Source of the DNA: Bacteroidales bacterium
GTDB taxonomy: Bacteria; Bacteroidota; Bacteroidia; Bacteroidales; GCA-2711565
Length of the DNA stretch: 64,000 bases
Direction: 5' to 3'
Assembly: GCA_963664245.1 (NCBI GenBank)
Contig: OY760934.1
Span: 2,300,376 to 2,364,375, forward strand
Of this stretch, positions 1-64,000 are shown in pieces. The notes under the pieces were generated by a model. The model searched no databases. It saw only the letters and a program-made list of their open reading frames with translations, and had not been told where the DNA came from. A program made the translations under genes and the position numbers. Positions within the stretch are counted from its first letter, which is position 1. Each line of letters begins with the position of its first letter.

Positions 1-251
1 TTATTCTCATGCAGTTTTTATTCGAAGCAATTTTTCTGGCAATATTCGGAGGGGCTTTAGGTTTGCTAATTATTTTCTTATTGGTTTTAATTATTAATAT
101 GGGAAATTTTCCATTGCAATTGGTCCTTACCCAAGGAAATATTATTTTAGGTATTGGCGTTTCAGCTTTGATAGGATTAATATCCGGTTTTATACCGGCA
201 TATAATGCTTCAAAACTAGATCCGGTTGAAGCTATGCGTTCGAATTTTTAG
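1..251 (+). CDS. ABC transporter permease, FtsX-type, C-terminal end only (gene starts upstream of window)
   Basis: Reading frame is open to the window edge. It has hydrophobic helices and the tail PAYNASKLDPVEAMRSNF typical of FtsX/MacB/LolE-family permease C-termini. Confidence 0.6.
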   Translation, partial: ILMQFLFEAIFLAIFGGALGLLIIFLLVLIINMGNFPLQLVLTQGNIILGIGVSALIGLISGFIPAYNASKLDPVEAMRSNF

Positions 252-312
252 TTTCTAAATAATTTATAAAACCCCCAAATATCTTTATCTTTACATAAAG
301 AAAAAACGTACT

Positions 313-2082
313 ATGGAAAAACGCTGGATAATTAAGGAACAAGCCAAATCAGAAGATGTTCAGGATTTATCCGGCCACCTTAATATTGACGAATCTCTTG
401 CCAATTTATTAATTCAGCGAGAAATCACCAATTTTGATGAAGCCAAAGAATTTTTTCGTCCGTCCCTGAATCAATTGCACGATCCGTTTTTAATGGAAGA
501 CATGGGAAAAGCCGTCGAACGTATTTCGCAGGCTCTTTCGAATGATGAAAAAATATTGATATACGGCGATTATGATGTGGATGGAACCACAGCTGTCGCT
601 TTGGTTTTTACTTATTTCCATTCGTTTTACGAACACCTTGAATTTTATTTGCCCGACCGCTACGCCGAAGGTTACGGAATTTCTTACCAGGCCATTGATT
701 ATGCCAAAGAAAACAATTTTAAACTGGTGATTGCCCTTGATTGTGGTATTAAAGCCGTTGAAAAAATTGAATACGCCAATACGTTAGGAATTGATTTTAT
801 TATTTGCGACCATCACCGTCCGGGCGATATTTTACCTCCGGCTTATGCGGTTCTTGATCCTAAAATTCCCGGTTGCAAATATCCTTTTAAAGAACTTTCG
901 GGATGTGGTGTTGGTTATAAACTGGTTCAGGCATTTGAGCAAAAAAATACTATTTCTTCTTTAGAAATTGAAAGTTTATTGGATTTGGTTGCAATGAGCA
1001 TTGCGTCAGATATTGTTCCTTTACGGGGCGAAAACCGCATTTTAGCCTATTATGGTTTGAAGTTGATTAATACCAATCCCCGCCCGGGAATAGAAACCAT
1101 TTTAAAATTTACAAATGTTACCCGTCGGGAACCCGATAAAAAAGGCAATGTTTTTAATCGAGAACTTACCATCAGTGATCTTGTTTTTATGGTAGGGCCA
1201 AGGATTAATGCTGCAGGTCGGATTGAAAGTGCCAAAGATTCCGTAAAAATATTGATTACCGACAATGTTGAATATGCTACCCGAAAAGGGGAACAAATCA
1301 ATAAATTAAATACCGAACGCAGAAACCTTGATTCTACAGCCACGCAGCAAGCCCTTGAAATGATTAACAATAGCGAAGAGCTTAAAATGCGTAAATCAAC
1401 GGTTGTTTATGATCCGGAATGGCACAAGGGGGTTATTGGTATTGTTGCTTCGCGTTTAACCGAATCTTATTATCGCCCAACCGTTGTGTTTACTAAATCG
1501 GATGATTTGTTAACAGGTTCAGCCCGATCGATCAAAGATTTTGATGTGTACGATGCTATTGATTCGTGCAGTGATCTTTTAGAACATTTTGGGGGCCATA
1601 AATATGCGGCCGGATTATCCATTAAACCCGAAAGGTTTGATGAATTTAGCCAACGTTTTGAAGAATATGTTTCTTCTCGTTTATCTGATGAAATGATGAT
1701 TCCTGAAGTTGAAATAGATTCCTTGTTGAGCTTGAATAAAATCAATAACAAATTTTATAATATCCTGCGGCAATTTTCGCCTTTCGGCCCCGAAAATATG
1801 GCTCCGGTATTTTTAGCAAAAAAAGTTGTTGATACGGGATTTGTCCGTATTGTAGGTCAAAACCACCTAAAATTAAATGTTATTCACCGTGATATTTCCG
1901 GACTACCTTTTCCGGCTATCGCTTTTCAGCAGGGGCATCATTTAGAATATATCAAAAACGGAAATCCGTTTGATATTTGTTATCACATCGAAGAAAATGA
2001 ATGGAACAATAAAATTACGCTTCAATTAAACATTAAGGATATTAAACCTTCATCAGAAAGCAACAATAGCTCTTCCTATTAA
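313..2082 (+). CDS. recJ: single-stranded-DNA-specific exonuclease RecJ
   Basis: 589 aa. DHH-family motifs are present (ILIYGDYDVDGTTA, ALDCG, ICDHHRPG) plus the DHHA1 motif GGHKYAAG; length and domain order fit RecJ. Confidence 0.9.
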   Translation: MEKRWIIKEQAKSEDVQDLSGHLNIDESLANLLIQREITNFDEAKEFFRPSLNQLHDPFLMEDMGKAVERISQALSNDEKILIYGDYDVDGTTAVALVFTYFHSFYEHLEFYLPDRYAEGYGISYQAIDYAKENNFKLVIALDCGIKAVEKIEYANTLGIDFIICDHHRPGDILPPAYAVLDPKIPGCKYPFKELSGCGVGYKLVQAFEQKNTISSLEIESLLDLVAMSIASDIVPLRGENRILAYYGLKLINTNPRPGIETILKFTNVTRREPDKKGNVFNRELTISDLVFMVGPRINAAGRIESAKDSVKILITDNVEYATRKGEQINKLNTERRNLDSTATQQALEMINNSEELKMRKSTVVYDPEWHKGVIGIVASRLTESYYRPTVVFTKSDDLLTGSARSIKDFDVYDAIDSCSDLLEHFGGHKYAAGLSIKPERFDEFSQRFEEYVSSRLSDEMMIPEVEIDSLLSLNKINNKFYNILRQFSPFGPENMAPVFLAKKVVDTGFVRIVGQNHLKLNVIHRDISGLPFPAIAFQQGHHLEYIKNGNPFDICYHIEENEWNNKITLQLNIKDIKPSSESNNSSSY

Positions 2083-2688
2083 AAACAAGCCAAAAATAAC
2101 TAAACAAATTCCGGCAAAATGGTTAATTCTTTGCATGATTTTTTGGGTAAGGAATCGCTTGATTTTATAAGACGCAAAACACTTTAAAATATCGGTTGCC
2201 AAAACAGTTAATAAAGCTGCTGCAAAAAAGATGGTAACCGAATATTTTTCTCCTTCGTAAGACGATGTAACACTCACCACCACCGGAATCCAAAATAACC
2301 ACACAAAAGGATTGGTAAGATTCAGGAAAAAACCTTTGAGGACAAAAGTAATTTTCCAAGGAGTATCATTTTTCTTCAGTTTACTTTTTTTGTCTTTTTC
2401 AAGTTCTACTTTGCGGGTGTAGGTAACAATTCCAAATCCAATTAAAATAACACCACTGATAATTCCAAAAGCCAGATTGTTTTCGGGTTTGCTGATAACT
2501 TGCAGGGCACCAATCAGGCAAAGCCCAACCAAAACCATATCGCTAAGAAATACGCCGATAGCCAGAAAAATTCCGGATAAAAAACCCCGGTGTATGGTGG
2601 TTTGAAGTAACGCAAATAAAGCCGGGCCAAAACCAAAAAAAACGGCTAAGGTAAATCCAAGAATTATGCCTTCGGTTAAAGGCCCCAT
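2053..2688 (-). CDS. LysE/RhtB-type amino-acid exporter family protein
   Basis: 211 aa, all hydrophobic helices, with an N-terminal GFTLAVFFGFGPALFALLQT pattern typical of LysE-type translocators. It converges on recJ with a 30-nt overlap. Confidence 0.65.
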   Translation of the reverse strand: MGPLTEGIILGFTLAVFFGFGPALFALLQTTIHRGFLSGIFLAIGVFLSDMVLVGLCLIGALQVISKPENNLAFGIISGVILIGFGIVTYTRKVELEKDKKSKLKKNDTPWKITFVLKGFFLNLTNPFVWLFWIPVVVSVTSSYEGEKYSVTIFFAAALLTVLATDILKCFASYKIKRFLTQKIMQRINHFAGICLVIFGLFLIGRAIVAF

Positions 2689-2705
2689 ACACTTTATCTT
2701 TTTTT

Positions 2706-4235
2706 TTATTTATTTTCTGTCAGGAACGCTTCCCAGTCGGCTAATTGTTTAGCTTTAAGTACGCGTGGAAATTTTGTTGCCCCACCTTCTTTGCCATGTT
2801 TTTTCATGTATTGGTAAAATAAATTTACCGGATGTATTTCAACAAAAACATCTTTGATAGCTTCAATGCGCTCAACCCGGTAATCGTCGTTCAAAACTTT
2901 TAAATACGAATCGATTTTTTCACGGGCTACTTCCGGATCAAGTTTGTCATTTGTTCCCAGGAACCATTTGTGTGCAAACATTGAATGATGACGAATTCCC
3001 GAAACAGTAAACTCGTTGATTTCAATATTCATTTCGTCCTGCAACATTTTTATGGCGCGGTTCATATTTTCTTGCGAAAGGTGTTCACCGCAAATACTTA
3101 AAAAATGTTTGGTTCGTCCGGTAATTACAATTTCTTGTTGTTCTTTCGAAACAAATTTAACCGTATCGCCAATTAAGTAACGATAAGCACCGGCACAGGT
3201 TGTCATCAATAAAGCATATTCTTTGTTTTCTTCAACATCTTCAATAAAAAGAGCTTCGGGATTTTCTTTAATGTTGCCTTCTGAATCAAAATTTTCATCG
3301 GTAAAAGGAACAAACTCGTAAAAAATACCGGAATCCAAAACCATTTTCATCCCTGGTCGGTTAGCATCTCTTTTGTAGGCAACATAACCTTCAGAGGCCA
3401 AGTACGACTCATTAAATAATATGGGATGGGCAAAAAGTTTTTCCAGGCTTTTTTTATAAGGATCAACAGCTACACCGCTATGAACATAAACTTTTAAATT
3501 TGGCCAAAGATCATGAATGGTTTCCAGATTATAGTGTTCAATGATTTTTTCCAACATAATTTGTATCCATGCAGGAACCCCAACAATAACCCCAATATCC
3601 CAATGTTCGGCTTTTTTAACAATTTCTTCTAATTTGGTGGACCAGTCACGTTCTTTAGAAATGCGTTTTCCGGGTTTGTAAAAATGCTGGAACCAAAATG
3701 GAATTGTTCCGGCTTGTATGCCTGAAAGGTCTCCCTCGTAATATGTCCCGTTAAAGTTAAGGTGCGTACTTCCGCCAATCATCAGCATTCCTTTTTCGTA
3801 GAAATCGAGCGGAAAATCGTAATTAACTACTGATACCAGTTGGCGGACACTGTTTTTGCGAATGGCCCGGATCATATCGGAAGTAACCGGAATTTGTTTG
3901 CTGGAAGCTTCGGAAGTACCCGAAGTTAAAGCAAAATATTTTACCCTGCCCGGCCAGCTTACATAAGGTTCGCCATTTACTGAGCGATACCACCAGTTTT
4001 TAAACATTTTATTGTAATCAAAAACAGGAACCTTTTTTTGATAGGCGGCAATAAAATCTTTTTCCTTTAAAATTTCAGAGAATTTATAATTTTCCCCAAA
4101 AGCAGTATGTTGAGCTTTTTTTAAAAGCCTGGTTAAAACTTTTTTTTGAGCTGTTACTGCATTAAACTTACGGTGTTTTTCCGGAAGGTTTCTTAACTCG
4201 TAAGCTTTTTTAATGATTGACCCTAGAATAGGCAT
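2706..4235 (-). CDS. GH3 (auxin-responsive promoter) family protein, adenylate-forming acyl-acid amido synthetase fold
   Basis: 509 aa with FALTSGTSEASSKQIPVT (GH3 P-loop-like motif). Overall size and pattern match bacterial GH3-family proteins common in Bacteroidota. Confidence 0.7.
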   Translation of the reverse strand: MPILGSIIKKAYELRNLPEKHRKFNAVTAQKKVLTRLLKKAQHTAFGENYKFSEILKEKDFIAAYQKKVPVFDYNKMFKNWWYRSVNGEPYVSWPGRVKYFALTSGTSEASSKQIPVTSDMIRAIRKNSVRQLVSVVNYDFPLDFYEKGMLMIGGSTHLNFNGTYYEGDLSGIQAGTIPFWFQHFYKPGKRISKERDWSTKLEEIVKKAEHWDIGVIVGVPAWIQIMLEKIIEHYNLETIHDLWPNLKVYVHSGVAVDPYKKSLEKLFAHPILFNESYLASEGYVAYKRDANRPGMKMVLDSGIFYEFVPFTDENFDSEGNIKENPEALFIEDVEENKEYALLMTTCAGAYRYLIGDTVKFVSKEQQEIVITGRTKHFLSICGEHLSQENMNRAIKMLQDEMNIEINEFTVSGIRHHSMFAHKWFLGTNDKLDPEVAREKIDSYLKVLNDDYRVERIEAIKDVFVEIHPVNLFYQYMKKHGKEGGATKFPRVLKAKQLADWEAFLTENK

Positions 4236-4314
4236 ATAACAAATGTTTAAACAATGAGCAAAATTATAAAAATTTGGTTTAATTTAAACATCTAAAAATT
4301 TAAATGGAAAAACT

Positions 4315-5376
4315 GTGTCTAAATTTGTCAAAGTATTTGTTGTAGCACTATTGGTGATAATACTGATACCATTTGTATTTTTGGCGTATATTCACTTCAA
4401 TGATTTCAAACCGGAAGAGCTATCTTCGTTAGAGTTATCGGTAAAAACCGATCGCTTGATTGAAACTCAAAACAAGTTTAGTTTGATTAGTTGGAACATT
4501 GGCTATTGTGGTTTGGGAAAAGAAATGGATTTTTTTTATGATGGCGGAACACGGGTTCGGGCAGATAAGAAACTAACACAGAAATATATCAATCAAAACC
4601 TAAATTTTATCTGTTCAAACGATAGCGTGGATTTCTGGTTTTTCCAGGAAGTTGACCAGGATTCAAAACGTACCTATTCCATTAATCAGGTGGAAAAAAT
4701 CCAACAAAAATTACAAAACTATAATTCGGTATATGTGTTAAATTACGATGTTTCTTTTGTGCCTATGCCGCTTACAAATCCTTTGGGAAAAATTAAGGCC
4801 GGGATGATGACGTTAAGCAAATTCCTGTCGGTTGAACAAAGCAGGTATGCTTACCCGAACATTGCCGCCTGGCCTGAAAAATTGTTTTTACTGGATCGCT
4901 GTTTAATATTGACTCGTTATACTTTACCTTCAGGGAAAGATTTGGTTTTAATCAACACGCATAATTCTTATTTTGTGGATGAAGATTCATTGCGAATGAT
5001 AGAATTAAACGTAATGAAAAAAGTAATGACAGCAGAATATGCCAAAGGAAATTATGTAGTAGCGGGTGGCGATTGGAACAAATACCCGCCTGGGTTTTTA
5101 GCTAAGCCAACCATTGAAATAAATCTTCTCCAGGAAAATGTAAAAGAATTAAAAGCTGATTTTTTGCCCCCGGACTGGCAATATATTTATGATGCCGATG
5201 TTTTCTCCAACCGTGATTTATTGGCTCCATTAAACGTGCAAACAAAATTTGCCGTGATTGATTTTTTTGTGCTTTCGCCCAATATAAAAGCCGATACCGT
5301 TAAATGCATTGATTTAGGCTTTAAAAACTCGGATCATAACCCGGTTAAACTCGAATTTCATTTGGTTAATCAATAA
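4315..5376 (+). CDS. endonuclease/exonuclease/phosphatase (EEP) family protein, membrane anchored
   Basis: GTG start and an N-terminal TM helix. EEP motifs are SWNIGYCG, FFQEVD, NTHNSYF, GGDWN and SDHNPV. Confidence 0.7.
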   Translation: MSKFVKVFVVALLVIILIPFVFLAYIHFNDFKPEELSSLELSVKTDRLIETQNKFSLISWNIGYCGLGKEMDFFYDGGTRVRADKKLTQKYINQNLNFICSNDSVDFWFFQEVDQDSKRTYSINQVEKIQQKLQNYNSVYVLNYDVSFVPMPLTNPLGKIKAGMMTLSKFLSVEQSRYAYPNIAAWPEKLFLLDRCLILTRYTLPSGKDLVLINTHNSYFVDEDSLRMIELNVMKKVMTAEYAKGNYVVAGGDWNKYPPGFLAKPTIEINLLQENVKELKADFLPPDWQYIYDADVFSNRDLLAPLNVQTKFAVIDFFVLSPNIKADTVKCIDLGFKNSDHNPVKLEFHLVNQ

Positions 5377-6493
5377 ACAAATCGGCAGCAATGCCGTCGG
5401 CATATAATTTGCCAAAAGTGGTGAGATACAGACAATTTTTTTTGTGGATAATTTTCTTTTCTTCCATAAATTTTTGAGAGGATTTTAGCAGGTATTTGGC
5501 TTTATCAGTACCAAAAACATTTTCGATATGCAGCAAATCACAACCCCAGCAGGTGCGTAGTGAAGTCATTACATACTCGTTGAATTTTTGCGATTCGGTA
5601 AGCACCTCTTTTTCGTAATCAATATTTTCTGCAAAATTCGATTTGATATACGTTGAAATATTGGAGACATTCCACTGCCGACTTGTTCCGTTAAAGGAAT
5701 GAGCCGAAGGTCCTAGTCCTAAATAATTTCCTCCCAGCCAGTATAAACTGTTGTGTTTTGAATAGAACCCTTTTTTGCTGAAGTTGGAAATTTCGTAATG
5801 AATAAACTCATTTTCGGCGGTTCTTTTAATGAGTTCATTAAAATGAACAATACTTTGTAACTCATCGGTGCCAGGCAGTTTCTTTTTTTGGATCAATACA
5901 TTCAGGGCGGTTTTGGGTTCAACCGTTAAAGAATAAGCCGAGAGGTGGGGAATGTTTAATTTGAAAAACAATTCCAGGTTTTGAATCCATTTTTCGTTGG
6001 TCAGTGTTGGAATTCCGTAAATTAAATCAATGCTTATGTTTCCGAAACCTGCATCTTGTGAGGCTTTTACAGAATCAATGGCTTGTTGTGCATGGTGAAC
6101 CCGATTCAGATATTTTAAATCATCTTCAAAAAATGATTGAATACCGATACTTAAACGGTTAATCATTGAGGCTGACAAGTCTTTAATTTTTTTGGCCGAT
6201 AAATCATCCGGGTTGGCCTCCATCGTAATTTCGGCGGTTTGCGAAATATTGTGGTTTTGTACCAGTGCTAAAAAAATGTCTTCAATTTCGGTTTTGCTTA
6301 ACAGAGAGGGGGTTCCCCCGCCAAAATAAATGGTATTTATGATTTCGTTATTGAGGTATTTTTTTTGTGCAACAATTTCTTTTTTCAGGGCTTCGATAAA
6401 TTCATTCTTGTGTTTAACTGAAGCCACAGAAAAGAAATTACAATAATGACATTTTTGTTTACAAAAAGGAATATGAATATAAATACCCGCCAT
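5366..6493 (-). CDS. hemW: radical SAM heme chaperone HemW (HemN-like, oxygen-independent coproporphyrinogen oxidase family)
   Basis: 375 aa with the radical-SAM CxxxCxxC motif in IPFCKQKCHYCNF, plus GGGTPS and a HemN C-terminal-like domain. The size fits HemW rather than HemN. Confidence 0.85.
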   Translation of the reverse strand: MAGIYIHIPFCKQKCHYCNFFSVASVKHKNEFIEALKKEIVAQKKYLNNEIINTIYFGGGTPSLLSKTEIEDIFLALVQNHNISQTAEITMEANPDDLSAKKIKDLSASMINRLSIGIQSFFEDDLKYLNRVHHAQQAIDSVKASQDAGFGNISIDLIYGIPTLTNEKWIQNLELFFKLNIPHLSAYSLTVEPKTALNVLIQKKKLPGTDELQSIVHFNELIKRTAENEFIHYEISNFSKKGFYSKHNSLYWLGGNYLGLGPSAHSFNGTSRQWNVSNISTYIKSNFAENIDYEKEVLTESQKFNEYVMTSLRTCWGCDLLHIENVFGTDKAKYLLKSSQKFMEEKKIIHKKNCLYLTTFGKLYADGIAADLFID

Positions 6494-6525
6494 AATTAGG
6501 GGCGAATTTAGTGGATAAATATGAA

Positions 6526-8028
6526 TTAAAGGGTCTTTTTAAGAACGATTCTGAAAATAGTTCCTTGTTCAATCACCGATGATTTTACAAATATCTTTCC
6601 TTTGTGGTAATCTTTAATGATGCGTTTTGACAAGGTTAATCCAAGCCCCCACCCTCTTATTTTACTGGTGTAGCCCGGATCAAATACCGTTTTGAAATTT
6701 GATTTGGCAATGCCTTTTCCACTGTCTTTAAAATCAAGAATAACGTATTTGCTTACGTCAATAATTTTAATTTCAAGCTTGCCAACCCCATTCATGGCAT
6801 CAATGGCATTTTTACAAAGATTTTCAACCACCCACCCAAATAAATGTTTGTTAATGGGAGCCATAATGATGCTGTCTTTTTCTGGTTCAACTTTATAATT
6901 GATTTTTTTAGAGGCTCGTCGTTTAATGTATTCTATCGAATCATAGATTACTGTTACAATATTTTGGATTTCAAGGTTTGGCGGAGATCCTATTTTGGAA
7001 AAACGTTCGGTAATTTTTTGTAAGCGGGATAGATCATTTTCAATCTCTAGCAGTATTTCTTCATCGGCTTCTTTCATGCGTAAAATTTCCACCCAGGCCA
7101 GCATCGAAGACAAAGGTGTGCCTAATTGATGAGCCGTTTCTTTTGACATTCCTACCCAAACCTGGTTTTGTTCCGATTTTCGTGTGGTATTAAATACCAA
7201 GTATACAATGAAAAAGAATAAACCAATTACCGCAAATTGCACATAAGGATAATACTTAATTTGAGTTAATAACGATGAATTATGGTAAAAAATGTAGGCA
7301 TTTCCGCTATTGGGTAGTTTAATTTTTATCGGGTCGTTTTCGTGATCCATTTCGTGGATCGTATTTTTTACAAACTCCGGATTTGACATTTTTACAGAAT
7401 CAATGTTTCCAAAAGCAAATACTTTTTGTAATAGGCTATCTGTTACAATAACAGGTACCGAAACAGAATTTTCTACAATTTCTGAGAAAAACGATTCAAT
7501 TAAATCATCCAAAACTCGTTCTAATTCTGAATAAATAGTTGATTTGCTATAATACAGGTATTGTTTTTCGTTGGGGGAAATATTAATATTAATGGACTTA
7601 AACTCCGTCAAATTAAAATCTTTTATGTTTTTAATTTGTTCTTCGCCCGGATCAACATTAACCGAACTAATAATGCTTCCGTCTTCTTTGGTAAGTATAA
7701 CAGGAATGGTTGTATTATCTCCGATAATGTGTGCGTAAAAAGTAATGTCTTTGGAATTGCTTTCGCGTTCAATACGTTTGTATGTTTCAGCAAAAAGTTC
7801 AGCCCGTTTAAATTCTTCCTGTTCGATGAGTTCAAAAAACCGGTTGGTATAATTTACCAGGTTGGCTTTTCGTTGAATTGCATTGGCCCAGACGTTTACA
7901 TTGGTTCGTTCATTCTCGGCAAATTGCCTTACCAGCATATTGGTAAACCATAACGAAGCCAAAACAATAATACTTGCAATCATGATTAATGCAATTTTCC
8001 AGCGCCGCTTTTGAAGATAAATGTTCAA
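6526..8028 (-). CDS. sensor histidine kinase (two TM helices flanking an extracytoplasmic domain)
   Basis: H-box ETAHQLGTPLSS, N-box VVENLCKNAIDA and G-boxes DSGKGI / GWGLGL. No cognate response regulator gene lies adjacent. Confidence 0.8.
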   Translation of the reverse strand: MNIYLQKRRWKIALIMIASIIVLASLWFTNMLVRQFAENERTNVNVWANAIQRKANLVNYTNRFFELIEQEEFKRAELFAETYKRIERESNSKDITFYAHIIGDNTTIPVILTKEDGSIISSVNVDPGEEQIKNIKDFNLTEFKSININISPNEKQYLYYSKSTIYSELERVLDDLIESFFSEIVENSVSVPVIVTDSLLQKVFAFGNIDSVKMSNPEFVKNTIHEMDHENDPIKIKLPNSGNAYIFYHNSSLLTQIKYYPYVQFAVIGLFFFIVYLVFNTTRKSEQNQVWVGMSKETAHQLGTPLSSMLAWVEILRMKEADEEILLEIENDLSRLQKITERFSKIGSPPNLEIQNIVTVIYDSIEYIKRRASKKINYKVEPEKDSIIMAPINKHLFGWVVENLCKNAIDAMNGVGKLEIKIIDVSKYVILDFKDSGKGIAKSNFKTVFDPGYTSKIRGWGLGLTLSKRIIKDYHKGKIFVKSSVIEQGTIFRIVLKKTL

Positions 8029-8164
8029 AACAAATTATTTAAGGTGTAATACAAACGCAAACAATATAAAATTATTCTGTAAGGAATCATCTTCAGTAAT
8101 CAAACCATTGACAGATCGTCTAAGGTATAAATAACCTGTGAATTTTTAAAATTTTCTTGACATG

Positions 8165-8205
8165 AACTAAAATTTTAGTTATAATTGTAAACTAAAACTT
8201 TAGTT
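8165..8205 (+). promoter_or_regulatory. two 16-bp palindromic operators (AACTAAAATTTTAGTT at 8165-8180; AACTAAAACTTTAGTT at 8190-8205), putative BlaI-family repressor sites
   Basis: One perfect and one near-perfect palindrome lie 25 bp apart centre to centre, ending 3 nt before the blaI-like ATG. A TTGACA hexamer sits at 8157-8162. Confidence 0.5.
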
Positions 8206-8207
8206 AC

Positions 8208-8603
8208 ATGGAAAAGATGAAAGAACTAACCAAAGCCGAAGAACAAATCATGCAAATCCTTTGGGATATTGAAAAGGGATTTGTAAATGATATTCTGGAC
8301 AAGTTACCTTTACCCAAGCCAGCTTATAATACTGTTTCTACCATTGTAAGGATTCTGGAAAAAAAGGGATTTGTATCGCATAAAGCTTATGGTAAAACCC
8401 ATGAATATTATCCTTTAATCAGTAAAAAAGATTATACCAAAACCTATTTTAAAGGGTTCATGAAAAATTATTTTGAGAACTCTTACCAGAACCTGGCATC
8501 TTTTTTTACCAAAGAAAGCAAACTCAGCCTTCAGGAACTGGAAGAAATCAAACAATTAATGGAGGAAGAAATCCGCAAACAAAAAGAAAACAACAATGAA
8601 TGA
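8208..8603 (+). CDS. BlaI/MecI/CopY family transcriptional repressor
   Basis: 131 aa with a winged-helix N-terminus (LTKAEEQIMQILW...YNTVSTIVRILEKKGFV) and a coiled C-terminal dimerisation tail. It overlaps the downstream M56 gene by 8 nt. Confidence 0.8.
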   Translation: MEKMKELTKAEEQIMQILWDIEKGFVNDILDKLPLPKPAYNTVSTIVRILEKKGFVSHKAYGKTHEYYPLISKKDYTKTYFKGFMKNYFENSYQNLASFFTKESKLSLQELEEIKQLMEEEIRKQKENNNE

Positions 8604-10239
8604 TTTTTTGATTTATCTCATGCAATCGGCTTTTTGTTTGGCCGCTTTATACCTGATATACTGGTTGTTTTTACGTAAAGATACTTTTTTCAGGGCCAAC
8701 CGTTTTTACCTAATTTCTTCCTTGTTTTTATCGTTTACATTACCTTTGTTTAAGGTTCCGGTTTTTTATAGCGATCCGGAAGTGACCTACGTGGTTATAC
8801 TCGAAACTGTTAATATAACCGCCGAAAATATTTCATCGGGTATTATGAACAATTGGACCATTTATCAAACCCTGCTGATTATATATCTTACCGGGGTTGT
8901 TTTGTTTCTCATCCGTTTTATTTTTCAATTGTTTCAGCTGTTTTGGATCATTAATAAATATGGAGTAGCTGAAGAGAACGGCTTAAAAATTGTTAAGCTT
9001 GAAAAAAACTTTTCTTCTTTTTCCTATTTCAATTATGTTTTTTTGAGCGAAAGCATTACAAGTGATAAAAACCGCAATGAAATTATTAAGCATGAAATGG
9101 CTCACATTCAACAGCGCCATAGTTTAGATCTTATTATCCTGGAGCTTTTTATTGTTTTTCAATGGTTTAATCCGGTTATCTGGCTGTATAAGTTTTCACT
9201 AAAAGGAATTCATGAGTTTTTGGCTGATGACAAATTGCTTTCCAGCGGAACAAATAAATTGTTTTATCAAACCCTGTTATTAAATCAATTGGTCGGGATT
9301 CAAATCAACGACCTTACGAATAATTTTAACCAATCTTTAATTAAACAACGTTTTATTATGATGACAAAAATCAAATCGAAGGGAAAAGCAAAATGGAAAT
9401 ATATCTTGCCGGTTCCCGTAACTGTTTTATTGATTGCTTTTTTTGCAGTTAATTTAAACCAAAATACTTTTGCTTCCGAAACAAAAGAAGAAGTAAAAGC
9501 AACGGAAACAACAACTCCCAAAGAAGATTTGGCAAACCAGAAAGAAGACTCAAACGAGTCTATATTTATTGTGGTTGAAGATATGCCTAAATTTCCTGGT
9601 GGGGAACAAGCTCTAGGGCGATTTTTAAGAGACAATATTAAATATCCTGAAGAAGCCCGTAAAAAAGATATCCAGGGGAGAGTGTATCTCACTTTTATTG
9701 TTGAAAAGGATGGATCGTTAACCAATTTTAAAGTTGTCAGAGGTATTGGCCATGGATGTGATGAGGAAGCCATAAGGGTTGCTAAAATGATGCCTAAATG
9801 GGAACCGGGAAAACAAAGAGGAAAAGAAGTAAGGGTTCAGTTTCATTTACCGGTTAGATTTGTTCTTAATACGAATGCTAAAGTAGCTGATGATACTAAA
9901 AAAGTAGTTTTTGTTAAGGGAGGTACAGAAGAAGGTTTAGAAAATCTACTGGAATACCCGGGCGGAAAAGAAGAAGTGCGCAGATTTATTGCCGAAAACA
10001 TAAAATACCCGGAAGATGCAAGAAAAGAAAAACTTGAAGGAACCGTTTTTGTTACTATTGTTGTTCGGGAAGACGGGAGTGTTGATAATCCGAGAATTAA
10101 GAACGGGGACGGAATAAGTGCTAGCCTGGATGAAGAAGCAATAAGGGTCGTTAAATTGATGAAATTTAAACCATATAAACAAAACGGGAAACCGGCAATT
10201 GCCGTGATGACTTTGCCCATAAAATTTTCGTTAAACTAA
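8596..10239 (+). CDS. BlaR1-like M56 peptidase signal transducer fused to two TonB C-terminal domains
   Basis: N-terminal TM helices and the M56 zinc motif HEMAHIQQRHSLD. The C-terminal half carries two tandem TonB_C-like repeats (...FPGGEQALGRFLRDNIKYPEEARKKDIQGRVYLTFIV... and ...YPGGKEEVRRFIAENIKYPEDARKEKLEGTVFVTIVV...). Confidence 0.75.
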   Translation: MNDFLIYLMQSAFCLAALYLIYWLFLRKDTFFRANRFYLISSLFLSFTLPLFKVPVFYSDPEVTYVVILETVNITAENISSGIMNNWTIYQTLLIIYLTGVVLFLIRFIFQLFQLFWIINKYGVAEENGLKIVKLEKNFSSFSYFNYVFLSESITSDKNRNEIIKHEMAHIQQRHSLDLIILELFIVFQWFNPVIWLYKFSLKGIHEFLADDKLLSSGTNKLFYQTLLLNQLVGIQINDLTNNFNQSLIKQRFIMMTKIKSKGKAKWKYILPVPVTVLLIAFFAVNLNQNTFASETKEEVKATETTTPKEDLANQKEDSNESIFIVVEDMPKFPGGEQALGRFLRDNIKYPEEARKKDIQGRVYLTFIVEKDGSLTNFKVVRGIGHGCDEEAIRVAKMMPKWEPGKQRGKEVRVQFHLPVRFVLNTNAKVADDTKKVVFVKGGTEEGLENLLEYPGGKEEVRRFIAENIKYPEDARKEKLEGTVFVTIVVREDGSVDNPRIKNGDGISASLDEEAIRVVKLMKFKPYKQNGKPAIAVMTLPIKFSLN

Positions 10240-10310
10240 TTGCAATTTTTTTTAAATAAAACAACTAAGAGTATAGTTCAATAACTATGTCGTTAGTCGA
10301 GAAAAATCAA

Positions 10311-10345
10311 AAAAAACCGGCTTGAAATTCAGGCCGGTTTTTTTG
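10311..10345. terminator. bidirectional rho-independent terminator between convergent genes
   Basis: Stem AACCGGC (10315-10321) pairs with GCCGGTT (10333-10339). An A-run lies on the left and a T-run on the right. Confidence 0.7.
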
Positions 10346-10348
10346 ATG

Positions 10349-12454
10349 TTATTTTAATCCCCTGCTTTTTAAAAGCGGGTCAATACTTGGTTCTTTTCCC
10401 CTGAATTTTACATACATTTCCATCGGATCCATTAATCCGTTTGGCTCCAGTACATTTTTGCGATAACGTTTAGCTACTTCCTGATTAAACAAACTGGTTT
10501 CTTTGAAAGCTTCAAAACCATCGTTATCTAAAATTCCTGACCAGATGTAACTATAATATCCGGCAGAATATCCGCTTGCAAAAATATGATTGAAATACGT
10601 TGTGCGGTAGCGTGAAACAATTTCCGGGATGAGTTTTTTCTTGGCAAAAAATTTATTTTCAAATTTCTCAACATTCAAATCTTTTTCTTTGGTTTGCGAA
10701 TGATAAGCCATATCTAATAAAGCCGCCGCCAAATATTCAACGGTAATAAATCCTTGATTGAACAAGCTGGCATTTTGAATTTTCTGAATCAGCTCATCCG
10801 GGATAACTTCGCCGGTTTCGTAATGTTTGGCGTACACTTTCATAACCGCGGGTTCGGTGGCCCAGTGTTCCATAATTTGAGCCGGAAATTCGGTAAAATC
10901 CCTCGAACGGAAACTTGTTTGATAGCGAATGTTTGAGAACAAGCCGTCTAGTCCGTGGCCAAATTCGTGGAACAATGTAGTTACTTCATCAATGCTTAAT
11001 AATGCCGGAGCATTATCGGTTGGCTTGGTGAAGTTACAATTGATGGTCATTACTGGCTGAACCGGGTTCCCGTCGTTATAATTATATGAACGGTATGATC
11101 CGCACCATGCACCACCACGTTTGCTGGCCCGGGGATGATAATCCATATACATCACGCCAAGGTGTGTGCCGTCGGCACGTTTTACTTCGTAAGCTTCTGC
11201 ATCCCGGTGAGGTTTGGGGATGTTTTTGATTTCGGTCATGGTGATCCCGAATAATTTGTTTACTGTATAAAACAAGCCTTCTTTTACTGCTTTTAATGAA
11301 AAATAAGGCCTGATTTGGGCTTCGTCAAAATTGTATTTTTTCTGGCGAACCTTTTCGGCATAATGCCACCAGTCCCAGACTGCAATTTTAAATTTTTTGC
11401 CTTCTTCTTTAGCGACTTGTTGCATATCCCCGACTTCTTTTTTGGCAACATCTAAAGCCGGCCACCAGATTTTGGCAAGAAACTCTTCTACATTTTGTGC
11501 GTTTTTTGCCATTCGGTTTGACAAAACAATATCTGCGTGGCTGTTAAATCCTAAAATTTTAGCCCGGCGAACCCTTAGCTTGGCAATGTCGGAAGCTAAT
11601 TGTTTGTTGTCGTTTTCGTTGTTATTGTTGCCACGCATGGTGTAGGTTGTAAATAATTTCTTACGCAAATCCCTTCGTTTAGAATAGGTTAAAAACGGAT
11701 ACATGCTTGGACGGTGGGTGGTGTAAAGATATTTTCCGTCTTCCAGGCCTGCGCTTTTTGCTGCTTTTGCTCCGGCCGATTTGATGTTTTCAGGAAGTCC
11801 GTCCAAATCTTTTTCTTCCAAAACCATTTTAAAAGCATTGGTTTCAGCTAAAAGATTTTGTCCAAATTGTAAAGTTTTTGCTGAAATTTCCTGGTTTACA
11901 GCCTTTAGTTTTTCTTTTTCTTCTTCGTTAAGATTTGCCCCGCTTTTTACAAAACCATCGTAAAGGTTGGTCAGCAAATAAAGCTGATCGGGATCCAGAT
12001 TCAGGCTTTCGCGTTGTTCGTATACTGCTTTAATCCGTTTAAATAATTCGGGGTTCAACCTAATTTCATCATTATGGGTCGATAATTTAGGGGCAATTTC
12101 TTTGGCAATTTGTTGAAGCGTATCATTGGTATTTGTTCCCGATAATCCATAAAATACACTTGTAACCCTGCCTAAAAACTTTCCTGCTTTTGAATAAACC
12201 GCAATAGTGTTTTCAAATGTTGGAGCTTCCGGGTTATTGATGATAGCTTCAATTTCTTCTTTCTCCAGTTTAATTCCTTCTTCGATAGCCGGAACATAAT
12301 GTTCTGCGTTTATCTGGTCAAAGGGTGGCACCCCGAAAGGGGTATCATATTCATTGAAAAATGGATTGGGATGTTTGGCGTTCATTTTTTGATGACCAAA
12401 ACATGTAACAATCCCAATGCCGGCTAATAAGAAAATGGCAAAAAACTTTTTCAT
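10349..12454 (-). CDS. dcp: M3-family peptidyl-dipeptidase (Dcp-like), secreted
   Basis: 701 aa with signal peptide MKKFFAIFLLAGIG and the M3 zinc motif in TTLFHEFGHGLDG. It is similar end to end to the adjacent paralog. Confidence 0.85.
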   Translation of the reverse strand: MKKFFAIFLLAGIGIVTCFGHQKMNAKHPNPFFNEYDTPFGVPPFDQINAEHYVPAIEEGIKLEKEEIEAIINNPEAPTFENTIAVYSKAGKFLGRVTSVFYGLSGTNTNDTLQQIAKEIAPKLSTHNDEIRLNPELFKRIKAVYEQRESLNLDPDQLYLLTNLYDGFVKSGANLNEEEKEKLKAVNQEISAKTLQFGQNLLAETNAFKMVLEEKDLDGLPENIKSAGAKAAKSAGLEDGKYLYTTHRPSMYPFLTYSKRRDLRKKLFTTYTMRGNNNNENDNKQLASDIAKLRVRRAKILGFNSHADIVLSNRMAKNAQNVEEFLAKIWWPALDVAKKEVGDMQQVAKEEGKKFKIAVWDWWHYAEKVRQKKYNFDEAQIRPYFSLKAVKEGLFYTVNKLFGITMTEIKNIPKPHRDAEAYEVKRADGTHLGVMYMDYHPRASKRGGAWCGSYRSYNYNDGNPVQPVMTINCNFTKPTDNAPALLSIDEVTTLFHEFGHGLDGLFSNIRYQTSFRSRDFTEFPAQIMEHWATEPAVMKVYAKHYETGEVIPDELIQKIQNASLFNQGFITVEYLAAALLDMAYHSQTKEKDLNVEKFENKFFAKKKLIPEIVSRYRTTYFNHIFASGYSAGYYSYIWSGILDNDGFEAFKETSLFNQEVAKRYRKNVLEPNGLMDPMEMYVKFRGKEPSIDPLLKSRGLK

Positions 12455-12560
12455 GTTAATATTTTTTAAGTTAAAATTTTGGGGCTAAATTTATAAAAAA
12501 GCCTTGATAGTTATGTTTTTTTACAGATATAATCTACAAATGATAATTCGTAGCAGACAA

Positions 12561-12594
12561 ATAAAAAGGTGTGCCTTTTGACACACCTTTATTT
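12561..12594 (-). terminator. rho-independent terminator after the upstream Dcp paralog
   Basis: Stem AAAGGTGTG (12565-12573) pairs with CACACCTTT (12582-12590) across an 8-nt loop, followed by a T-run on the minus strand. Confidence 0.7.
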
Positions 12595-12611
12595 ATATAA
12601 TTTTGAGACTT

Positions 12612-14708
12612 CTAATTTAATCCCCTCGATTCAAGTAAATATTTAATTTGTGGTTCGCGGCCACGGAAATCTACAAACATTTTCATCGCATTTTCGATGC
12701 CGTTTTTAGCTAAAATATTTTCGCGGAAACTTTTGGCCGTTTCTTTATCAAAAATACCGTTTTCTTTAAAGGCTCCGTAAGCATCGTTATCCAAAACACC
12801 GGCCCAAATGTAGCTGTAATATCCGGCATCGTAACCACCAATAATATGCCCGAAATAAGTGGTTCGGTAACGGGAAACAATTTCCGGTATCAAACCAATT
12901 TTATCTAGATATTCTTTTTCAAATTTCTCTACACTGATTTCGGCAGGAGCTTCAAGAGAGTGATATGCCAGGTCTAATAAAGCAGCAGCCAAATATTCAA
13001 CCGTTGCAAAACCCTGGTTAAATTTGCTGGCAGCATCTAGTTTTTGAACCAGTTCATTCGGGATCACTTCACCGGTTTGATAATGTTTAGCATAGTGTTT
13101 TAATACTTCCGATTCTGTGGCCCAGTGTTCCATAATTTGTGAGGGAAGTTCAACAAAATCCCAGGCGATATAACTATCATTATAAGTGGTTTCAGAGAAT
13201 AACCCGTCTAAAGCATGGCCAAATTCGTGGAATAAAGTTGTAGCTTCATCAATACTTAGCAATGAAGGAGTGTTTTCGGTTGCTTTGGTGAAATTACAAA
13301 CAACAGTTACTACTGGTTTAATTTCTTTTCCATCGGCAATGTGGTGATCTCTGTAACTGCCGCACCATGCACCACCGCTTTTGCTGGTTCTGGGGAAGAA
13401 ATCCATATAAAGAACACCAACGTGTTTGCCATTGGCTTCTTTTACCTCAAAAGCTTGCGCATCAGGATGAGGTAACGGGATGTCTTCAATCCGCTCGAAG
13501 GTAATTCCGTAAAGTTTATTGGCCACCCAGAAAGCACCATCTCTTACATTGTTTAATTCAAAGTAAGGACGAACTTCGCTATCTTTAAGATTGTATTTTG
13601 CAGTCCGGATTTTTTCGGCGTAATACCACCAGTCCCACGATTTAAGTTTGAATTTGTTCCCTTCTTCGTAAATCATTTGCTGCATTTGATCCCGTTCTTG
13701 TTTGGCGACCACCAATGCTTTTTCCCAAAGCTGATCCAATAATTCGATGGCTTTATCAGGGGTGCCGGCCATCCGTGGTTCAAGGGTTAAATGGGCATGT
13801 GTTTTATAGCCCAATAATTTTGCTCGTTCGGCTCTTAATTTCATGATTTTTTCAACGATTGCTTTATTGTCTTTATCGTTGTTGTTATCTCCCCGGTGGG
13901 TGTAAGCATAATAGAGTTTTTCTCTCAGATCCCTTCTTTCGGAGTGAGTTAAGAACGAATACATGCTAGAGCGCTGAATGGTGTAAATATATTTACCGTC
14001 CAGCCCGGCGGCTTTTGCTTCGCTTGCACCGGCAGCTTTTACAGATTCTGTTAATCCGTCCAAATCTTTTTCATCCAATACCATTTTAAAATCGTTGGTT
14101 TCGGCCAATAGGTTTTGGTTAAACTGAACCCCCAGGGTTGAAAGCTGTTGATTGATGGCTTTTAACTCTTCTTTTTTATCAGCCGGAAGATTGGCCCCGT
14201 TACGGACAAAACCTTTGTATTGGTTTTCTAAAAGGAACAGCTCTTCGTCGGTTAAATCAAATTTGTCTTTGTTTTTATAAACTGCTTTTATGCGTTCAAA
14301 AACTTTTGGATTTAAACTTATTTCATCGGCATGAGCTGCAAGTAAAGGAGAAATTTCCATTTGTATCTGTTGCAGCGAATCATTGGTATTTGCGCCAGAC
14401 TGACTAAAAAACACACTGGAAACTTTTCCTAAAAGCTCACCGCTTTTATCAAGGGCGACAATGGTATTTTCGTAAGTTGGTTCTTCGGGGTTGTTGATTA
14501 TTTCTTCAACCTCTTGTTTGTGGATTTCCATTCCCCGTTTAAAGGCGGGCATGTAATGTGCTGCCATTATTTTTTCAAAAGGAGGAACCTGGAACGGAGT
14601 ATCGTACTCGCAGAAAAAAGGATTAGGATCACTACATTCCTTTTTAAATAAGTTACAGGCGGTAAAACCAACACCTGCAACAATTAGTAATATCATTAAT
14701 TTTTTCAC
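12612..14708 (-). CDS. dcp: M3-family peptidyl-dipeptidase (Dcp-like) paralog, lipoprotein-type signal
   Basis: HEFGHALDG zinc motif. I trimmed the start to GTG 14708 (MKKLMILLIVAGVGFTACN signal/lipobox); ATG 14696 is an alternative. The longer track ORF to 14774 would overlap the upstream gene by 41 nt. Confidence 0.85.
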   Translation of the reverse strand: MKKLMILLIVAGVGFTACNLFKKECSDPNPFFCEYDTPFQVPPFEKIMAAHYMPAFKRGMEIHKQEVEEIINNPEEPTYENTIVALDKSGELLGKVSSVFFSQSGANTNDSLQQIQMEISPLLAAHADEISLNPKVFERIKAVYKNKDKFDLTDEELFLLENQYKGFVRNGANLPADKKEELKAINQQLSTLGVQFNQNLLAETNDFKMVLDEKDLDGLTESVKAAGASEAKAAGLDGKYIYTIQRSSMYSFLTHSERRDLREKLYYAYTHRGDNNNDKDNKAIVEKIMKLRAERAKLLGYKTHAHLTLEPRMAGTPDKAIELLDQLWEKALVVAKQERDQMQQMIYEEGNKFKLKSWDWWYYAEKIRTAKYNLKDSEVRPYFELNNVRDGAFWVANKLYGITFERIEDIPLPHPDAQAFEVKEANGKHVGVLYMDFFPRTSKSGGAWCGSYRDHHIADGKEIKPVVTVVCNFTKATENTPSLLSIDEATTLFHEFGHALDGLFSETTYNDSYIAWDFVELPSQIMEHWATESEVLKHYAKHYQTGEVIPNELVQKLDAASKFNQGFATVEYLAAALLDLAYHSLEAPAEISVEKFEKEYLDKIGLIPEIVSRYRTTYFGHIIGGYDAGYYSYIWAGVLDNDAYGAFKENGIFDKETAKSFRENILAKNGIENAMKMFVDFRGREPQIKYLLESRGLN

Positions 14709-14733
14709 GTTAATTGATGTTTTAGTTAATATG

Positions 14734-16413
14734 TTAGTTAAGGTCGAGTTTATCCGGTCCTTGTTCAAAAACAATATCTACCGGAATATTTGCCGATCCT
14801 AAACGATTTAAATCTTTTTGAAGCATTTCTTTGATGATGCCTTCTTCTTTTATCCATTTAGCAGCAGCCTCATAATTTCCGTCTCCCTGAATGTGAAGGA
14901 TTTCCTGCATGATAGAAATCATAGCTTTGTGCATTTTGTCGAAATTAATAGTGTAATATCCTTTTTTGTCTTGGGTAAAAGCACCTTTTTCGGCGAAATA
15001 GTTAAAGCGCATCATGTTGGCTTTTCCGTGGGCACTGGCTGCTCCGAAACGGCTCGAGCGGAAAATCCCGGCAAAGAAAGTAACAAAATTGTCCATTACT
15101 TCACCTTCGGTTAGTTCGCCCATTTCGTAAAGTTTGGTAACCAGGTAAAGCCCCATAATGTCGGCTTTTCCTTCTTCAATGGAAGAATATTTTTCTTTTA
15201 AGGCTTCGCGAACCGTTTGACTTCCGTCGATGGTATTTTTAATTCCCATGGCGTGGCCTACTTCGTGGAACATGGTGTTTTCGAAAAATGCGTTAAACGT
15301 AACGTGTTTTAACTGTTTCGGATTGATAAGTATTTCGGCGATTGGCACCAAAATTTTATCAAATTTAGCTTTCATTGCATTTTTAAGTTGCAATTTGCGC
15401 GAACCGCATTTTAAATGAACTTCTTCGTCATTGGGTAAATTAATGGCGATGGTTTTGCTGCCTGCGTTACAATCGCCGGCATAATAAATCACATCGTAGG
15501 CGTTCATATCGGCATTGGCCCCCGGAATTTCTTTTTTGTATTCATCTTCAATCGGCAGACCTTTTTGAAGTTCGGGAAGCATGGCTCCGAATTTTGCCAG
15601 TTTTTTGCTCCAGTCTAAATCTTTTAATAAAATGAAAGATTCATTGGCTGCTTTGTAGCCGTAAAGAGCGTCTTCGTAATTTTCAATCGGGCCTACCACA
15701 AAATCGATGTTTGAATTTTTCATTTCCATCCAGGCAAAATCACTGGGTTGGTAGTCGTCGGTAATTAATGCTTCAGCGCGGAGGGTTAAATATTTTTTCA
15801 AACCTTCGTCTTCAGCCAGGTCAGCAGCTTTTAATAGTAAATCGTGTGCTTTTTGAAGTTTTTCGGCGTAAGCCTCGTGATACCAAACTACTTTTAAATC
15901 GCCGGCTTTATTACGGCGAATCAACGTATACAAACTGGTTTTGTTTGGATCTTCAATGGCTTCAAATTCTTTTTTGGTCATGTCGGCAGGATAAAAATTT
16001 GCCCCGGCCGGTTTGGTTCCGATTTCTTTGATGAACGGTTTATTTCCGTTTAAACGATCCCAGGGACCATAATTGATTTTTGCAAACTTTTTGGTGTTCT
16101 CATCGGTAATTTTGTTAAAGAACGCTTCTTTGTTACCAATGGTTTGCTCCCAATAAATTTCCTGCATAATATCAGCTATTTCAAACAAAATCGGAAGCAT
16201 TTGTTTTTCTTTAACCGACAAATGGCTTACGTCAGCGGTCAATTCAAAAGGCGCGTAAATGGCTAAGCGGTTTTGGATTACTTCATCAGAAACCGGCGTT
16301 AATGCTTCTGCATCCGGAATGATGGTTTGTGAATAATAGGATTTGTCCATGTTACAAGCAGTTATTAATACGAATGTAAAAACAACTAATGAAATTAAAT
16401 GTTTTGTTCTCAT
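14734..16413 (-). CDS. secreted zinc hydrolase, DPP3 (M49)-like family
   Basis: Start trimmed to ATG 16413 (MRTKHLISLVVFTFVLITACN lipoprotein signal). It has an HExxH-type motif MFHEVGHAMG followed by EEGKAD, resembling the two-motif arrangement of DPP3-family enzymes. The family assignment is by recollection only. Confidence 0.5.
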   Translation of the reverse strand: MRTKHLISLVVFTFVLITACNMDKSYYSQTIIPDAEALTPVSDEVIQNRLAIYAPFELTADVSHLSVKEKQMLPILFEIADIMQEIYWEQTIGNKEAFFNKITDENTKKFAKINYGPWDRLNGNKPFIKEIGTKPAGANFYPADMTKKEFEAIEDPNKTSLYTLIRRNKAGDLKVVWYHEAYAEKLQKAHDLLLKAADLAEDEGLKKYLTLRAEALITDDYQPSDFAWMEMKNSNIDFVVGPIENYEDALYGYKAANESFILLKDLDWSKKLAKFGAMLPELQKGLPIEDEYKKEIPGANADMNAYDVIYYAGDCNAGSKTIAINLPNDEEVHLKCGSRKLQLKNAMKAKFDKILVPIAEILINPKQLKHVTFNAFFENTMFHEVGHAMGIKNTIDGSQTVREALKEKYSSIEEGKADIMGLYLVTKLYEMGELTEGEVMDNFVTFFAGIFRSSRFGAASAHGKANMMRFNYFAEKGAFTQDKKGYYTINFDKMHKAMISIMQEILHIQGDGNYEAAAKWIKEEGIIKEMLQKDLNRLGSANIPVDIVFEQGPDKLDLN

Positions 16414-16552
16414 TATTTTATAATTTATTTGTAAAAAATTCAACAACCAAAAATAAAGATATTATTCGGAAGTTTTAAGGGATTGGTCAACAAACTGCTT
16501 TTAAATAAGAGTTTAAAGCCAGGTTTAAAAATTGAAAAACAAACGCAAAAAT

Positions 16553-18364
16553 TTAAATGGTAATTCCCATTTGTTTCATTAAATAACTCGCGTTCATGTT
16601 TTGCGAAATCCCATCCCGAAGTTTATAATCAAATTCAAGCTTATCGCCGCTAAGGTCAACTTCAAAACATTTGTTGATAATGTTTTGGGGATAACTATCG
16701 GCCAGTTTTCCTAAAATAAGATCATGGGTGGCAATAATGCCGGAAGCATTTAAACTGATAAGTTGTTCAATAAGTTGCATGCTTCCGTTTTGCTTGTCTT
16801 TAGAGTTGGTTCCTTTTAAAATTTCATCCAGAATAATAAACAACGGTTGGCCGCTGTTAAGCATGTCAATAATTTCTTTGAGCCGTTTTAACTCGGCAAA
16901 AAAGTAAGACTCGTTTTTGTCCAGCGAATCTTTGGTTCTTAGGCTGGTGTATATCTGCACAGGAACCCACTCAAAATATTGTGCACATACCGACGAACCC
17001 ATATTGGCCAAAACCATGTTTACCCCAAGGGTGCGAAGAAACGTGCTTTTTCCGGCCATATTGGCCCCGGTAATGATTATAAAGTTTTTCCAATCGTTAA
17101 AATGAATGTCATTGTTTACCCGTTGTTTTTCTAAAATCATCGGGTGTCCCATTTCTTTGGCATCGATAACAAAATCTTTATCAGCGGGTATAGGAAAACT
17201 ATTTTCGGGATTGTTAAAATAAAAATTAGCCAAGCTGTTCAGGGCATCCAGTTCGGCCATACTTTTAAACCAGTTTAACAAAGCATGGCCATATTTTCTT
17301 TTCCATTTGTTTAAACGAACGCTTTGCAGTAGATCCCATAAAAAAAAAGCATTCAGCAATATTCCGACAAGCACATTCAAGCGGTTATCAAAAGCCGAAG
17401 AAATCCGGGATAGTTTTTTCAGGATTTTACTGGGCTTTTCGTTCCCGTGTTCAAAAGATTGTTTTAGTTTTTTTAAATGGTCGGCTTTGAAATCAACCTC
17501 TTCGATGATTTTCAGCAACCGGGAATATTTTTTAAGCAAATCGGTTTTTTTCCCCAGTCGTTTATGAACCAAATTTACTTTTTTGAAATTTACCCAGGTT
17601 ATTGTTATCGGCACGAATAATACATACATTAAAAACAAGCGTTCGCTAATTTCGCCGAGTATGGCCAACGTTAACAAGGTAAAAGTGATTAAAGGGACTG
17701 CGAAAAGCAGTGTGGTGTAAAACCAATGATTAAAATCTGTTTTTTCTTCGAGCCAGTGTTTTATATCGTCATGATCTTCAATTTTGTCTTTTGACCGCAA
17801 ACCTATCGCCCTGAATTTTTGCCGCCACTTACTTAATGTGCTTAGTTCTTCAACAGCATTTTGGCGTTCTGTGATGGCTTGTTTGTTTTTTAAAGGATGC
17901 AAAAACCATTGGGCCAGTTTATTTTTGCCCATTTCGGAACAACAGCGGTTTATAGCCTGGTATAGTGAGTTTTTCCCAAAAAGATCCAGGTCATCAGAAT
18001 AAGGGTGTTCGTGGGTGTTGAATTCTTCCCCATCTTCAAATTCTTCATAATTTCCATCCAGGCTTTTAAGCTCAGATTTGTTGATGTTCCATAAAATCTC
18101 ATAAAAGGATTTTTTTTCAAGAGATTTTAAATGCCAAAAAACCAAACAAGAAAAACCAATAATAAATAAACCCAATACGCTAAAAGTAACCAGCAGATTA
18201 TAATTTGTTGCCAGGTAAACCAACAAAACACCCACCACAAAAGTGATTAATCTTAACACTGCAATCCGGTTTGTTTGTCTGGAAAATTTATCAAAAAGCT
18301 TGTAATAATTATCTGCCTGAGTTTTGTAAAAAGAGTATGGATTGTTCATTTTTTGTTTTTTCAA
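16553..18364 (-). CDS. MutS-related ATPase (MutS domain III/V only) with N-terminal transmembrane helices
   Basis: 603 aa with Walker A GANMAGKSTFLRTLG, Walker B LFIILDEILKGTN and ATHD. The N-terminus has hydrophobic helices instead of a mismatch-binding domain. Confidence 0.75.
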   Translation of the reverse strand: MKKQKMNNPYSFYKTQADNYYKLFDKFSRQTNRIAVLRLITFVVGVLLVYLATNYNLLVTFSVLGLFIIGFSCLVFWHLKSLEKKSFYEILWNINKSELKSLDGNYEEFEDGEEFNTHEHPYSDDLDLFGKNSLYQAINRCCSEMGKNKLAQWFLHPLKNKQAITERQNAVEELSTLSKWRQKFRAIGLRSKDKIEDHDDIKHWLEEKTDFNHWFYTTLLFAVPLITFTLLTLAILGEISERLFLMYVLFVPITITWVNFKKVNLVHKRLGKKTDLLKKYSRLLKIIEEVDFKADHLKKLKQSFEHGNEKPSKILKKLSRISSAFDNRLNVLVGILLNAFFLWDLLQSVRLNKWKRKYGHALLNWFKSMAELDALNSLANFYFNNPENSFPIPADKDFVIDAKEMGHPMILEKQRVNNDIHFNDWKNFIIITGANMAGKSTFLRTLGVNMVLANMGSSVCAQYFEWVPVQIYTSLRTKDSLDKNESYFFAELKRLKEIIDMLNSGQPLFIILDEILKGTNSKDKQNGSMQLIEQLISLNASGIIATHDLILGKLADSYPQNIINKCFEVDLSGDKLEFDYKLRDGISQNMNASYLMKQMGITI

Positions 18365-18671
18365 AAGTAGGGAATTGTTAAATCGGATTTTTTTAAAAAA
18401 TGTTAAAGCTTGAGGTTAATTTTTTAAAGATTTTAGAACGATCGGATTTTGAATCTCGCAAATAATCAAGTAAATAGAAGGGATGTAAAAAAAGTTTTTT
18501 AAAAAACGGGACTTTTTCAATGGCAGGGTATAAACAGATAGTAGGTGAAAACCTGCTGTCATGTTAATTTCATAGTTATATCTGTTAGGTTCTGGGAAGG
18601 TTGACGATCTATAGGAGGGGGAGCCAATAGAAAATTCTTCAACTTCCCTAATCATTTTTTAAAAAATGATG

Positions 18672-18701
18672 ACAAAAAAAGAGGCAACACCGCCTCTTTT
18701 T
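18672..18701 (-). terminator. rho-independent terminator directly after the guanylyltransferase gene
   Basis: Stem AGAGGC (18680-18685) pairs with GCCTCT (18692-18697), flanked by A- and T-runs. It abuts the stop codon at 18702-18704. Confidence 0.7.
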
Positions 18702-19799
18702 TTATACATATTCTTTTCCTTTTTGTTCTCGGACGTCGTCTACAAACTGTCGTATTTTTTGTTCGTCCTGTTTTTTACAAACCAATAATACGCCATCATC
18801 CTCTACCACGATATAATCGTCTAGGCCCTGCAGAACAACTAATTTATCTTTGGGTACATTCACAATACAATTTTGCGAATCGTAAACCATAACATTATTC
18901 CCAAGAATAGCATTTTGACTTTCGTCTTTTTCGCGAATGGTATAAAGTGAGCCCCAGGTTCCTAAATCGGACCATCCAAATTCCGATTGCATAACGTATA
19001 CATTTTGAGCTTTTTCCATCACGCCGTAGTCGATTGAAATGTTTTCGCAAACGGGATACGTTTTATCTACGAAATCTTGTTCATCGGTGGTATGATAAAT
19101 TCCGAGTCCCTCCTTAAAAAGTTTGTTTACTTCGGGAAGGAATTTTTCAAAGGCATTTAAAATACTTTTTAGCGACCAAACAAAAATCCCGGCATTCCAT
19201 AAATAATCGCCACTGGCTAAAAATTCTTTGGCTTTATCGAGCTGCGGTTTTTCGGTAAATTGTTTAACCTTACGGATTCGTTCATCCAGTCCTTGCAATT
19301 TATCGCCTTCGTATTGGATGTAACCGTATCCGGTGTCGGGTCGGCTTGGTTTTATTCCAAGGGTGAGCAACCAATCGTTGTTTGAAGCTGCTTCCAGGGC
19401 GGTTTTAATAATGCTTGTAAAATCATCCTGTTTTAAAATAATATGATCCGACGGAGCCACAACGACACAGGCATCCGGATTTTGCTGGTGGATTTTATAG
19501 CTGGCGTAGGCAATGCAGGGAGCCGTGTTTCTTCGGCAGGGTTCGCACAAAACCTGGCCTTCTGAAATTCCTTCCAGTTGATCCATAACCTGTTGGCGGT
19601 AAATTTCGTTGGTTACAATCAGTATGTTTTCTTTCGGACAAATATTCAGAAAGCGATCAAAGGTTTGTTGAATGAGGGTTCGCCCGCTTCCTAAAATATC
19701 GATAAATTGTTTGGGACGCGAGGTTTTGCTCATGGGCCAAAAACGGGCACCAATACCCCCGGCCATAATAATGCAATAATAGTTTTTGTTGATTTCCAT
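18702..19799 (-). CDS. mannose-1-phosphate guanylyltransferase (short form)
   Basis: Start trimmed to ATG 19799. It has the nucleotidyltransferase N-terminus IIMAGGIGARFWPMS and a left-handed-helix-like C-terminal part. Confidence 0.8.
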   Translation of the reverse strand: MEINKNYYCIIMAGGIGARFWPMSKTSRPKQFIDILGSGRTLIQQTFDRFLNICPKENILIVTNEIYRQQVMDQLEGISEGQVLCEPCRRNTAPCIAYASYKIHQQNPDACVVVAPSDHIILKQDDFTSIIKTALEAASNNDWLLTLGIKPSRPDTGYGYIQYEGDKLQGLDERIRKVKQFTEKPQLDKAKEFLASGDYLWNAGIFVWSLKSILNAFEKFLPEVNKLFKEGLGIYHTTDEQDFVDKTYPVCENISIDYGVMEKAQNVYVMQSEFGWSDLGTWGSLYTIREKDESQNAILGNNVMVYDSQNCIVNVPKDKLVVLQGLDDYIVVEDDGVLLVCKKQDEQKIRQFVDDVREQKGKEYV

Positions 19800-19837
19800 A
19801 AGGTCGATTTTTAATCTATACAAATATAAATATTTGC

Positions 19838-20452
19838 TTATTCATTTGTGGGATAAACCTTTGTTAAGGGGTCAAATAAATATAACTTATTATTATCCAA
19901 ACATAAACATTTAATGCGTTTTCGCCGTTGTTCGATGCGCTCAAACATTTTCCCGTTGCGATACGTGAAGCGGCTTTTATCGGGGAGTTCTTCAACAAAA
20001 GTTCCGTCTTCTTGATTGGTATCGTATTTTTTGAGAACCCTTGCCATGGTTAAATTTGCATTGCTTGAAGCACTCGGGTTTTTTAAATAATTTTTCAGGG
20101 CAATTTCAACCTCATAAGGAAAAATATTTTTGGCAAAATAGGGCTGCATCAATTCCCTGAAACAATATTTCCATTCTTTCCCGTGTGGGCGAGCTTGGTG
20201 TTTATAATTTTCGAATACCACCAAATGGGCAATTTCATGAACAAGAGTAATTAAAAACGAATACGGATTTAAATTGTGATTGATAGAAATCCGATAAGGC
20301 TCTCCCTTCAATCCAGGACGGAAATCCCCCAATTTTGTATGCCTGTTTTTGCTGATCCTTAGGTGGATTTTATATCGGACAATGCTTTCAAAAATCCCTT
20401 CAACAGCATCTTTTGGAAGATATTTTTTAAGAATTTCTATGTACTGTTGCAT
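19838..20452 (-). CDS. SprT-like zinc metalloprotease domain protein
   Basis: 204 aa with the HExxH motif in LVHEIAHLVV and the SprT-like context YRISINHNLNPYSFLITL. Confidence 0.65.
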   Translation of the reverse strand: MQQYIEILKKYLPKDAVEGIFESIVRYKIHLRISKNRHTKLGDFRPGLKGEPYRISINHNLNPYSFLITLVHEIAHLVVFENYKHQARPHGKEWKYCFRELMQPYFAKNIFPYEVEIALKNYLKNPSASSNANLTMARVLKKYDTNQEDGTFVEELPDKSRFTYRNGKMFERIEQRRKRIKCLCLDNNKLYLFDPLTKVYPTNE

Positions 20453-20609
20453 GAAATTGATTTTGGGTTTGGTTGAATGTCCAGGTTGGGCAGTTGCATT
20501 TTTTCTTTACCCGTCGGCGTTTATATTGTGTGTTTTTGCTGCTTTGGCAAGAACAAAATAAAAATATCAAAAAGATAAAAATGAAAAAATAGTTGTTTTT
20601 CAATCGCAT
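20427..20609 (-). CDS. possible small lipoprotein (60 aa)
   Basis: Signal-peptide-like N-terminus with the lipobox-like LFCSC and a basic stretch KRRRVKKKCNCPTW. It overlaps the SprT-like start by 26 nt and has no other support. Confidence 0.2.
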   Translation of the reverse strand: MRLKNNYFFIFIFLIFLFCSCQSSKNTQYKRRRVKKKCNCPTWTFNQTQNQFHATVHRNS

Positions 20610-20801
20610 TTGTTTTTTATTTCAAAACTACACAAAACACAAAATATTGTTTGGGCTTTTGGGTAAAAAAATGAAATAAGCATAAATTTTTTTAATCAAG
20701 GGTTTATCGGTTAAAATGATTAAAAATTTTAAACAGATGAAAAATATCTTTTTAGTCGGTCGGTAAATATTCATTAACTTAGCAAAAACAAAGCGATTTT
20801 T

Positions 20802-21536
20802 ATGATTAGTTCTGTTGGAAGGTATGTCTTGTTGATGCGCGAAGCTTTTCGTCGCCCAGACAAAAGTCGCGTATTTCGTAAGCAGTTGATGTTTGAGTTT
20901 GAGAGCCTGGGGATTCAATCGCTAGGGATTGTTTTGTTTATTTCGGCTTTCACTGGCGGAATCGCCGCACTTCAAACGGCTTATAATATCGATAGCCCGC
21001 TGATTCCTTTAACCATGGTTGGTTTTGTTACCCGCCAATCCATTGTTCTTGAATTTTCACCAACCATTATCAGTTTGATTTTAGTGGGCAAGGTGGGTTC
21101 GCGCATTACTTCCGAAATTGGTACCATGAAGGTTACCGAACAAATTGATGCTTTGAAGATTATGGGCGTAAATCCAGCCAATTATTTGATTTTACCCAAG
21201 ATTACGGCTGCCATGATTATCAATCCTATACTTATTATATTCAGTATTTTCATCAGTTTGCTTGGTGGTTATTTGGCTTGCGAACTCTCGGGTCTGGTTA
21301 CGCTGGCCGATTATTTTGCCGGCTTGCGCTATGACTTTGAACCCTTCACCATTACTTATGCATTGATTAAAACCGTGGTTTTTGCATTTTTGATTACTTC
21401 GGTTTCCGGTTTTTACGGGTATTATACCGAGGGGGGAGCCATTGAAGTGGGAAGTTCCAGTACAAAAGCGGTGGTAAACACCAGTATATTAATAATTATT
21501 TTCGATTTGGTTTTAACACAATTACTGTTGGTATGA
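20802..21536 (+). CDS. mlaE: MlaE-family ABC transporter permease
   Basis: 244 aa. Typical MlaE/YrbE pattern (GVGxxxxEIGTMKVTEQIDALKIMGVNP) with hydrophobic helices throughout. Confidence 0.85.
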   Translation: MISSVGRYVLLMREAFRRPDKSRVFRKQLMFEFESLGIQSLGIVLFISAFTGGIAALQTAYNIDSPLIPLTMVGFVTRQSIVLEFSPTIISLILVGKVGSRITSEIGTMKVTEQIDALKIMGVNPANYLILPKITAAMIINPILIIFSIFISLLGGYLACELSGLVTLADYFAGLRYDFEPFTITYALIKTVVFAFLITSVSGFYGYYTEGGAIEVGSSSTKAVVNTSILIIIFDLVLTQLLLV

Positions 21537-22294
21537 TAGAGGTTCGGAATATTTATAAATCCTTTGGCGATCATCACGTGTTAAAAGATGTTTCGGCGAC
21601 CTTTGAAAACGGGCAAACCAACCTGATTATTGGGCAAAGCGGTTCAGGTAAAACTGTTTTGATGAAATGCCTGGTGGGGCTGTATTCGGCCGACAAAGGC
21701 GAGGTGATTTACGATGGGCGGATTTTCTCGCAGATGCCTGAAAAAGAAAAAATGAGCATCCGGAAAGAAGTGGGCATGCTTTTCCAGGGAGGGGCTTTGT
21801 TCGACTCTAAAACCGTTGAAGAAAATGTAATGTTTCCGCTTTCGATGTTTACCAATCAGTCGTTCGAAGAAAAACGCGAGCGGGTAAATTTTTGTTTAAA
21901 ACGGGTGAACCTCGAAAATGCTAATAAATTATATCCTTCCGAATTAAGCGGCGGTATGACTAAAAGGGTGGCCATTGCAAGGGCGATTTCAGTAAACCCC
22001 AAATATTTGTTTTGTGATGAACCAAACTCCGGGCTCGATCCACGAACAGCAGGAGTAATTGATAATTTAATTAGCGAAATTACCGAAGAATATAAAATGA
22101 CTACCATTGTTAACACCCACGATATGAACTCAGTGCTGGAAATAGGGACAAAAGTTATTTTTGTTCACAAAGGGCAACTGTGGTGGACCGGGGATAAAAA
22201 CGAAATTTTAGATACAGATAACGAAGAATTAAGTGATTTTATATTTGCCAGTGAGTTAACCCGCCGGTTAAAAAAATGGCGCAAAAAAAACTAA
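21533..22294 (+). CDS. mlaF: ABC transporter ATP-binding protein (MlaF-like)
   Basis: Walker A GQSGSGKT, signature LSGGMTKR and Walker B LFCDEP. It overlaps mlaE by 4 nt. Confidence 0.85.
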   Translation: MIEVRNIYKSFGDHHVLKDVSATFENGQTNLIIGQSGSGKTVLMKCLVGLYSADKGEVIYDGRIFSQMPEKEKMSIRKEVGMLFQGGALFDSKTVEENVMFPLSMFTNQSFEEKRERVNFCLKRVNLENANKLYPSELSGGMTKRVAIARAISVNPKYLFCDEPNSGLDPRTAGVIDNLISEITEEYKMTTIVNTHDMNSVLEIGTKVIFVHKGQLWWTGDKNEILDTDNEELSDFIFASELTRRLKKWRKKN

Positions 22295-22298
22295 TAGC

Positions 22299-22832
22299 AT
22301 GAATGTTTTAGATATTATTTTACTGGTTCCTGTTTTATGGTTTGCCTATCGTGGCTTTAACAAAGGTTTTATAATTGAACTAAGTTCATTGGTAGCTTTG
22401 GTATTGGGAATTTATGTTGCCATTAATTTTTCGGGTTTTACCGCTTCGTGGCTGGTTAAGAATTTTGAGATCAGCGAAAAATATTTAACCATCATTTCAT
22501 TTATTGTCACGTTCATCGCGGTGGTATTTGGGGTGTTTATGGTTGGAAAAATACTGGAAAAATTTGTAGACGTTTTATTGCTGGGCTTTATTAACAAATT
22601 AGCCGGAGGTGCTTTTGGTATTGTAAAAGCGGCTTTTTTAATGAGTGTCATCCTTTGGATCATCAACAGCCTCGATCCGGGCGATTTTATCATTAAACAA
22701 AAAACCCGCGAAGGATCTATGTTGTACGAACATGTTGAATGGTTTGCCCCAGCCGTTATCCCGAAATTGAAATTGGAAAAATTCAATGAGATAAATATTC
22801 CTGATCCAGAAGATATTGTCCGCGGAATTTAA
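22299..22832 (+). CDS. CvpA-family membrane protein
   Basis: 177 aa with four hydrophobic helices and an N-terminal pattern (LDIILLVPVLWFAYRGFNKGFI) typical of CvpA. Confidence 0.65.
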   Translation: MNVLDIILLVPVLWFAYRGFNKGFIIELSSLVALVLGIYVAINFSGFTASWLVKNFEISEKYLTIISFIVTFIAVVFGVFMVGKILEKFVDVLLLGFINKLAGGAFGIVKAAFLMSVILWIINSLDPGDFIIKQKTREGSMLYEHVEWFAPAVIPKLKLEKFNEINIPDPEDIVRGI

Positions 22833-23341
22833 TTTTCCAGGTCTTTTTTTATGGCTTCAATAATTCGTTCGAACCCTTCTTCGGAATACCCACATTCCTG
22901 GAGAATAACTCTCCCATCTTTACCGATCACTATGTTTCTCGGGATATATTTTGAAAAGAAAATTTCATAAACAGTCTGGTTTTCGTCCGGGCAAATAGGA
23001 AAAGTAAATCCTTTCTCCTTGTTCCATTTTATCAAGTCTTCGGCATTATGCCCCCGGCCAAAGGCTAAAATTACAAGGTTCTCATCGGTAATTCCTTCTT
23101 TAATTTGTTTCTGTATCACGGGCAATCCTTTCAGGCAGGGCGAACACCAGGTTGAAAAAAAGTTGAGAAAAATAGTTTTTCCTTCAAAATCTTTGATGTT
23201 GGCTATTGTGCCATCCAAAGTTGTGAACGAAAACGCAGGAATTTTATCCCCGGTGTTTAACAAATTATGGCTATTCGGATCGTCCGAACAGGAAAAAGAA
23301 AAAAATGAGATGAACAAAAAAACAAAAATGCTTTTTTTCAT
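22829..23341 (-). CDS. TlpA/redoxin-family thiol:disulfide oxidoreductase, lipoprotein
   Basis: Signal plus lipobox (FSFSCSDD), with the thioredoxin-fold active site WCSPC. Confidence 0.75.
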   Translation of the reverse strand: MKKSIFVFLFISFFSFSCSDDPNSHNLLNTGDKIPAFSFTTLDGTIANIKDFEGKTIFLNFFSTWCSPCLKGLPVIQKQIKEGITDENLVILAFGRGHNAEDLIKWNKEKGFTFPICPDENQTVYEIFFSKYIPRNIVIGKDGRVILQECGYSEEGFERIIEAIKKDLEN

Positions 23342-23347
23342 GATCGA

Positions 23348-24538
23348 TTATTTTTCGATGGCTTTAACCCCGGGAAGTTCTTTGCCTTCAATGTATTCAA
23401 GCATGGCTCCTCCCCCGGTTGAAACGTAACTTACTTTTTCTTTTAAGTTGTATTTATTAATGGCTGCCACAGAATCTCCGCCGCCAATCAATGAAAAAGC
23501 GCCTTTAGAGGTAGCTTTGGCAATGTTTTCGGCAATGACCTTAGTTCCTTCCTCAAAGTTCGACATTTCAAAAACGCCCATGGGCCCGTTCCATAAAATA
23601 CTGGCTGAACCGGCAATGACTTCTGAGAATTTTTTAATGGTTTTTGGCCCAATGTCCAATCCCATCCAGCCATCAGGAATGTCATAAGAACTACAATAAT
23701 TACTTTCAGCTTCGTTTGAAAACTCATGAGCAATTTTGGCATCCAGTGGGAGGAACAGTTTTACATTTTTTTCTTTCGCTTTTTCAATGGCAGCATGAGC
23801 AGTTTCGAGCAATTCTTCTTCAATTAACGAGTTCCCGATATTTCCATTCATGGCTTTAATAAAGGTGAACATCATGCCTCCGCCAATGATTAAATTATCA
23901 ACCTTGTCCAGTAAATTATTAATGATCTCGATTTTCCCGGAAACCTTTGCACCGCCCAATATTGCCGTTAATGGCTGAGCCGGGTTGTGTAAAATTTTAT
24001 TAATGTTTTCAACCTCGTTTCCCATGATGTACCCAAACGCTTTTTGTTCGCCAAAAAATTGTGCAATTACCGCCGTGGAAGCATGCGCCCGGTGGGCAGT
24101 TCCAAAAGCATCATTCACGTAAATATCGCCCAAAGCTGAAAGTTTTTGGGCAAATTTTAAATCACCCTTGGTTTCTTCTTTATAAAAACGAAGATTTTCC
24201 AGTAACAAAACTTCATTTCTTTTCAAACCTTTTGAAAATTTAAGGGCCTCTTCGCCAATACAATCGTTCGCAAACAAAACATTTACGCCTAATTGTTCTT
24301 TCAGGTAAGGAAGCAAATGTTTTAACGAAAATTTTTCTTCCGGACCTTCTTTGGGTCGGCCTAAATGCGACATTAAAACAACCGATCCGTCTTCTTCCAA
24401 TATTTTTTTAATGGTTGGCAGGGCGGCATCAATGCGGGTGGTGTCGGTAATTTCAAATTTATCATTCAGGGGAACGTTGAAATCTACTCTGATTAAAACT
24501 TTTTTATCCTTTAAATTAAGAGAATCAATTGTTTTCAT
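23348..24538 (-). CDS. pgk: phosphoglycerate kinase
   Basis: 396 aa with RVDFNVP, SHLGRPKG-like SHLGRPKEG and GGGDS...STGGGA motifs. Confidence 0.95.
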   Translation of the reverse strand: MKTIDSLNLKDKKVLIRVDFNVPLNDKFEITDTTRIDAALPTIKKILEEDGSVVLMSHLGRPKEGPEEKFSLKHLLPYLKEQLGVNVLFANDCIGEEALKFSKGLKRNEVLLLENLRFYKEETKGDLKFAQKLSALGDIYVNDAFGTAHRAHASTAVIAQFFGEQKAFGYIMGNEVENINKILHNPAQPLTAILGGAKVSGKIEIINNLLDKVDNLIIGGGMMFTFIKAMNGNIGNSLIEEELLETAHAAIEKAKEKNVKLFLPLDAKIAHEFSNEAESNYCSSYDIPDGWMGLDIGPKTIKKFSEVIAGSASILWNGPMGVFEMSNFEEGTKVIAENIAKATSKGAFSLIGGGDSVAAINKYNLKEKVSYVSTGGGAMLEYIEGKELPGVKAIEK

Positions 24539-24595
24539 GTTAACAAATTTATGAGGTTGAGATAGTTCAAATTTACGATTTCTGTGAATATTATC

Positions 24596-24603
24596 TAACT
24601 TTG
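24596..24603 (+). promoter_or_regulatory. Bacteroidota -7 promoter box TAACTTTG
   Basis: Matches TAnnTTTG, with 19 nt between the box and the ATG at 24623. Confidence 0.4.
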
Positions 24604-24622
24604 TGTGATAAATTAAAGAAAC

Positions 24623-25780
24623 ATGTTAGAGTTCGAAGGTAATATCATTTCAAAACTTCCCAGTGTGCAAACATCTATTTTTGCGGTGATGAGCGGGATG
24701 GCTGTTGAACACAAAGCCGTAAACTTATCGCAGGGTTTCCCCGATTTTCCGGTGGCTCCCAAATTGATTGACCGCATTCATCACTACATGAAAAAAGGGA
24801 TGAACCAATATGCTCCCATGCCGGGAGTTCCGGTGCTGAGAAAACAAATTGCAGAAACCGTTGAAAAACTGCACGGGGTAGCCTATGATCCGGATAAAGA
24901 AATTAATATTGTTGCCGGTGCCACCGAAGGAATTTTTGCAATTATTTCGGCGGTTATCAAAGACGAAGACGAGGCCATTATTTTTGAACCGGCTTACGAC
25001 AGTTATGCTCCGGCTATAAAATTAAATGGGGGCATTGTAAAATATGCCGAGCTTAAAATGCCCGATTATCACGTAGATTGGGAAGAAGTAAGTCGTATGA
25101 TTACCCATCGCACCAAACTGATAATTATTAATACTCCTCATAATCCTACCGGAAGTATTTTACGGGCCGAAGACATGCATCGTTTGGGCGAGCTTATCAA
25201 AAATACTGACATCATGGTTTTGAGCGATGAGGTTTATGAACACATTATTTTTGATGGAATTACACACGAAAGTGCCTGTCGCTTTCCCGATTTGGTGAAT
25301 CGCACCTTTATAGTTGGTTCGTTTGGAAAAACTTTTCATGCCACCGGCTGGAAAATGGGATTTGTGCTGGCCCCGGCTCAGTTAATGGCCGAATTCCGCA
25401 AGACCCACCAGTTTGTTGTTTTTGCCGTGAACACCCCCATCCAATACGCCATCGCTGATTTTCTTAAAAATGAAAAAAACTACACAGGCGTGAGCGCGAT
25501 GTATGAAAAAAAACGCGATTATTTTGTTTCCAGGTTGGAAAAATCCCGCTTTAAAGTAGTTCCTTGTTATGGTACTTATTTTCAATTGCTCGATTATTCC
25601 GAAATTTCAGATGAACCGGAAATGGAATTTGCCAGCCGTTTGGTTAAAGAATTTAAAATCGCTTCGGTTCCGATTTCATCATTTTATCACGACGGGCAAA
25701 ATAACAAGCGGTTGCGTTTTTGTTTTGCCAAAGAAGAAAAAACCCTTGATAAAGCAGCTAAAATTTTATGCAAGATTTAA
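24623..25780 (+). CDS. class I/II PLP-dependent aminotransferase (methionine/glutamine transaminase YbdL-like)
   Basis: 385 aa with NTPHNPTG and the PLP lysine context SFGKTFHATGWKMG. Confidence 0.8.
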   Translation: MLEFEGNIISKLPSVQTSIFAVMSGMAVEHKAVNLSQGFPDFPVAPKLIDRIHHYMKKGMNQYAPMPGVPVLRKQIAETVEKLHGVAYDPDKEINIVAGATEGIFAIISAVIKDEDEAIIFEPAYDSYAPAIKLNGGIVKYAELKMPDYHVDWEEVSRMITHRTKLIIINTPHNPTGSILRAEDMHRLGELIKNTDIMVLSDEVYEHIIFDGITHESACRFPDLVNRTFIVGSFGKTFHATGWKMGFVLAPAQLMAEFRKTHQFVVFAVNTPIQYAIADFLKNEKNYTGVSAMYEKKRDYFVSRLEKSRFKVVPCYGTYFQLLDYSEISDEPEMEFASRLVKEFKIASVPISSFYHDGQNNKRLRFCFAKEEKTLDKAAKILCKI

Positions 25781-26559
25781 AACTTAGTATCATTCAAAGC
25801 GATTTAATTTGGGAAGATATTCAGGCGAATATTGATGTTTTCGATCAAAAAATAAATCAAATCCCCGATGAGGTTGATTTAATTGTTTTGCCCGAAGCTT
25901 TCAACACGGGTTTCCCGGTTGATCCGGAAAAATTTGCCGAAACCTACGAAGGAAAAACTCTTAGCTGGATGAAAGCCAAAGCTGCTGAAAAAAATACCGT
26001 AATTACGGGCAGCCTGCTCATCGAAGAAAATGCTAAATATTACAACATGTTGGTTTGGATGCAGCCTGATGGCCGCTTTGAAACCTATGCCAAACGGCAT
26101 TTATTTCATTTGGGCGAAGAAGCCGACACCATTAGTCCCGGACAAAAACAATTGGTTTGTGAATTAAAAGGATGGAAAATCAAACCCTTGATTTGTTACG
26201 ATCTCCGTTTTCCGGTATGGAGCAAAAACACTTTTGACGGAACAAATTTTGAGTACGATCTATTAATTTACGTGGCCAACTGGCCTTCGGCCCGGATGTA
26301 CCCCTGGCGACAATTATTGATTGCCCGTGCCCTGGAAAACCAGAGTTACGTTGTTGGTTTGAACCGCATCGGGAAAGATGAGGTTGGTAATACTTATACC
26401 GGCGAATCCATAATTGTTGATCCCAAGGGGCAAATTATTTCTGATCTTCCGAAGAATAACGAAAGTATTTTTACCACTTCCCTTTCTGTAAAAATGATGA
26501 ACGATTTCAGAAAAAAATTTAATGTCGGCTACGATTGGGATCAGTTTAAAATCATTTAA
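25768..26559 (+). CDS. nitrilase-superfamily amidohydrolase (omega-amidase YafV-like)
   Basis: 263 aa with the CN-hydrolase catalytic triad context LPEAFNTGF, YAKRHLF and LICYDLRFP. It overlaps the aminotransferase gene by 13 nt. Confidence 0.8.
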   Translation: MQDLKLSIIQSDLIWEDIQANIDVFDQKINQIPDEVDLIVLPEAFNTGFPVDPEKFAETYEGKTLSWMKAKAAEKNTVITGSLLIEENAKYYNMLVWMQPDGRFETYAKRHLFHLGEEADTISPGQKQLVCELKGWKIKPLICYDLRFPVWSKNTFDGTNFEYDLLIYVANWPSARMYPWRQLLIARALENQSYVVGLNRIGKDEVGNTYTGESIIVDPKGQIISDLPKNNESIFTTSLSVKMMNDFRKKFNVGYDWDQFKII

Positions 26560-26654
26560 ACCGGCATTCTTTTGGTGGAAATAAAATTTCCTGTTTTTAT
26601 TTTATTATATTTGAGAATAAGAATTAATTTCGCAGCCGAAAAAAAATAAGCATA

Positions 26655-27995
26655 ATGAATATTATTATTGCCGGCGATGGGGAGGTTGGGTTGCACTTAG
26701 CCAAGCAGTTAGCTGACGAAAACCACAACATCACTATTGTTGACCCACATGAAGATTTATTGAAAATGGTTGAATCGCACACCGATTTAATGACCATTAC
26801 CGGAGATTCTTCCACCATTTCTGTTCTCAACAGGGCTAATGTTAAAAAAGCGGATTTGCTAATTTCTGTTGTTCACGACGAACACGTTAACATAATCACA
26901 GCTATTCTCGGTAAAAAACTCGGAGCCAAAAAAGCAATTGCTCGTGTAAACAGTATGGAAAATCTCAGCGAAGAAAATCTTCAGATTTATGAGAGCCTGG
27001 GGATTGATGAACTGGTTTGTCCTGAAGAAATTGCAGCTACCGAAATTACCCATCTTTTACGGCAAACGGCAGCTACTGAAGTCTTTGATTTTTCAGACGG
27101 GAAGTTGTCTCTTTTTATGATTAAAATTGAAGAAGATGCTCCGGTAGCGAACAAAACACTTAATGAAATTGCTAAAGAATACCCGCATCTAAATTTTAGG
27201 GCGGTGGCCTTTCATCGTGATTCAAAAACAGTTATTCCGAGCGGAGATGATAAAATTCTTCCCGGGGATCTTTCTTATGTAATTACCAAAGAAGAAGGCA
27301 TTGACGAATTTATGACCCTGGGCGGTAAACAAAAAATTGATATTACCAATATCATGGTTGTTGGTGGAGGCCGTGTTGGAAGAACCACCTGTAAACGTCT
27401 GGAGCGGGAAATCAATATTAAACTGTTTGAAATGGACAAGGAAAAATGCATGCAACTAACAGATTTCCTTGACGAAACCTTGGTCATTAATGGTGATGCA
27501 AGGGACATTCAGTTATTGGTGGATGAAGATATTCAGGGTGTGGATGCGTTTATTGCCGTTACCGACAATTCCGAAACAAATATTTTAACCTGCTTGCATG
27601 CCCGGAAATTTGGGGTTAAAAAAACTATTGCACTGGTTGAAAACGTTGATTACATTGATATTTCCCAAAACATAGGTATTGATACTATCATCAACAAAAA
27701 ATTAATCACGGCCAGTTATATTGTCAGGTTTACCATGGGAGCCGAGGTAACATCAATCAAATGCTTGAGCGGTGTTGATGCTGAGGTGATGGAACTGGTT
27801 ACTAAACCGGGTTCTGCCGTTACAAAAAAACCAATAAAAAATTTGAATTTCCCGGAAGGAGCCATCATTGGGGGAATTGTCCGCGATGGCAAAAGTTTTA
27901 TTGCTACCGGCGATTTTCAAATTGCTGAGAACGACAAAGTGGTTGTGTTTTCAATGCCTTATGCCATTCAAAAAGTGGATAAGCTGTTTAACTAG
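26655..27995 (+). CDS. trkA: Trk system potassium uptake protein TrkA (two RCK/NAD-binding units)
   Basis: 446 aa with duplicated Rossmann motifs IIIAGDGEVG and IMVVGGGRVG. Confidence 0.9.
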   Translation: MNIIIAGDGEVGLHLAKQLADENHNITIVDPHEDLLKMVESHTDLMTITGDSSTISVLNRANVKKADLLISVVHDEHVNIITAILGKKLGAKKAIARVNSMENLSEENLQIYESLGIDELVCPEEIAATEITHLLRQTAATEVFDFSDGKLSLFMIKIEEDAPVANKTLNEIAKEYPHLNFRAVAFHRDSKTVIPSGDDKILPGDLSYVITKEEGIDEFMTLGGKQKIDITNIMVVGGGRVGRTTCKRLEREINIKLFEMDKEKCMQLTDFLDETLVINGDARDIQLLVDEDIQGVDAFIAVTDNSETNILTCLHARKFGVKKTIALVENVDYIDISQNIGIDTIINKKLITASYIVRFTMGAEVTSIKCLSGVDAEVMELVTKPGSAVTKKPIKNLNFPEGAIIGGIVRDGKSFIATGDFQIAENDKVVVFSMPYAIQKVDKLFN

Positions 27996-28048
27996 TATTT
28001 TGCCGTTGTTTTCAAATTGTTTAAATTCACCCCCTATTTTTTAATCTT

Positions 28049-29509
28049 ATGCCAAACCGGGTAGAAATAAATTTTAGGTTAATCTTTCGAATCATTGGCT
28101 TTTTATTGATGATTGAAGGAGCCTTTATGATGACCGGCTTGCCGTTTTCTTTTTTGTATGCCGATTCTTCGGGGCTTTCCCTTCTGTATGCCAGCCTTAT
28201 TACATTTACAACCGGGGCTTTTTTGCATTTTACACTGAAAAACGGCCATAAAAATATTTCCAAACGCGAAGGGTATTTAATTGTTACCCTAACCTGGGTT
28301 TGTACTTCTGTTTTTGGTTCTTTGCCCTTTATTTTTAGTGGAGCCATTCCTAACATAACCGATGCTTTTTTTGAAACCATGTCGGGGTTTACCACTACCG
28401 GGGCAAGTATTTTAAATGATATTGAAGCGGTTCCTAAAGATATTTTGTTTTGGAGGAGCATGACACACTGGATCGGTGGAATGGGAATCATTGTTCTTTC
28501 GGTGGCAATATTACCGGTTCTGGGAATTGGCGGCATGCAGCTTTTTGTGGCGGAAATGCCTGGCCCAACACCTGATAAACTTCATCCACGGATCACCCAA
28601 ACAGCCAAGCGCCTTTGGGGAATCTATGTTTTGTTGACCTTTGCCGAAACCGTCCTGCTTATGTTTGGTGGCATGGATATTTTTGAAGCTCTTTGCCACG
28701 CCTTTGGAACCATGGCAACCGGAGGGTTCTCAACACAAAACGACAGTGTTACTTCGTTCTCGCCATACATCCAGTATATTATTATTGTATTTATGGTTTT
28801 GGCCGGAACCAATTTTACGCTCCATTATTATGCGCTGATGGGAAAATTCGGGCAGGTTTGGAAAAACGAAGAATTCAAATATTATTTAAGTATTTTGTTT
28901 TTTGTTACCCTGATTATTTCGGTTTCCATCATCATTATTTCCAACACCAATGCCGAACAAGCAATCCGGGATTCATTATTCCAGGTGGTTTCTATTTTAA
29001 CCACTACGGGTTACGTTACTTCCGATTATTTGCTGTGGCCAGGAATACTTTGGTTTATCATATTTCTGCTGATGTTTATTGGAGGTAGTGCCGGATCAAC
29101 CGGCGGTGGGATGAAAATTATCCGTCAGTTATTATTGCTGAAAAACAGTGCCCTGGAACTAAAACGCTCGCTTCATCCAAATGCTATTATTCCGGTTAAG
29201 TATAACCAAAAATCGGTATCGGGGGAAATTATTTACAAGGTCATGGCGTTTTTCTTTATTTATATGCTAATTTTTGCTTTTGGAACCATGGTAATGACCA
29301 TTCTTGGATTGGACTTTGAAACATCCATTGGGGCTACTATTGCAACCCTTGGTAATATTGGTCCGGGCTTGGGCGATGTTGGGCCAACCGGTAATTATGC
29401 AGCAATTCCTGCTTTTGGAAAATGGTTCTTGTCGTTTTTAATGTTGCTCGGAAGACTTGAACTATTCACCGTCTTGATTATCTTTGCTCCATCATTCTGG
29501 AAAAAATAA
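28049..29509 (+). CDS. trkH: TrkH-family potassium transporter
   Basis: 486 aa polytopic membrane protein with repeated selectivity-filter-like motifs (TTTG, ATGG, TTTGY, GSTGGGMK). Confidence 0.9.
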   Translation: MPNRVEINFRLIFRIIGFLLMIEGAFMMTGLPFSFLYADSSGLSLLYASLITFTTGAFLHFTLKNGHKNISKREGYLIVTLTWVCTSVFGSLPFIFSGAIPNITDAFFETMSGFTTTGASILNDIEAVPKDILFWRSMTHWIGGMGIIVLSVAILPVLGIGGMQLFVAEMPGPTPDKLHPRITQTAKRLWGIYVLLTFAETVLLMFGGMDIFEALCHAFGTMATGGFSTQNDSVTSFSPYIQYIIIVFMVLAGTNFTLHYYALMGKFGQVWKNEEFKYYLSILFFVTLIISVSIIIISNTNAEQAIRDSLFQVVSILTTTGYVTSDYLLWPGILWFIIFLLMFIGGSAGSTGGGMKIIRQLLLLKNSALELKRSLHPNAIIPVKYNQKSVSGEIIYKVMAFFFIYMLIFAFGTMVMTILGLDFETSIGATIATLGNIGPGLGDVGPTGNYAAIPAFGKWFLSFLMLLGRLELFTVLIIFAPSFWKK

Positions 29510-29510
29510 A

Positions 29511-30281
29511 ATGCCAAAGCTGTCTGTTGTAATCATTACGTTTAATGAAGAAAAAAACATTGGAAGGTGTTTGGAATCGGTAAAAGACATTGCCGATGAG
29601 ATTGTTGTGGTCGATTCACTTTCTACAGACAGAACCAAAGAAATTTGTAAAAATTTTAATGTTCAGTTTTTTGAACAAAAATTCCTCGGATATATTGAGC
29701 AAAAAAATTTCGCACTAACAAAATCTACCCATCCTTTTGTGTTATCATTAGATGCTGATGAAGCTTTGTCGGAAGAGTTAAAACAATCGGTTCTTGAAGC
29801 AAAAAAAACGAATGGAAGTTATTGTTATACTGTAAACCGTTTAACCAATTATTGCGGAAGCTGGATCAAATACGGGGGCTGGTATCCCGATAAAAAACTT
29901 CGTTTGTTTGATAAAAATGCAGGAGCCTGGGGAGGTGTGAACCCGCACGATAGTTTTATCTTGAGTGAAAATGTTGAGGTAAAACATTTAAAAGGAGACC
30001 TGCTCCATTATTCGTATTATACCAAAGAAGATCACCTAAAACAGATCGAACATTTTACCAATATTCTTTCAAAATCGTTGTTTGAAAAAGGTAAAAAACC
30101 CCGATTTTTAAATTTTGTTTTTAATCCGGCATTTAAATTTATACGTGATTATATGTTGCGTTCGGGATTTTTGGACGGGAAAGCCGGCTTTCGAATAGCC
30201 CGCTTATCGGCTTATGCTACGTATTTAAAATATTTGAAGTTAAAACGTTTGTACAAACAACACCAGCATGAAAGTATTTAA
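29511..30281 (+). CDS. family 2 glycosyltransferase
   Basis: Start trimmed to ATG 29511, 2 nt after the trkH stop. It has the GT2 N-terminus LSVVIITFNEE and DSLSTD...DADE motifs. Confidence 0.8.
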   Translation: MPKLSVVIITFNEEKNIGRCLESVKDIADEIVVVDSLSTDRTKEICKNFNVQFFEQKFLGYIEQKNFALTKSTHPFVLSLDADEALSEELKQSVLEAKKTNGSYCYTVNRLTNYCGSWIKYGGWYPDKKLRLFDKNAGAWGGVNPHDSFILSENVEVKHLKGDLLHYSYYTKEDHLKQIEHFTNILSKSLFEKGKKPRFLNFVFNPAFKFIRDYMLRSGFLDGKAGFRIARLSAYATYLKYLKLKRLYKQHQHESI

Positions 30282-31266
30282 CAAAATCATTATCAGCCGG
30301 ACCGACAATATCGGGGATGTTGTTTTAACGCTTCCGTTGGCCGGTATTTTAAAAAAATATTTTCCGAACCTACATATTATTTTTCTGGGCAAGTTGTACA
30401 CCCGAAACATTATTTTTCTGTCGAAATATGTGGATGAATTTTTAGATTGGGATGCCTTGTCTAAATTACCCGATAACGAAAAAATTGAAAAATTCAAGGA
30501 ATTAAACGCTGATGCTATCATCCATGTTTTCCCTAATAAAAAAATCGGGGAAATTGCCAAGAAAGCAAAAATCCCTTACCGGATAGGAACCGCCGGGCGG
30601 ATTCACCATCGGTTCACCTGTAATAAATTAGTTTATTTCAGCCGGAGAAAATCCAATTTGCACGAGGCCGAACTGAACCAGGAATTATTGAAAGGCTTGG
30701 GCATTACCAGTATTGTTCCCAAGGAACGCATCCATAAATTTTACGGCTTTGAGGTTCCTCAAAAGGGATTCGATATTTTGGATAAAAAGAAAATAAATGT
30801 CATCATCCATCCAAAATCCAAAGGCAGTGCCCGCGAGTGGGGACTGGATAATTTTAATAAATTGGTTGAACTGCTTCCTGAAAAGAAATTTAAAATATTT
30901 ATGACCGGGGTTGCCGAAGATAAGGAACTTGTCAAAGGTTCTGTACTTGATAAAAATCCCCGGGTTCACAATGTGATGGGCGAATTTTCGTTTGCTGATT
31001 TTATTGCATTTATTGCCTCGGCCGATGTGATGGTTGCCGCCAGTACCGGTCCTTTGCACATTGCTGCCGCGTTAGAAAAAATTGCCATTGGTTTGTTTGC
31101 GCCGATGCGTCCCATTCACCCCGGGCGTTGGGCTCCTCTTGGTTCAAAAGCTTCGTATTTGGTGTTGGACAAAGAATGTAACGATTGCAAAAAAAGCCTT
31201 CGTTGTGAGTGCATCGAAAGCATTACATCCGAAGCCGTGTATAAACGAATTTTGGAAATGGTTTAA
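30268..31266 (+). CDS. family 9 glycosyltransferase (heptosyltransferase-like)
   Basis: 332 aa with RTDNIGDVVLTLP at the N-terminus and a C-terminal GPLHIAAAL motif typical of GT9. Confidence 0.75.
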   Translation: MKVFNKIIISRTDNIGDVVLTLPLAGILKKYFPNLHIIFLGKLYTRNIIFLSKYVDEFLDWDALSKLPDNEKIEKFKELNADAIIHVFPNKKIGEIAKKAKIPYRIGTAGRIHHRFTCNKLVYFSRRKSNLHEAELNQELLKGLGITSIVPKERIHKFYGFEVPQKGFDILDKKKINVIIHPKSKGSAREWGLDNFNKLVELLPEKKFKIFMTGVAEDKELVKGSVLDKNPRVHNVMGEFSFADFIAFIASADVMVAASTGPLHIAAALEKIAIGLFAPMRPIHPGRWAPLGSKASYLVLDKECNDCKKSLRCECIESITSEAVYKRILEMV

Positions 31267-32210
31267 TGAAAGCGGGTTCAAAATATTTTGTCATCATCAA
31301 TCCGAATTCCGGCCGCCAAAAAGGGGCTAGAGACTGGGAAACCATAAAATCCTTATTGCACCAAAACGATCTCGATTTTGATTTTGCCTTTACCCAGTAC
31401 AGAACCCACGCCATTGATTTAAGTTTGAATTCGGTTTTAAACGGATACCGGAAATTTATTGTAATAAGCGGTGATGGAACCATGAACGAAGTTGTGAATG
31501 GCATTTTTCTGCAAAGGGAGGTTTCAACCGAAGAAATTATTTTGGGTATGATTCCGATAGGAACCGGCAATGATTGGGGACGGATGTACGGCATTGGCAA
31601 CGATTATGAAAAAGCAGTTCGAATTATTAAAGAAGAACACACTTTTATTCAGGATGCGGCCGTGGTTACGTATTTCGAAAAGGATGATAAACACACCCGC
31701 TATTTTGTCAATATGGCAGGAATGGGCTTCGATGCCATGGTTGCCAATAAAACCAACGCCATGAAAGAAAAAGGCAAAGGTGGTACCCTGGCTTATTTAA
31801 AGAACCTTGCCCTCGGTTTGGTGCAGTACAAATTTAAACTTGCCAAAATTGAAGTAGACGGGAAAACGGTTTTTGAGGGTGATCTTTTCAGTGCAACCAT
31901 TGCCATTTGCAAGTACAATGGCGGAGGAATGATGCAATCGCCGCAAGCTATCCCGGATGACGGATTGCTGGATTTGAATGTTACTTGTAAAGCTTCAAAG
32001 CTTAAAGTGCTTGCACAAATTAAACGCCTGTACGATGGTTCTTTGCTAAAGATTAAAGAAATTGAAGATTTTAAAGGAAAGAAAATCAACGTTTTGGCTG
32101 CTACCGAAAATCCAATATTTCTGGAAACTGAAGGAGAATCGTTAGGTCATACTCCCTTTGAGTTCGAAATTATACCACGAAGTATACGGATAATTATCAG
32201 GAAATTCTAG
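31266..32210 (+). CDS. diacylglycerol/lipid kinase family protein (YegS/BmrU-like)
   Basis: 314 aa with the DAGK catalytic motif GGDGT-like SGDGTMNEVVNG, plus GTGNDW. Confidence 0.75.
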   Translation: MKAGSKYFVIINPNSGRQKGARDWETIKSLLHQNDLDFDFAFTQYRTHAIDLSLNSVLNGYRKFIVISGDGTMNEVVNGIFLQREVSTEEIILGMIPIGTGNDWGRMYGIGNDYEKAVRIIKEEHTFIQDAAVVTYFEKDDKHTRYFVNMAGMGFDAMVANKTNAMKEKGKGGTLAYLKNLALGLVQYKFKLAKIEVDGKTVFEGDLFSATIAICKYNGGGMMQSPQAIPDDGLLDLNVTCKASKLKVLAQIKRLYDGSLLKIKEIEDFKGKKINVLAATENPIFLETEGESLGHTPFEFEIIPRSIRIIIRKF

Positions 32211-33810
32211 GTTCTTTCCAGTCGCCATTGGTTTTAATTAGCTCAATAAGCTCCTCAATGGCGTTTTCTTCCGGGATTCCTTTTTTAACCAGTTCGCGGG
32301 TTTTGTACAGGTTCACTTTTCCTTTTCCGGCACCCACGTAACCGTAATGTGCATCGGCCATTTCGCCCGGGCCGTTTACCACGCAACCCATCACAGCTAT
32401 TTTTAAGCCCACCAGGTGATTGGTGGCTTCCTTTACTTTTTTCAGGGCTTCCTGGATGTTGTACTGGGTTCGCCCACACGAAGGGCAGGCAATGTACTCG
32501 GTTGAGCTGATGCGTGTTCCGCAGGCCTGTAATATTTTTTTTGTAAGCTCAATAAGATCGCCTTTATAGGTTTCGTTTTCGATCCAGATGCCATCGCCCA
32601 GGCCGTCTATTTGTAAGGAGCCGAAATCAATAGCCGAGCGGACAATAAAATCCTCTTCATTCATCCCCGAATAATCGCCCCTTAAAATTACTGGGTATTG
32701 GTTCTGATCAGAAATAAGTTTATCGAACTGAGATTTCAGCTTTGCTTTCACGTCCATCACAGGGAGGTTTTGCACCTCTTTTACTAAAACGTCCTCGCCG
32801 ATAATTTGCGGAAAGTTGTTCCCTCCAAATTTCCCGACTTTTTCCGTTTTCCGTTTATTGTATTCAAAAGGGTTAATGTTGGAGAAAAAATGAATGGTTT
32901 TAGTGTCTTGTGTTCGGAACGTGTTGTGTTTTTTTACAATAGATCGAGCCACGGGAATTTCGTATTCGGGGTCTTCGGTTAGCGAAACCCGGATAGTGTC
33001 ACCTATCCCCTCTTCCAGCAAAGTGCCGATTCCGGCCGCCGATTTTATCCGTCCTTCCAAATCATTTCCGGCTTCAGTAACTCCCAGGTGAAGCGGGTAA
33101 TCCATGCCTTCTGCCAACATGCGGTTCGCCAGCAAACGGTAAGCCTGAACCATCACTTTCAGGTTGCTCGATTTCATCGAAAGGATGATATTTTTGAACC
33201 GGAACGCTTCGCAAATTTTTACAAATTCCATGGCCGATTCCACCATTCCCCGGGGGGTGTCTCCATACCTTGAGGTGATGCGCTGCGACAAAGAACCGTG
33301 ATTGGTTCCTATACGGATGACTGTTCCGTTGGTTTGGCAAATACCCAACAAGGGTTTGAGACGGTCGGCAATTTTTTCAAGTTCTAATTGGTATTCTTTT
33401 TCGGAATATTCGGTTTTAGAAACGGGTTTCCGATCCACATAATTTCCGGGGTTAATGCGAACCTTTTCCACGAAACGGGCCACTTCTTCGGCAACTTTAG
33501 GGTTGTAATGAACATCGGCAATAAGTGGCGTTTTATAACCTTTTTCCCGGAGTTTTTTTTGAATTTGTTTTAAAGCATCAACTTCTTTTAACGAAGGAAC
33601 CGTAATCCGAACCAGTTCGCAACCGGCTTCAATCATGCGGATGCTTTGGGCAAGGGTAGCCTCAATATCGTTGGTATTTGTGGAGGTCATGGATTGAACA
33701 CGGATCGGATTTTGGCATCCGATACCCAAGTTTCCAACCATTATTTCGCGGCTGATAAAAGGGATGTTAAAAATGCTTTTTTGCTGCATGACCGGCCATC
33801 TTTTATGCAA
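32197..33810 (-). CDS. ispG: 4-hydroxy-3-methylbut-2-enyl-diphosphate synthase IspG (long form with insert domain)
   Basis: NPIRVQSMT, the Fe-S cysteines CPSCGRT and GCVVNGPGE, and a large central insert as in Bacteroidota IspG. The start could be ATG 33810 or 33789. Confidence 0.9.
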   Translation of the reverse strand: MHKRWPVMQQKSIFNIPFISREIMVGNLGIGCQNPIRVQSMTSTNTNDIEATLAQSIRMIEAGCELVRITVPSLKEVDALKQIQKKLREKGYKTPLIADVHYNPKVAEEVARFVEKVRINPGNYVDRKPVSKTEYSEKEYQLELEKIADRLKPLLGICQTNGTVIRIGTNHGSLSQRITSRYGDTPRGMVESAMEFVKICEAFRFKNIILSMKSSNLKVMVQAYRLLANRMLAEGMDYPLHLGVTEAGNDLEGRIKSAAGIGTLLEEGIGDTIRVSLTEDPEYEIPVARSIVKKHNTFRTQDTKTIHFFSNINPFEYNKRKTEKVGKFGGNNFPQIIGEDVLVKEVQNLPVMDVKAKLKSQFDKLISDQNQYPVILRGDYSGMNEEDFIVRSAIDFGSLQIDGLGDGIWIENETYKGDLIELTKKILQACGTRISSTEYIACPSCGRTQYNIQEALKKVKEATNHLVGLKIAVMGCVVNGPGEMADAHYGYVGAGKGKVNLYKTRELVKKGIPEENAIEELIELIKTNGDWKEPRIS

Positions 33811-33870
33811 AGGTAGGAATAAAGGCTTTCTTTGCTTCCGCTATTACAATAATGTTATTAAATTTATAAT

Positions 33871-36183
33871 GTGAGAAATTTAGGTGTAATTATTATTCTT
33901 TGTGCCGTGTTTGGGGTTCAGGCCCAGCAGGTTGGCATTGGCGAGTGGCGCGATCATTTTCCATATAAAAATTGTATTGCTGTAGAAGATGCCGGCGACA
34001 TTGTATGCGCCGCAACTTATTATGCTCTTTTTAGTTATAATAAAACGGATAACAGTGTCGAACGCATTTCAAAAATCAACGGTTTGTCGGATATTGGGAT
34101 TCGGCAAATTGCTTACCATCAGGCATCGCAATGTTTGCTGGTTGCTTATCAGAACACCAATTTGGATCTTATAAAAGAAGACGGCATTATTAATTTAACC
34201 GATATAAAACGAAAACAGGATATCGAAAATCACAATATTAATCATGTTTTTTTAGATGGAAATTATGCTTACCTCGCTTGTGGGTTTGGCATTGTGGTGC
34301 TCGATTTGGTTCGGGAAGAAATAAAAGACACCTATTACATTGGCGAAAATGCCTCTGCGGTGAATGTGCTGGACATCACTAAAAACGACACGGCATTTTT
34401 TGCGGCCACCGAAGAAGGTATTTATTCGGCAAATGTGAACAGTCCAAATTTGGCCGATTTTAATTATTGGCGGAAAGAAACAGATGTGCCTTACCAGGAC
34501 ATGTCTTATAATTTGACTACCGTTTTTTCGGGCAAAGTTTTTTTTAACCGAAACAATACTGGCTTTAACAACGATTCTTTATTTTACTGGGATGGCGCGG
34601 AATGGAATAAATTGGAAGATGATTTTCCTTCGGATATTCAAGCGTTGGAAGTTTCTGGTGGAGCCTTATTGGTTAGCCGGAACGAAGATGTATTGGTGTA
34701 TCAGCCAAATTTAAATCTCGATTATCGAATTTGGAATCCCTCGCAATTGGCTGTTTCTGCCAGTGATGCCCAAGCAGATGCCAATGGAAATATTTGGATC
34801 GCCGACACAAAATTGGGTTTGGTAAAAACATTTGATGAAGGAAACTCAGTTGAAACTATTTCGCTTCAAAGTCCTGATTTTGCCGATGTTTTTGCCATGG
34901 ATGCACAGGGAGAGCAACTTTGGCTTGTGTCGGGAGGCTATGATAAAGATTTTAATCCCGAAGAAAACAGCAATGGTTTTGCTTCTTTTGTCGACGAAAG
35001 CTGGACCTCTTATTATTGTCAATCGTCAGATTGTAATTGGCCGGATTTATTAAACGTGCAGGATTTTGTGGATGTGGAAATTAATCCCAACGATGCGGAC
35101 AATGTTTTTCTGTCCTGTTGGGGATCAGGCGTAATTGAAATTCAAGACGGGCAAATAGCTACTGTTTTTAATGCCGGAAATTCGAGCCTGGAGGGGTCTC
35201 CTGAAATTTTGGTTGGAGGGGTAATGTTCGACGGTTTAAATAATTTGTGGGTGGTAAATTCCGGGGCAGAAAACATTTTGTCGGTTAAAACCAGCGACAA
35301 CCAATGGATTTCGTTCAATTTAGGTTCGAGCAATACCAATATTACGACAGACAAACTTTTTGTTGATTCATATAATCAAAAATGGATCATCCCGGATCGA
35401 TCCCAATCTTTAATCGTATTTTCTGAAAACGGAACCCTTGAAAATACTTCGGATGATTTGGTAAAAAACCTGAATTCTTTGTCGGGAAACGGAGCCCTTA
35501 CATCTGATCAAATCAATTGTATGGCACAGGATTTTGATGATGAAATTTGGCTGGGAACCAGCGAGGGTATCGGGGTTATTTATGCGCCCTACAGTGTGTT
35601 TGGTGGGGGGAATTTCGACATGGAACGCATCCTTGTAAAATGGGAAGGCAATGTGCAGTACCTGCTCGAAACGGAAAATATTACGGCGATAACTGTCGAT
35701 CAGGCAAACCGTAAATGGATAGGAACGAAACAGTCGGGAATATTTTTATTGTCGGAAGATGGTAGCGAACAAATCCATCATTTTACCACTGAAAACAGTC
35801 CGTTAATTTCCAATCGAATTACGGATATTGCCATTCGTGATGACGGCGAAGTTTTTATTGGTACCGATTTGGGTCTTGTTTCATATCGTGGAATGGCAGC
35901 ATCGTCTTCAAATAGTGGTTCAAATGTTTATGCCTTTCCGAACCCGGTTCCGGCGGGGTACACGGGTTCCATTGCCATTAAAAATTTATACCAGGATGCC
36001 AATGTAAAAATCACGGATATTACCGGAAACGTGGTTTATGAAACCCGGGCACTGGGTGGGCAAGCCATTTGGGACGGTCATAATTTTTCCGGAAGAAAAG
36101 CCCATACCGGGGTGTACCTGGTTTTTGCCTCCAACGAAGATGGTTCGGTTTCTTTGGTAACTAAAATTCTATTTGTAAACTAA
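33871..36183 (+). CDS. two-propeller protein with T9SS C-terminal sorting domain (PorZ-like)
   Basis: 770 aa with a signal peptide and repeated WIGT/WLGT propeller motifs (two-component-regulator propeller type). The C-terminal CTD-like segment is VYAFPNPV...GVYLVFA...KILFVN. The size matches PorZ. Confidence 0.55.
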   Translation: MRNLGVIIILCAVFGVQAQQVGIGEWRDHFPYKNCIAVEDAGDIVCAATYYALFSYNKTDNSVERISKINGLSDIGIRQIAYHQASQCLLVAYQNTNLDLIKEDGIINLTDIKRKQDIENHNINHVFLDGNYAYLACGFGIVVLDLVREEIKDTYYIGENASAVNVLDITKNDTAFFAATEEGIYSANVNSPNLADFNYWRKETDVPYQDMSYNLTTVFSGKVFFNRNNTGFNNDSLFYWDGAEWNKLEDDFPSDIQALEVSGGALLVSRNEDVLVYQPNLNLDYRIWNPSQLAVSASDAQADANGNIWIADTKLGLVKTFDEGNSVETISLQSPDFADVFAMDAQGEQLWLVSGGYDKDFNPEENSNGFASFVDESWTSYYCQSSDCNWPDLLNVQDFVDVEINPNDADNVFLSCWGSGVIEIQDGQIATVFNAGNSSLEGSPEILVGGVMFDGLNNLWVVNSGAENILSVKTSDNQWISFNLGSSNTNITTDKLFVDSYNQKWIIPDRSQSLIVFSENGTLENTSDDLVKNLNSLSGNGALTSDQINCMAQDFDDEIWLGTSEGIGVIYAPYSVFGGGNFDMERILVKWEGNVQYLLETENITAITVDQANRKWIGTKQSGIFLLSEDGSEQIHHFTTENSPLISNRITDIAIRDDGEVFIGTDLGLVSYRGMAASSSNSGSNVYAFPNPVPAGYTGSIAIKNLYQDANVKITDITGNVVYETRALGGQAIWDGHNFSGRKAHTGVYLVFASNEDGSVSLVTKILFVN

Positions 36184-36184
36184 A

Positions 36185-36574
36185 ATGGTGAAATTAAACG
36201 ACATCATAGAACAACTTGAAGATTTTGAGCTGGCAGCTTTATACTTTTATCGCTTTTCCGGTTTAATGGATGATTCGAAACAAAAAGTTTTAAATGCTTT
36301 AAAAGAAAGAAATATTGATGTTAATAAGATTGAAAAATATCTTCAAAAACACACACCATCTTCAACAAATCAGGATGTTTGTCCGAGATGTTTGAGTAAT
36401 AAATTTTATTTGTCATTGGAAAATCAGGAGGTTACTTTTAGCCAGTCGACAACAAAATATGAAACCAGGTTTAAAACCTGTATGATTTGCTTGTATAGCG
36501 AGGATAAGGGAATTCATGAAAAAGAAAAATCAAATTTGTTTTCATTTGTGAATTTTTTGTCCAAGAGAAAATAA
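36185..36574 (+). CDS. hypothetical protein with CxxC...CxxC zinc-ribbon-like pairs
   Basis: 129 aa starting 2 nt after the preceding stop, with CPRC and CMIC pairs. No family recognised. Confidence 0.4.
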   Translation: MVKLNDIIEQLEDFELAALYFYRFSGLMDDSKQKVLNALKERNIDVNKIEKYLQKHTPSSTNQDVCPRCLSNKFYLSLENQEVTFSQSTTKYETRFKTCMICLYSEDKGIHEKEKSNLFSFVNFLSKRK

Positions 36575-36611
36575 TGAATAAATCAGGTATCATCAACACA
36601 GTATTTAACAA

Positions 36612-37337
36612 ATGTTAGTCAAAACCCGGGGTATTATTTTTCATCAAATCAAGTATTCGGAAACGAGTTTGATCGTGAAGATTTATACCCGTGAGCTTGG
36701 CCTGCAATCTTATCTTATCAAGGGGGCGCGTTCCAAAAAATCGAAAATGAGCCCGGCTTTGTTGCAGCATTTATCGTTGATTGAAATTGTTACTTCACAT
36801 AAAGAAAAAGGTGGTTTGCAACACCTCCGTGAAATCCAATCGGCTCATCAGTATAACAGCATCCCGTTTGATGTGGTAAAAAGTTCTATTACGGTTTTTA
36901 TAAATGAGCTCCTGGCAAAAGCCATTCGTGAAGAAGAATCAAACCTGCCTCTTTTTGATTTTATTTTTCAAAATATGCAATGGCTCGATTTGGCACATGA
37001 AAAGTTTGTGAACTTTCATTTGATTTTCACCTTGCAGTTGACCCGCTTTCTGGGCTTTTATCCGCGTGGAATTTACGCACCTTCTACGCCTTATTTTGAT
37101 TTGGAAGAAGGTTGTTTCGAAAACCGAAAACCGGTTCACCCCAATGTTTTAAAAAACCGGGAGGCCGAACTTTTTAGCGATCTTACAGACTATTCTCTCG
37201 AAAATATGGGTAATTTAAAATTGAACCACGATTTACGCAATCAACTATTAAATCAGTTGGTTCAGTATTATCAATTGCACCTTCCGGGTTTTGGCGAACT
37301 CAAATCGCTGGATGTTTTGCGGGCGGTGTTAAGCTAA
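36612..37337 (+). CDS. recO: DNA repair protein RecO
   Basis: 241 aa with an N-terminal OB-fold pattern (GIIFHQIKYSETSLIVKIYTRELG). Length is typical of RecO. Confidence 0.8.
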   Translation: MLVKTRGIIFHQIKYSETSLIVKIYTRELGLQSYLIKGARSKKSKMSPALLQHLSLIEIVTSHKEKGGLQHLREIQSAHQYNSIPFDVVKSSITVFINELLAKAIREEESNLPLFDFIFQNMQWLDLAHEKFVNFHLIFTLQLTRFLGFYPRGIYAPSTPYFDLEEGCFENRKPVHPNVLKNREAELFSDLTDYSLENMGNLKLNHDLRNQLLNQLVQYYQLHLPGFGELKSLDVLRAVLS

Positions 37338-37342
37338 ACCTA

Positions 37343-37732
37343 TTAGATATATTTCTTATAATCTTGGTCAGATGTGCTTACATGATTTACCCACCAGCCA
37401 GCAAGAAATTCAGTCATTTCAATACGAACATTTAAATTTTTCATTAGAATATCTTTATAAAAATCAGCTATTTTACGAACGAACTGTTTGTGAACCTTTA
37501 TGTGCTCTTCAATTTTGGGGTAATTGTGCGATTTTAACAGCGACTCTTCGTCTTTGAAATGGGTTTGGGTATATTCTATTAAATCATTAAAATGAATTTT
37601 ATATAGGTTGGGGTTCTCTTCGTCTTTGGCACTTGCAATTATTTGGTTTACGATTTTAAAAAGTTTTTTGTGCTGATTGTCGATGATTTGGTTATTTACG
37701 CTAAGATTCTCCGTCCACTTTATTTCTTCCAT
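37343..37732 (-). CDS. bacteriohemerythrin
   Basis: Start trimmed to ATG 37732 (MEEIKWTENLSVNNQIIDNQHKKLF). His/Asp ligand motifs are HF.DEE, H...H and W..NH....D. Confidence 0.75.
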   Translation of the reverse strand: MEEIKWTENLSVNNQIIDNQHKKLFKIVNQIIASAKDEENPNLYKIHFNDLIEYTQTHFKDEESLLKSHNYPKIEEHIKVHKQFVRKIADFYKDILMKNLNVRIEMTEFLAGWWVNHVSTSDQDYKKYI

Positions 37733-37898
37733 TTTAAGTCTTATTAAGCTGGCAAAATTCTTTGATTGTCCAAATATAAAAAATATCAATATATGGTAAA
37801 CTATAGTTTGAGGTTTGTATAAAGTTGAGAGGAAGAATTTCATTCATTCTTGAAAAATTTTCGTAGATTTGAGATACTTACTACCTAACAAAATACAC

Positions 37899-38879
37899 AT
37901 GAGTCAACAAACAAAACACATTCCGATTGTGTCGGAGGGGGAGTTCCCTTTGATACAGGCGGTTGATCTGGAAGCCTTCCGCGAGCACAACCGCAATAAA
38001 CCCAAAGCTTTGATCGATAAACAAATGAGCGATGCCGAAGCCATCAATCGTTTTGTAAATGATGGCGATTACCTAGGAGTTGAGTTATATGGAACCGTCC
38101 GTTGTCCCATCAGTTTGATGCGGGCTTTGATCCGTTCGGGGAAAAAAGATTTCAGGATTGCCGGACAGGGCGTATTTGAAGCCGATTTATTGCTGGCTGC
38201 CGATTTGGTTCGGGAAATCGATTTTACCTACATCGGGCTTGAGGTTTACGGGGTTTCAAACTTGCTTCGTCAGCGGGTGGAGAACGGTTCGGTTCGTAAA
38301 ATAGTAGAATGGTCGAACGCGGCTCTGTCCTGGCGATTTAAAGCGGCGGCCATGGGCGTTCCTTTTGTGCCTACCCGTTGTATGCTGGGAACAGACACCC
38401 TGAAAAAATCATCGGCAAAAGTGATTGAGTGCCCCTTTACCGGGGATAAGGTGGCTTTATTGCCGGCTTTGGTTCTGGATGTGGGTTTTATTCATGTGAG
38501 CCGTGCCGATATTTATGGCAATTGCCAGATCGACGGCATCAGCGGATTTGCTTTTGAGATGGCTCGTGCCAGCAAAAACCTGATTATTTCTACCGAAGAA
38601 ATTGTTCCGACTGCCGAAATCCGCAAACATCCCGACCGCACCATTATTCCGTATTACTTGGTAGATGCGGTGGTTCATGCACCTTATGGTTCGTGGCCGG
38701 GCGAAATGGCCGGGAAATATGAACGCGATGAAGAGCATTACCGTCAGTTTATCGAGGGTTCGAAAACACCCGAAGGAACAGAAGCTTATTTAAAAGAATG
38801 GGTTCACGGTTTGCCTTCTCACCAGGCATTAATCGACAAAATTGGTGAGGATCGTTTACAGGAAATCAACATAAAATAA
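37899..38879 (+). CDS. CoA-transferase subunit A (glutaconate/3-oxoacid CoA-transferase family)
   Basis: Start trimmed to ATG 37899. Family I CoA-transferase alpha-subunit pattern, paired with a beta subunit 7 nt downstream. Confidence 0.75.
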   Translation: MSQQTKHIPIVSEGEFPLIQAVDLEAFREHNRNKPKALIDKQMSDAEAINRFVNDGDYLGVELYGTVRCPISLMRALIRSGKKDFRIAGQGVFEADLLLAADLVREIDFTYIGLEVYGVSNLLRQRVENGSVRKIVEWSNAALSWRFKAAAMGVPFVPTRCMLGTDTLKKSSAKVIECPFTGDKVALLPALVLDVGFIHVSRADIYGNCQIDGISGFAFEMARASKNLIISTEEIVPTAEIRKHPDRTIIPYYLVDAVVHAPYGSWPGEMAGKYERDEEHYRQFIEGSKTPEGTEAYLKEWVHGLPSHQALIDKIGEDRLQEINIK

Positions 38880-38886
38880 GAACATC

Positions 38887-39651
38887 ATGTCACAAGAATA
38901 TACTCCTTCAGAATTATTGATTTGTTTGGCTTCCCGGGTGATGGAAGACGAAAGCACGGCTTTTATCGGAACGGGAATCCCTATGCTGGCCGCCAGCCTG
39001 GCGCAAAATATGCATGCCCCCAACCTTATTCCTATTTTTGAGTTTGGCGGAACCGGGGCCGTTTTGGAAAAACTTCCGTTGGCCGTGGGCGATATGCGAA
39101 CTTTTAATAAAGGTATTGCTGCTTCCGGTATTTGCGATATCATGGAAACCGCCCAGCGTGGTTTTGTGGAATTTGGTTTTTTGGGCGGGGCTCAAATTGA
39201 TGCCTATGGTAATTTGAACTCCACGGTGATTGGCGATTATGCCAAGCCCAAGGTGCGCTTGCCCGGTAGTGGCGGTGCCAACGATGTGGGTTCGTGTTGC
39301 TGGCGAACCATTGCCATTATGCGCCACGACAAACGCCGCTTTTTGGAAAAGATAGATTTTGTTACCACTCCCGGATACTTGGATGGTCCCAATTCCCGCG
39401 AAGAAGCCGGCTTACCCAAAGGTAGCGGCCCCTACCGCGTGGTGACCAATTTATGTGTGATGGGTTATGACGACGAAAGCAAGCGCATGAAACTATTAAG
39501 TTTGAATCCAGGCGTTACCAAAGAAGAAGTGATTGAAAACACTGGCTTTGAGCTTTTGTTTGCCGATGAAATTACCCATAACCACCCACCCACCACCGAA
39601 GAACTTAAAATCTTACGCGAACAGGTTGACCCGGATGGGTTGTATAGGTAG
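38887..39651 (+). CDS. CoA-transferase subunit B
   Basis: 254 aa with the beta-subunit pattern IPIFEFGG...LPGSGGANDV. Confidence 0.75.
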   Translation: MSQEYTPSELLICLASRVMEDESTAFIGTGIPMLAASLAQNMHAPNLIPIFEFGGTGAVLEKLPLAVGDMRTFNKGIAASGICDIMETAQRGFVEFGFLGGAQIDAYGNLNSTVIGDYAKPKVRLPGSGGANDVGSCCWRTIAIMRHDKRRFLEKIDFVTTPGYLDGPNSREEAGLPKGSGPYRVVTNLCVMGYDDESKRMKLLSLNPGVTKEEVIENTGFELLFADEITHNHPPTTEELKILREQVDPDGLYR

Positions 39652-39660
39652 TAAAAATTT

Positions 39661-40431
39661 TTAATTTAACGCAAATTCAGAATTACACAGTTCTTTTTTG
39701 CTCCAAGGGATATGTTTAACATTATAATTATCTAAAGCACTAACTATATCTTTTGAAACCTCTTTTTCAATGTCATTGTATAGAACAAAGTTTCTTGTTT
39801 GGGTTTCTCTTGTTTGATTAATGTCATTAAATGCCATTATTGAAGACAAAATGTTATCTTTTTTTACATTATTTATTGTCCTAATTAATCTTTCTGGTTT
39901 GTTTTTTGATTCTGGTATTAAAAAATCAATATTATGATCAAAACCACTTTTTCCAGTAAGCTTAATATCTTTTGAGAAAAATACATTATTACTTCTAAAA
40001 TATAATTCAACGTCTTCTTTAAATAATGAATAAACTGTTTCTTGGGCAAGATTAAATAAATCATTAACTGCTAAAATAGCTTGAAGTAAATAATGTTTTT
40101 TTTGTCCAACACTATTTAATGTTGCATCTACATATAATTGATCATCATCTGAGATTTTAACTCCAAACCCATTTAAAGCTGTTTTTAAAATACTTTCTCT
40201 TTTTGGTGTATTTATTTCTAACCCAGACATTCTTAAATCTGAAATTGTATAACCATTATCTGTAAGCTGAAAATTCCCATTATTTTTTATTAAATATATA
40301 TCTAAATGATCATTATGTCTATCAAGAAAAGGAGTAGATATAGAACATATTTCCCCCTCTTCAATAGTTTTAACTATTGTATTGTTTTTTATCCAATTGA
40401 TATATTCGGTAATTACGTTTTGACAATTCAT
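39661..40431 (-). CDS. DUF1828/DUF1829-like protein (unknown function)
   Basis: 256 aa. The N-terminal pattern ISTPFLDRHNDHLDIYL...LTDNGYTISDL is as I recall for DUF1828, and the C-terminal half is DUF1829-like. The start shares one base with the upstream stop (TAATG). Confidence 0.5.
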   Translation of the reverse strand: MNCQNVITEYINWIKNNTIVKTIEEGEICSISTPFLDRHNDHLDIYLIKNNGNFQLTDNGYTISDLRMSGLEINTPKRESILKTALNGFGVKISDDDQLYVDATLNSVGQKKHYLLQAILAVNDLFNLAQETVYSLFKEDVELYFRSNNVFFSKDIKLTGKSGFDHNIDFLIPESKNKPERLIRTINNVKKDNILSSIMAFNDINQTRETQTRNFVLYNDIEKEVSKDIVSALDNYNVKHIPWSKKELCNSEFALN

Positions 40432-40871
40432 TAATCAAATATTGAAAATTCAACACTTGGTAACCGTTTAATATTACAAAAGTACATTAATTTAGTGAAA
40501 ATTTTTTCAATAGAATCTTCCTTGTTAATCCCAATCTTTGATATTGGAAATGCAAATTTATCATTATATCCTTCTCTGTATAAATGTATATGTGGCCCAT
40601 CAAAAGTAATTCCATCAGGGTTTGTATGCCTTCCCCCATTATCATATCGAAATAATATTATGGTTTGTCTATAACGTTTATTATAAGTGTATTTTGATAG
40701 TTCAAAGCTTCCCCTATAAAAATCTAATAAAAAGATTTCTTTAGTTTCTAAGGAATTAATCTGTCTCGTCCATTTGATTGGAGCCGGTCCTAATTTTATC
40801 GAAGTTTTATAGTCGTCAAAGCCCTTTTCTTGTTTTATTAAATATTCGTATTCGCTTTGAGTAATAGCCAT
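40431..40871 (-). CDS. hypothetical 146-aa protein (His/Asp-rich motif RHTNPDG...GPHIHLY)
   Basis: Clean ORF and first gene of the coupled pair. No family I can name. Confidence 0.5.
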   Translation of the reverse strand: MAITQSEYEYLIKQEKGFDDYKTSIKLGPAPIKWTRQINSLETKEIFLLDFYRGSFELSKYTYNKRYRQTIILFRYDNGGRHTNPDGITFDGPHIHLYREGYNDKFAFPISKIGINKEDSIEKIFTKLMYFCNIKRLPSVEFSIFD

Positions 40872-40979
40872 AATTGTAAATGTTTAATAAAATTATAGGC
40901 AAAAACTATAAAGTTCTGCCAAATCTTTTGGGGAGTACTCAAATATACAAAAAATCCACTTGAAAAAAAATATTAATTT

Positions 40980-41110
40980 CCCTCCTGTTTTAGGAGGGGG
41001 GGGTCGCCAGCTGGCGGACGGGGGGGTAATGCTTCGACTCCGCTCAGCATGACCGGAATCTGAGTTTTTGTCAAACCTTCCTTTAATTCCCCTCCTTGCC
41101 AAGGAGGGGA
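40980..41110. repeat. mosaic of GC-rich hairpin repeat units (REP-like)
   Basis: Hairpins: CCCTCCT/AGGAGGG (40980-40998), the palindrome CGCCAGCTGGCG (41005-41016) and TCCCCTCCTT/AAGGAGGGGA (41088-41110). The unit TTCGACTCCGCTCAGCATGACC (41033-41054) is also found at 63406-63448. Confidence 0.7.
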
Positions 41111-41119
41111 GTAAGAGTT

Positions 41120-41791
41120 TTAAAATTCCATTTTGAAAACCTCTACAAAATAATGCTTCAGTTTTTCCTGTACTTCGGCCAGGTCAACTTCTTTTCCGAG
41201 TTCGGCTTTTAAAGAAGTTACGCTTTTGTCAGTAATGCCACAGGGATTTATGTACGAATAATAATTCAAATCAGTATTGATATTAAAGGCAAAGCCGTGC
41301 ATGGTCACGTAGCGGCTGGCACGAACTCCGATGGCACAAATTTTACGGGATTTTGGTGTTTCGGTGTCCAACCAAACCCCGGTGGCTCCGTCCAGACGTT
41401 CCGTTTTTAAGCCGTAATCGGTCAGGGTTTGGATAATTACCTCCTCCATGGCATGAATGTATTGCTTTACGCCCATTTCGAATTGTTCCAGATCGAGTAT
41501 GGGGTAACCCACAATCTGTCCGGGGCCGTGAAAGGTAATATCACCCCCACGATTGATTTTGAAATACTCAATGCCGTGTTTTTCCAAGAAATCTTTACTC
41601 ATCAGCAAATTGCTTTCAGCTCCGCTTTTCCCCAGAGTGAACACGGGTGGGTGTTCGCAAAACAACAGGTAATTATCGTTGATTTTTTTGTTTTGTTTTG
41701 CTTTCAGCAATTCCTGAAACAACTCTTCCTGGTAATCCCAGGCTTTTTGGTAGGATATGTTTTTAAAATCTTGGTAAATCGTTTTTTTCAT
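41120..41791 (-). CDS. lipB: lipoyl(octanoyl) transferase LipB
   Basis: Start trimmed to ATG 41791. Motifs are RGGDITFHGPGQ and KICAIGV. Confidence 0.9.
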   Translation of the reverse strand: MKKTIYQDFKNISYQKAWDYQEELFQELLKAKQNKKINDNYLLFCEHPPVFTLGKSGAESNLLMSKDFLEKHGIEYFKINRGGDITFHGPGQIVGYPILDLEQFEMGVKQYIHAMEEVIIQTLTDYGLKTERLDGATGVWLDTETPKSRKICAIGVRASRYVTMHGFAFNINTDLNYYSYINPCGITDKSVTSLKAELGKEVDLAEVQEKLKHYFVEVFKMEF

Positions 41792-41821
41792 AATAATCAA
41801 TCATCAATAAAAAATCAACAA

Positions 41822-42685
41822 TTACTTTACATGTTTCTCTGCATGGTACGATGACCTCACCAGTGGGCTACTTTCCACGTGTTTAAACCCTTTTTCCAGA
41901 CCGATAATTTCGTATTTTTTAAATGTATCCGGGTGGATGTATTCCTGAACCGGCAAATGTTTGGTGGTGGGTTGCAGGTATTGTCCGATGGTAAAAACCT
42001 TGCACCCAACGGCTAATAAATCATCCATGGTTTGGAGGATTTCTTCTTCTGTTTCGCCCAGTCCCAGCATAATTCCCGATTTTGCAATTAAACCGGAGGC
42101 TGCAATTTGCCGGATTACTTCCAGGCTTGTTTGGTAGTCGGCAACGCTTCTGATTTTTGGGGTTAGGCGTTTAACGGTTTCCAGGTTGTGGGAGATTACC
42201 TCGGGTTGGGCATCAATCACTTGCTGTATTAATTCCTTTTTCCCCTGGAAGTCCGGGATCAATGTTTCCTGGGTGGTTCCCGGTGAAAGTTTTTTGATCT
42301 CTTTGATGGTTGTGGCCCAAATGCCGGCTCCGCCATCTTCCAAATCGTCGCGGTCAACCGAAGTCAGCACTACGTGTTTTAGTTTCATCAGTTTTACAGA
42401 TTCGGCAACCCGTTTGGGTTCTTCCCAATCGGCAGCCAATGGTTTCCCGGTTTTTACGGCACAAAATTTACACGAACGGGTACAAATATCACCTAAAATC
42501 ATCAGGGTAGCTGTTCCCCTGCCCCAGCAATCGCACATATTTGGGCATAGCCCGCTCGAACAAATGGTGTGTAATTTATATTTGTTTACAATTTCTTTTA
42601 CACGCAGATATTCTTTACCAATCGGTACTTTTATTTTGAGCCAGTCGGGTTTTACCCGTTTTGTCTGTTTTTTCTTTTCCATCAT
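41822..42685 (-). CDS. lipA: lipoyl synthase LipA
   Basis: 287 aa with the auxiliary cluster CxxxxCxxxxxC (CSSGLCPNMCDC) and the radical SAM motif CTRSCKFC. Confidence 0.95.
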   Translation of the reverse strand: MMEKKKQTKRVKPDWLKIKVPIGKEYLRVKEIVNKYKLHTICSSGLCPNMCDCWGRGTATLMILGDICTRSCKFCAVKTGKPLAADWEEPKRVAESVKLMKLKHVVLTSVDRDDLEDGGAGIWATTIKEIKKLSPGTTQETLIPDFQGKKELIQQVIDAQPEVISHNLETVKRLTPKIRSVADYQTSLEVIRQIAASGLIAKSGIMLGLGETEEEILQTMDDLLAVGCKVFTIGQYLQPTTKHLPVQEYIHPDTFKKYEIIGLEKGFKHVESSPLVRSSYHAEKHVK

Positions 42686-42705
42686 TCATTATTCTTCCTG
42701 TTCTT

Positions 42706-42756
42706 CTCCCCTAATTTTAGGGGAGATGTCTGCGAAAGCAGACAGAAGGGTTTTTT
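42706..42756. repeat. double hairpin element plus T-run in the lipA/lysS divergent intergenic region
   Basis: Stem CTCCCCT/AGGGGAG (42706-42725) and stem GTCTGC-GAAA-GCAGAC (42728-42743), then TTTTTT (42751-42756). The style resembles the hairpin units at 40980-41110. Confidence 0.55.
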
Positions 42757-42819
42757 GCAAAATTAACCAAAACTAACGTTATGTACTTTAAATACGCTAA
42801 ATACTTTACGTACTTTAAT

Positions 42820-42827
42820 TATCTTTG
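42820..42827 (+). promoter_or_regulatory. Bacteroidota -7 promoter box TATCTTTG (lysS)
   Basis: Matches TAnnTTTG, with 16 nt between the box and the ATG at 42844. Confidence 0.5.
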
Positions 42828-42843
42828 CAAAAATTTTTTAAAA

Positions 42844-44565
42844 ATGAGCACAGTATTGAGTGAACAGGAAATAGTTAGACGAAAATCGTTAAAAGAGTTG
42901 ATTGATTTGGGCATTGATCCGTACCCGGCTGCCCGGTATGAGGTAAGCGTTACTGCTAAAGAGATTCATGAGAATTTTCCGAAGGATAGCAGCTTATACC
43001 AGGAAATCAGTTTTGCTGGACGTATCATGAGTCGTCGTATTATGGGAGCGGCTTCGTTTGTGGAGTTGCAGGATTCAACCGGAAAAATTCAGGTGTATGT
43101 AAAGCGCGATGAAATTTGTGAAGGTGAAGACAAAACCATGTATAATACGGTATTTAAGCGTTTGCTCGATATTGGCGACATCATTGGCGTAAAAGGCTAT
43201 GTGTTTACTACCAAAATGGGTGAAATAACCATTCATGCCACGGGTTATACCATTTTGAGTAAATCGTTGAAACCACTGCCAATTGTTAAAGAAAAAGACG
43301 ACCAGGTGTTTGATGCATTTACCGATGCAGAACAACGTTATCGTCAGCGTTATTTGGATTTAATTGTGAACCCCGAGGTTCGTGAATTATTTAAAAAAAG
43401 AACGCAAATTTATAATTCTATGCGTGAGTTGTTTAACAGCAAGGGCTACCTGGAAGTTGAAACCCCGATTCTTCAACCTATTCCGGGAGGAGCCGCAGCG
43501 CGTCCGTTTATCACCCATCACAATGCGTTGAATATTCCACTTTATATGCGTATTGCCAACGAGCTTTATCTGAAACGCCTGATTGTTGGTGGTTACGATG
43601 GGGTTTACGAATTTTCCAAAGATTTCCGTAACGAAGGTATGGATCGGACCCACAACCCCGAATTTACGGTGATGGAAATTTACGTGGCTTACAAAGACTA
43701 CAACTGGATGATGGATTTTACCGAGGAGATGATTGAAAAAGTAGCCATGGATCTTCACGGAACAACCAAGGTTAAGGTGGGAGACAAAGAAATTGATTTT
43801 AAACGTCCGTTCAAACGTATTTCCATGATTGATTCTATCAAGGAACACACGGGAATTGACATTAACGGAATGGATGAAGCCCAATTAGTAGAGGTTTGTA
43901 AAAAACTGGATATTGAAGTTGATCCGTCGATGGGTAAAGGGAAATTGATTGATGAGATTTTTGGCGAAAAATGTGAAGGAAATTATATTCAGCCGACATT
44001 TATTACCGACTATCCCAAAGAAATGTCGCCACTGTGTAAAAAACACCGCGAAAATCCTGAGCTTACCGAACGCTTTGAATTGATGGTAAACGGAAAAGAA
44101 TTGTGTAATGCTTATTCTGAGCTGAACGATCCGATCGATCAATTGGAACGCTTCCAGGAACAACTAAAACTAAGCGAAAAAGGCGATGACGAAGCTATGT
44201 TTATCGACATGGATTTTGTTCGTGCGCTGGAATACGGTATGCCTCCAACTTCCGGTATGGGAATTGGAATGGATCGTTTAACTATGCTGATGACCAATTC
44301 TTTGTCTATTCAGGATGTGTTGTTTTTCCCGCAAATGAAACCGGAAGTAAAAGCGAAAGCGTCTACCGATGCTGATTTTGTTGTTTTAGGAATTCCTGAA
44401 GCCTGGGTTCCGGCCATTCGTAAAGCTGGCTTTAATACGGTTCAGGAATTTAAAGAAGCCAACCCCAATAAGCTGATGAATGATTTGGGAGGTCTTCGTA
44501 AAAAAATGAAATTAGATATTCCCGGTTTACGAAAAGAAGATCTGGAAGCTTGGATGAATGCTTAA
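42844..44565 (+). CDS. lysS: lysine--tRNA ligase (class II) with C-terminal extension
   Basis: Start trimmed to ATG 42844 (MSTVLSEQE). It has an OB anticodon-binding domain, class II motifs ([14 protein letters not shown]) and a tail of about 70 aa after FFPQMK. Confidence 0.95.
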
Positions 44566-44576
44566 AAATAGATATA

Positions 44577-44612
44577 AAATCCTGTTCATTTATTTGGGCA
44601 GGGTTTTTGTTT
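44577..44612 (+). terminator. probable terminator after lysS
   Basis: AAATCCTG (44577-44584) pairs with CAGGGTTT (44599-44606), with one G-U pair and a 14-nt loop, followed by a T-rich tract. Confidence 0.45.
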
Positions 44613-44733
44613 TATCTTGATAAATTTCAATAGGGTAAGCTGTAATAATATTATCCCTTATTAAGAAAGACTTTAAAATAATTTATTAAATTGAAATTCA
44701 AAGATATAAATTTTGCATTTTTTTTATAATTTA

Positions 44734-44741
44734 TATATTTG
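44734..44741 (+). promoter_or_regulatory. Bacteroidota -7 promoter box TATATTTG
   Basis: Matches TAnnTTTG, with 28 nt between the box and the ORF start at 44770. Confidence 0.4.
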
Positions 44742-44769
44742 CAGTCCAAATATTCACTAACATAAAACG

Positions 44770-45720
44770 ATGCACATTATGAACAAATTAAGATTGGTAT
44801 TAAGTGTTGCTTTTATAAGCTTTGGTTTGCTTGCTTTTTCGCAAACAATTAACGAAGCGGGCGATGCCCTTAATAATGCAATAAGCCATTATAAGGCGAA
44901 AAATTTCACTTCGGCCATAGAAGAGTACAAAAAATGTATTGAAATTTGTCAATCATTAGACAGCGATGCTGCTTATGATTTATTAGATAAAGCCGAATCG
45001 TCACTAACCAAAACATATTTAAGCTTGGGATTGGCTCAATATAAAGCAAAAAAATTCGATCAGGCTATTTCTACTTTCGAAACAGCCCAAAAACAAGCCA
45101 AAGATAGTAATAGCCAAAAAGCGGCTACACAATATTTATCACGGGTTTATAATTCAAAAGGAACTCTTTTTTTTAACAAAGATAAATTTGCGGAAGCCCT
45201 TGCGGCTTTTGATAAAAGTTTGCAGTTAGATCCTAAATATGTGAAAGCGGTATATTGCAAAACCCTGGTTTATAAAAAACAGGATAATATTCCAGCCTTT
45301 GTTGCTGAAATGGACAAGTTAATTGCGATGGGATCGGAAACAGACAAAACCGTTAGAAAAGCAAAATCTGTTGCTTCAGGATTTTTTATTGCTGAAGGAG
45401 GAAAAGCTTTACAGGTTCAAAAATATGCCAAAGCAGTTGAGATGTTAAACAAAGGATTTGCTTATAAATCCGGGAATTCTCAGGCGTATTATTTTGCCGC
45501 AATTGCGTATAACGGATTGAAACAATGGAATAAAGCCATTGAATCTGCAAACAAAGCTTTGAGTCTTGAAAAAGGAAGCAAATCAAACATTTATTTTGAA
45601 CTGGCAAAAGCTTATGAAGGTGCCGGAAATAAAACCCAGGCTCGTACAACCTACGCTAAAGTAACCGATGGCCCAAATGTTGCCGCTGCAAAACATAAAA
45701 TAGAAAACGAATTAAAATAG
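44770..45720 (+). CDS. tetratricopeptide-repeat protein, secreted
   Basis: Signal peptide (alternative start ATG 44779, MNKLRLVL...) and repeated A..Y....A..aF TPR-like units. Confidence 0.65.
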   Translation: MHIMNKLRLVLSVAFISFGLLAFSQTINEAGDALNNAISHYKAKNFTSAIEEYKKCIEICQSLDSDAAYDLLDKAESSLTKTYLSLGLAQYKAKKFDQAISTFETAQKQAKDSNSQKAATQYLSRVYNSKGTLFFNKDKFAEALAAFDKSLQLDPKYVKAVYCKTLVYKKQDNIPAFVAEMDKLIAMGSETDKTVRKAKSVASGFFIAEGGKALQVQKYAKAVEMLNKGFAYKSGNSQAYYFAAIAYNGLKQWNKAIESANKALSLEKGSKSNIYFELAKAYEGAGNKTQARTTYAKVTDGPNVAAAKHKIENELK

Positions 45721-45745
45721 TAATCGTTTAAATATATTATTGAAA

Positions 45746-45773
45746 AAGGGAAGCTTTATGCCTCCCTTTTTTT
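45746..45773 (+). terminator. rho-independent terminator after the TPR gene
   Basis: GGGAAGC (45748-45754) pairs with GCCTCCC (45760-45766) with one mismatch, followed by a T-run at 45767-45773. Confidence 0.6.
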
Positions 45774-45813
45774 ATATATTTTCTACCTTTGTCATAACCT
45801 TTAACTGTTCTCA

Positions 45814-45900
45814 ATGGAAAAATTATCTCCGAACGAACGACTTTTTATTTGGCTGATAACTATAGCCTTAACCATTTTCTTGTATTTTGTTGTAATATAA
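45814..45900 (+). CDS. possible 28-aa single-TM micro-protein (MEKLSPNERLFIWLITIALTIFLYFVVI)
   Basis: An ATG..TAA ORF missing from the track (it is too short), preceded by the TAnnTTTG box TACCTTTG at 45784-45791. Composition is the only other support. Confidence 0.2.
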   Translation: MEKLSPNERLFIWLITIALTIFLYFVVI

Positions 45901-45961
45901 TACCTGAAAACAGGAACTTTAAATTACAAATATTTCACGCTAATAACGCTGTAAAATTTTA

Positions 45962-45969
45962 TATATTTG
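45962..45969 (+). promoter_or_regulatory. Bacteroidota -7 promoter box TATATTTG
   Basis: Matches TAnnTTTG, with 39 nt between the box and the hybrid kinase ATG at 46009. Confidence 0.35.
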
Positions 45970-46008
45970 GTATTAGGATTATCTTATACATAGGGTGATT
46001 CATTTGTT

Positions 46009-47544
46009 ATGACCGATACTAAAGATAAAATTTTAAATAGTTTAACAGAAAAGGAACTAATTAGCTCGCTAAAGTTTTCTAATGATTGGTATTGGGAGGC
46101 CGATGAAAAATTTTTCTTTTCCAATTTTGATGGCGAATTCACAAAAAAGCTTTTTTACGAACCCTCTGAACTTAAATCAAAATCTATTTTTGAAATTATT
46201 CCGGAAGAAGTCAGGAGTTCGTTGAAGATAGAAATACTGGAATTATTGGTCAAAAGCAAATCATTATCTTTTTCTCCTTTGCCCCGTATTTCTAAAAAGA
46301 ATGAAGTTTTTTATACGCAGTTGTATTTAATGGTAAGGCAAAATCCGGCAGGGGAAAAAACATACTTCGGTTTTGAAAAAGACATTACCAATTTGGTGGT
46401 CGAAAAAAATCAAGCTCTTAAAGCAACCAAAGAAAAATCGTTGTTTTTGGCTAAAATGAGTCACGAAATTCGCACGCCAATGAACGGGATTATTGGTACA
46501 GCCGAATTGCTAAAAACATCCGAAGGCCTGGATGAAGAGCAAAAAGATTTGTTAAATATTATTGATGTTTCGGCAAACAACCTGCTCTCCATCATAAACG
46601 ATATATTGGATATTTCGAAACTTGAAGCCGGTAAGATTGAACTGGAAAATGAAGCGTTCAGCATTTATGATTTGGTGAAAGATGTAATAACTATGCTTGG
46701 GGTAAGGGTGATGAATAACGAAGTTAAGCTGATTTCGGAAATTAACCCGGATATTCCTGCCACCTTGTATGGCGACGAACTGCGCTTAAAACAAATCATT
46801 TTAAATTTTGTAAATAATGCCATAAAATTTACCAAAAAGGGAAGCATAAAAATTATGGTTGATCGTTTATCGGATACTTCTGATAAAATAAAACTGAAGG
46901 TAAAAGTTATTGATACTGGTATTGGAATATCGAAAAGTGGCCAGGAAAAGCTTTTCCAGGAATTTTCGCAGGTCGATCAATCGAGGCATCGAAGATTTGG
47001 CGGTACCGGATTGGGTTTGATGATTTCAAAAAAATTAACAGAATTGATGGAAGGAGAAATCGGCGTTGAGAGTGAACAGGATAAAGGTTCTACCTTTTGG
47101 ATTGAAATTGGTTTTTTGAAGAATGCTGAAACACCCAACAAAAATATAAACAATGTAAGCGATATGGATACTTCAACTCAAAAACTCAAAATTCTAGTTG
47201 CAGAAGATAATGTGATCAATCAAAAAGTAGCAATGATTAACTTACGACAATTGGGACATGAAGTAGAAATAGCGGTAAATGGCCAAATGGCTGTTGATAT
47301 GTTCAAAAACTCTAAGTATGATGTGGTGTTGATGGATATCCAGATGCCGGTGCTGGATGGTTTGGAAGCAACCTTAGCCATTCGGGAGCATGAAAAAGAA
47401 AACAATTTGGAAAAAACACCTATTGTGGCTATTACAGCCAATGCTTTGAAGGAGGACAAAGACCGCTGTTTTGAAGTGGGTATGGATGATTATATTACCA
47501 AGCCGTTTAAATCGGAAGATTTGGTTAGAATCCTTTCAAAATAA
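46009..47544 (+). CDS. hybrid sensor histidine kinase/response regulator (PAS-like, HisKA, HATPase, REC)
   Basis: H-box MSHEIRTPMNGI, N-box NNAIKFT, G-boxes DTGIGI / GGTGLGL, and a receiver domain with ILVAEDN...LMDIQMP...TANA...K. Confidence 0.85.
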   Translation: MTDTKDKILNSLTEKELISSLKFSNDWYWEADEKFFFSNFDGEFTKKLFYEPSELKSKSIFEIIPEEVRSSLKIEILELLVKSKSLSFSPLPRISKKNEVFYTQLYLMVRQNPAGEKTYFGFEKDITNLVVEKNQALKATKEKSLFLAKMSHEIRTPMNGIIGTAELLKTSEGLDEEQKDLLNIIDVSANNLLSIINDILDISKLEAGKIELENEAFSIYDLVKDVITMLGVRVMNNEVKLISEINPDIPATLYGDELRLKQIILNFVNNAIKFTKKGSIKIMVDRLSDTSDKIKLKVKVIDTGIGISKSGQEKLFQEFSQVDQSRHRRFGGTGLGLMISKKLTELMEGEIGVESEQDKGSTFWIEIGFLKNAETPNKNINNVSDMDTSTQKLKILVAEDNVINQKVAMINLRQLGHEVEIAVNGQMAVDMFKNSKYDVVLMDIQMPVLDGLEATLAIREHEKENNLEKTPIVAITANALKEDKDRCFEVGMDDYITKPFKSEDLVRILSK

Positions 47545-47586
47545 GCCTGTTGTGTTTTTTATTTGTTTTGGCTAAGCTTTTAATTA

Positions 47587-47594
47587 TATCTTTG
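47587..47594 (+). promoter_or_regulatory. Bacteroidota -7 promoter box TATCTTTG (tatA)
   Basis: Matches TAnnTTTG, with 22 nt between the box and the ATG at 47617. Confidence 0.5.
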
Positions 47595-47616
47595 TAAAAA
47601 TTTTAAACACAGAATT

Positions 47617-47805
47617 ATGAATACTCTATTATTTCTTGGAAGATTGGGTCCTGTTGAACTTATTATCATTGCCGTGATAGTTTTGCTTTTGTTTGGAGGT
47701 AAAAAAATACCCGAAATGATGAGAGGCATAGGCCGAGGGGTAAAAGAGTTTAAAGAGGGAATAAATCCCGATAATGAAAAAGAAAAAGATAAAAAAGAAG
47801 AATAA
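47617..47805 (+). CDS. tatA: twin-arginine translocase subunit TatA/E
   Basis: 62 aa with a TM helix followed by LLFGGKKIPEMMRGIGRGVKEFK. Confidence 0.85.
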   Translation: MNTLLFLGRLGPVELIIIAVIVLLLFGGKKIPEMMRGIGRGVKEFKEGINPDNEKEKDKKEE

Positions 47806-47826
47806 AATACGACAATTTTGTTTGAT

Positions 47827-47860
47827 AGCTTGGTTTATATTTTTAAGCCAGGCTTTTTTA
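47827..47860 (+). terminator. rho-independent terminator after tatA
   Basis: AGCTTGG (47827-47833) pairs with CCAGGCT (47848-47854), including one G-U pair, followed by a T-run. Confidence 0.55.
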
Positions 47861-47955
47861 TTTCCAAATGTTAAAAGGTGTTAAAAAAGGTTTAATGCAA
47901 AAGTCGGCGAACCAACAGATAGAAAAAACTTTATTTTTGTAAGCAGTATTAAAGC

Positions 47956-49626
47956 ATGAAGTTAAAGGAAAAGACGATGAAGAGAAAATTAAATTTATTT
48001 TTTTTAGCTGTTTTTTTAATAAATGGCGCATTATTTGCAAGTGAAACGCAAATTAAAAAGGATACTTTGGTTCAGGATGTTGGACTGATTGAAGATTCGC
48101 CAATAGTTAGTATGTTAGATAGTTTATTAACCATAAAATATTTTAAAACCAGTTTTTTGGTCGAAGATTCAGCCTATCTGAATGTTTATAAATTTCCGGA
48201 AGACAGCATCCCTACCTATTCCGATTCGATCTATGAAACCCGTATTGAAATTTTAAATGCCGAAACCCCCATTGAACTTACTTTTAACAATGTTGTTAGA
48301 AATTATATTAATCTATATGGTGTTCGTAAGCGAGAGTTAACCCAAAAAATGTTGGGCCTTTCAAAAATATATTTCCCGTTTTTTGAAGAACAACTGGATC
48401 GTTTTAACCTCCCGCTGGAGTTAAAATACATGGCCATTGTAGAATCGGCTTTAAATCCTGGAGCGGGTTCCCGGGTTGGAGCCAAAGGGCTTTGGCAGTT
48501 TATGTATGGAACCGGAAAAGTATACGGTTTAAAAGTTAGCTCTTATGTTGATGACCGTTTTGATCCGATGAAATCAACCATTGCTGCTTGCCAGCACCTG
48601 TCTGATTTGTACGATATTTATAACGACTGGTCTTTAGCTTTAGCTGCATATAATTCGGGAGCGGGCAATGTAAACCGTGCCATTCGTTATGCCGGCGGAG
48701 TGAAAAATTACTGGGCCATTTGGCCGTTCTTGCCAAAAGAAACCAGGGGTTATGTTCCGGCATTTATTGCGGTGACTTACATCATGAACTTTGCTCCCGA
48801 ACATAATTTGTTTCCGTACGATCCGGGAATGTTGTATGCTGGTATTGACACCGTTACGGTTCGCGATGTTTTGTCGTTCGATCAAATACACGAAATGCTA
48901 AATATCCCGATGGAGGATATTAAATTCCTAAACCCGCAATTTAAATTGGGAATTATTCCGGCAACTAATGGTAAAAAATATAAACTTCGCATCCCCAACG
49001 AATTTGTAGCTGCTTATTTGAACAATGAAGATTCGTTGTATAATTTTAAAAGTACCAAAGGTTTAGAGCGGGATAAATTATTGGCTCAAATTAAAAAAGC
49101 AAAAGATCGCAGCATTCATATTGTTAGGTCCGGCGAAAACCTAGGATACATTGCAAAACGTTACCGTTGTTATGTAAGCCAGCTAAAACGCTGGAATAAT
49201 TTGCGGAACAACACCATTTATCCTGGGCAAAAGCTAATTGTGTACGGCGAAGCTGCCCGGTCATCGCAACCAACGAAAACCATTGCGCGATCAACCGATA
49301 AATCACACCATGTGGTTCGGTCGGGCGAAAACTTAGCTATTATTGCCAAAGCCTACAATTGTTCCGTAACCGATTTAAAAGAATGGAACAACTTAGGTAA
49401 AAGTACTATTTATCCAAACCAGAAATTAATTGTATATAAACCCCAAACTGTTGTTGATAAAAATGCGAAGTACATGTACCATACGGTTAAAAAAGGTGAT
49501 ACTTTGTGGGATATTGCCCGTTCGTACGACGGGGTAACTGTTGAACAGATTAAACAATTAAATAACATAAGAAATTCAAAACGATTAAAACCGGGTCAAA
49601 AAATCAAGGTTGCTGTAATTGGTTAA
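47956..49626 (+). CDS. lytic murein transglycosylase (MltD-like) with three LysM domains
   Basis: SLT catalytic context AIVESALNPGAGSRVGAKGLWQFM and AYNSGAGNV. Three C-terminal LysM repeats are present (H.V..GENL..IA..Y...V..L..WN). An alternative start is ATG 47977. Confidence 0.8.
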   Translation: MKLKEKTMKRKLNLFFLAVFLINGALFASETQIKKDTLVQDVGLIEDSPIVSMLDSLLTIKYFKTSFLVEDSAYLNVYKFPEDSIPTYSDSIYETRIEILNAETPIELTFNNVVRNYINLYGVRKRELTQKMLGLSKIYFPFFEEQLDRFNLPLELKYMAIVESALNPGAGSRVGAKGLWQFMYGTGKVYGLKVSSYVDDRFDPMKSTIAACQHLSDLYDIYNDWSLALAAYNSGAGNVNRAIRYAGGVKNYWAIWPFLPKETRGYVPAFIAVTYIMNFAPEHNLFPYDPGMLYAGIDTVTVRDVLSFDQIHEMLNIPMEDIKFLNPQFKLGIIPATNGKKYKLRIPNEFVAAYLNNEDSLYNFKSTKGLERDKLLAQIKKAKDRSIHIVRSGENLGYIAKRYRCYVSQLKRWNNLRNNTIYPGQKLIVYGEAARSSQPTKTIARSTDKSHHVVRSGENLAIIAKAYNCSVTDLKEWNNLGKSTIYPNQKLIVYKPQTVVDKNAKYMYHTVKKGDTLWDIARSYDGVTVEQIKQLNNIRNSKRLKPGQKIKVAVIG

Positions 49627-49647
49627 TTGGCCCTTAATTTACAACCT

Positions 49648-50664
49648 ATGAAAAAGATAAAAATATTTAGCCTGATTGTATTATTGAGCTTTTTGTTCAA
49701 TCAATCATGTAATTATTCTAAATCGACCCTGCCTTATTCATTGGGTAAAACCCTGGAGCTTGTTGTGGTAACAAATAATAAAGAACAATGGAACGGACGA
49801 ATGGGAGACGCAATTCGGGAACATTTCGAACAATTGTTTCCTGGTTTACCACAGGATGAGCCCCTGTTCCAAATTTTTTATTTGCCACAGGAAGCATTTG
49901 GAAATTTGCATAAACCCAACCATTTAATTTTTATTGGAAATATTGATTCTAAGCTTAAAGAACCTTTGGTAGAAAACAAAAAAGATTTATGGGCCAAACC
50001 CCAACGGGTGATAAAAATATCGGCACCCGATATAGAATCTTTTTTAAAGGTATTTGACGAGAAAAAAGATGGTATTACCCAGCTTTACCAAGAGCTTAGT
50101 CGCGAACGAATTATTAATTTCTTTAAAACGGCTCAGGAGCGAAAAACAATAGAAACCTTAAGAAAATCTTTCCATATAAATATGGTATTTCCGAGTGGGT
50201 TTAATGTTGCAAAACGGGTAGAAGATAATTTTATATGGATTCGTAAAGAAACCAATAGATTCAGTCAGGGGATTTTTATCTATACTTATGATTATACCAG
50301 TACCAATGCGTTTGATCTTCAGAAAATTATTGCCCGCCGAAACATATTAACTAAAACCCATGTTCCAGGTCCTTTGGACAATACCTATATGAAAGTGGCC
50401 GACGAAGTTGTGGAGCCGGTTGTCAAAAAGCTGACTTTTAATGATATGTATGCTGTTGAGGTTCGTGGATTATGGGAAGTTGAGGGCGATTTCATGGGCG
50501 GTCCATTTTTGAGCTACACTTTTGTTGATGAGAAAAACAATAAAGTTATTACACTTGATTCGTATGTTTATGCTCCGCACGATAAAAAACGTATTTACAT
50601 GAAAGAAATGGAAGCAATCATGTATTCGTTTAAACTTTTAGCACCAGAAGATACAACTAATTAA
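49648..50664 (+). CDS. DUF4837-like lipoprotein (unknown function)
   Basis: Start trimmed to ATG 49648 (MKKIKIFSLIVLLSFLFNQSC lipobox). The family name is from recollection of a Bacteroidota-specific family. Confidence 0.45.
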   Translation: MKKIKIFSLIVLLSFLFNQSCNYSKSTLPYSLGKTLELVVVTNNKEQWNGRMGDAIREHFEQLFPGLPQDEPLFQIFYLPQEAFGNLHKPNHLIFIGNIDSKLKEPLVENKKDLWAKPQRVIKISAPDIESFLKVFDEKKDGITQLYQELSRERIINFFKTAQERKTIETLRKSFHINMVFPSGFNVAKRVEDNFIWIRKETNRFSQGIFIYTYDYTSTNAFDLQKIIARRNILTKTHVPGPLDNTYMKVADEVVEPVVKKLTFNDMYAVEVRGLWEVEGDFMGGPFLSYTFVDEKNNKVITLDSYVYAPHDKKRIYMKEMEAIMYSFKLLAPEDTTN

Positions 50665-50690
50665 TTCATTTATTAACCAATACATTTTTC

Positions 50691-51146
50691 ATGAAAAACA
50701 TTAAAAAAATAATGTTAATGGTTTTTGCTGTGATTTTTATGGCACCGTTTACTTTTGGACAAAAATCAGCAGACGATATTTTAGGGGTTTGGATGAATGA
50801 GGATCAGGACGCACATATTGAAATTTTTAAACGAGGCGATAAATATTACGGGAAATTGGTGTGGTTAAAATTCCCTATTGATGAGGAAACCGGAAAACTT
50901 AAAACCGATAAAAACAATCCCGACAAAAGTTTAAAAACCCGCCCTACTTTAGGGTTGGAATTATTAACAGATTTTGTTTTTGACGGGGATGATTGTTGGG
51001 AAGATGGTGATATCTACGATCCGAAAAAAGGGAAAACATATAGCTGCTATATGAAGTTTAATGACGACGGCAAACTTAAAATTCGTGGCTATATTGGCGT
51101 TTCTTTGTTAGGAAGGACAACCTACTGGACAAACGTTAAAAATTGA
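50691..51146 (+). CDS. DUF2147 domain protein, secreted
   Basis: 151 aa with a signal peptide and the pattern GVW...D..A.IEIFK.G.KYYGK..W...........D..NPD..L..RP..G. Confidence 0.65.
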   Translation: MKNIKKIMLMVFAVIFMAPFTFGQKSADDILGVWMNEDQDAHIEIFKRGDKYYGKLVWLKFPIDEETGKLKTDKNNPDKSLKTRPTLGLELLTDFVFDGDDCWEDGDIYDPKKGKTYSCYMKFNDDGKLKIRGYIGVSLLGRTTYWTNVKN

Positions 51147-51248
51147 TTCAAGATAATAGCGATGCTTTCTGTACTATGCTTTAATCTGTCTTTTTGCTTT
51201 TAAAAAGATTAAAGAATTAGTATATTTATTTCAAATAAAAAATTTTGT

Positions 51249-52694
51249 ATGAATAACAAAATTCATGGTTGGTGGATTCTTGTTTTATTTTTCGTTGCAA
51301 TTATATGTTCATCTTGTTTGAATAATAATGGGAAGAAACTCTCGAAAAATCCTAACCAGCTCGATACCACCAATTCGGTTCTGAAAAAAATCAGAGAAAC
51401 CGGAACCCTGATTGCCTTAACCGATTATAATTCGACCAATTATTTTATTTACCGGGGCGAACCCATGGGCTACCAGTTTGATCTTTTAAAAGTTTTTGCC
51501 GACCATATCGGTGTTGATTTGGAAGTTGTAACCAGCAACGATTTGGGCGAAAGCTTTGCAAGTCTTCAAAAAGGCGAAATCGATTTGCTTGCTATCGGAC
51601 TGGCCAAAACCAGCGAACGTAAAGAAATAGTTGATTTTACAGATCCCCTGGATCAAACCCGCCAGGTTTTGGTTCAGCGTAAGCCTGAAAACTGGCGCAA
51701 AATAAAAACCATGGACGAATTAGAAACCTACCTTATTCGGAAGCCATTGGATTTGGCCGGGAAAACCGTTTATATTCAAAAAAACACTTCACATAAAACC
51801 CGTTTAGTCAATTTAATGGAAGAGATCGGGGACAGCATTAATATTGTTGAAGTTAACCGTGAGACGGAAGAATTAATTTCTGACGTGGCTTCTGGGGCGA
51901 TTGATTATACTATTAGTGATGAAAATGTAGCTCTGGTAAACAGCAAATATTACCCGGATATTGATGTAAAAACCCCTATTAGTTTTACGCAAAACTTATC
52001 CTGGGCAGTAGCCAAGGGGCAGGATAGCCTGCTTATGCTTATCAATGATTGGCTTGCGGGCTTTAAAAAATCGTATGTTGCCGGGCTTTTGTACAATAAA
52101 TATTTTGAAAATACCCGTACAATTAATTATGCCAAAAGCGAATACCATAGTATTGGGGGCGGAAAGATTTCGCGATACGATGATATTGTTAAGGAAATAA
52201 GCAAAAAATATGATTTAGATTGGCGTTTGGTTTCTTCTATTATTTACCAGGAATCGGGATTTAAACCCAATGCCCGCTCGTGGGTAGGTGCTTACGGCTT
52301 GATGCAGCTAATGCCCAAAACCGCTCAAATGTTTGGTGCCGATACGCTTTCGGGGCCTAAAGAGCAAATTGAAGCCGGTGTTAAATTTATTAAATGGCTC
52401 GATCAAAATATTCCGGAAGAAATTACTGATGCCAATGAACGGACCAAATTTGTTTTAGCAGCATATAATGTTGGATTGGCACATGTTTTTGATGCACGAC
52501 GTTTAGCTGAAAAATACAACCGGAATCCAAATATTTGGACCGGAAATGTTGATACGTTTATTCTGAAAAAATCAAATCCGAAATATTACAGAGACAGCGT
52601 TGTTCGTTACGGTTATTGTCGGGGAGAAGAACCCTATAATTTTGTAAGAGAAATCCTGGATCGTTACGAACATTACAAAAACCTGATTAAATAA
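51249..52694 (+). CDS. MltF-like protein: solute-binding-protein family 3 domain fused to an SLT lytic transglycosylase domain
   Basis: 481 aa with an N-terminal periplasmic-binding-like half and the C-terminal SLT motif IIYQESGFKPNARSWVGAYGLMQLM and AAYNVG. Confidence 0.8.
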   Translation: MNNKIHGWWILVLFFVAIICSSCLNNNGKKLSKNPNQLDTTNSVLKKIRETGTLIALTDYNSTNYFIYRGEPMGYQFDLLKVFADHIGVDLEVVTSNDLGESFASLQKGEIDLLAIGLAKTSERKEIVDFTDPLDQTRQVLVQRKPENWRKIKTMDELETYLIRKPLDLAGKTVYIQKNTSHKTRLVNLMEEIGDSINIVEVNRETEELISDVASGAIDYTISDENVALVNSKYYPDIDVKTPISFTQNLSWAVAKGQDSLLMLINDWLAGFKKSYVAGLLYNKYFENTRTINYAKSEYHSIGGGKISRYDDIVKEISKKYDLDWRLVSSIIYQESGFKPNARSWVGAYGLMQLMPKTAQMFGADTLSGPKEQIEAGVKFIKWLDQNIPEEITDANERTKFVLAAYNVGLAHVFDARRLAEKYNRNPNIWTGNVDTFILKKSNPKYYRDSVVRYGYCRGEEPYNFVREILDRYEHYKNLIK

Positions 52695-52697
52695 GTG

Positions 52698-53216
52698 TTA
52701 CATTTCAGTTTTTAGTTGTGCCAGCCATTTGTCAATGCGTTCGTTTGTTAGCTCTGGTTGTTGATCCTCATCCAGCACTAAACCATGAAAATAGCCGCTT
52801 TCTATCGCTTCTGAATCCGTAAAATTATACCCATCCACGGGCCATTTTCCAATAAGTTTGGCTCCTCTTTTTTTGAATTCATTGCGAATAACATCCATGC
52901 TGTCCACAAAGTTTTCTGGATAAAGCACCTGGTCTCCTAGCCCGTACAGGGCAATATACTTGTTTTTCAGGTTAATTTTATTCAGTTCTGAAAACAACAG
53001 GTGCCATTTATTGTTGTTTTCAACATCTTGCCAGGTTTCGGCACCAACGGTTGAGCTTCCAATAATTAAACAATCATAATTGACCAAGTCTGTTGTTTCG
53101 ATAGAAAGAATATCATAAACATCTGCTTTGGCTTTGTCAAAGCGATTGTAAATTTTCTGTGCGACTTTTTCAACATTTCCGCCTTTCGGCCAGTAAATGA
53201 TTCCCAATTTTTCCAT
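52698..53216 (-). CDS. long-chain flavodoxin
   Basis: 172 aa. The N-terminal FMN phosphate loop region (IIYWPKGGNVEKVA is an atypical variant), STVGAE, YGLGDQ and the long-chain insert are present. Confidence 0.7.
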   Translation of the reverse strand: MEKLGIIYWPKGGNVEKVAQKIYNRFDKAKADVYDILSIETTDLVNYDCLIIGSSTVGAETWQDVENNNKWHLLFSELNKINLKNKYIALYGLGDQVLYPENFVDSMDVIRNEFKKRGAKLIGKWPVDGYNFTDSEAIESGYFHGLVLDEDQQPELTNERIDKWLAQLKTEM

Positions 53217-53307
53217 AGTAAATTGAAATTTGAAAAGAAATAATTAATTCCGGTACTAAAATATATATAATAAATCTATGACGTAAGGATTTATTAATTC
53301 TTAACAA

Positions 53308-54318
53308 TTATTTTTTATGTTCTAATAAGAACCTTAGTGCCGTTTCTTTTACTGTTTTTTGAAACGGTTCAAATTTATAGTTAATGGCTAAGCAAATCTT
53401 CTCATTTGAGAAGTAATATTTTTTATTTGCCGTTCGAGCAGTTTCTCGAGTGACTAATGGGGGCTTTCGTATTATAAAGCTACGCATTTTTTCTAATCGC
53501 CAAACAATTCCACTCAAAAATTTATTTGCGAAAAATTTTGGTTTAGCAACATTAAGCTCTAGGGCAATGGTTTCAAAGCATTTTTTGTAGCTTACATTTT
53601 CTCCGTTTAATATGTAGCGTTCGTTGTTAATGTTGCTGTTCATTAGCTTAATCATGCAATGAACCACATCTTTCACCCCAACAAAACCGGTTATGCCTTT
53701 GGTATAAAATTTTAATCCGGTCCAAACTTTGGAAAAAATAGCCGAACTTCCTTCGCCCCAATGTCCCGGTCCAAAAATAATCGACGGGTTTACGATCACG
53801 GCATCCAGCCCTTCGGCGATGCCCCGCCAAACTTCCCGTTCCGATTCAAACTTGCTAATGCCATAGGCCGATTGTTTTTTAGAATAAACCCATTGCTCAT
53901 TTTCTGTAACCATGTTTTGGGTATTATCTCGTCCTATCGCAGCCACCGAGCTTACATGACAAAGCCGGGCTTTGTGTTCAATACATAGGTTGACAATATT
54001 GGCTGTTCCTTTAATATTGTTTTCAATCATCTGTTGGTGATCCTTGGGGTTAAAAGAAACAATGGCCGCTACATGATAAACCTTGTCAATACCTTTCATG
54101 GCGTCTTCCAGCGAAAAAACATCCAGAATATCGGCCTCTGTCCATTCCAGGTTCTTTAAAAGCTCATCGGGATTTTCATGGTAATAAGAAATAATTTTCC
54201 TGACCTTTTCTGTTTTGCTGTTTTTTCGTTTAATGGCACGAACATTTTCGCCCGAATTTAACAATTCGTAAATCAGGTGTGTGCCAACCAGTCCTGTTCC
54301 TCCTGTAACCAATATCAT
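53308..54318 (-). CDS. NAD-dependent epimerase/dehydratase family (extended SDR) protein
   Basis: Rossmann motif VTGGTGLVG and the catalytic YxxxK context YGISKFESE. Confidence 0.75.
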   Translation of the reverse strand: MILVTGGTGLVGTHLIYELLNSGENVRAIKRKNSKTEKVRKIISYYHENPDELLKNLEWTEADILDVFSLEDAMKGIDKVYHVAAIVSFNPKDHQQMIENNIKGTANIVNLCIEHKARLCHVSSVAAIGRDNTQNMVTENEQWVYSKKQSAYGISKFESEREVWRGIAEGLDAVIVNPSIIFGPGHWGEGSSAIFSKVWTGLKFYTKGITGFVGVKDVVHCMIKLMNSNINNERYILNGENVSYKKCFETIALELNVAKPKFFANKFLSGIVWRLEKMRSFIIRKPPLVTRETARTANKKYYFSNEKICLAINYKFEPFQKTVKETALRFLLEHKK

Positions 54319-54365
54319 GGGTTAAAGGTAAGCATTTTCAATTTTTCAAATTAATTCTTTAGTTC

Positions 54366-54373
54366 TATCTTTG
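54366..54373 (+). promoter_or_regulatory. Bacteroidota -7 promoter box TATCTTTG (tyrS)
   Basis: Matches TAnnTTTG, with 15 nt between the box and the ATG at 54389. Confidence 0.5.
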
Positions 54374-54388
54374 TGCAAAATTTACCTT

Positions 54389-55678
54389 ATGAGTTTTATT
54401 GAAGAGTTAAAATGGCGTGGAATGATCCACGATGTAATGCCTGGAACCGAAGATTTATTAGCCAAAGAAATGACCAGTGCTTATGTTGGTTTCGACCCAA
54501 CAGCCGATTCGTTGCACATTGGCCATTTGGTAAGTGTGATGATTTTAAAGCATTTCCAGGAAAGCGGCCACAAACCTTTTGCGTTAATTGGCGGTGCAAC
54601 GGGGATGATTGGTGATCCTTCCGGAAAATCGGAAGAAAGAAACCTTTTAAACGAAGAAACCCTGCGCTATAACGAAGGATGTATCAAAAAACAACTGGCA
54701 AAGTTTTTGGATTTTGATTCGGAAGAGCCCAATAAAGCCGTATTGGTAAATAATTACGACTGGATGAAAGACTATTCTTTCCTGGATTTTGCCCGTGATA
54801 TTGGCAAGCACATTACCGTTAATTACATGATGTCGAAGGATTCGGTGAAAAAACGCCTGAGTGCCGAATCGAAAGAAGGAATGTCGTTTACCGAGTTTAC
54901 GTACCAGTTAATTCAGGGCTATGATTTTCTTCACCTCTACCGAACCTATGGCCTAAAACTTCAATTGGGTGGTTCTGACCAGTGGGGAAACATTACCACC
55001 GGTTCTGAACTTATCCGGAGAATTGAAGGGGGCGAGGCTTTTGCCCTAACCTGTCCGTTGATTACCAAAGCCGATGGAACTAAATTTGGTAAAACCGAAT
55101 CGGGAAATATTTGGCTCGATCCCGAAAAAACGTCTCCTTATGCTTTTTACCAGTTTTGGATGAATGTTTCGGATGAAGATGCAGCCAGATACATCAAAAT
55201 ATTTACTCTTCTTGGTAAAGAAGAAATTGATGATTTAATTGCTAAACATGCCGAAGCACCTCATTTGCGCGAATTGCAAAAAGTATTAGCCAAAGAAATT
55301 ACTGTTCGGGCTCACTCGGAAGAAGAATACAATGCAGCTGTTGAAGCTTCCCAGATTTTGTTTGGTAAAGGAACCACCGAAAGCCTGAAAAAATTAGATG
55401 AACGTACTTTATTAAGTGTTTTTGAAGGAGTTCCTCAAAGCGAGGTAAACAAAGCGGAGATAGAAGCCGGTATGGGAATTATTCAGTTTTTGGTGGAGAA
55501 AACCAATATTTTTGCTTCTAACGGAGAAGCCCGCCGTATGCTGAAAGATAATGGGGTTTCGGTAAATAAAGAAAAAGTAAAAGATACGTACGAAGTTTCA
55601 GCCAGCGATTTGCTGAATGAAAAATACATTTTGGTTCAAAAAGGGAAAAAGAATTATTTCTTGGTGAAAGTTGTATAG
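54389..55678 (+). CDS. tyrS: tyrosine--tRNA ligase
   Basis: Start trimmed to ATG 54389. It has the class I HIGH motif (SLHIGH), the KMSKS variant KFGKT, and a C-terminal S4-like domain. Confidence 0.95.
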
Positions 55679-55708
55679 CTGAAACTGCTTGATATAAAAC
55701 ATAATTAC

Positions 55709-55737
55709 AAAACCCATCACTTAAGCGATGGGTTTTT
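55709..55737. terminator. bidirectional rho-independent terminator between tyrS and the 13-gene operon
   Basis: The 10-bp stem AAAACCCATC (55709-55718) pairs with GATGGGTTTT (55727-55736) across an 8-nt loop. Confidence 0.7.
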
Positions 55738-55754
55738 GTATGTTCGTTTGTTTT

Positions 55755-56198
55755 TTAATTGTAAGCCAGGCGGGTTTCTTTATCGCTCAATGTTGGCTTA
55801 ATTAATTCTTGCCATTTTTCCGATTTCCAGGTTCCCATTTTTTGGTGCGTCAAATAATATTTTTCCGGGATGGGATGTGTTCCCACCACGACTTTAACGC
55901 CAAATTTTTGTTCAATATAATTTTTGAAGTGATTAATACGGGTACATGGCGGATAACCAACCACCATTCCGGTAGCAAAATGAATCACCTCCACGCCGTT
56001 TTTTATCATTTCTTCGGGGGAGTACTCAATGTTTCCGCCGGGGCAACCTCCGCAAGTGGTATAACCGGCAATTTCAACGTCTTCATCTTTTCCGTAAATA
56101 CTAAAACCTCCTTCACGGTTTTGCAATGCCCTGAAACATTTTCCTCCGGCGCAATTGTGGTAACGGTGACAAATGACGATTCCAATCTTTTTACTCAT
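55755..56198 (-). CDS. CGGC-domain protein (Cys/His-rich, putative metal binding)
   Basis: Start trimmed to ATG 56198 (MSKKIGIVICHRYHNCAGGKC), with the CGGCPG motif. It overlaps the upstream gene by 8 nt (ATGAGTAA). Confidence 0.7.
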   Translation of the reverse strand: MSKKIGIVICHRYHNCAGGKCFRALQNREGGFSIYGKDEDVEIAGYTTCGGCPGGNIEYSPEEMIKNGVEVIHFATGMVVGYPPCTRINHFKNYIEQKFGVKVVVGTHPIPEKYYLTHQKMGTWKSEKWQELIKPTLSDKETRLAYN

Positions 56199-56859
56199 GG
56201 TTTTGTAATTTTTGATGCTCGTTAATAATATCTTTAATTTCCTGCATGCTAAAGTTATATTGTTTCCGTAAACGCCCGATGCGTTCGTCATCAGAAATAC
56301 CGGAAGGAATTCCCAGTTTCTTTTTTAATTCGCTGCACGAAATTTTGTATTCCTTTGAAATTTGACCCAGGCTCATTTGCCCGTTAATATCGATGGATGA
56401 ATAAGTATGTTCTTCATCGAGACTACCTGTTTTTTTCTCCTGAATCAGCAGATCATTATTTTTATTTCGGTAATGCGATTCGTCTTCGCCAATTTGAGGT
56501 TTTAATATAAAAGGAATCAAAACAATTAAAACCATGATGACTAAAAAAGCCCAGGCTAGCAATATCCGCAAGACTTTTGCTTTGATCCATTGGGTGTAAA
56601 TACATACGATTTGTTTCCAGTGGAGCAAAATATGTAAGATAAGCAGAACGATTAATACAATGCCTAAAATATAATGGATTTCGCCCCATTGGTGTCGGTC
56701 GAGGTTCATGAATAAAAACTCTCGGTTTTCTCCGTACAGTTCCCATTTTTCCTGACCGGTGGGCAGCATATATTTTACTAATAAACCAATACTTAAAATA
56801 ATAGCCATCACTAGTAACATGATGACATCAATAATGAAGTTTAACCTGTTTTTCCTCAT
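56191..56859 (-). CDS. DUF4405-like membrane protein (His-containing helices, possible b-type heme binding) with a soluble C-terminal tail
   Basis: 222 aa with helices carrying RHQWGEIHYILG and LHILLHWKQI. The C-terminal tail of about 70 aa is hydrophilic. Confidence 0.55.
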   Translation of the reverse strand: MRKNRLNFIIDVIMLLVMAIILSIGLLVKYMLPTGQEKWELYGENREFLFMNLDRHQWGEIHYILGIVLIVLLILHILLHWKQIVCIYTQWIKAKVLRILLAWAFLVIMVLIVLIPFILKPQIGEDESHYRNKNNDLLIQEKKTGSLDEEHTYSSIDINGQMSLGQISKEYKISCSELKKKLGIPSGISDDERIGRLRKQYNFSMQEIKDIINEHQKLQNHE

Positions 56860-56863
56860 AGCT

Positions 56864-57643
56864 TTAAATATTTATTTGGATGCCTGCCTTTATTTCGGGG
56901 CAGTTAAAGTTTTTTTGAAGTTCGGTCAACGCCTCGGATTGGGTGCAATGCGATGGGTAAATCGTGTTTATTTCTTGGCACTTTAAATATGCAATGGTTT
57001 TTTGGGTTTGTGTGTTGTTTTCTTTTAGATGCAAGCCTCCCAAAAGGGTTTTAATGGTTTGGATTCCCGTAACTTTTTTGGCGTGTTCAACAATATTGCA
57101 AATGCCCGAATGGGCGCAACCCGAAATAATTATTAATTCATTGTTTTGGATGATTGCCAGTGCTGAATCATCTAAAACATAATCCGGTTTGTTGTGTTCG
57201 TCAACAAAGGTGGTTTCTTTTGCCTCAAAGTCGTTGGTTCGGGGAATTTCTCCCAAAAAAATAATTGAATTGCTTATATTGTAAGGATTCCGGGTGTTTA
57301 CCAGTTTAAATTTTTTATTCAAATCGAGATAGCAAAGGTTTAAACCGATAAAAGAATGATCGGAATTACGGTAGCGTTTAATGAATGAATAAGGATGGCA
57401 GATTAAGGTTTTGTTGTTTAAAAATTTTAAGCCGTTTCCGTGATCCCAATGCCCGTGGCTTAGCACAATGGTTTCAACTTTTTCTAAATCGACATTGAGT
57501 TTTTTTGCGTTTTCCAGAAACAGCTTGGAGTGTCCGGCATCAAGCAATAAGCTTGTGCCTTCGTGTTCGATATAAAAAGATAAGCCGTGTTCGGCACCAA
57601 AGCCTTTTAAAGCCTGGTTGTCGGTTAAAACTGATAGTTTCAT
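56864..57643 (-). CDS. MBL-fold metallo-hydrolase (COG1237/MJ0301-like subgroup by appearance)
   Basis: 259 aa with HGHWDH and an N-terminal LSVLTDNQA...AEHGLSFYIE pattern. Confidence 0.75.
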   Translation of the reverse strand: MKLSVLTDNQALKGFGAEHGLSFYIEHEGTSLLLDAGHSKLFLENAKKLNVDLEKVETIVLSHGHWDHGNGLKFLNNKTLICHPYSFIKRYRNSDHSFIGLNLCYLDLNKKFKLVNTRNPYNISNSIIFLGEIPRTNDFEAKETTFVDEHNKPDYVLDDSALAIIQNNELIIISGCAHSGICNIVEHAKKVTGIQTIKTLLGGLHLKENNTQTQKTIAYLKCQEINTIYPSHCTQSEALTELQKNFNCPEIKAGIQINI

Positions 57644-58026
57644 TGCTTGCTGTTTTTTAGTTCAAACAAATTTCCGCTTTGGTCTTTTAGAAAAATTAAA
57701 TCATGGGTGCTATTTCGTTGTATTTGTATGATTTCGTAATGTCTCTTTTTTGCTTTGTTAAGAATTATTTCCAGGTTTGTGAATGACAAACACAGATGAT
57801 TACAATTCACCTGTGTTTGTTTATCTGTCAAAAATAGTTCAAAATAAAATTCATCGCTTTGTAATAAAAACACATTGACTTCTTTCTTGATATTAAAAAT
57901 TCTCAAGGCCAACTCTGACGAGAGTATAAAATTTCGAGTGTTATTCATTCCCAAAATATCAATGTAAAAATTTTGGATGTCCTCAAGGTGTGTAATCGTT
58001 ATTGCAATATGTTCTAATTTCATCAA
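57640..58026 (-). CDS. VOC (glyoxalase/bleomycin-resistance/dioxygenase fold) family protein
   Basis: 128 aa with an N-terminal LEHIAITITHLEDIQNFYIDILGM pattern. It overlaps the MBL gene by 4 nt. Confidence 0.55.
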   Translation of the reverse strand: MMKLEHIAITITHLEDIQNFYIDILGMNNTRNFILSSELALRIFNIKKEVNVFLLQSDEFYFELFLTDKQTQVNCNHLCLSFTNLEIILNKAKKRHYEIIQIQRNSTHDLIFLKDQSGNLFELKNSKQ

Positions 58027-58043
58027 AAAAATGAATAATGGAT

Positions 58044-59399
58044 TTATGAATTTGAAATGATTTTATCGTAAGCATTTTCGGCCGCTTTAATTAAAGGGTA
58101 TCCGGCTGGTGATGCTGTTAACAAAGGATGTGTTCCTATTTGAGCCGTCAACAGGGAATTTAGGTTCATCCTGTTTTGAATGATAATCCCGATGGTATTG
58201 GTTAGTTCACCGGATGAAAGTCCACCAAAAACCTCACCTCCTAAAATAATACCCGATTCTTTGCCGACAATTAATTTTATTAATTGTTTGTGGGTGTCGG
58301 CGAGGGTTCCGGGATGGCGGTCGATACCTTCAAATACCCCGGTTACAATATCAAAGCCTTCTTTTTTGGCCATGCTTTCGGTTAATCCGGCAACGCCGAA
58401 ACCATTGCTGCCAAAGGCGGTAGAGAAAATAGAAATGGTTCCGTTAAACGTTTTAATGGCCGAAAGTTTGTACAGGTTCATGCCTGCAATACGAGCTTCG
58501 GCACAAGCCGTTGAGGCTAACATGATTGGACTGGGTTTGCGGGTGAAAAAGTCCCTTTTTTCAGCACAATCGCCCACGGCAAATATATTGGAATCTTCGG
58601 TACGCATGTATTCGTCTACTTTGATGTAGCCGTTTTCCGACATGGGAAGATTTGCTTTTGTTGCAAGGTTTATGTCGGGTTTGTATCCCATGGCTAAAAT
58701 AACGGCATCAGCATCAATTTTTTCTCCGTTTTCGAGCTCAACTTGTTGAACCTTTTGATTCCCGAGAATTTGTTTGATCCCGTTTCCTTTGATGATTTTT
58801 AATCCACGTTCTTCTAAAATACTTTCTACTTTACTTGCAAATTCTTCATCAAAAGCCAGGCTTAAAATATGTGGTAATTTTTCGATGAGGGTAATATCTT
58901 TACCTTTTTTTATTAATTCGTCCGAGATTTCAGCACCGATGAACCCCCCGCCGACAACAACTATTTTTTTATACTCCGATAATTTGGGGATAATATTGTC
59001 GATATAGTTTTTGTTTTTCGGGATGGTGAATACATTTTCCAGATCATGACCTTTTAACCAATGAGGTACGCTGGGAACAGAGCCCGTTCCCATGACTAGT
59101 TTTTCGTAGCTCAGTTTCTGGCCGTTTTTTAATTCAACGCAATTATTTTTACGGTCGATGTCAGAAACTTCTTCATGGATGATGTTTATGCCCATTGATT
59201 CGCACATTTTTTCGGCCGGCAAAATGTTGTTGCTTGTTGATTCAACAGATCCGAACACGTATGGAATTCCACAAGGAATAAGGGTTTGAGATTGTTTTGA
59301 AATAATAGTTACATCCTTGTTTTTATAGATTCTTTTAGCGGTAGTTGCGGCAACCAATCCGGATGCACTACTACCAATAACGATAACATCTGATTTCAT
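58044..59399 (-). CDS. FAD-dependent pyridine nucleotide-disulfide oxidoreductase, CoA-disulfide reductase/NADH oxidase-peroxidase type
   Basis: 451 aa with dinucleotide motifs VIGSSASG and VVGGGFIGAE, a single redox Cys in LIPCGIPYVFG, and GDCA. Confidence 0.8.
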   Translation of the reverse strand: MKSDVIVIGSSASGLVAATTAKRIYKNKDVTIISKQSQTLIPCGIPYVFGSVESTSNNILPAEKMCESMGINIIHEEVSDIDRKNNCVELKNGQKLSYEKLVMGTGSVPSVPHWLKGHDLENVFTIPKNKNYIDNIIPKLSEYKKIVVVGGGFIGAEISDELIKKGKDITLIEKLPHILSLAFDEEFASKVESILEERGLKIIKGNGIKQILGNQKVQQVELENGEKIDADAVILAMGYKPDINLATKANLPMSENGYIKVDEYMRTEDSNIFAVGDCAEKRDFFTRKPSPIMLASTACAEARIAGMNLYKLSAIKTFNGTISIFSTAFGSNGFGVAGLTESMAKKEGFDIVTGVFEGIDRHPGTLADTHKQLIKLIVGKESGIILGGEVFGGLSSGELTNTIGIIIQNRMNLNSLLTAQIGTHPLLTASPAGYPLIKAAENAYDKIISNS

Positions 59400-59400
59400 T

Positions 59401-59739
59401 TTAAAATTTGTTTAGTGTTTTGTTTTTAAAGGCTTTATAAGCCTGTTCAATGTTCATGTCGTTGGCTCCGATATAAATCTCAATGCCGATTTTTTCGAGG
59501 ATTTGTGCAGCATTTCCGCCAGGACCGTTTCCTGTGATTAAAATATCCGGCTTCATTTCAAATAATTTTTGAGCTGTTTTTGGACCCGCACCATGCGCTT
59601 CGTTTTCAATTTCGCGGTTATCGAAACTGTTTATTTCCTGCGTGTCTTCGTCGTATATTAACAGGTAGTCAGTTCGTCCAAAACGGGGATCTATCATTGA
59701 ATCCCACTTGTTTCCTTTGCTTGTAAATGCAATTTTCAT
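59401..59739 (-). CDS. NifX/NifB-C-terminal-type (dinitrogenase FeMo-cofactor-binding fold, MTH1175-like) protein
   Basis: 112 aa with RFGRTDYLLIYD, ITGNGPGGNA and an overall ribonuclease-H-like NifX pattern. Confidence 0.75.
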   Translation of the reverse strand: MKIAFTSKGNKWDSMIDPRFGRTDYLLIYDEDTQEINSFDNREIENEAHGAGPKTAQKLFEMKPDILITGNGPGGNAAQILEKIGIEIYIGANDMNIEQAYKAFKNKTLNKF

Positions 59740-59746
59740 CTGATTT

Positions 59747-60619
59747 TTATATTAAATGTTTAATTTTTTCAAAACTCTCTTTAATAATTTCTTTGACCTT
59801 ACCATCATCGTACTCAACAATACATTTGCCCTGTATCATTGCTTTGGTGAAGCTTTCGTTGTATGGAACAACGTTCAACAGCTCAATGTTTTCTGCAATT
59901 AAATAAGCCTTGATTGTTTGGGTATATTCCGGGTTTATATCAAATTTATTAATGATGCAGCCGGCTTTTATTTTAAACTTTTTAACCAGTTCGTAAACCC
60001 GTTGTAAATCATGAAATCCTGATTTACTGGGTTCGGTAACCAGTACCACGTAATGTGCCCCCGAAAGCGATGAAATAACCGGGCATCCGATTCCTGGGGA
60101 GCCGTCTACCAGGATGATATTTTTGCCTTCTTTTTCTGCAATTTCCCGGGCCTTTTTTTTCACTTCAGCCACCAGTTTGCCAGAATTCTCTGCAGCTATT
60201 CCGAGCTTTGCATGAACCATGTTTTGTTTGTGCTTGGTGGTTGAAATATAAAGCTGTCCCACATTGTTGCTTTTCATTTGTATGGCCTGTGTGGGACAAA
60301 CTTTTTCGCAATACCCGCAACCTTCACAATCGAGTTCGTCAACGTAGAAATTGTTTGCCGTTTCTTTTATCGCATCAAAACGGCAGATGTTTTTACAAAT
60401 CCCGCATTGGGTACATTTTTCCGGGGCAATGTTTGCAATGAACCCGCTGTAGAAATCATTTTGTTCGAGGACATTTGGTTGTAACAATAAATGTAAATCA
60501 GCGGCATCTACATCACAATCGGCCACCACAATATCGTTTATGCCAAGGCATGCAAACGAAGCGGTTATTGAGGTTTTTCCGGTGCCCCCTTTTCCTGATA
60601 TTACCACAATTTCTTTCAT
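59747..60619 (-). CDS. MinD/ParA-type P-loop ATPase with inserted 2x[4Fe-4S] ferredoxin domain
   Basis: Deviant Walker A SGKGGTGKTS, CTQCGICKNIC and CEGCGYCEKVCP. It overlaps the upstream paralog by 4 nt. Confidence 0.8.
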   Translation of the reverse strand: MKEIVVISGKGGTGKTSITASFACLGINDIVVADCDVDAADLHLLLQPNVLEQNDFYSGFIANIAPEKCTQCGICKNICRFDAIKETANNFYVDELDCEGCGYCEKVCPTQAIQMKSNNVGQLYISTTKHKQNMVHAKLGIAAENSGKLVAEVKKKAREIAEKEGKNIILVDGSPGIGCPVISSLSGAHYVVLVTEPSKSGFHDLQRVYELVKKFKIKAGCIINKFDINPEYTQTIKAYLIAENIELLNVVPYNESFTKAMIQGKCIVEYDDGKVKEIIKESFEKIKHLI

Positions 60620-61482
60620 CTTGCTCCCTCCTGGTTTAATTCAAAAACCTGTTGTTTGATGGATTCGAAAACTGCTGGTATGCCAGGTATTTTATCATAA
60701 AATAATTCTCCTTTCGAGTATAATTCGGCAATGTTCCGGTCGTGTTTAATTTTGGCTAGGATGGCGATGTTTTCTTTCCGGCAGTATTTTTCCACTTCAT
60801 CGTTCCCGATCCCGTCGCGGTTTATAACCACCCCCATTTTTTTCTTTAATTTTTTAACGGTTTCTATGGCTAGTTTTAAATCGTGAAAACCAAAAGGAGT
60901 CGGTTCGGTAACCAAAATAACAAAATCAACCTTTTTAATGGTTTCGATAACCGGGCAGGATGTTCCCGGCGGGGCATCAAATATCACAATTGCCGAATTG
61001 TTGAAATGGTTTTCAATATAATCAACACTTTGGGCAATAAGCGGAACAGCTTGTTCCTGGCCGATCATCAAACGACTTTCGATAAAATTAAGTGTATTGT
61101 TTTTAAAATGACGGAGCTCTCCTATTTTTTCGGTAATCATGGGTAGAGAACCGGTAGGGCATAATTCTGAGCAAGCAAAACAACTGTGGCACAATTGAGG
61201 GAAAACGGAAATGTGTTTTCCCAGTTGTATAATTGCATTAAAATTGCAGTTTTTCTGGCAATTTCCACAGTAGGTACAATTGTCTTCTACCCATTCAGGA
61301 ACCATTTTAAATTTATCTTCGGTGTTTACCAGGTTTCCCTGGATAAACAAACCGGAATTGGGTTCCTCAACATCTAAATCAGCTAAAATTACGTCGGAAG
61401 ATTTTGACAAAAACGAAGCAAAATTTGTTGACAGGCTCGTTTTTCCTGTTCCTCCTTTTCCGCTGGCAATGGCTATTTTCAC
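60616..61482 (-). CDS. MinD/ParA-type P-loop ATPase with inserted 2x[4Fe-4S] ferredoxin domain (paralog)
   Basis: Deviant Walker A SGKGGTGKTS, CTYCGNCQKNC and CHSCFACSELCP. It overlaps the upstream gene by 4 nt. Confidence 0.8.
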   Translation of the reverse strand: MKIAIASGKGGTGKTSLSTNFASFLSKSSDVILADLDVEEPNSGLFIQGNLVNTEDKFKMVPEWVEDNCTYCGNCQKNCNFNAIIQLGKHISVFPQLCHSCFACSELCPTGSLPMITEKIGELRHFKNNTLNFIESRLMIGQEQAVPLIAQSVDYIENHFNNSAIVIFDAPPGTSCPVIETIKKVDFVILVTEPTPFGFHDLKLAIETVKKLKKKMGVVINRDGIGNDEVEKYCRKENIAILAKIKHDRNIAELYSKGELFYDKIPGIPAVFESIKQQVFELNQEGAR

Positions 61483-61964
61483 TTTTTTCGTAATATGGTT
61501 TGTTCGGGAACCTTTTGTCCGTTAAAATGTTTATCAACCCAACCGGAGTTTACGTTTTTGCGTTCATCAAAATGTTTAACAAAAGGCTTGATGTCCAGAA
61601 CTGGTGTGCCGTCAAAAACATCTACTTCTGAGAAGTAGAGTTTATGGTTTTCGATTATATTAATTTTTACAATGGAGAACCCGATTTTATTTGGCCGGTG
61701 CGGGCTCCTGATGGCAAAAATGCCATGCTTAACAGGCTCCAAAAATGGTTGCCCGACCAAGGTTGTTTTATCGGTTTGGTGAAAATAATAAATCAAAATA
61801 GCATGCGAAAACCCCTCCAGATCAAGAAGCCCTTCGGTAAATTCTTCCTTTAAGATACAACAGGCCTCGGTTTCGGGTTTAAAGCAACCCTGAATGGGCA
61901 TGTCTTTCGTCTCTTTATAAGGCGATTCAATGAATCCGATAGGTTCAAAACATATCTTTTCCAT
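61479..61964 (-). CDS. TsaA/TrmO-family (UPF0066) SAM-dependent methyltransferase-fold protein
   Basis: 161 aa with IGFIESPY, HRPNKIGFSIV and DGTPVLDIKPF. Confidence 0.75.
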   Translation of the reverse strand: MEKICFEPIGFIESPYKETKDMPIQGCFKPETEACCILKEEFTEGLLDLEGFSHAILIYYFHQTDKTTLVGQPFLEPVKHGIFAIRSPHRPNKIGFSIVKINIIENHKLYFSEVDVFDGTPVLDIKPFVKHFDERKNVNSGWVDKHFNGQKVPEQTILRKK

Positions 61965-61970
61965 GGACTG

Positions 61971-62309
61971 TTAGTGGTCGCAAAGGTTCTCTCCGGTTTT
62001 TAATTGATTGTTTAAGTAATCTGAAACTAATTGCTTGGGACTTCCTGCACCTACACCCATACACACGGCAATGTTGTTTTGTGTGAAAAGGTCTTGTGCT
62101 TTTTGGCCCATTCCGCCGGCAATAATAACATTTACGCCTTGCTCGGCTAAATACCTGGGATAAACCCCGGGTTGGTGAACCGGTGGGGTAATGCTTTGTT
62201 CGTTAGTGATTGTTCCGTTTTCGGTATCAATAATTGCAAATTTTTCGCAATGTCCGAAATGGGCGGTTAGTTCTCCGTTTAATGTTGGTATGGCAAATCT
62301 TTTATTCAT
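61971..62309 (-). CDS. NifX/NifB-C-terminal-type (MTH1175-like) protein
   Basis: 112 aa with HFGHCEKFAIID and VIIAGGMGQKA. Confidence 0.75.
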   Translation of the reverse strand: MNKRFAIPTLNGELTAHFGHCEKFAIIDTENGTITNEQSITPPVHQPGVYPRYLAEQGVNVIIAGGMGQKAQDLFTQNNIAVCMGVGAGSPKQLVSDYLNNQLKTGENLCDH

Positions 62310-62310
62310 G

Positions 62311-62493
62311 TTATTTATTTTTTAATAGTTCTTCCCTTATCATTGTTTTTCCACAGTTGGGGCATTTTAAAGTGGTGCATTTGACCCCTTTTTGATGAGG
62401 TATTTTGGTTCCGCATTTCGCGCAGATACAAAATCCTCCGGGACCAAATGCCCCGCCTTTGTTTTTTCCTTTTCCAGGATTGTTATTTTGCAT
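62311..62493 (-). CDS. 60-aa Gly/Lys-rich, Cys-rich zinc-ribbon-like mini-protein
   Basis: [10 protein letters not shown]....[10 protein letters not shown]. It overlaps the upstream stop by 11 nt and ends 1 nt before the next gene. Confidence 0.55.
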
Positions 62494-62785
62494 TTTTCGA
62501 CTCTAAATCTTTTAACCTGGATTCAAGCACAGAAATATGATCTTTGAACCGTTGGATTTCGTTTCTAAGATCACTTTCGTTGATTTCATTTTCGGGATAA
62601 TTTCTTCTGAAACCTCTTCCAAACCCTAAAAATGAGCGATGATACCTGCGGTTTCTGAACCCTCTTCCCATTCTTCCGAATGACTGGGTTTCGTATCCTG
62701 CCGAATCGTACCCGGCACAATATCCTAATTTTTTTCCGCTTAATGGACCTTTACCTTCCGGCCCTGTTTTGTTTCCTGCTGGCAT
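62483..62785 (-). CDS. DUF5320-like protein (Gly/Arg-rich N-half, coiled-coil C-half)
   Basis: Start trimmed to ATG 62785 ([26 protein letters not shown]...GRGFRN...), with a C-terminal heptad-like [23 protein letters not shown]. Confidence 0.6.
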
Positions 62786-63242
62786 AATGACCTCCTTTTT
62801 TTTGATTTCTGTTTGCACAACATCTGCCGTGACCAAAACCGCCTGCCAGGTTTAAAATGTTTTTTGAATGGCAGGACGGGCATTCTGAAACTGTTTCATG
62901 AATGTTTATATTGAACAAATGTCCACAACTTTTACATCGGATGATGTTTTTTCGGAAATGAACATTGCCCCCGTCAATGAAAAGCATTTTCCCGTCGATG
63001 ATTAATTCCGACACTTTTTTCCGTGCCTGTTCTATTAAACGTGTAAAAGTAGAGCGGGATATTTCCATTTCTTCCGAAGCTTCTTCGTGCGATAAACCAA
63101 GTTTATCAGCTAATCGGAGTGCTTCAAATTCATCCAATGATAAATTTACTTCTTCAAGCATGCTTCCTTTTACCCCTGTTGGTTTAAATTCGTTAAACAA
63201 AGGGGGCTCTTGTACTATCCGGTTGTTTTTTGGTCGAGGCAT
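62751..63242 (-). CDS. DUF134 (UPF0251) family putative DNA-binding regulator with C-terminal CxxC...CxxC zinc ribbon
   Basis: MPRPKNNR...LSLDEFEALRLAD..GLSHEEASEEMEISRSTFTRLIEQARKKV, a sigma70 region-4-like HTH, followed by CKSCGH...CPSCHS. It is the first gene of the operon. Confidence 0.75.
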   Translation of the reverse strand: MPRPKNNRIVQEPPLFNEFKPTGVKGSMLEEVNLSLDEFEALRLADKLGLSHEEASEEMEISRSTFTRLIEQARKKVSELIIDGKMLFIDGGNVHFRKNIIRCKSCGHLFNINIHETVSECPSCHSKNILNLAGGFGHGRCCANRNQKKGGHYASRKQNRAGR

Positions 63243-63259
63243 AATAAATATTTATACCA

Positions 63260-63267
63260 CAAAAGTA
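63260..63267 (-). promoter_or_regulatory. Bacteroidota -7 promoter box TACTTTTG for the DUF134-led operon
   Basis: The minus strand reads TACTTTTG (matches TAnnTTTG), with 17 nt between the box and the ATG at 63242. The palindrome ACATATGT lies just upstream at 63272-63279. Confidence 0.45.
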
Positions 63268-63313
63268 ATGAACATATGTGCAAAAAGCAATAGTGCAGTA
63301 AAATTTTTTTAGC

Positions 63314-63400
63314 ATGAAGTTTTGCAACGATTTGCTGAATAAAAAATGTATCCTTGTTCAGAAAGGGAAGAAGAACTATTTTTCAGTGAAAGTTATATAA
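63314..63400 (+). pseudogene. remnant copy of the tyrS 3' end (28 codons)
   Basis: 63329-63400 aligns with tyrS 55607-55678 at 58/72 nt and 19/23 aa ([23 protein letters not shown] versus [23 protein letters not shown]). Confidence 0.7.
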
Positions 63401-63405
63401 TGATC

Positions 63406-63448
63406 GCTGAGCGGAGTCGAAGCGTCATTTCGACTTCGCTCAATGACC
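63406..63448. repeat. inverted pair of REP-like units forming a 14-bp hairpin; probable convergent terminator of cysS and the ancestral tyrS
   Basis: TGAGCGGAGTCGAA (63408-63421) pairs with TTCGACTTCGCTCA (63429-63442), with one G-U pair and a 7-nt loop. 18 nt (63406-63423) are the exact reverse complement of 41031-41048. Confidence 0.7.
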
Positions 63449-63453
63449 ATTCT

Positions 63454-64000
63454 TTATTCTTTATTCTTTAATGCCTCATCAAAGATCTTTTTAATCATAT
63501 CTTTGAATTTATAACTTACACCATCCTTTTCGTCTAAAACTATAATTCCTTGTTCCGCTAGTTTATTTCTAATTTCATCTGCAGCCTCCCAATCCCTTCT
63601 TTCTTTTGCACTTTTACGGATTTTGCTTAAAACTTCCATCAATTTATCAGAGAGTTCATCATTAGCTGAATTAATTTTTTCTGTTTTTAATCCTAAAATC
63701 TCAAATACAAAATCATTGAAAAGTTGCTTAAGCAAATCAATATCTTCCTGTTTCAGGCTGGCTTTGCCATCGTTCACCGAGTTGATCCATTTTACGCCTT
63801 CAAATAAATGGGCAATCAAAATCGGGCTGTTAAAATCGTCGTTTAAGGCAGCATAGGCTTTTTCTTTTAGTTTGGCGAAATTATAATCAGACGTTTCTCC
63901 GGCTTTTAGTTTGTTAATGGTTTCAACGGCTTTCAATAATTTAGTCAGTCCTTTTTCGGCAGCTACCAAAGCTTCATTTGAAAAATCAAGCGTACTCCTG
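63454..64000 (-). CDS. cysS: cysteine--tRNA ligase, C-terminal part (gene continues beyond window end)
   Basis: The frame stays open to base 64000 (...FSNEALVAAEKGL...). It has LNDDFNSP and the C-terminal RRDWEAADEIRNKLAEQGI pattern typical of CysRS. Confidence 0.8.
   Translation of the reverse strand, partial: RSTLDFSNEALVAAEKGLTKLLKAVETINKLKAGETSDYNFAKLKEKAYAALNDDFNSPILIAHLFEGVKWINSVNDGKASLKQEDIDLLKQLFNDFVFEILGLKTEKINSANDELSDKLMEVLSKIRKSAKERRDWEAADEIRNKLAEQGIIVLDEKDGVSYKFKDMIKKIFDEALKNKE

Follow-up and report, generated by a model that had tools for sequence, protein, structure and literature searches.

A coupled gene pair of low GC content between lipB and CoA-transferase genes

The window (the whole 64-kb stretch of DNA that was analysed) carries on its minus strand two adjacent genes, referred to hereafter as A and B, which lie between operons of core metabolism (Table 1). 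On one side are two genes with CoA_trans domains, and on the other are lipB (LplA-B_cat) and lipA (Radical_SAM/LIAS_N); these domain matches bear out the flanks named in the first-pass annotation, which had been made from the DNA alone. The ORF listing and the sequence likewise agree with its description of two minus-strand ORFs of 146 and 256 aa that overlap by one nucleotide in a TAATG: the plus strand reads ATTCATTAATCA at 40426-40437, and on the minus strand base 40431 is common to the TAA of A and the ATG of B. The CoA-transferase B gene ends at 39651, 9 nt from the stop codon of gene B, the two genes being convergent. The genome is that of a T9SS-bearing member of the Bacteroidota.

A sharp break in composition had been claimed for the pair and is present. 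The cassette (39661-40871) has a GC content of 26.4%, compared with 47-49% in the CoA-transferase genes, 41% in lipB and 45% in lipA. This is ~11 points below the window mean (37.9%, SD 3.1% in 1211-nt windows) and makes the cassette the lowest-GC stretch of its size within the 64 kb, with 0.24% of sliding windows equally low. The G+C counts made earlier by hand, 32 in 39661-39780 (27%) and 29 in 39541-39600 (48%), were exact.

Table 1. Features of the A-B cassette and its immediate surroundings, in window coordinates
Feature	Position	Strand	Basis or remark
Gene A, 146 aa	40431..40871	-	ORF listing
Conserved core of A, residues R75-E100 (R..H82-x-N84-P85-D-G ... H94-x-H96-x-Y98-x-E100)	40572..40649	-	Candidate active/ligand site
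TAATG stop/start overlap of A and B (translational coupling)	40429..40433	-	Sequence
Gene B, 256 aa	39661..40431	-	ORF listing
DUF1828 domain of B, residues 33-122	40066..40335	-	Pfam PF08861, E 7e-28
DUF1829 domain of B, residues 160-246	39694..39954	-	Pfam PF08862, E 1.5e-28
Exchangeable cargo segment, 1282 bp, 26% GC	39646..40927		Without homology to four 96-97% identical relatives
TATATTTG, match to the Bacteroidota -7 box TAnnTTTG	40940..40947	-	Conserved flank just upstream of the cargo
Two G+C-rich hairpins flanking a GC-rich core	40973..41109		lipB-side flank, terminator-like on the minus strand

Protein families of A and B

No family could be named for the 146-aa protein from the sequence at first sight. 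That part of the annotation has been superseded, as A is a full-length match to Pfam DUF6978 (PF22398, E 6.6e-31; 107.8 bits vs a gathering cut-off of 29.6), whereas the His/Asp-rich stretch singled out as its most distinctive feature, RYDNGGRHTNPDG...GPHIHLYREGY, is indeed the conserved core of DUF6978. A search of 1.84 billion representative proteins with the DUF6978 profile retrieved 829 clusters (at 50% identity). In 123 DUF6978 representatives sharing 27-54% identity with A of the window, K16, R75, N84, P85, H94, H96 and A107 are invariant and R66, H82, Y98 and E100 nearly so, and the phage and plasmid homologues keep the same core residues. The cluster formed by R75, H82-x-N-P-D-G, H94-x-H96 and E100 looks like a candidate hydrolytic or metal site. 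An AlphaFold2 model of A (pLDDT 91) has an alpha+beta architecture in which an antiparallel sheet is packed by two helices; a Foldseek search of this model against the PDB gave no match (best E 0.68), and BFVD yielded one borderline match, to an uncharacterised phage protein.

For the 256-aa protein, the DUF1828 N-terminus and DUF1829-like C-terminal half named in the first-pass annotation were both correct, each scoring above its Pfam gathering threshold (97.2 bits vs 22 for the N-terminal DUF1828, and 99.5 vs 22.2 for DUF1829). B also matches phrog_5059 (E 2.8e-73). A 9-sequence cross-phylum alignment shows invariant P34, D37, D41, D58, G60 and T62 in DUF1828, and G160, D169 and D220 in DUF1829; E180 and K184 of the latter domain vary among distant homologues (T in Lj965, N in phiSP119-3). 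B is the better conserved of the two proteins, at 70-82% identity vs 56-72% for A among close homologues and 30-40% vs 22-31% among distant ones.

The structural model of B is of low confidence (pLDDT 67.7, pTM 0.39). Its best Foldseek matches are to PD-(D/E)xK proteins (Kpn2I at E 1.9e-3, followed by Card1, VC1899, MspJI, Can2 and BstEII), at E 2e-3 to 1e-1 and TM 0.13-0.27 on this pLDDT 67.7 model, and there are also weak matches of the DUF1828 domain to YbjN-like folds. Because the model is poor, both the nuclease-like and the YbjN-like matches are treated as leads only. The canonical D...(D/E)xK catalytic residues are not conserved across DUF1829: of the candidate positions, D169 alone is invariant, and E180 and K184 change.

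Neither protein matched any family in an NCBIfam scan, the domain scans returned no metabolic family for either, and Pfam at E<=1 gave no HTH, RHH or AbrB DNA-binding domain in A or B. Sequence searches of A, B and their family profiles against all PDB chains returned nothing useful; the sole near-significant match, of B to the KdsC HAD phosphatase over a local stretch of 49 residues (E 0.006), was judged to be due to chance. We conclude that neither protein has a solved structural relative, and that structure yields no function for them.

Searches with the PADLOC profiles identified A as PDC-M24A (PDLC04538, E 8.6e-41; residues 1-141 on profile positions 1-141 of 146) and B as PDC-M24B (PDLC04539, E 1.5e-92; residues 1-251 on profile positions 1-251 of 255). 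With both component HMMs matched and A lying directly upstream of B on one strand, the cassette is by these profile matches a member of the PADLOC candidate system PDC-M24, catalogued but uncharacterised. The first-pass annotation, which did not recognise the pair as any named system, is corrected in this respect. A literature search found the name PDC-M24 in none of the papers it covered, and no experimental report on the pair.

A and B form a near-obligate pair in diverse genomes and mobile elements

Whether the two families co-occur elsewhere had been posed as a question, and the answer is that they do. B follows A in all 22 testable GTDB loci (Bacteroidota and Acidobacteriota), and A adjoins B in 69 of the 71 viral contigs bearing a full-length B, with A convergent to B rather than upstream of it in four viral contigs. 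Further copies are present in Firmicutes prophages and on an IncP plasmid, the pair being found in Staphylococcus phage phiSP119-3, Lactobacillus prophage Lj965, Streptococcus satellite Javan357 and IncP plasmid pRSB223. The reciprocal test, whether A is always accompanied by B, rests on close homologues and on phage and plasmid tblastn matches. Spacing between A and B was measured at 17 GTDB loci and ranges from -1 to +3 nt at 16; the exception, L009, has an early stop in A that makes the value meaningless. There is also one natural A-B fusion protein (P0373). In every locus where both genes were found, the GC content of the pair is lower than the local GC. Taken together, A and B are almost always found as a pair, whether in different phyla or in phages, satellites and plasmids.

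The two genes differ in how often they are disrupted. A is broken in 5 of the 22 GTDB loci, by a frameshift in four and a nonsense mutation in one, and B in none, counts in which assembly errors in metagenome-assembled genomes may play a part. At an equal per-base hazard, the chance of all five disruptions landing in A, the shorter gene, is (438/1206)^5 = 0.006. The reverse is seen in one marine population (L026 and L027), where A is intact and codon 3 of B is the site of a 16-bp insertion.

The settings of the pair vary. Among 102 immediate neighbours in prophages there are 25 tyrosine integrases, 3 serine recombinases, 16 HTH_3 proteins, 8 S24 repressors, 8 ImmA-like proteases and 2 Ltp superinfection-exclusion lipoproteins. 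Such neighbours are the hallmark of the lysogeny module, a part of temperate phage genomes that lysogens typically express. Two loci of a single lineage (L040 and L041) have the pair between hsdS and hsdR of a type I restriction-modification (R-M) operon, and a third locus (L039) encodes a NACHT/SNaCT5 protein two genes away from it. Many chromosomal copies, that of the window included, stand alone among housekeeping genes, and a minority of the 125 ORFs neighbouring the pair match defence models. No prophage accompanies the pair in the window, L024, L037-L039 or L040, where it forms a 1.2-kb cassette.

An exchangeable slot between lipB and the CoA-transferase genes

The pair had been described as an insertion, and comparison with close relatives supports this, in that it is not conserved at its position. 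Five genomes with 96-97% identical flanks (L030, L031, L032, L119 and L120) lack A and B, and hold in the same slot two other AT-rich cargos, making three cargo alleles across six genomes. In four of these relatives (L030, L031, L032 and L119), blastn places the breakpoints at window positions 40928 and 39645. The cassette is thus accessory cargo that varies between strains and occupies a hypervariable slot enclosed by lipB and the CoA-transferase genes; it is a copy, acquired horizontally, of a mobile module of two genes.

At the ends of the cargo, flanking direct repeats and a recombinase were looked for and neither was found. We therefore rejected an integron-like or integrase-mediated insertion, and regard homologous recombination in the flanks as the more likely route of cargo exchange. 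One of the alternative cargos encodes a 297-aa protein that gave no Pfam, PADLOC or phage match and no useful PDB match. A candidate Rx4H (HEPN-like) motif can be seen in its sequence.

Just outside the cargo, the TATATTTG motif is kept ahead of all three cargo alleles. TAnnTTTG is the consensus of the -7 box of Bacteroides promoters, and TATATTTG is likely to be a promoter, as predicted from its sequence, for whichever cargo fills the slot. Further towards lipB, the hairpins CCCTCC...GGAGGG at 40980-40998 and 41090-41108 lie inside the 248-bp intergenic region 40872-41119. None would be expected by chance. A search for them as a repeat family within the window found no further copies, and an Rfam scan of 39500-41300 gave no match. 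L030-L032 and L119 have kept the hairpin region, of which L120 has the lipB-proximal hairpin only. GC-rich hairpins beside lipB had been noted before and do exist; since they are also present in relatives without the cassette, they are part of the conserved lipB flank and not of the insert.

Possible functions of the pair

On balance, we favour the explanation that the PDC-M24 cassette is an abortive-infection or toxin-antitoxin (TA)-like anti-phage system, a defence or TA role that we infer from context. The original suggestion of a candidate TA or defence-like module is supported in so far as the pair is not a conserved, host-like feature of this position, the two families recur together elsewhere, and the structure and sequence searches assigned neither protein to ordinary metabolism. 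Under the favoured explanation, A would be the harmful effector, possibly one that targets RNA or translation in the manner suggested for TumE toxins. Co-translated B would bind and restrain A and/or sense infection, and a phage cue would lead to the release or activation of A, followed by growth arrest of the infected cell. The decay of A and its enzyme-like invariant His/Asn/Arg core are counted as suggesting that A may be the costly component. Also in favour of this explanation are the full-length matches to both PDC-M24 models, the copies inside an R-M operon and near a NACHT gene, the accessory character and near-obligate pairing of the two genes, their place in the lysogeny module of prophages, and DS-6/HipAD as an experimentally validated precedent. 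Several observations argue against this explanation: the TumE link is weak, and neither protein has a characterised fold relative; copies stand alone among housekeeping genes with few defence neighbours; A is convergent to B in four viral contigs; B has no recognisable DNA-binding antitoxin domain; and B is conserved better than A, the opposite of what is seen in many toxin-antitoxin pairs. The intact A beside a disrupted B in L026 and L027 is unexpected if B is an essential antitoxin.

A more specific proposal, which we put forward tentatively and hold to be possible rather than probable, is that PDC-M24 represents an abortive-infection system of a new mechanistic type. A DUF6978 effector with a fold lacking any characterised relative and a His/Asn/Arg catalytic centre would be inhibited by a DUF1828-DUF1829 partner that senses the phage cue, and the DUF1829 module would serve elsewhere in the control of toxins of other kinds, among them the HipA-like kinase of DS-6/HipAD.

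The roles of the two proteins could also be reversed, with B as the effector, acting on nucleic acid through a degenerate PD-(D/E)xK fold in DUF1829, and A as a regulator, sensor or enzymatic antitoxin. The top Foldseek matches of the B model, the better conservation of B, its invariant acidic residues (D37, D41, D58, D169 and D220) and the position of the small gene first, which is the usual antitoxin order, all point in this direction. We nevertheless consider such a reversal unlikely: the matches have TM scores of 0.13-0.27 on a model of pLDDT 67.7 and pTM 0.39, E180 and K184, the positions that could form a (D/E)xK motif, vary within the family, and the more enzyme-like invariant motif sits in A. 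Moreover, it is A and not B that is found inactivated, and loss of an antitoxin beside an intact toxin should be intolerable. Another possibility is a plain addiction (type II-like TA) module, for which decayed A beside intact B, a pattern that resembles orphan antitoxins, would speak, and which would stabilise prophages, plasmids and islands and play no role in phage defence. The bicistronic layout with overlapping or near-abutting genes, the spread of the pair over prophages, satellites and an IncP plasmid, and the weak match to TumE toxins fit an addiction module as well. Against it are the pair inside a type I R-M operon and near a NACHT gene, its stereotyped site by an integrase and repressor, where superinfection-exclusion genes (Ltp) are also found, and the lack of a DNA-binding antitoxin domain, so that pure addiction appears to us rather improbable. 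Many validated toxin-antitoxin modules also defend against phage, and an addiction function therefore overlaps with the anti-phage explanation that we favour and does not exclude it.

The consistent site between integrase and CI/ImmA-type regulators in prophages and satellites could mean that the pair serves the temperate phage itself, in the control of lysogeny and induction or in helper-satellite interplay, the chromosomal copies being prophage remnants. This is very unlikely in our judgement, given the 1.2-kb cassettes that occur without a prophage in the window and at the loci listed above, and the copies carried by an IncP plasmid or embedded in an R-M operon; an autonomous two-gene function suits these prophage-free, plasmid and R-M settings better. 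Ordinary housekeeping or metabolic genes tied to lipoate or CoA-transferase metabolism are suggested by the position between lipB and the CoA-transferase genes and by nothing else. Such a role is effectively refuted by the synteny comparison, in which relatives with nearly identical flanks lack the pair, and is at odds with the depressed GC content, with the same pair in unrelated contexts across phyla and phages, and with the metabolic families sought in vain.

Implications

The pair is widespread: environmental Bacteroidota and Acidobacteriota carry it, as do an IncP plasmid and prophages and satellites of Staphylococcus, Streptococcus and lactobacilli. Both of its proteins are functionally and structurally dark. 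If the defence role is true, A would bring a new fold to the known effectors of bacterial immunity, and a role would be found for DUF1829, a domain newly present in a validated system. The slot between lipB and the CoA-transferase genes provides natural near-isogenic genomes with three cargos behind one promoter-like box, and with it a ready swap design. It also indicates that defence-type cargo can stand as a lone 1.3-kb cassette between housekeeping operons, outside defence islands.

Comparison with known systems

PADLOC PDC candidates are defined by recurrent embedding in known defence loci (PMC12881386). Such embedding is seen directly for PDC-M24 in L040 and L041, and there is no sequence-level difference between PDC-M24 and the cassette of the window; the system is a computational candidate.

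In its niche between integrase and CI/ImmA regulators in temperate phages and satellites, the pair is similar to the Ltp and Sie superinfection-exclusion genes. The products of these genes are membrane proteins or lipoproteins that block DNA entry, features of which the family scans showed none for A or B. The PD-(D/E)xK fold (Kpn2I, the nuclease domains of Card1 and Can2, MspJI) provides the weak top Foldseek matches of the C-terminal half of B; its canonical triad, however, is not conserved in the B family, and the B model is of low confidence. Of the traits of type II TA modules, the compact coupled bicistronic operon is present (TAATG, with close spacing in nearly all loci measured), while a DNA-binding, autoregulating antitoxin domain was not detected by Pfam at E<=1.

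TumE-TumA (DUF6516; Durairaj et al. 2023, PMC10584680) likewise involves a small alpha+beta protein without a PDB fold match, again with two helices packed on an antiparallel sheet, encoded in a bicistronic operon. TumE is experimentally defined as toxic on expression, neutralised by its cognate neighbour and inhibitory to translation (PMC10584680). A matches Pfam TumE (PF20126) at E 0.004 over residues 45-114, with 17.6 bits, which is under the cut-off of 23.4, and 2 of the 123 DUF6978 representatives give a TumE match at E<0.01, both sub-threshold. The organisation differs, in that TumE is usually downstream of a small partner, whereas A is upstream of a 256-aa two-domain partner. Homology of A to TumE is thus not established by sequence, and the link is weak.

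DS-6/HipAD differs from the cassette in its components, with a HipA-family kinase toxin in place of DUF6978 and a partner whose N-terminus is DUF3037 and not DUF1828. It is experimentally protective, and its authors hypothesise a toxin-antitoxin-like action in which the DUF1829-containing protein is the predicted binding partner of the toxin-like kinase (DefensePredictor, PMC13092281). In layout the two are alike, each consisting of two genes, a toxin-like first gene followed by a DUF1829-containing partner.

Exchangeable contents of the lipB/CoA-transferase slot

LipB proteins 93–94% identical to that of the window are encoded by five genomes, all of which have the gene order LysRS, lipA, lipB, slot, CoA-transferase B, CoA-transferase A, followed by hemerythrin, RecO and PorZ in the three loci that reach far enough (L030–L032). 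Their flanks share 96–97% nucleotide identity with the window. In four of the five, homology breaks at window position 40928, 57 nt upstream of the ATG of A (the DUF6978 gene), and restarts at 39645, within the last codon of CoA-transferase B; these two breakpoints delimit the exchangeable segment. Across the six genomes the slot holds three different cargos (see table). The first-pass annotation had taken the pair of A and B (the DUF1828–DUF1829 gene) for an accessory insert between conserved operons, and this is borne out: the pair is not kept in the five flank-sharing relatives, where other cargo is found instead.

In L031 and L119 the 297-aa cargo ORF (25% GC) is broken by an IS200/Y1 transposase (E 2e-36), and in L030 its 5' end is shortened. 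It gave no Pfam, PADLOC or phage match and no useful PDB match. It has a HEPN-type Rx4H motif ('YDIRSKLVHTG') and so may be a further gene of the defence or Abi type. The cargo ends show neither a recombinase nor flanking direct repeats, and exchange is most simply explained by recombination within the conserved flanks. A TATATTTG box, fitting the Bacteroidota -7 promoter consensus TAnnTTTG, precedes all three cargo alleles, including that of L120, and the slot looks like an expression site with swapped content.

The 248-bp region on the lipB side contains two CCCTCC...GGAGGG hairpins, the only ones of this kind within the 64-kb window. This GC-rich region, noted on first reading, is indeed present, but it is part of the conserved flank and not of the cassette, since it is kept in all four genomes that carry the 297-aa ORF; L120 has the lipB-proximal hairpin only. 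Rather than cassette parts, the hairpins resemble minus-strand terminators for lipB, and an Rfam search of the region returned no match. Two 27-nt direct repeats (78% identical), with one hairpin in each, surround a GC-rich core of ~85 nt that holds the near-palindrome GTCGCCAGCTGGCGGAC. No other copy of this segment was found in the window and, as L120 has one hairpin alone, it may represent either a structured RNA or a small MITE- or REP-like insertion.

Features of the cassette, its flank and the compared loci
Feature	Position	Strand	Description
A	40431–40871	-	146-aa ORF (ORF listing)
B	39661–40431	-	256-aa ORF (ORF listing)
Exchangeable segment	39646–40927		1282 bp; homology breakpoints, four relatives
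Window cargo			PDC-M24 pair (A + B); segment GC 26%
Cargo of L030, L031, L032, L119	L032:6880–7773; L030:7019–7765; L031:7486–8334; L119:4986–5834		One unannotated 297-aa ORF; segment GC 25–29%
Cargo of L120	L120:4349–7656		395-aa unknown ORF + 707-aa TIG/Kelch beta-propeller protein; GC 29%
TATATTTG box	40947–40940	-	Just upstream of cargo
Hairpins	40980–40998; 41090–41108		CCCTCC...GGAGGG
Repeat-flanked segment	40973–41109		Two direct repeats around GC-rich core
KdsC-matching stretch of B	~40153–40299		Residues 45–93

The plus strand reads ATTCATTAATCA at 40426–40437, so that on the minus strand base 40431 belongs both to the stop codon of A (TAA) and to the start codon of B (ATG); the ORF listing and the sequence thus confirm the reported one-nucleotide overlap of two minus-strand ORFs. 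The hand counts of G+C made at that stage (32 of 120 in 39661–39780, 29 of 60 in 39541–39600) proved exact on recounting. At 26.4% G+C (47–49% in the CoA-transferase genes, 41% in lipB, 45% in lipA), the cassette is the lowest-GC 1.2-kb stretch of the window (mean 37.9%, SD 3.1%). CoA-transferase B and B are convergent, with 9 nt between their stop codons.

A mobile and near-obligate gene pair

Pfam places A in DUF6978 (E 6.6e-31) and supports the first-pass assignment of B to DUF1828 (residues 33–122, E 7e-28) and DUF1829 (160–246, E 1.5e-28). Both proteins belong to PHROG families of unknown function, an NCBIfam search gave no model for either, and in PADLOC-DB they match PDC-M24A (A, E 8.6e-41) and PDC-M24B (B, E 1.5e-92) over their full length. 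PADLOC "PDC" systems are computational candidates, proposed from recurrent embedding in known defence loci (PMC12881386). As the name PDC-M24 is absent from the collection of papers searched, we treat it as a catalogued computational candidate. The initial impression that this was not a recognised named system holds as far as validated systems are concerned, but not for the catalogue: the cassette is a new member of a catalogued, uncharacterised candidate system, not a new kind and not a system that has been both named and validated.

Searching GTDB species representatives with the profile of A gave 23 loci, which belong to Bacteroidota (Flavobacteriaceae, Chitinophagales, Bacteroidales, Saprospiraceae and others) and Acidobacteriota (Pyrinomonadaceae, Chloracidobacterium). 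B directly follows A in 22 of them, the 23rd ending at a contig edge, so the two families do co-occur elsewhere, in every testable locus. The pair is AT-richer than its surroundings in all 22. Of 17 loci in which the gap between the genes was measured, 16 have -1 to +3 nt; in the remaining one (L009), A stops early and the spacing is meaningless. A diverse B alignment searched against IMG/VR found 76 viral contigs (23–45% identity), and A is adjacent in 69 of the 71 with full-length B: upstream by a strict rule in 59, upstream in 6 more where an over-extended ORF call masks it, and convergent in 4. In the latter (L057, L059, L060, L074) the DUF6978 gene lies tail-to-tail on the opposite strand, overlapping the 3' end of B, so co-translation does not hold throughout the family. 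Shorter proteins matching only the DUF1828 half of B (residues 1–129) occur without a DUF6978 neighbour in L088, L089, L095 and L100, so DUF1828 can occur with other partners.

Searches with the family profiles (hmmsearch) confirmed the pair in Staphylococcus phage phiSP119-3, Lactobacillus prophage Lj965 (Ljo_0292/Ljo_0291), IncP plasmid pRSB223 and Streptococcus satellite phage Javan357 (MK448450.1), where A is an intact DUF6978 ORF (L035:2839–3297), unannotated in GenBank, upstream of an annotated 'Lj965 prophage protein'. Homologues of A are also found in an Acetobacter plasmid and in phages MissF, TMW 1.1365 P3 and S. aureus phage 37, and the DUF6978 profile matches 829 clusters (50% identity) among 1.84 billion representatives. 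One metagenomic protein (P0373, 398 aa) carries DUF6978 (28–143), DUF1828 (175–264) and DUF1829 (302–388) in a single polypeptide, either a natural fusion or a read-through artefact. The cassette is thus a mobile, accessory, near-obligate gene pair.

In prophages the pair has a stereotyped niche, the lysogeny module. Among 102 immediate viral neighbours from ~46 non-redundant contigs (43 of the 76 viral loci have a contig end <4 kb from the B match) there are 25 tyrosine integrases, 3 serine recombinases, 16 HTH_3 proteins, 8 S24 (CI-like) repressors, 8 ImmA-like M78 proteases and 2 Ltp superinfection-exclusion lipoproteins. Lj965 has repressor and metalloprotease genes on one side of the pair and a superinfection-exclusion gene and integrase on the other. 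On chromosomes the pair is at times embedded in R-M or NLR-type loci: it sits inside a type I R-M operon (hsdM, hsdS, A, B, hsdR) in L040 and L041, two genes from a NACHT/SNaCT5 protein in L039, and near MazG and PIN_2 genes in L037. In a marine Flavobacteriaceae genome (UBA3356, L024:9069–9985), the pair is directly preceded by two small ORFs with matches to HNH-endonuclease PHROGs (E 4e-22 and 3e-5), which hints at a small mobile islet. Wider surroundings are housekeeping in this genome, in Gramella (L038) and in the window; 125 neighbouring ORFs in a pooled scan belong mostly to housekeeping families, and a minority match defence models (MADS, type II methyltransferases, MkoA, PD-T4-6, PDC-S01/18/37). 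Given these mixed surroundings, the association with defence loci is real but not universal.

Conserved features of the two proteins

The AlphaFold2 model of A is confident (pLDDT 91, pTM 0.85) and shows a mostly antiparallel sheet of seven to nine strands, with one helix at the N-terminus and another at the C-terminus. The structure searches proposed in the first-pass annotation yielded no PDB fold relative for A (best Foldseek E 0.68) and weak matches for B; against BFVD, A had one borderline match, an uncharacterised phage protein, and profile searches of PDB sequences with A found nothing. Across 123 representatives (27–54% identity to the window protein), K16, R75, N84, P85, H94, H96 and A107 are invariant and R66, H82, Y98 and E100 nearly so. 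The core R..H-x-N-P-D-G...H-x-H-x-Y-x-E, retained in phage and plasmid copies, looks like a putative catalytic or metal site.

B is poorly modelled (pLDDT 67.7, pTM 0.39), and from this model come weak Foldseek matches of its N-terminal half to YbjN-like proteins and of its C-terminal half to PD-(D/E)xK nucleases. Distant homologues keep Y10, W13, P34, D37, D41, D58, G60, T62, K112, Q117, N123, D124, G160, D169 and D220; the would-be (D/E)xK positions E180 and K184 vary, which does not support an active canonical nuclease. A local match of the B family profile to the HAD phosphatase KdsC (PDB 3n07, E 0.006; 'IY..LTDDGYT..L...G.EI') is probably due to chance.

A is disrupted in 5 of 22 GTDB loci (nonsense at codon 52 in L009, frameshifts in L016, L017, L020 and L023), and B is intact in all 22, counts that come mostly from metagenome-assembled genomes. 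At an equal per-base rate, all five would fall in the shorter gene with a probability of (438/1206)^5 = 0.006. Such a pattern would be expected if A were costly or toxic and B harmless. The reverse is seen in one marine population, where two independent assemblies (L026:1689–1915, L027:10438–10664) share an insertion of 16 bp at codon 3 of B, accompanied by 31 nt of the 3' end of A in inverted copy, with A itself intact. This may be a genuine variant or an artefact of assembly at the junction, and its inclusion gives 5 of 6 disruptions in A (P about 0.03).

Possible function

We consider it probable that the pair is a selfish module of some kind, of the defence or addiction type, and lean slightly towards defence by abortive infection or in a toxin-antitoxin-like manner. 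In this reading A would act as the effector, a hydrolase-like protein that depends on His and acts perhaps on RNA or translation, and B its co-translated partner, restraining A and/or sensing infection; this division of roles is tentative and may well be wrong. The opposite arrangement, with B as a degenerate nuclease effector, could draw on the nuclease-like matches of its C-terminal half, but is unlikely, A and not B being the gene disrupted in the 22 GTDB loci. Pure addiction without a defence role, which overlaps with our preferred reading, would suit a coupled pair carried by an IncP plasmid and by phages; set beside the R-M and NLR-type settings, we regard it as improbable.

A function in phage lysogeny would fit the repressor and integrase neighbours in prophages, and is very improbable for a pair also found on an IncP plasmid and among bacterial housekeeping genes. 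That these are themselves housekeeping genes, as their position between lipB and the CoA-transferase genes might suggest, is refuted by the synteny comparison and deserves practically no credence.

A cassette of this sort would not surprise a specialist. Its value lies in the breadth of the family, in two proteins with no known fold or activity and in a natural allele series at the slot. The pair is a well-supported target for experiments. TumE, a translation-inhibiting toxin, is likewise an alpha+beta protein without a PDB match (PMC10584680), and A resembles it in this general description. The TumE family matches A below the Pfam threshold (E 0.004; 17.6 bits, cut-off 23.4) and its model reaches E<0.01 for only 2 of the 123 DUF6978 members, so the relation is a lead only. 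The one functional precedent for DUF1829 is the validated defence system DS-6/HipAD, in which a DUF3037–DUF1829 protein is predicted to partner a HipA-like kinase and was proposed to be antitoxin-like (PMC13092281).

Follow-up and report, generated by a model that had tools for sequence, protein, structure and literature searches.

A conserved 7.6-kb operon probably inserted at the convergent tyrS/cysS junction of a Bacteroidales species, with two haplotypes at its right-hand edge

Results

Organisation of the tyrS/cysS locus

We examined the tyrS/cysS junction in the 64-kb window (the whole stretch of DNA analysed), where the two genes converge on a block of 12–13 minus-strand genes spanning positions 55755 to 63242 (Table 1). 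The tyrS open reading frame opens at TTG 54371, and its product is 99–100% identical to P0001–P0003 and 81–83% identical to the proteins of the sister lineages. The hairpin that follows tyrS has a fold of −15.2 kcal/mol (z −4.4) and found no match in the sequence downstream of tyrS in L165, L171, L001 and L183; since the sister lineages lack it there, this terminator probably came in with the insert. To the right of the block lies a remnant of the tyrS 3' end, which holds a 28-codon ORF opening at ATG 63314 and may reach leftwards to 63297 (AGTAAAA). It is followed by a palindrome (63399–63451) and by convergent cysS, whose stop codon is at 63454–63456. The preliminary description gave the same arrangement, with the tyrS terminator and the minus-strand operon between two copies of the tyrS end. 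The palindrome (folds of −27.4 and −28.2 kcal/mol, z −5.3 and −6.7) takes up all 53 nt from one stop codon to the other, like the spacer of a compact, uninterrupted junction, and its arm belongs to a dispersed REP-like motif that has a second copy at 41028–41045 and is also present in unrelated Bacteroidota loci.

Table 1. Positions of the features of the tyrS/cysS locus in the window.
Feature	Position	Strand	Remarks
tyrS, tyrosine-tRNA ligase	54389..55678	+	429 aa from ATG; Pfam tRNA-synt_1b, SYY_C-terminal
Left copy of duplicated tyrS 3' end	55590..55678	+	working end of the gene
Hairpin between tyrS and last block gene	55709..55736		between A-run and T-run; probable two-way terminator (terminator scan)
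Block gene 13, CGGC-domain protein	55755..56291	-	longest ORF 178 aa; conspecific records 147 aa
Block gene 12, DUF4405 membrane protein	56191..56859	-	
Block gene 11, metallo-beta-lactamase-fold protein	56864..57643	-	
Block gene 10, glyoxalase/dioxygenase-fold protein	57640..58026	-	
Block gene 9, pyridine nucleotide-disulphide oxidoreductase	58044..59399	-	451 aa
Block gene 8, Nitro_FeMo-Co (NifX/NifB-like) domain protein	59401..59739	-	
Block gene 7, MinD/ParA-type ATPase	59747..60619	-	4Fe-4S insert
Block gene 6, second MinD/ParA-type ATPase	60616..61482	-	4Fe-4S insert
Block gene 5, TrmO_N-domain protein	61479..61964	-	
Block gene 4, second Nitro_FeMo-Co domain protein	61971..62309	-	
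Block gene 3, zinc-ribbon-like ORF	62311..62493	-	60 aa
Block gene 2, DUF5320 protein	62483..62836	-	
Block gene 1, DUF134 helix-turn-helix protein	62751..63242	-	first gene of the operon
Operon upstream region, putative promoter (by eye)	63243..63313	-	near-identical in both strain types
tyrS remnant, left part	63314..63332	+	common to both strain types; 2-nt gap relative to tyrS
tyrS remnant, right part, type W	63333..63400	+	in frame, no indels; pN/pS 0.15 against resident tyrS
Long imperfect palindrome	63399..63451		type W strains only; core stem 63409-63441; abuts both stop codons
cysS 3' end, type W, apparently imported tract	63454..63690	-	last ~77 codons with 14–15-residue extension
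cysS, native part	63691..64000	-	94–100% identical among strains; gene cut by window end

The cargo is an ordinary conserved operon of anaerobes, running from DUF134 to CGGC. The same operon, with matching domain content and gene order, was found without mobility genes in unrelated chromosomal contexts of other Bacteroidota (L175/176, L181 and L182). Block gene 3 is uncalled in the conspecific records, and related operons have small ORFs of 57–71 aa at the equivalent place; the best homologues of block gene 9 outside the species are 71–73% identical. The GC content of the block (0.35–0.42) shows no shift from that of its flanks (0.33–0.41), as had been judged earlier by eye. No recombinase or transposase domain was detected in any ORF of at least 100 aa in the 64-kb window, which extends the earlier report of none in the block, nor were tRNA genes detected in the window or terminal inverted repeats around the block. 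The spacers at the block ends measure 76 and 71 nt and thus leave no space for gene relics.

The DUF134, DUF5320, Nitro_FeMo-Co and MinD-Fer4 genes presumably resemble the Desulfovibrio orp (orange protein) cluster, to which the Bacteroidota version would add the disulphide oxidoreductase, MBL-fold, DUF4405 and CGGC genes. This likeness concerns the cargo only. The orp gene cluster is the subject of two papers (PMC3897727; PMC6345978).

A second tyrS 3' end beyond the block

The last 72 nt of tyrS (55607–55678) recur at 63329–63400, at an offset of 7722, with 58 of the 72 nt and 19 of the 23 residues of the encoded peptides identical, exactly as counted by hand in the preliminary description. 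An independent repeat search of the window returned the same pair (55603–55677 and 63325–63399; 75 nt, 81%). In an ungapped 72-mer scan of both strands of the whole window, this copy stood 9.4 sd above the mean and the runner-up matched at 38/72, so that the window holds no further copy of the segment. The gapped local alignment scored 83, against 32 for the best of 2000 dinucleotide shuffles, and reached left to GAAGTTT (55592 and 63316) across a 2-nt gap, where weaker similarity had already been noticed. The copies are identical over at most 13 consecutive nt (CGATTTGCTGAAT), and the sequences 3' of the two copies are unrelated.

The copies differ by 13 coding changes and by the stop codon (TAG to TAA); 13 of these 14 changes are transitions and none is an indel. 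Nei-Gojobori counts (Sd 8, Nd 5; pN/pS 0.15) agree with the eight silent substitutions reported before. Under neutrality the excess of silent changes has P = 0.001; if instead tyrS changed at silent sites only and the remnant was free to decay, P is 0.03. Two of the four residue changes in the second copy are also present in working TyrS proteins of relatives. Until recently, selection acted on this copy at the protein level, and because the silent-site bias is real, the remnant in the window derives from a different tyrS allele, a proposal of the preliminary description that is upheld here. Its pS against resident tyrS is 0.59; for the sister lineages pS is about 1.0, and third-codon positions between the species and these lineages are near saturation.

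Empty and filled sites in relatives

None of 160 relatives fetched from genome and metagenome collections carries the block downstream of tyrS. In L002, L045 and L064, tyrS converges directly on cysS, which is the empty site expected from the earlier reading. On the tyrS flank, the sister lineages (L165–170 and L171–174) share the gene order for about 10 kb (aspS...SLT-flavodoxin-epimerase-tyrS). In L165, L166, L171 and L172 cysS-aminotransferase is shared on the other flank as well, and the cargo between tyrS and cysS differs from the block and amounts to only some 1 kb (a TPR gene or ORF6N fragments). Among the other 160 tyrS loci, none has a distant second tyrS end; only L117, from another lineage, carries a second copy, in the form of a tandem duplication of its tyrS 3' end with a unit of about 210 nt. 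In L165 the inserted TPR gene lies between the two arms of a 22-nt direct repeat, and the tyrS 3' end of L164 is another short imported patch at this locus. Within the species, all four assemblies carry the block at the site seen in the window, and no empty site was found. These comparisons support the view that the 7.6-kb block was inserted at the tyrS/cysS convergent junction in the ancestor of the species. Its age and direction rest on parsimony, and the sister lineages could conceivably have lost the block instead.

Two haplotypes in the species

The conspecific strains carry the block in two forms, type A (L161 and L162) and type W, the form of the window; five sequences were compared, three of them type W, and each haplotype was represented by at least two assemblies. 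The two types diverge over about 360 nt (~63333 to ~63690, with the right edge near 63690–63735) between flanks that are 94–100% identical. In type W this tract starts inside the remnant, passes through a hairpin unlike that of type A and takes in the final ~77 codons of cysS, whose product is there 41% identical between the types, whereas type A has a decayed, indel-bearing tyrS remnant, its own hairpin and a clade-typical CysS tail. The type A tail is 67% identical to those of L165, L171 and L002, a value that also holds for the 80 residues ahead of it; for the W tail, identity is 34–42% to every tail compared, and the 80 residues before it are 95% identical to type A. A protein word search with the W tail gave no matches, its identity to representative proteins was at most about 50%, and neither a match in plasmid and phage collections nor any close sequence was found for the tract. 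The W tract is also discordant inside, as its tyrS piece is near this clade and its CysS tail stands apart from every Bacteroidota tail in the comparison; thus, a single donor genome fits only if its cysS tail was already odd.

The type A remnant aligned to the tyrS 3' end with indels and a score of 39 (shuffle maximum 32), while its part right of the breakpoint, tested alone, had weak tyrS similarity (P about 0.03–0.09). The left part of the remnant, being common to both types and carrying the 2-nt gap, belongs to the old scar. The type A hairpin AACCCTGCGAGGGTTTTAAACCCTCGCAG matched at 26/29 positions, with two compensatory changes, a hairpin located 83–112 nt downstream of tyrS in the sister lineage L183/L185, and had no other occurrence in 2.78 Mb of fetched DNA; the L183 sequence right after the tyrS stop, TTTTTTTATAGATAAAG, resembles by eye TTTTTTATAGATGTAGGAAAG of type A. 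The L183 and L185 contigs stop at or within this hairpin, which may therefore be a repeat and not an orthologous terminator. Given these matches, type A looks like the original scar, with the displaced native tyrS end, and positions 63333–63400, the W hairpin and ~77 cysS codons look like a later import, the tyrS piece apparently from a working gene of another lineage. The insertion, the allele difference and the lack of a recombinase were rightly read in the preliminary description, but not the ancestral state, since the remnant, hairpin and adjacent cysS 3' end of the window differ from the form that looks original, in L161 and L162, with its other, decayed remnant.

Discussion

We propose an account in two events, a block insertion followed by the type W patch, to which we assign a probability of about 0.6; which event came first and how the DNA recombined are deduced from the sequence comparisons. 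The ancestral locus would have consisted of tyrS and cysS converging on a short spacer with a hairpin. In the ancestor of the species, the 7.6-kb operon with its upstream region and terminator would have entered tyrS about 87–105 nt before its end; tyrS would have retained or gained a working 3' end, and a second tyrS end with the native spacer, native hairpin and cysS would have come to lie beyond the insert, decaying there as in type A. Without a recombinase, the likeliest route would be pairing of homologous DNA at the tyrS 3' end, which is strongly conserved, by a single (Campbell-type) crossover with a circularised fragment that carried a tyrS 3' piece beside the operon or, as a variant, by template switching in break repair with about 90 nt of the target re-copied. 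Later, within the species, a patch of about 360–400 nt would have been recombined in from another lineage with an uninterrupted tyrS-palindrome-cysS junction, the right crossover falling in cysS and the left one in the old remnant and not in the real tyrS, so that the block was retained. The left crossover would have had very little homology available to it. In the outcome, type W, the tyrS end would look fresh, and both the palindrome and the C-terminal domain of CysS would be foreign. No donor for either event was found among the fetched loci, the representative proteins or the plasmid and phage collections, and in none of the fetched loci did the operon lie directly downstream of tyrS.

Islands and integrative elements enter the 3' ends of tRNA, tmRNA and housekeeping genes and restore them, as SCCmec does at rlmH. 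A site-specific element of this kind at the tyrS 3' end, with the two copies as attL and attR and with integrase and transfer genes later deleted, would account for direct repeats of a gene end around an insert that leaves the gene intact and for the empty or otherwise filled sites of relatives, and CGATTTGCTGAAT could pass for its core. We nevertheless consider it unlikely, and the decayed element entertained in the preliminary description becomes the less likely option: the block and the window lack a recombinase domain, the short end spacers have no room for relics, the cargo is a single chromosomal operon that occurs elsewhere without mobility genes, composition does not shift, a distant second tyrS end is confined to this species among the loci compared, and the best-preserved copy sits in the secondary tract. 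A trustworthy identical core is missing. Membership of the block among 3'-end-targeting elements is not supported. The polarity of the haplotypes could also be reversed, with type W as the original, the insertion having brought the remnant, palindrome and odd cysS tail, and type A as a later import. That three of five sequences are type W, that the type A hairpin is very near that of the sister L183, as in an import from the clade, and that the right-hand part of type A is weakly tyrS-like would all fit, but we regard this as improbable. At 67% identity, the type A cysS tail is as far from the sister lineages as the remainder of the gene is (67–70%), which indicates vertical descent and not recent import; its decayed remnant lies, indels included, in register with the left part common to both types, so the donor would have needed the old scar too; and it is the W tail that is the outlier to the whole clade.

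More doubtful still is a history in two steps, in which the tyrS 3' end and spacer were first duplicated in tandem, through slippage or unequal crossing-over, and the block then entered between the copies. The cases in L117 and L165 demonstrate that duplications do occur at the tyrS junction, but this history needs two independent events where one suffices, and a tandem duplication copies the spacer, as in L117, whereas the sequences after the two copies here are unrelated. Although the segment is rich in A and the DNA evidently comes from a metagenome-assembled genome, chance, low complexity or an assembly chimera has a negligible probability as the origin of the repeat, being refuted by the gap between 58/72 and the runner-up, by 0/2000 shuffles reaching the alignment score, by the preserved reading frame and by the recurrence of the structure in four independent assemblies, where each haplotype was found two or more times.

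For the two-event account, precedents exist. Circularised linear DNA is known to integrate by a single crossover, and homology-facilitated illegitimate recombination is likewise documented (PMC3240628; PMC5361080, the latter also the source through which we cite de Vries & Wackernagel 2002 and Prudhomme et al. 2002 for the second process). As here, foreign or relocated DNA enters beside a conserved anchor without an element recombinase, and a Campbell-type crossover leaves the anchor duplicated on both sides with the native downstream sequence after the distal copy; those cases, however, are laboratory ones with defined substrates, whereas ours is read from a decayed scar in which junction microhomology is no longer readable. 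In Rhs, CDI and T6SS effector loci (PMC5361080), a module likewise anchors on the conserved upstream part of a gene, and the old 3' end is displaced downstream and persists as a remnant. Those loci encode toxin/immunity functions under diversifying selection and form arrays of functional orphans, in contrast to the essential aminoacyl-tRNA synthetase, 87-nt non-functional remnant and metabolic operon cargo seen here. Homology-anchored, recombinase-free insertion is the most likely mechanism, an ordinary kind of event that has left at the tyrS/cysS junction of this species a clear but ordinary genome scar.

A second tyrS 3' end and the operon that it brackets

We found that tyrS, a normal class I synthetase gene, has its final 24 codons repeated, in the same orientation, on the far side of a 7.6-kb minus-strand operon (hereafter the block), with 58 of 72 nucleotides and 19 of 23 residues identical. 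The preliminary description had reported such a second tyrS 3' end downstream, and the comparison with controls bears it out: gapped alignment of the two ends scored 83, the best of 2000 dinucleotide shuffles reaching 32, and in an ungapped scan of both window strands with the 72-mer the next best match was 38/72, the 58/72 match standing 9.4 sd above the mean. An independent repeat search of the window recovered the same pair (75 nt at 81%). To the right, the copies cease to be similar at the stop codon; to the left, they do so near 55590 / 63314, where the alignment extends over a 2-nt gap to GAAGTTT (55592 / 63316); AGTAAAA at 63297 / 55576 is a possible further match beyond unalignable sequence, and the left edge of the repeat is blurred. 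The second copy (hereafter the remnant) lies within a 28-codon ORF opening at ATG 63314. The longest identical run between the copies is 13 nt (CGATTTGCTGAAT), although the right copy here is probably for the most part a secondary import and its counterpart in the other haplotype (type A, below) is decayed.

Features of the tyrS/cysS interval in the window
Feature	Position	Strand	Remark
Left direct repeat	55590-55678		contains tyrS 3' end
Last 24 codons of tyrS	55607-55678		
Hairpin	55709-55736		after tyrS; flanked by A and T runs
Block genes	55755-63242	minus	12-13 genes, tightly packed
Right direct repeat	63314-63400		contains second tyrS 3' end
Second copy of the 24 codons	63329-63400		
Long palindrome	63399-63451		right of remnant
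cysS stop codon	63454-63456		convergent; after palindrome

From its far end, the block encodes DUF134 (helix-turn-helix), DUF5320, a 60-aa zinc-ribbon ORF, Nitro_FeMo-Co, TrmO_N, two MinD/ParA-Fer4 ATPases, Nitro_FeMo-Co, a disulphide oxidoreductase, a glyoxalase fold, an MBL fold, DUF4405 and CGGC. This cargo matches the DUF134-type operon of anaerobic Bacteroidota, with the full gene set by Pfam and the same order at L175/176, L181 and L182, where homologous operons (oxidoreductase 71-73% identical) occupy unrelated chromosomal contexts with no mobility genes or tyrS-like remnant nearby. It may be related to the orp (orange protein) gene cluster of Desulfovibrio. In one conspecific assembly the DUF4405 gene call has a length of 101 aa in place of 222 aa, and the gene may be disrupted (L163 11812-12479, equivalent to window 56191-56859). 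Elsewhere in the window, two adjacent Peptidase_M3 paralogues on the minus strand (10349-12454 and 12612-14774; ~75% DNA identity) are apparently an old tandem gene duplication.

Empty and differently filled sites in relatives

The block was present in all four conspecific assemblies (L161-L164), none of which offered an empty site, and did not follow tyrS at any of the 160 loci taken from genome and metagenome collections. In the nearest lineages (TyrS 81-83% identical), the upstream gene order was kept over ~10 kb (aspS, TPR, response regulator or kinase, TatA, SLT/LysM, DUF4837, DUF2147, SBP/SLT, flavodoxin, epimerase, tyrS), and the far side (cysS, aminotransferase) was likewise kept wherever contigs reach that far. 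Their tyrS-cysS gap held a 320-aa TPR gene (L165-168) or ORF6N fragments (L171/172), and nothing more. Among other relatives, lipoprotein-like genes were found in the gap of L001 and a convergent kinase in that of L186, and tyrS converged directly on cysS in L002, L045 and L064, the arrangement that the preliminary description had predicted for an empty site. The interval is thus variable, since its cargo differs among lineages, and the operon is present there solely in the window's species among the loci compared. The proposal that the block was inserted into the end of tyrS is supported by the sister lineages, which lack it within the same flanking gene order, and by L002, which lacks it too.

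The conspecific contigs were found by a homologue search with TyrS; an exact-sequence look-up of the window TyrS with either start codon returned no match, and a metagenome scan with TyrS gave nothing closer than 75%. Six sister contigs (L169, L173, L174, L183, L184, L185) end just past tyrS, L183 and L185 at or inside a hairpin, suggesting either content that varies among strains or assemblies broken at a palindrome. In L171 (11291-12243; also L172), 17-nt tandem repeats (GAGCTCATGAGTTCATCA...) directly follow the tyrS stop codon, with fragmented ORF6N ORFs in the gap.

Two haplotypes within the species

Over the ~20 kb compared, the four conspecific assemblies were 94-100% identical to the window outside one strongly divergent tract and a few short patches of 88-92% identity (e.g. 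L164 at 55562 and 56357). The divergent tract runs from ~63333, inside the remnant, to ~63690, inside cysS, and separates two haplotypes. In type W (window, L163, L164) the tyrS copy is in frame and is accompanied by the palindrome and a CysS of 504 aa; in type A (L161, L162) an indel-bearing tyrS-like sequence (GAAGTTTTACCAACGATTGTCCGAATGAAAAAAAACATTTCAGAAAAAGG...) is accompanied by another hairpin and a CysS of 490 aa. Both types share the first 19 nt of the remnant (63314-63332). Across window 63219-63332 (DUF134 start, upstream region and left remnant) the two types differ by ~7%, more than in the neighbouring coding sequence, so that on its left side the exchanged tract may be less sharply bounded than stated.

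Over its final ~63 residues, type A CysS was 67% identical to L165, L171 and L002, a level that the 80 residues before them also show (67-70% with L165 and L171). The tail of type W was only 34-42% identical to all Bacteroidota tails compared (41% to type A), yet over the 80 residues preceding it the two types agreed at 95%. Each tail is a genuine C-terminal domain of CysRS, with the W form running 14-15 residues past the usual end, so that one species holds two forms of this domain of an essential enzyme (window 63454-63690, minus strand; L161 19047-19290). The type A hairpin matched a hairpin 83-112 nt past the tyrS stop codon of L183/L185, whose contigs stop at or inside it, at 26/29 positions with two compensatory changes, and it had no further occurrence in the 2.78 Mb of DNA compared. 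By eye, the L183 sequence right after the tyrS stop codon (TTTTTTTATAGATAAAG) also resembles type A (TTTTTTATAGATGTAGGAAAG). The whole type A remnant aligned with the tyrS 3' end at a score of 39 (shuffle maximum 32); its part right of the breakpoint, taken alone, was marginal (P about 0.03-0.09). For the terminator after the working tyrS, no counterpart was found in the sister lineages. An 11-nt by-eye match between this terminator and the cysS-side hairpin of L165 (AAAACCCATCA...GATGGGTT) fell below the score cut-off and was set aside.

Judged from these comparisons, type A looks like the displaced native tyrS end with its native spacer and terminator, because its CysS tail is clade-typical, its hairpin and spacer are L183/L185-like and the working tyrS has a terminator without sister counterpart. 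The preliminary description therefore holds in part: insertion into the tyrS terminus and the involvement of two tyrS alleles stand, and the geometry of a displaced tyrS end fits type A, but the window's own copy, hairpin and cysS end appear to be a later overlay and not the ancestral junction.

Origin of the type W tract

Between the type W piece and the resident tyrS we counted 8 synonymous and 5 non-synonymous changes (pS 0.59, pN 0.09, pN/pS 0.15). The silent excess, from which two tyrS alleles had been proposed, is real (P = 0.001 under neutrality; P = 0.03 if a free-running pseudogene diverges from a gene changing at silent sites alone). There were no indels, and 13 of the 14 changes were transitions, the pattern that selection on two-fold degenerate codons would produce. 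Of the residues peculiar to the W copy, K at position 5 and the terminal I are each found in working TyrS of relatives, so just two changes, Y>C and L>S, would have to post-date inactivation. Placing the 72-nt ends among relatives gave little resolution on which copy is native (58-59/72 to the resident tyrS, 57-58 to L171-174, 50-55 to other close relatives).

The W palindrome takes up all 53 nt that separate the two stop codons and is contiguous with the tyrS piece and the foreign cysS tail. On the simplest reading, the W tract would have been imported as one patch from a genome whose tyrS/cysS junction was uninterrupted, the crossovers lying in cysS and within the old remnant. It is discordant within itself, the tyrS piece being clade-like and the CysS tail an outlier, and its donor may itself be a mosaic. 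Short imports do occur at this locus, since the working tyrS 3' end of L164 (~11198-11252, equivalent to window 55586-55640) carries 10 SNPs in 55 nt and resembles such an import; its variant bases partly equal the window's remnant and partly differ from it. The W tract had no match in plasmid or phage collections. An exhaustive search of representative proteins with the W CysS tail gave just CysS tails, at most about 50% identical, and no donor, and a word-index protein search with the 88-residue tail gave no candidate, a result attributed to the index and not to absence, as the conspecific CysS was missed too.

One arm of the W palindrome (GCTGAGCGGAGTCGAAGC) has a second copy on the minus strand at window 41028-41045, within an intergenic palindrome cluster (40960-41110; GGAGGGG/CCCTCC) beside a DUF1828/DUF1829 and DUF6978 gene pair (39661-40871). 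Because the motif of this arm also turns up in unrelated Bacteroidota loci (L030, L047, L096, L144, L153), it looks like a dispersed REP-like element.

Mechanism of insertion

The block would have entered without a recombinase, leaving a direct duplication of ~87-105 nt of the target with native downstream sequence behind the distal copy. This could have happened by a single homologous crossover with a circularised fragment bearing a tyrS 3' piece beside the operon, or by template switching during repair. Single-crossover integration of circularised linear DNA and homology-facilitated illegitimate recombination (HFIR) are documented (PMC3240628), and at T6SS and Rhs loci old 3' ends are displaced by incoming modules (PMC5361080). 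Campbell-type crossover or HFIR duplicates the anchor on both sides up to the point where donor and recipient homology ceases, as in the tyrS copies here, and places native sequence after the distal copy and insert-borne sequence after the proximal one, which is matched by the type A spacer and hairpin and by the tyrS terminator, which has no counterpart in the sister lineages. We infer that the original insertion was recombinase-free and homology-anchored. No donor with the operon adjoining tyrS was present among the fetched tyrS loci or four operon contexts, in a clade that is thinly sampled, nor did representative proteins or plasmid and phage collections yield a donor for the insertion or the import patch. 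An attempt to locate a mosaic boundary inside tyrS failed, third-codon positions being near saturation against the sister lineages.

The preliminary description had also suggested a decayed integrative element, two hallmarks of which are seen here: direct repeats with the tyrS 3' end bracket the block, and sites without it exist in the sister lineages and L002. However, no recombinase, integrase, resolvase or transposase domain was detected by Pfam in any block gene, in agreement with the earlier reading of the block, or in window ORFs of at least 100 aa (two of which, 4315-5376 and 36185-36574, had no Pfam match). Moreover, the spacers at the block ends measure only 76 and 71 nt, and what the block carries is one ordinary conserved operon of no atypical composition, with GC content uniform over the region and nothing related to mobility; a decayed element is therefore the less likely explanation. 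Neither tRNA genes nor Rfam matches were found at the locus. A transposon or IS insertion would bring a transposase, terminal inverted repeats and a short target-site duplication, whereas here the block ends have no inverted repeats and the ~87-nt duplication is far longer. Simple tandem duplication of the tyrS end does not fit the 7.7 kb between the copies and the unrelated sequences downstream of them. The one other second TyrS C-terminus among the 160 loci is such a tandem duplication, in a marine lineage (L117 11210-11600; TyrS 68% identical), where the unit of ~210 nt, unlike the window's copies, includes the downstream spacer.

The tyrS/cysS junction as a possible exchange spot

A second, independent junction insert with a duplicated gene end is found in L165 (also L166-L168), where a 22-nt direct repeat including the cysS stop codon (11346-11367 / 12434-12455; 20/22 identical, reached in 0/300 shuffles) brackets a 1.09-kb insert with the TPR gene between tyrS and cysS. 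It is conceivable, at roughly one chance in four, that the convergent tyrS/cysS junction in this Bacteroidales clade is a recombinase-free cargo-exchange spot with the highly conserved synthetase 3' ends as homology anchors. If so, this would account for the lineage-specific cargo (operon, TPR gene, ORF6N fragments, lipoprotein genes, kinase), for the brackets of duplicated gene ends (~87 nt of tyrS here; 22 nt in L165) and for the two CysRS C-terminal domain forms within the species.

The whole locus is a fresh instance of a known event type, of modest interest, and leaves the understanding of genome evolution unchanged. It cautions that a well-preserved remnant beside an insert need not be the original scar, a reading that strain comparison overturned here. 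The CysRS C-terminal dimorphism is a small curiosity, possibly worth attention. Finally, the locus offers a clean natural example of a whole operon placed beside an essential gene, apparently without mobile-element machinery, and of an insertion scar that can later serve as a landing pad for more recombination.

Follow-up and report, generated by a model that had tools for sequence, protein, structure and literature searches.

The orange-protein (ORP) complex of Desulfovibrio vulgaris and D. alaskensis is made up of Orp3, Orp4, Orp5, Orp8 and MrpORP (Orp9). How does the 13-gene operon found here compare with it? The operon belongs to a Bacteroidales bacterium and lies in the window, the whole stretch of 64,000 nucleotides that was analysed (contig OY760934.1; table 1). 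As in Desulfovibrio, there are two paralogous MinD-type ATPases with two [4Fe-4S] motifs each, two NifX/orange-protein-like carriers and a small Cys-rich protein, and the system is confined to anaerobes. The ferredoxin domain inserted in both ATPases is of the Orp3/Orp4 type described for Desulfovibrio (PMC6345978). One carrier, NifX-like protein b, resembles the orange protein itself (PDB entries 2wfb, the D. gigas ORP, at 7e-11 and 1rdu at 1e-11). The other, NifX-like protein a, aligns with positions 265–365 of the MrpORP profile NF041136 (126 bits), which is the C-terminal domain, and matches TM1816 in the PDB; an HFGHCE-type motif has been noted in MrpORP (PMC6345978). Judged from these matches, the first eight genes are a Bacteroidota version of the ORP metallocluster-handling complex.

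On the other hand, there are clear differences. The Desulfovibrio genes form two divergent operons, whereas here there is a single operon with a DUF134 regulator at its head, in which neither OrpR nor a sigma54 regulator was seen. The NifX-like domain carries no fused Mrp/NBP35 domain. DUF5320, a TrmO_N protein (TIGR00104, 122.6 bits against a cut-off of 93; found in 11 of 80 MinD-anchored loci) and a five-gene redox block are absent from the two Desulfovibrio descriptions consulted (PMC6345978, PMC8359166). The preliminary description knew of no described system with this 13-gene composition; the NifX/MinD module, however, has a described counterpart in the ORP complex.

The elemental-sulfur response of Pyrococcus furiosus includes a CoADR-like sulfur reductase. 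A second parallel, which we offer as a lead only, is the IssA/thioferrate storage system of that organism, in which a NifX-family domain handles inorganic iron-sulfur species (PMC5524996). Unlike IssA, the NifX-like proteins of the operon have no Gly-rich cationic C-terminal tail, and the gene arrangement differs.

Layout and limits of the operon

Table 1. Features of the 13-gene operon and its borders, by position in the window.
Feature	Position	Strand	Basis and remarks
Terminator hairpin, bidirectional	55709..55736	.	between CGGC stop codon and convergent tyrS; fold -21.1 kcal/mol, z -6.2
CGGC-domain protein, 147 aa	55755..56198	-	Pfam CGGC 1e-28; ATG overlaps upstream stop by 8 nt
DUF4405 membrane protein, 222 aa, three TM helices	56191..56859	-	Pfam DUF4405 2e-12
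MBL-fold protein (HGHWDH), 259 aa, COG1237/TM1679 type	56864..57643	-	Pfam Lactamase_B 1e-9
VOC (glyoxalase/MMCE-like), single module	57640..58026	-	128 aa from TTG, or 127 aa from ATG at 58023
Flavoprotein, 451 aa, FAD/NADH, CoADR/Npsr/Nox/Npx group	58044..59399	-	Pfam, NCBIfam, PDB matches
NifX-like protein b, orange protein (Orp8) homologue	59401..59739	-	Pfam Nitro_FeMo-Co
MinD/ParA P-loop ATPase	59747-60619	-	Pfam CbiA + Fer4 families
MinD/ParA P-loop ATPase	60616-61482	-	Pfam CbiA + Fer4 families
TrmO_N/TsaA-like protein	61479..61964	-	Pfam 4e-36
NifX-like protein a	61971..62309	-	HFGHCE and C-terminal CDH motifs; C-terminal domain of MrpORP
Cys-rich zinc-ribbon protein, 60 aa	62311-62493	-	Pfam search of operon head
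DUF5320	62483-62785	-	Pfam
DUF134 HTH/Zn-ribbon regulator, operon head	62751-63242	-	Pfam
Bacteroidetes-type -7 promoter box TACTTTTG	63260..63267	-	18 nt upstream of DUF134 ATG; consensus match only
Stem-loop	63409..63441	-	directly after cysS stop codon; fold -26.5 kcal/mol, z -5.8

The five distal genes run from 59399 to 55755 on the minus strand, co-oriented and downstream of the NifX/MinD genes. Computed from the ORF coordinates, the junctions are +1 nt between NifX-like protein b and the flavoprotein that adjoins it, +17 nt to VOC, -4 nt to MBL, +4 nt to DUF4405 and -8 nt to CGGC, the mechanical ORF of which extends to 56291. The 13-gene unit is bounded by a strong hairpin at either side, one of which sets cysS apart, and neither an internal terminator nor a bipartite promoter was found inside it. 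We conclude that a single operon of 13 genes, with the DUF134 regulator in first place, ends in these five closely packed genes, as the preliminary description had claimed on the same spacings. Conserved homologues of each mark all five as genuine genes: identities are 57–73 % for the flavoprotein (across phyla), 70–86 % for CGGC, 47–56 % for MBL and 49 % for VOC.

The proteins of the redox block

What kind of enzyme is the flavoprotein? It has the domains Pyr_redox_2 (8e-60), Pyr_redox (9e-21) and Pyr_redox_dim (5e-13), and the Pfam search found no rhodanese domain, in agreement with the earlier domain calls, which hold for all five genes. It shares its FAD/NADH/dimerisation architecture, and an N-terminal redox Cys within the motif xxxCGxPY, with the NADH-dependent persulfide reductase Npsr (A. 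fulgidus 6pfz, Shewanella 3nta) and with CoA-persulfide reductase (8a56); an acidic residue indicates a preference for NADH, and the GxGxxG...TLIEK motif is likewise read as NADH-dependent. This group gives the best PDB scores, with 6pfz (AfNpsr) at 1.6e-47 ahead of the CoADR 4fx9 at 4.9e-44, though identity reaches only some 35 %. Among solved structures the nearest is 6pfz, an NADH-specific enzyme that reduces persulfide and polysulfide but not CoA disulfide (PMC7969121). Unlike these enzymes, the flavoprotein has no C-terminal rhodanese domain or rhodanese Cys; instead a second cysteine, Cys299, lies inside the FAD domain.

With CoADR (Pyrococcus 4fx9; TIGR03385) and with Npx and Nox (1joa, 2bc0) the flavoprotein shares its fold, single-Cys chemistry and length of about 450 aa. 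However, it falls far below every CoADR, Nox and Npx equivalog cut-off: its best NCBIfam match, CoADR, scores 238 bits against 579, and Nox 185 against 600. The residue equivalent to Npx His10 is Ala (GSSASG), and by position mapping Cys299 occupies the place of Npx Arg303. The redox Cys originally described as single has a companion: in our alignment Cys43 (PCGIPY) and the clade-specific Cys299 are both invariant throughout the distinct clade to which the flavoprotein belongs.

The three-helix DUF4405 protein resembles the DUF4405 cytochromes and the ferrosome protein FezC in its Pfam domain, its conserved TM-helix histidines (His56, His62 and His76 invariant, His80 nearly so) and its three-TM format, which is that of FezC. 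DUF4405 proteins and their three-TM relative FezC bind haem b, around which FezC is proposed to dimerise (PMC11334425). Unlike those systems, the operon has no ApbE, flavinylation or ferrosome gene, and the protein has a CGGC partner and an extra, conserved C-terminal tail. In the AF2 model (pLDDT 69 overall, about 85 for the tail) a disordered linker is followed by this tail of about 60 aa and four helices. The CGGC protein is predicted to be cytoplasmic, with a flavodoxin-like alpha/beta fold (AF2, pLDDT 92.8); Cys16, Cys21, Cys49, Cys52, Cys85, His73, His108 and His118 are invariant, and the PDB yielded no relative by sequence or by fold.

The MBL protein matches 2p4z (4e-28) and 3h3e, which is TM1679 (3e-27). 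These COG1237/TM1679-type matches rule out a persulfide dioxygenase or glyoxalase II, as had earlier been entertained. The VOC protein passes the Pfam Glyoxalase cut-off (1e-5; 26.3 bits against 20.6), falls short of TIGR03081 (34.5 bits, cut-off 115) and found no match in a PDB sequence search. Its putative metal quartet, H5/E62/H76/E121 when numbered from the ATG at 58023, is kept at four of four positions in the orthologue from locus L117 (49 % identity), which has the same place in the block. VOC was found in two lineages only.

Recurrence in other genomes

Does the block accompany the module elsewhere? It recurs in other Bacteroidota and in Cloacimonetes as flavoprotein, COG1237-type MBL, DUF4405 and CGGC, with or without VOC, DUF89 and radical SAM genes, usually immediately 3' of DUF134–DUF5320–NifX–MinD–MinD–NifX. 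The flavoprotein directly follows NifX–MinD–MinD–NifX in L002/3, L025, L026, L027/28, L031, L114 and L115/116, and the order of the operon head (DUF134, DUF5320, Cys-rich protein) is common to L002, L026, L114 and L115. In L114–L117 the order flavoprotein–MBL–(VOC)–(DUF89)–DUF4405–CGGC–(rSAM) is repeated; in L113 CGGC adjoins DUF4405 in reverse. MBL orthologues come after the flavoprotein in L009, L034, L114, L115 and L117, and in L009 the DUF134 regulator stands directly ahead of the pair. Members of the flavoprotein family also turn up inside or close to ORP-like modules on another two branches (L034, and a sister clade represented by L056/L068). In the flavoprotein tree the link thus appears on three branches or more. 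CGGC, COG1237 MBL and TrmO_N are found beside MinD/NifX modules in other arrangements too. We conclude that the distal five form part of an accessory block that is met repeatedly.

They are not a fixed half of the operon. Among the 23 MinD-anchored loci with at least 3 kb at both sides, the flavoprotein family is present in 3 (one of them of the Cys299 clade), MBL in 5, CGGC in 2 and VOC in none. The distal genes are thus variable accessories, and most ORP-like modules do without the block. The Bacteroidota and Cloacimonetes flavoproteins form one clade, and a single fusion event, vertically inherited, could explain much of the Bacteroidota synteny.

Outside Bacteroidota the neighbours of the flavoprotein are ArsR regulators and stress genes, with NifX/MinD absent. 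Such orthologues occur in Planctomycetota, Clostridiaceae, Calditrichia and bins labelled Bipolaricaulota and Syntrophoarchaeum, beside ArsR, TehA-like, AhpD-like, FMN-reductase or cytochrome bd genes; CGGC too has orthologues in unrelated contexts. In L004 the flavoprotein orthologue adjoins a CoADR–rhodanese–TusA–DsrE-like fusion, the domains of which were judged from sequence and not from Pfam.

Possible role of the block

What might the block do? We tentatively favour an NADH-driven reductase of sulfane sulfur or thiols which, together with an electron path through cytochrome b and CGGC, would serve the module that handles clusters. The flavoprotein would be an NADH-dependent enzyme of the CoADR/persulfide-reductase group in which Cys43, probably with Cys299 at the flavin site, reduces persulfide, polysulfide or a thiol-disulfide. 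The sulfide or reduced thiol so produced would be supplied to clusters during their assembly, storage or repair on the NifX/MinD proteins; alternatively, the enzyme may strip oxidised sulfur from clusters bound there. The DUF4405 protein would dimerise to a bis-His haem-b cytochrome and, with its constant, Cys/His-rich cytoplasmic partner CGGC, link the system electrically to the membrane, through the quinone pool or the periplasm. MBL and VOC may be lineage-variable metalloenzyme accessories acting on some small molecule. In D. vulgaris, expression of the orp genes is limited to low, sulfidic redox potentials (PMC8359166), which we count in favour of sulfur redox chemistry. Against it stand the missing rhodanese domain, which Npsr and CoAPR use, the low equivalog scores, the many modules that lack the block (the described Desulfovibrio operons among them), the flavoprotein and CGGC orthologues in other settings, and the possible vertical origin of much of the Bacteroidota synteny. 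The earlier proposal that the membrane protein is an electron entry point fits the haem-b cytochromes; that the distal genes supply electrons or sulfur, or serve repair, we infer. The recurrence of the block hints that NADH/sulfur redox chemistry may feed this ORP-type complex or be coupled to it.

Could the block instead guard labile clusters against oxygen? The flavoprotein would then be an NADH oxidase or peroxidase scavenging O2 or H2O2, with cytochrome b and CGGC in the same defence. Nox and Npx belong to its family, AfNpsr shows NADH oxidase activity in air (PMC7969121), the L005 orthologue is divergent from a cytochrome bd oxidase beside two Usp genes and a PAS-sigma54 activator, AhpD-like and FMN-reductase genes occur in L007/L008, and ORP expression answers to redox potential. 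We nevertheless consider this unlikely: the catalytic partners of Npx are replaced, the Nox score is low, and a rising redox potential turns the D. vulgaris genes off, not on (PMC8359166).

A role in processing or detoxifying a thiophilic metal(loid) (thiomolybdate, thiotungstate, Cu, As, Te or Se) seems to us decidedly doubtful. Here the flavoprotein would be a reductase, like MerA or the flavoprotein tellurite reductases, and the NifX/orange-protein-like proteins would bind the metal-sulfide product. ArsR-family regulators adjoin the orthologue in L004, L006, L007, L008 and L009. Such regulators also sense persulfides, however, so this link fails to separate metal(loid) from sulfur chemistry. 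An ArsP_2 permease lies within the L117 block and near that of L113, the L008 orthologue is flanked by TehA/SLAC1, methyltransferase and radical SAM genes, and L009 has a divergent RND-efflux membrane-fusion gene (HlyD/CusB-type). The second active-site Cys could chelate metal, and orange protein binds a Mo-Cu-sulfide cluster (PMC6345978). On the other hand, the window's operon has no metal-transport or ars genes, and no Moco or other riboswitch was found at it.

It is improbable that the block serves CoA or low-molecular-weight thiol homeostasis and damage control, with a CoADR keeping CoA reduced, VOC and MBL acting like glyoxalases I and II on CoA thio-adducts and the ORP genes adjacent for regulatory reasons only. 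CoADR is the best NCBIfam match, VOC and MBL occur together in the window and L117, and L025, L113, L114 and L117 carry a DUF89/ARMT1-like gene. Damaged phosphopantetheine, which it would remove, is a substrate of DUF89 phosphatases. However, MBL is not a glyoxalase II, VOC is confined to its two lineages, CoADR scores far below its cut-off, and neither DUF4405/CGGC nor the repeated fusion to MinD/NifX is explained. Equally slight is the chance that independent genes came to be packed behind the ORP-like ones in a single Bacteroidota lineage and were then passed on vertically: absence from most modules, the single Bacteroidota–Cloacimonetes clade and the solitary flavoprotein and CGGC genes elsewhere speak for it, but the +1, -4 and -8 junctions are translationally coupled, the linkage occurs in differing gene orders on its several branches (L034; L056/L068; L009 with DUF134 only), and CGGC, MBL and TrmO_N repeatedly turn up with MinD/NifX modules independently of the block.

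Extent of the operon and its distal genes

Are the five ORFs at the distal end of the operon genes? All five have conserved homologues elsewhere, and hence they are genes rather than chance ORFs. The junctions that we computed for them (+1, +17, −4, +4 and −8 nt) are identical to those of the preliminary description, and Pfam upholds all of its domain calls (Pyr_redox_2/Pyr_redox/Pyr_redox_dim in the flavoprotein, Glyoxalase, Lactamase_B, DUF4405 and CGGC). For the VOC gene, the ATG start giving 127 residues is the choice of the gene caller in the sister strain. The conserved start of the CGGC protein, MSKKIGI..., lies at the ATG at 56198, whose overlap with the upstream stop codon reads ATGAGTAA.

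Coordinates of the features discussed (positions in the window unless a related locus is named)
Feature	Position	Strand	Remarks
DUF5320, ambiguous start	62751-62836	-	TTG 62836 or ATG 62785
60-aa Cys-rich protein	62311-62493	-	zinc ribbon
TrmO_N/TsaA-like	61479-61964	-	
Flavoprotein	58044-59399	-	451 aa; mechanical ORF and translation
VOC	57640-58026	-	128 aa from TTG, or 127 aa from ATG one codon in
MBL	56864-57643	-	259 aa; mechanical ORF and translation
DUF4405	56191-56859	-	222 aa; mechanical ORF and translation
DUF4405 tail	56191-56400	-	C-terminal ~60 aa
CGGC	55755-56198	-	147 aa from ATG at 56198; longest ORF extends to 56291
Frameshifted DUF4405 gene, sister strain L001	12541-13213		called as 101 aa only
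Polyferredoxin membrane protein, Planctomycetota locus L004	16172-17323		
4HBT-type thioesterase, Bacteroidales locus L114	3030-3416		
4HBT-type thioesterase, Bacteroidales locus L115	3327-3707		

The 13 genes form a tight, co-oriented unit that extends from DUF134 (start 63242) to CGGC (stop 55755), with junctions of −35 to +17 nt. At its upstream end a 13-bp stem-loop (−26.5 kcal/mol, z −5.8) comes directly behind the cysS stop codon, and a Bacteroidetes-type −7 box, TACTTTTG, stands 18 nt before the DUF134 ATG. At the other end CGGC and the convergent tyrS are separated by a 12-bp hairpin with a T-rich tail (−21.1 kcal/mol, z −6.2). A scan of the operon for internal sigma70-type promoters and terminators returned fewer sites than shuffled sequence and no credible terminator. 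The bipartite Bacteroidetes promoter pattern has no match within the operon, and its window-wide count is that of chance; the MinDb, flavoprotein and VOC ORFs do contain lone −7-like boxes, which are uninformative. The 17-nt gap between flavoprotein and VOC has no fold, and no Rfam element or riboswitch was found at E ≤ 1. Given the flanking hairpins, the co-orientation and the lack of any credible internal terminator, bipartite promoter, structure in the 17-nt gap or Rfam element, predicted co-transcription of all 13 genes is the parsimonious reading. The internal promoter or terminator between the two halves that the preliminary description had named as fatal to its proposal has no credible candidate among the results of these scans.

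The ATG form of DUF5320 overlaps DUF134 by 35 nt, and the DUF134 protein itself ends in a Cys-rich zinc-ribbon tail. In two Bacteroidales loci (L114 and L115) the divergent neighbour upstream of DUF134 encodes a 4HBT-type thioesterase; in the window cysS takes this position.

The flavoprotein and its four neighbours

To which family does the flavoprotein belong? Its FAD, NAD(P)H and dimerization domains (Pfam) and its invariant N-terminal redox cysteine, Cys43, fit the architecture of CoA-disulfide reductase (CoADR). It is not a bona fide CoADR, however, scoring 237.7 bits against 578.8 for TIGR03385 and 231.6 against 458 for NF007123. Nor is it a bona fide NADH oxidase (Nox; 185 bits against an equivalog cut-off of 600) or NADH peroxidase (Npx), for it has Ala (GSSASG) at the position of His10 and Cys299 at that of Arg303. 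Unlike the NADH-dependent persulfide reductase (Npsr) and CoA-persulfide reductase, it has no C-terminal rhodanese domain with catalytic Cys: its chain stops at residue 451, and Pfam gives no Rhodanese match, in line with the preliminary description. Judged by its sequence, the flavoprotein is a member of the CoADR/Npsr/Nox/Npx group that falls outside every curated equivalog.

Its best solved relatives are Archaeoglobus fulgidus NoxA-3 (6pfz, 1.6e-47) and the CoADR of Pyrococcus (4fx9, 4.9e-44), with the CoA-persulfide reductase 8a56 and NADH peroxidase as further ones. The first of these, 6pfz (AfNpsr), is an NADH-specific persulfide/polysulfide reductase that does not reduce CoA disulfide and shows a side NADH-oxidase activity in air (PMC7969121). 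Orthologues at 57–73% identity occur in Bacteroidota, Cloacimonetes, Calditrichia, Planctomycetota, Clostridiaceae and Thermotogaceae, and also in bins labelled Bipolaricaulota and Syntrophoarchaeum. Across these orthologues both Cys43 (PCGIPY) and a second cysteine, residue 299 (LASTAC299AEAR), are invariant; at the latter position a sister clade of 42% identity has Thr, and CoADR and NoxA-3 have Asn. By these residues the flavoprotein belongs to a distinct two-cysteine clade. Phmmer coordinates (query fragment 2–92 against Npx 263–351) place Cys299 at Npx residue 303, the sole gap in the relatives shown falling downstream. His10 and Arg303 of Npx are active-site residues beside the Cys-sulfenic acid, and 1f8w is the R303M mutant of NADH peroxidase. 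A clade with a second active-site cysteine would be an enzymological novelty, small but open to test. Glu at the end of the second Rossmann strand (TLIEK) is classically a sign of preference for NADH, which points to NADH as the probable electron donor.

The VOC protein is a single-module protein with an H5/E62/H76/E121 quartet. Its four metal-ligand positions are kept, by inspection of the alignment, in a 49%-identical orthologue in the same block of a Saprospiraceae MAG (L117). Its Pfam Glyoxalase domain scores above the cut-off, the MMCE model TIGR03081 gives 34.5 bits against a cut-off of 115, and there is no PDB sequence match. The MBL protein (motif HGHWDH) has only three PDB matches, all structural-genomics proteins of the COG1237 type: 2p4z, 3h3e (TM1679) and 7dck. 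Thus no solved persulfide dioxygenase (ETHE1) or glyoxalase II (GloB) is matched, and these two activities fall away for this protein; the preliminary description had named persulfide dioxygenases and glyoxalases among the enzymes of the MBL and VOC folds.

The DUF4405 domain (PF14358) of the membrane protein scores 47.6 bits against a cut-off of 26.7. Of the histidines in its transmembrane (TM) helices, H56, H62 and H76 are invariant and H80 is present in six of seven sequences. Haem b binding has been shown for DUF4405 proteins and for FezC, a 3-TM ferrosome protein that presumably binds it as a homodimer (PMC11334425). A DUF4405 cytochrome b may be a six-TM monomer or, as in FezC, a 3-TM homodimer; the AF2 model here predicts three TM helices, a disordered linker and a conserved four-helix tail of about 60 residues. 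By the positive-inside rule, the N-terminus and the TM2–TM3 loop are probably cytoplasmic and the tail extracytoplasmic. Unlike the DUF4405 cytochromes that accompany ApbE/flavinylation genes, this one has no ApbE or FMN_bind protein among the 13 of its operon. The model has a pTM of 0.42, and its Foldseek matches are meaningless. The tail is confidently folded, with a duplicated strand-helix-turn-helix motif, G.M(S/T)L..(V/I)S..Y.(I/V)P...L...L.(I/L)P...S..E.(L/I)G.L(R/G)(K/R).Y.F, but no Pfam family or PDB fold corresponds to it. The polyferredoxin membrane protein of L004 has, by eye, a similar segment after its signal anchor. In the sister strain (L001, 99% identical DNA) the DUF4405 gene is frameshifted, through either an assembly error or pseudogene formation; the flavoprotein of that strain is 100% identical to the window's, and an intact, 94%-identical DUF4405 copy (the related protein P0247) lies on another contig.

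The CGGC domain (PF08821) scores 100.1 bits against a cut-off of 27, and C16, C21, C49, C52, C85, H73, H108 and H118 are invariant in the alignment. Its AF2 model (pLDDT 92.8) has a flavodoxin-like three-layer fold. There is no PDB sequence match and no Foldseek match at E ≤ 0.001, the best being generic flavodoxin/Rossmann-like folds at a TM score of about 0.4.

Linkage of the block to an orange-protein module

The preliminary description knew of no described system with this 13-gene composition. The proximal half, its NifX/MinD module, is homologous to the orange-protein (ORP) complex of Desulfovibrio. As there, two paralogous MinD/ParA ATPases carry an inserted 2x[4Fe-4S] ferredoxin domain, as in Orp3/Orp4 (PMC6345978); both belong to the CbiA/ParA and Fer4 families (Pfam) and share 31% identity. 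NifXb, an Orp8-type Nitro_FeMo-Co protein, has a match in the solved orange protein of D. gigas (2wfb, 7.4e-11). The match of NifXa to MrpORP is confined to the C-terminal domain (126 bits against a cut-off of 450, profile positions 265–365), and NifXa carries the HFGHCE motif highlighted for that protein in PMC6345978; the Mrp/NBP35 fusion of MrpORP is absent, and the Nitro_FeMo-Co domain stands alone. The genetic arrangement also differs. Instead of two divergent operons under sigma54/OrpR control there is a single operon, headed by a DUF134 regulator, with no EBP gene and with DUF5320 and TrmO_N genes in addition. Expression of the ORP genes in D. vulgaris is restricted to low, sulfidic redox potential (PMC8359166).

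The 60-aa Cys-rich protein, 67–77% identical in the closest loci and 45–61% in more distant ones, may be equivalent to Orp5, a small [2Fe-2S] protein. Some gene callers miss it, and in locus L009 it is fused to the DUF134 regulator. The TrmO_N/TsaA-like protein scores above the TrmO equivalog cut-off. In 11 of 80 independent metagenome loci its homologues again stand beside MinD/NifX genes, and its role here may therefore differ from tRNA methylation.

How regularly do the two halves occur together? A survey anchored on the flavoprotein gave 11 non-redundant arrangements with informative upstream sequence (genome contigs and encoding contigs). NifX-MinD-MinD-NifX lies directly upstream in six of these (L002, L025, L026, L027, L114 and L115). 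In one (L009) the DUF134 regulator with fused zinc ribbon directly heads flavoprotein-MBL-ArsR, and in another (L005) DUF134, the zinc-ribbon gene and NifXa are 9 kb from the flavoprotein. The remaining three (L004, L006 and L008) have no NifX-MinD module, DUF134 or zinc-ribbon gene near it. Downstream, the accessory block recurs in varying composition.

Gene order of the accessory block in related loci
Locus	Order
L114	flavoprotein-methyltransferase-MBL-DUF89-DUF4405-CGGC
L115/L116	flavoprotein-MBL-DUF4405-CGGC-radical SAM
L117	flavoprotein-MBL-ArsP_2-VOC-DUF89-CGGC-radical SAM
L002, L026	flavoprotein-DUF4405-CGGC
L027	flavoprotein-CGGC

A membrane protein of predicted haem-b type, DUF4405, is thus repeatedly paired with the CGGC protein; in L113 the two are adjacent in reversed order, behind DUF364 and DUF89, with NifX-like and ParA genes upstream. 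The accessory repertoire as a whole goes beyond the five genes of the window. In or beside the block, L025, L113, L114 and L117 contribute a DUF89/ARMT1-like phosphatase, an ArsP_2 permease, a 311-aa radical SAM protein and a small methyltransferase. No radical SAM, DUF89, ArsP_2, methyltransferase or 4HBT copies occur elsewhere in the window.

Anchoring on MinDb gave 80 metagenome loci, in which the MinD-MinD-NifX module proved very widespread, usually without the distal genes. Of these loci, 23 have flanks of 3 kb or more on either side; in this set a flavoprotein-family ORF (≥560 bits) is present in three (L034, L056 and L068), a COG1237 MBL gene in five, TrmO_N in four, CGGC in two, DUF4405 in at most one and VOC in none. 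The truncated locus L031 repeats the window's order TrmO-MinD-MinD-NifX-flavoprotein. In a neighbour-joining tree the Bacteroidota and Cloacimonetes orthologues form one clade. L034 (CGGC-MinD-MinD-NifX, a gap, then flavoprotein-MBL) groups among the ArsR-linked sequences, and members of the sister clade lacking Cys299 (L056 and L068) likewise lie within or close to ORP-like modules. At least three branches of the flavoprotein tree have therefore acquired or kept the linkage, which argues for a functional coupling to the ORP-like module, though not an obligatory one. The two halves do co-occur in other genomes, and most MinD modules do without the distal genes. That the distal genes are not functionally coupled to their ORP-like neighbours would suit these modules, and is improbable in view of the recurrence on separate branches.

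Proposed roles of the accessory block

What might the block do? Our favoured reading, which we hold tentatively and at somewhat less than even confidence, is that the flavoprotein would be an NADH-dependent reductase of sulfane sulfur or thiols serving cluster chemistry on the NifX/MinD proteins, with DUF4405 and CGGC as the putative connection to the membrane electron pool. A more ambitious version we consider unlikely: block and ORP-like genes together would form a hitherto undescribed membrane-coupled machine driving reductive sulfur delivery to, or redox gating of, metal-sulfide cluster assembly or storage. Electrons would pass from NADH to the two-cysteine flavoprotein, to CGGC as a metal or Fe-S protein and to a dimeric DUF4405 cytochrome b; the NifX/orange-protein carriers would bear the target cluster, an inorganic metal sulfide (Fe-S, or Mo/W/Cu-S). 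If true, this would be the first biochemical input for the long-unexplained ORP complex.

The ORP complex, widespread in anaerobes and tied in Desulfovibrio to low-redox-potential growth and cell morphology, is already known, as is each individual domain. Our literature search found no description of the conserved attachment of a redox block or of the Cys299 clade, although an earlier mention may exist; searches on the CGGC domain, DUF134, COG1149/COG1433 and COG1237/TM1679 found nothing relevant. A large group of Bacteroidota and Cloacimonetes, with some other lineages, attaches defined partners to the ORP-like module, namely an NADH flavoprotein from the group of the persulfide and CoA-disulfide reductases, a putative haem-b-type membrane protein and a Cys-rich protein. 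For the ORP complex, whose function has been an open question since 2011, the block thus offers starting points for biochemical tests, with assayable handles in the substrate of the flavoprotein, the metal of CGGC and NifX, and the contacts of flavoprotein and cytochrome with NifX/MinD. It also supplies genomic context for two functionally almost blank domains, CGGC and the COG1237 MBL.

Other roles are kept alive by the contexts of the orthologue outside ORP-like modules, those of L004–L008 pointing to reactive sulfur, thiol, metalloid or oxidative stress. Protection against O2 or H2O2 is an unlikely role for a block whose flavoprotein falls outside the Nox and Npx equivalogs. In its favour, the orthologue of L005 is divergent from a cytochrome bd oxidase and has two Usp genes and a PAS-sigma54 activator behind it. 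The processing of metals or metalloids is less likely again. In its favour, ArsR-family regulators stand directly beside the orthologue wherever MinD/NifX are absent (L004, L006, L007, L008 and L009). L006 has ArsR adjoining the orthologue, and L007/L008 have radical SAM, methyltransferase, orthologue, ArsR, SLAC1/TehA, an AhpD-like protein and FMN reductase. Control of damage to CoA thiols is improbable for a protein so far below the CoADR cut-offs. In L004 ArsR is followed by genes for a 105-aa protein and a CoADR paralogue, then by the orthologue and an 820-aa CoADR fusion, in which inspection of the sequence (not Pfam) reveals rhodanese, TusA and DsrE-like parts.
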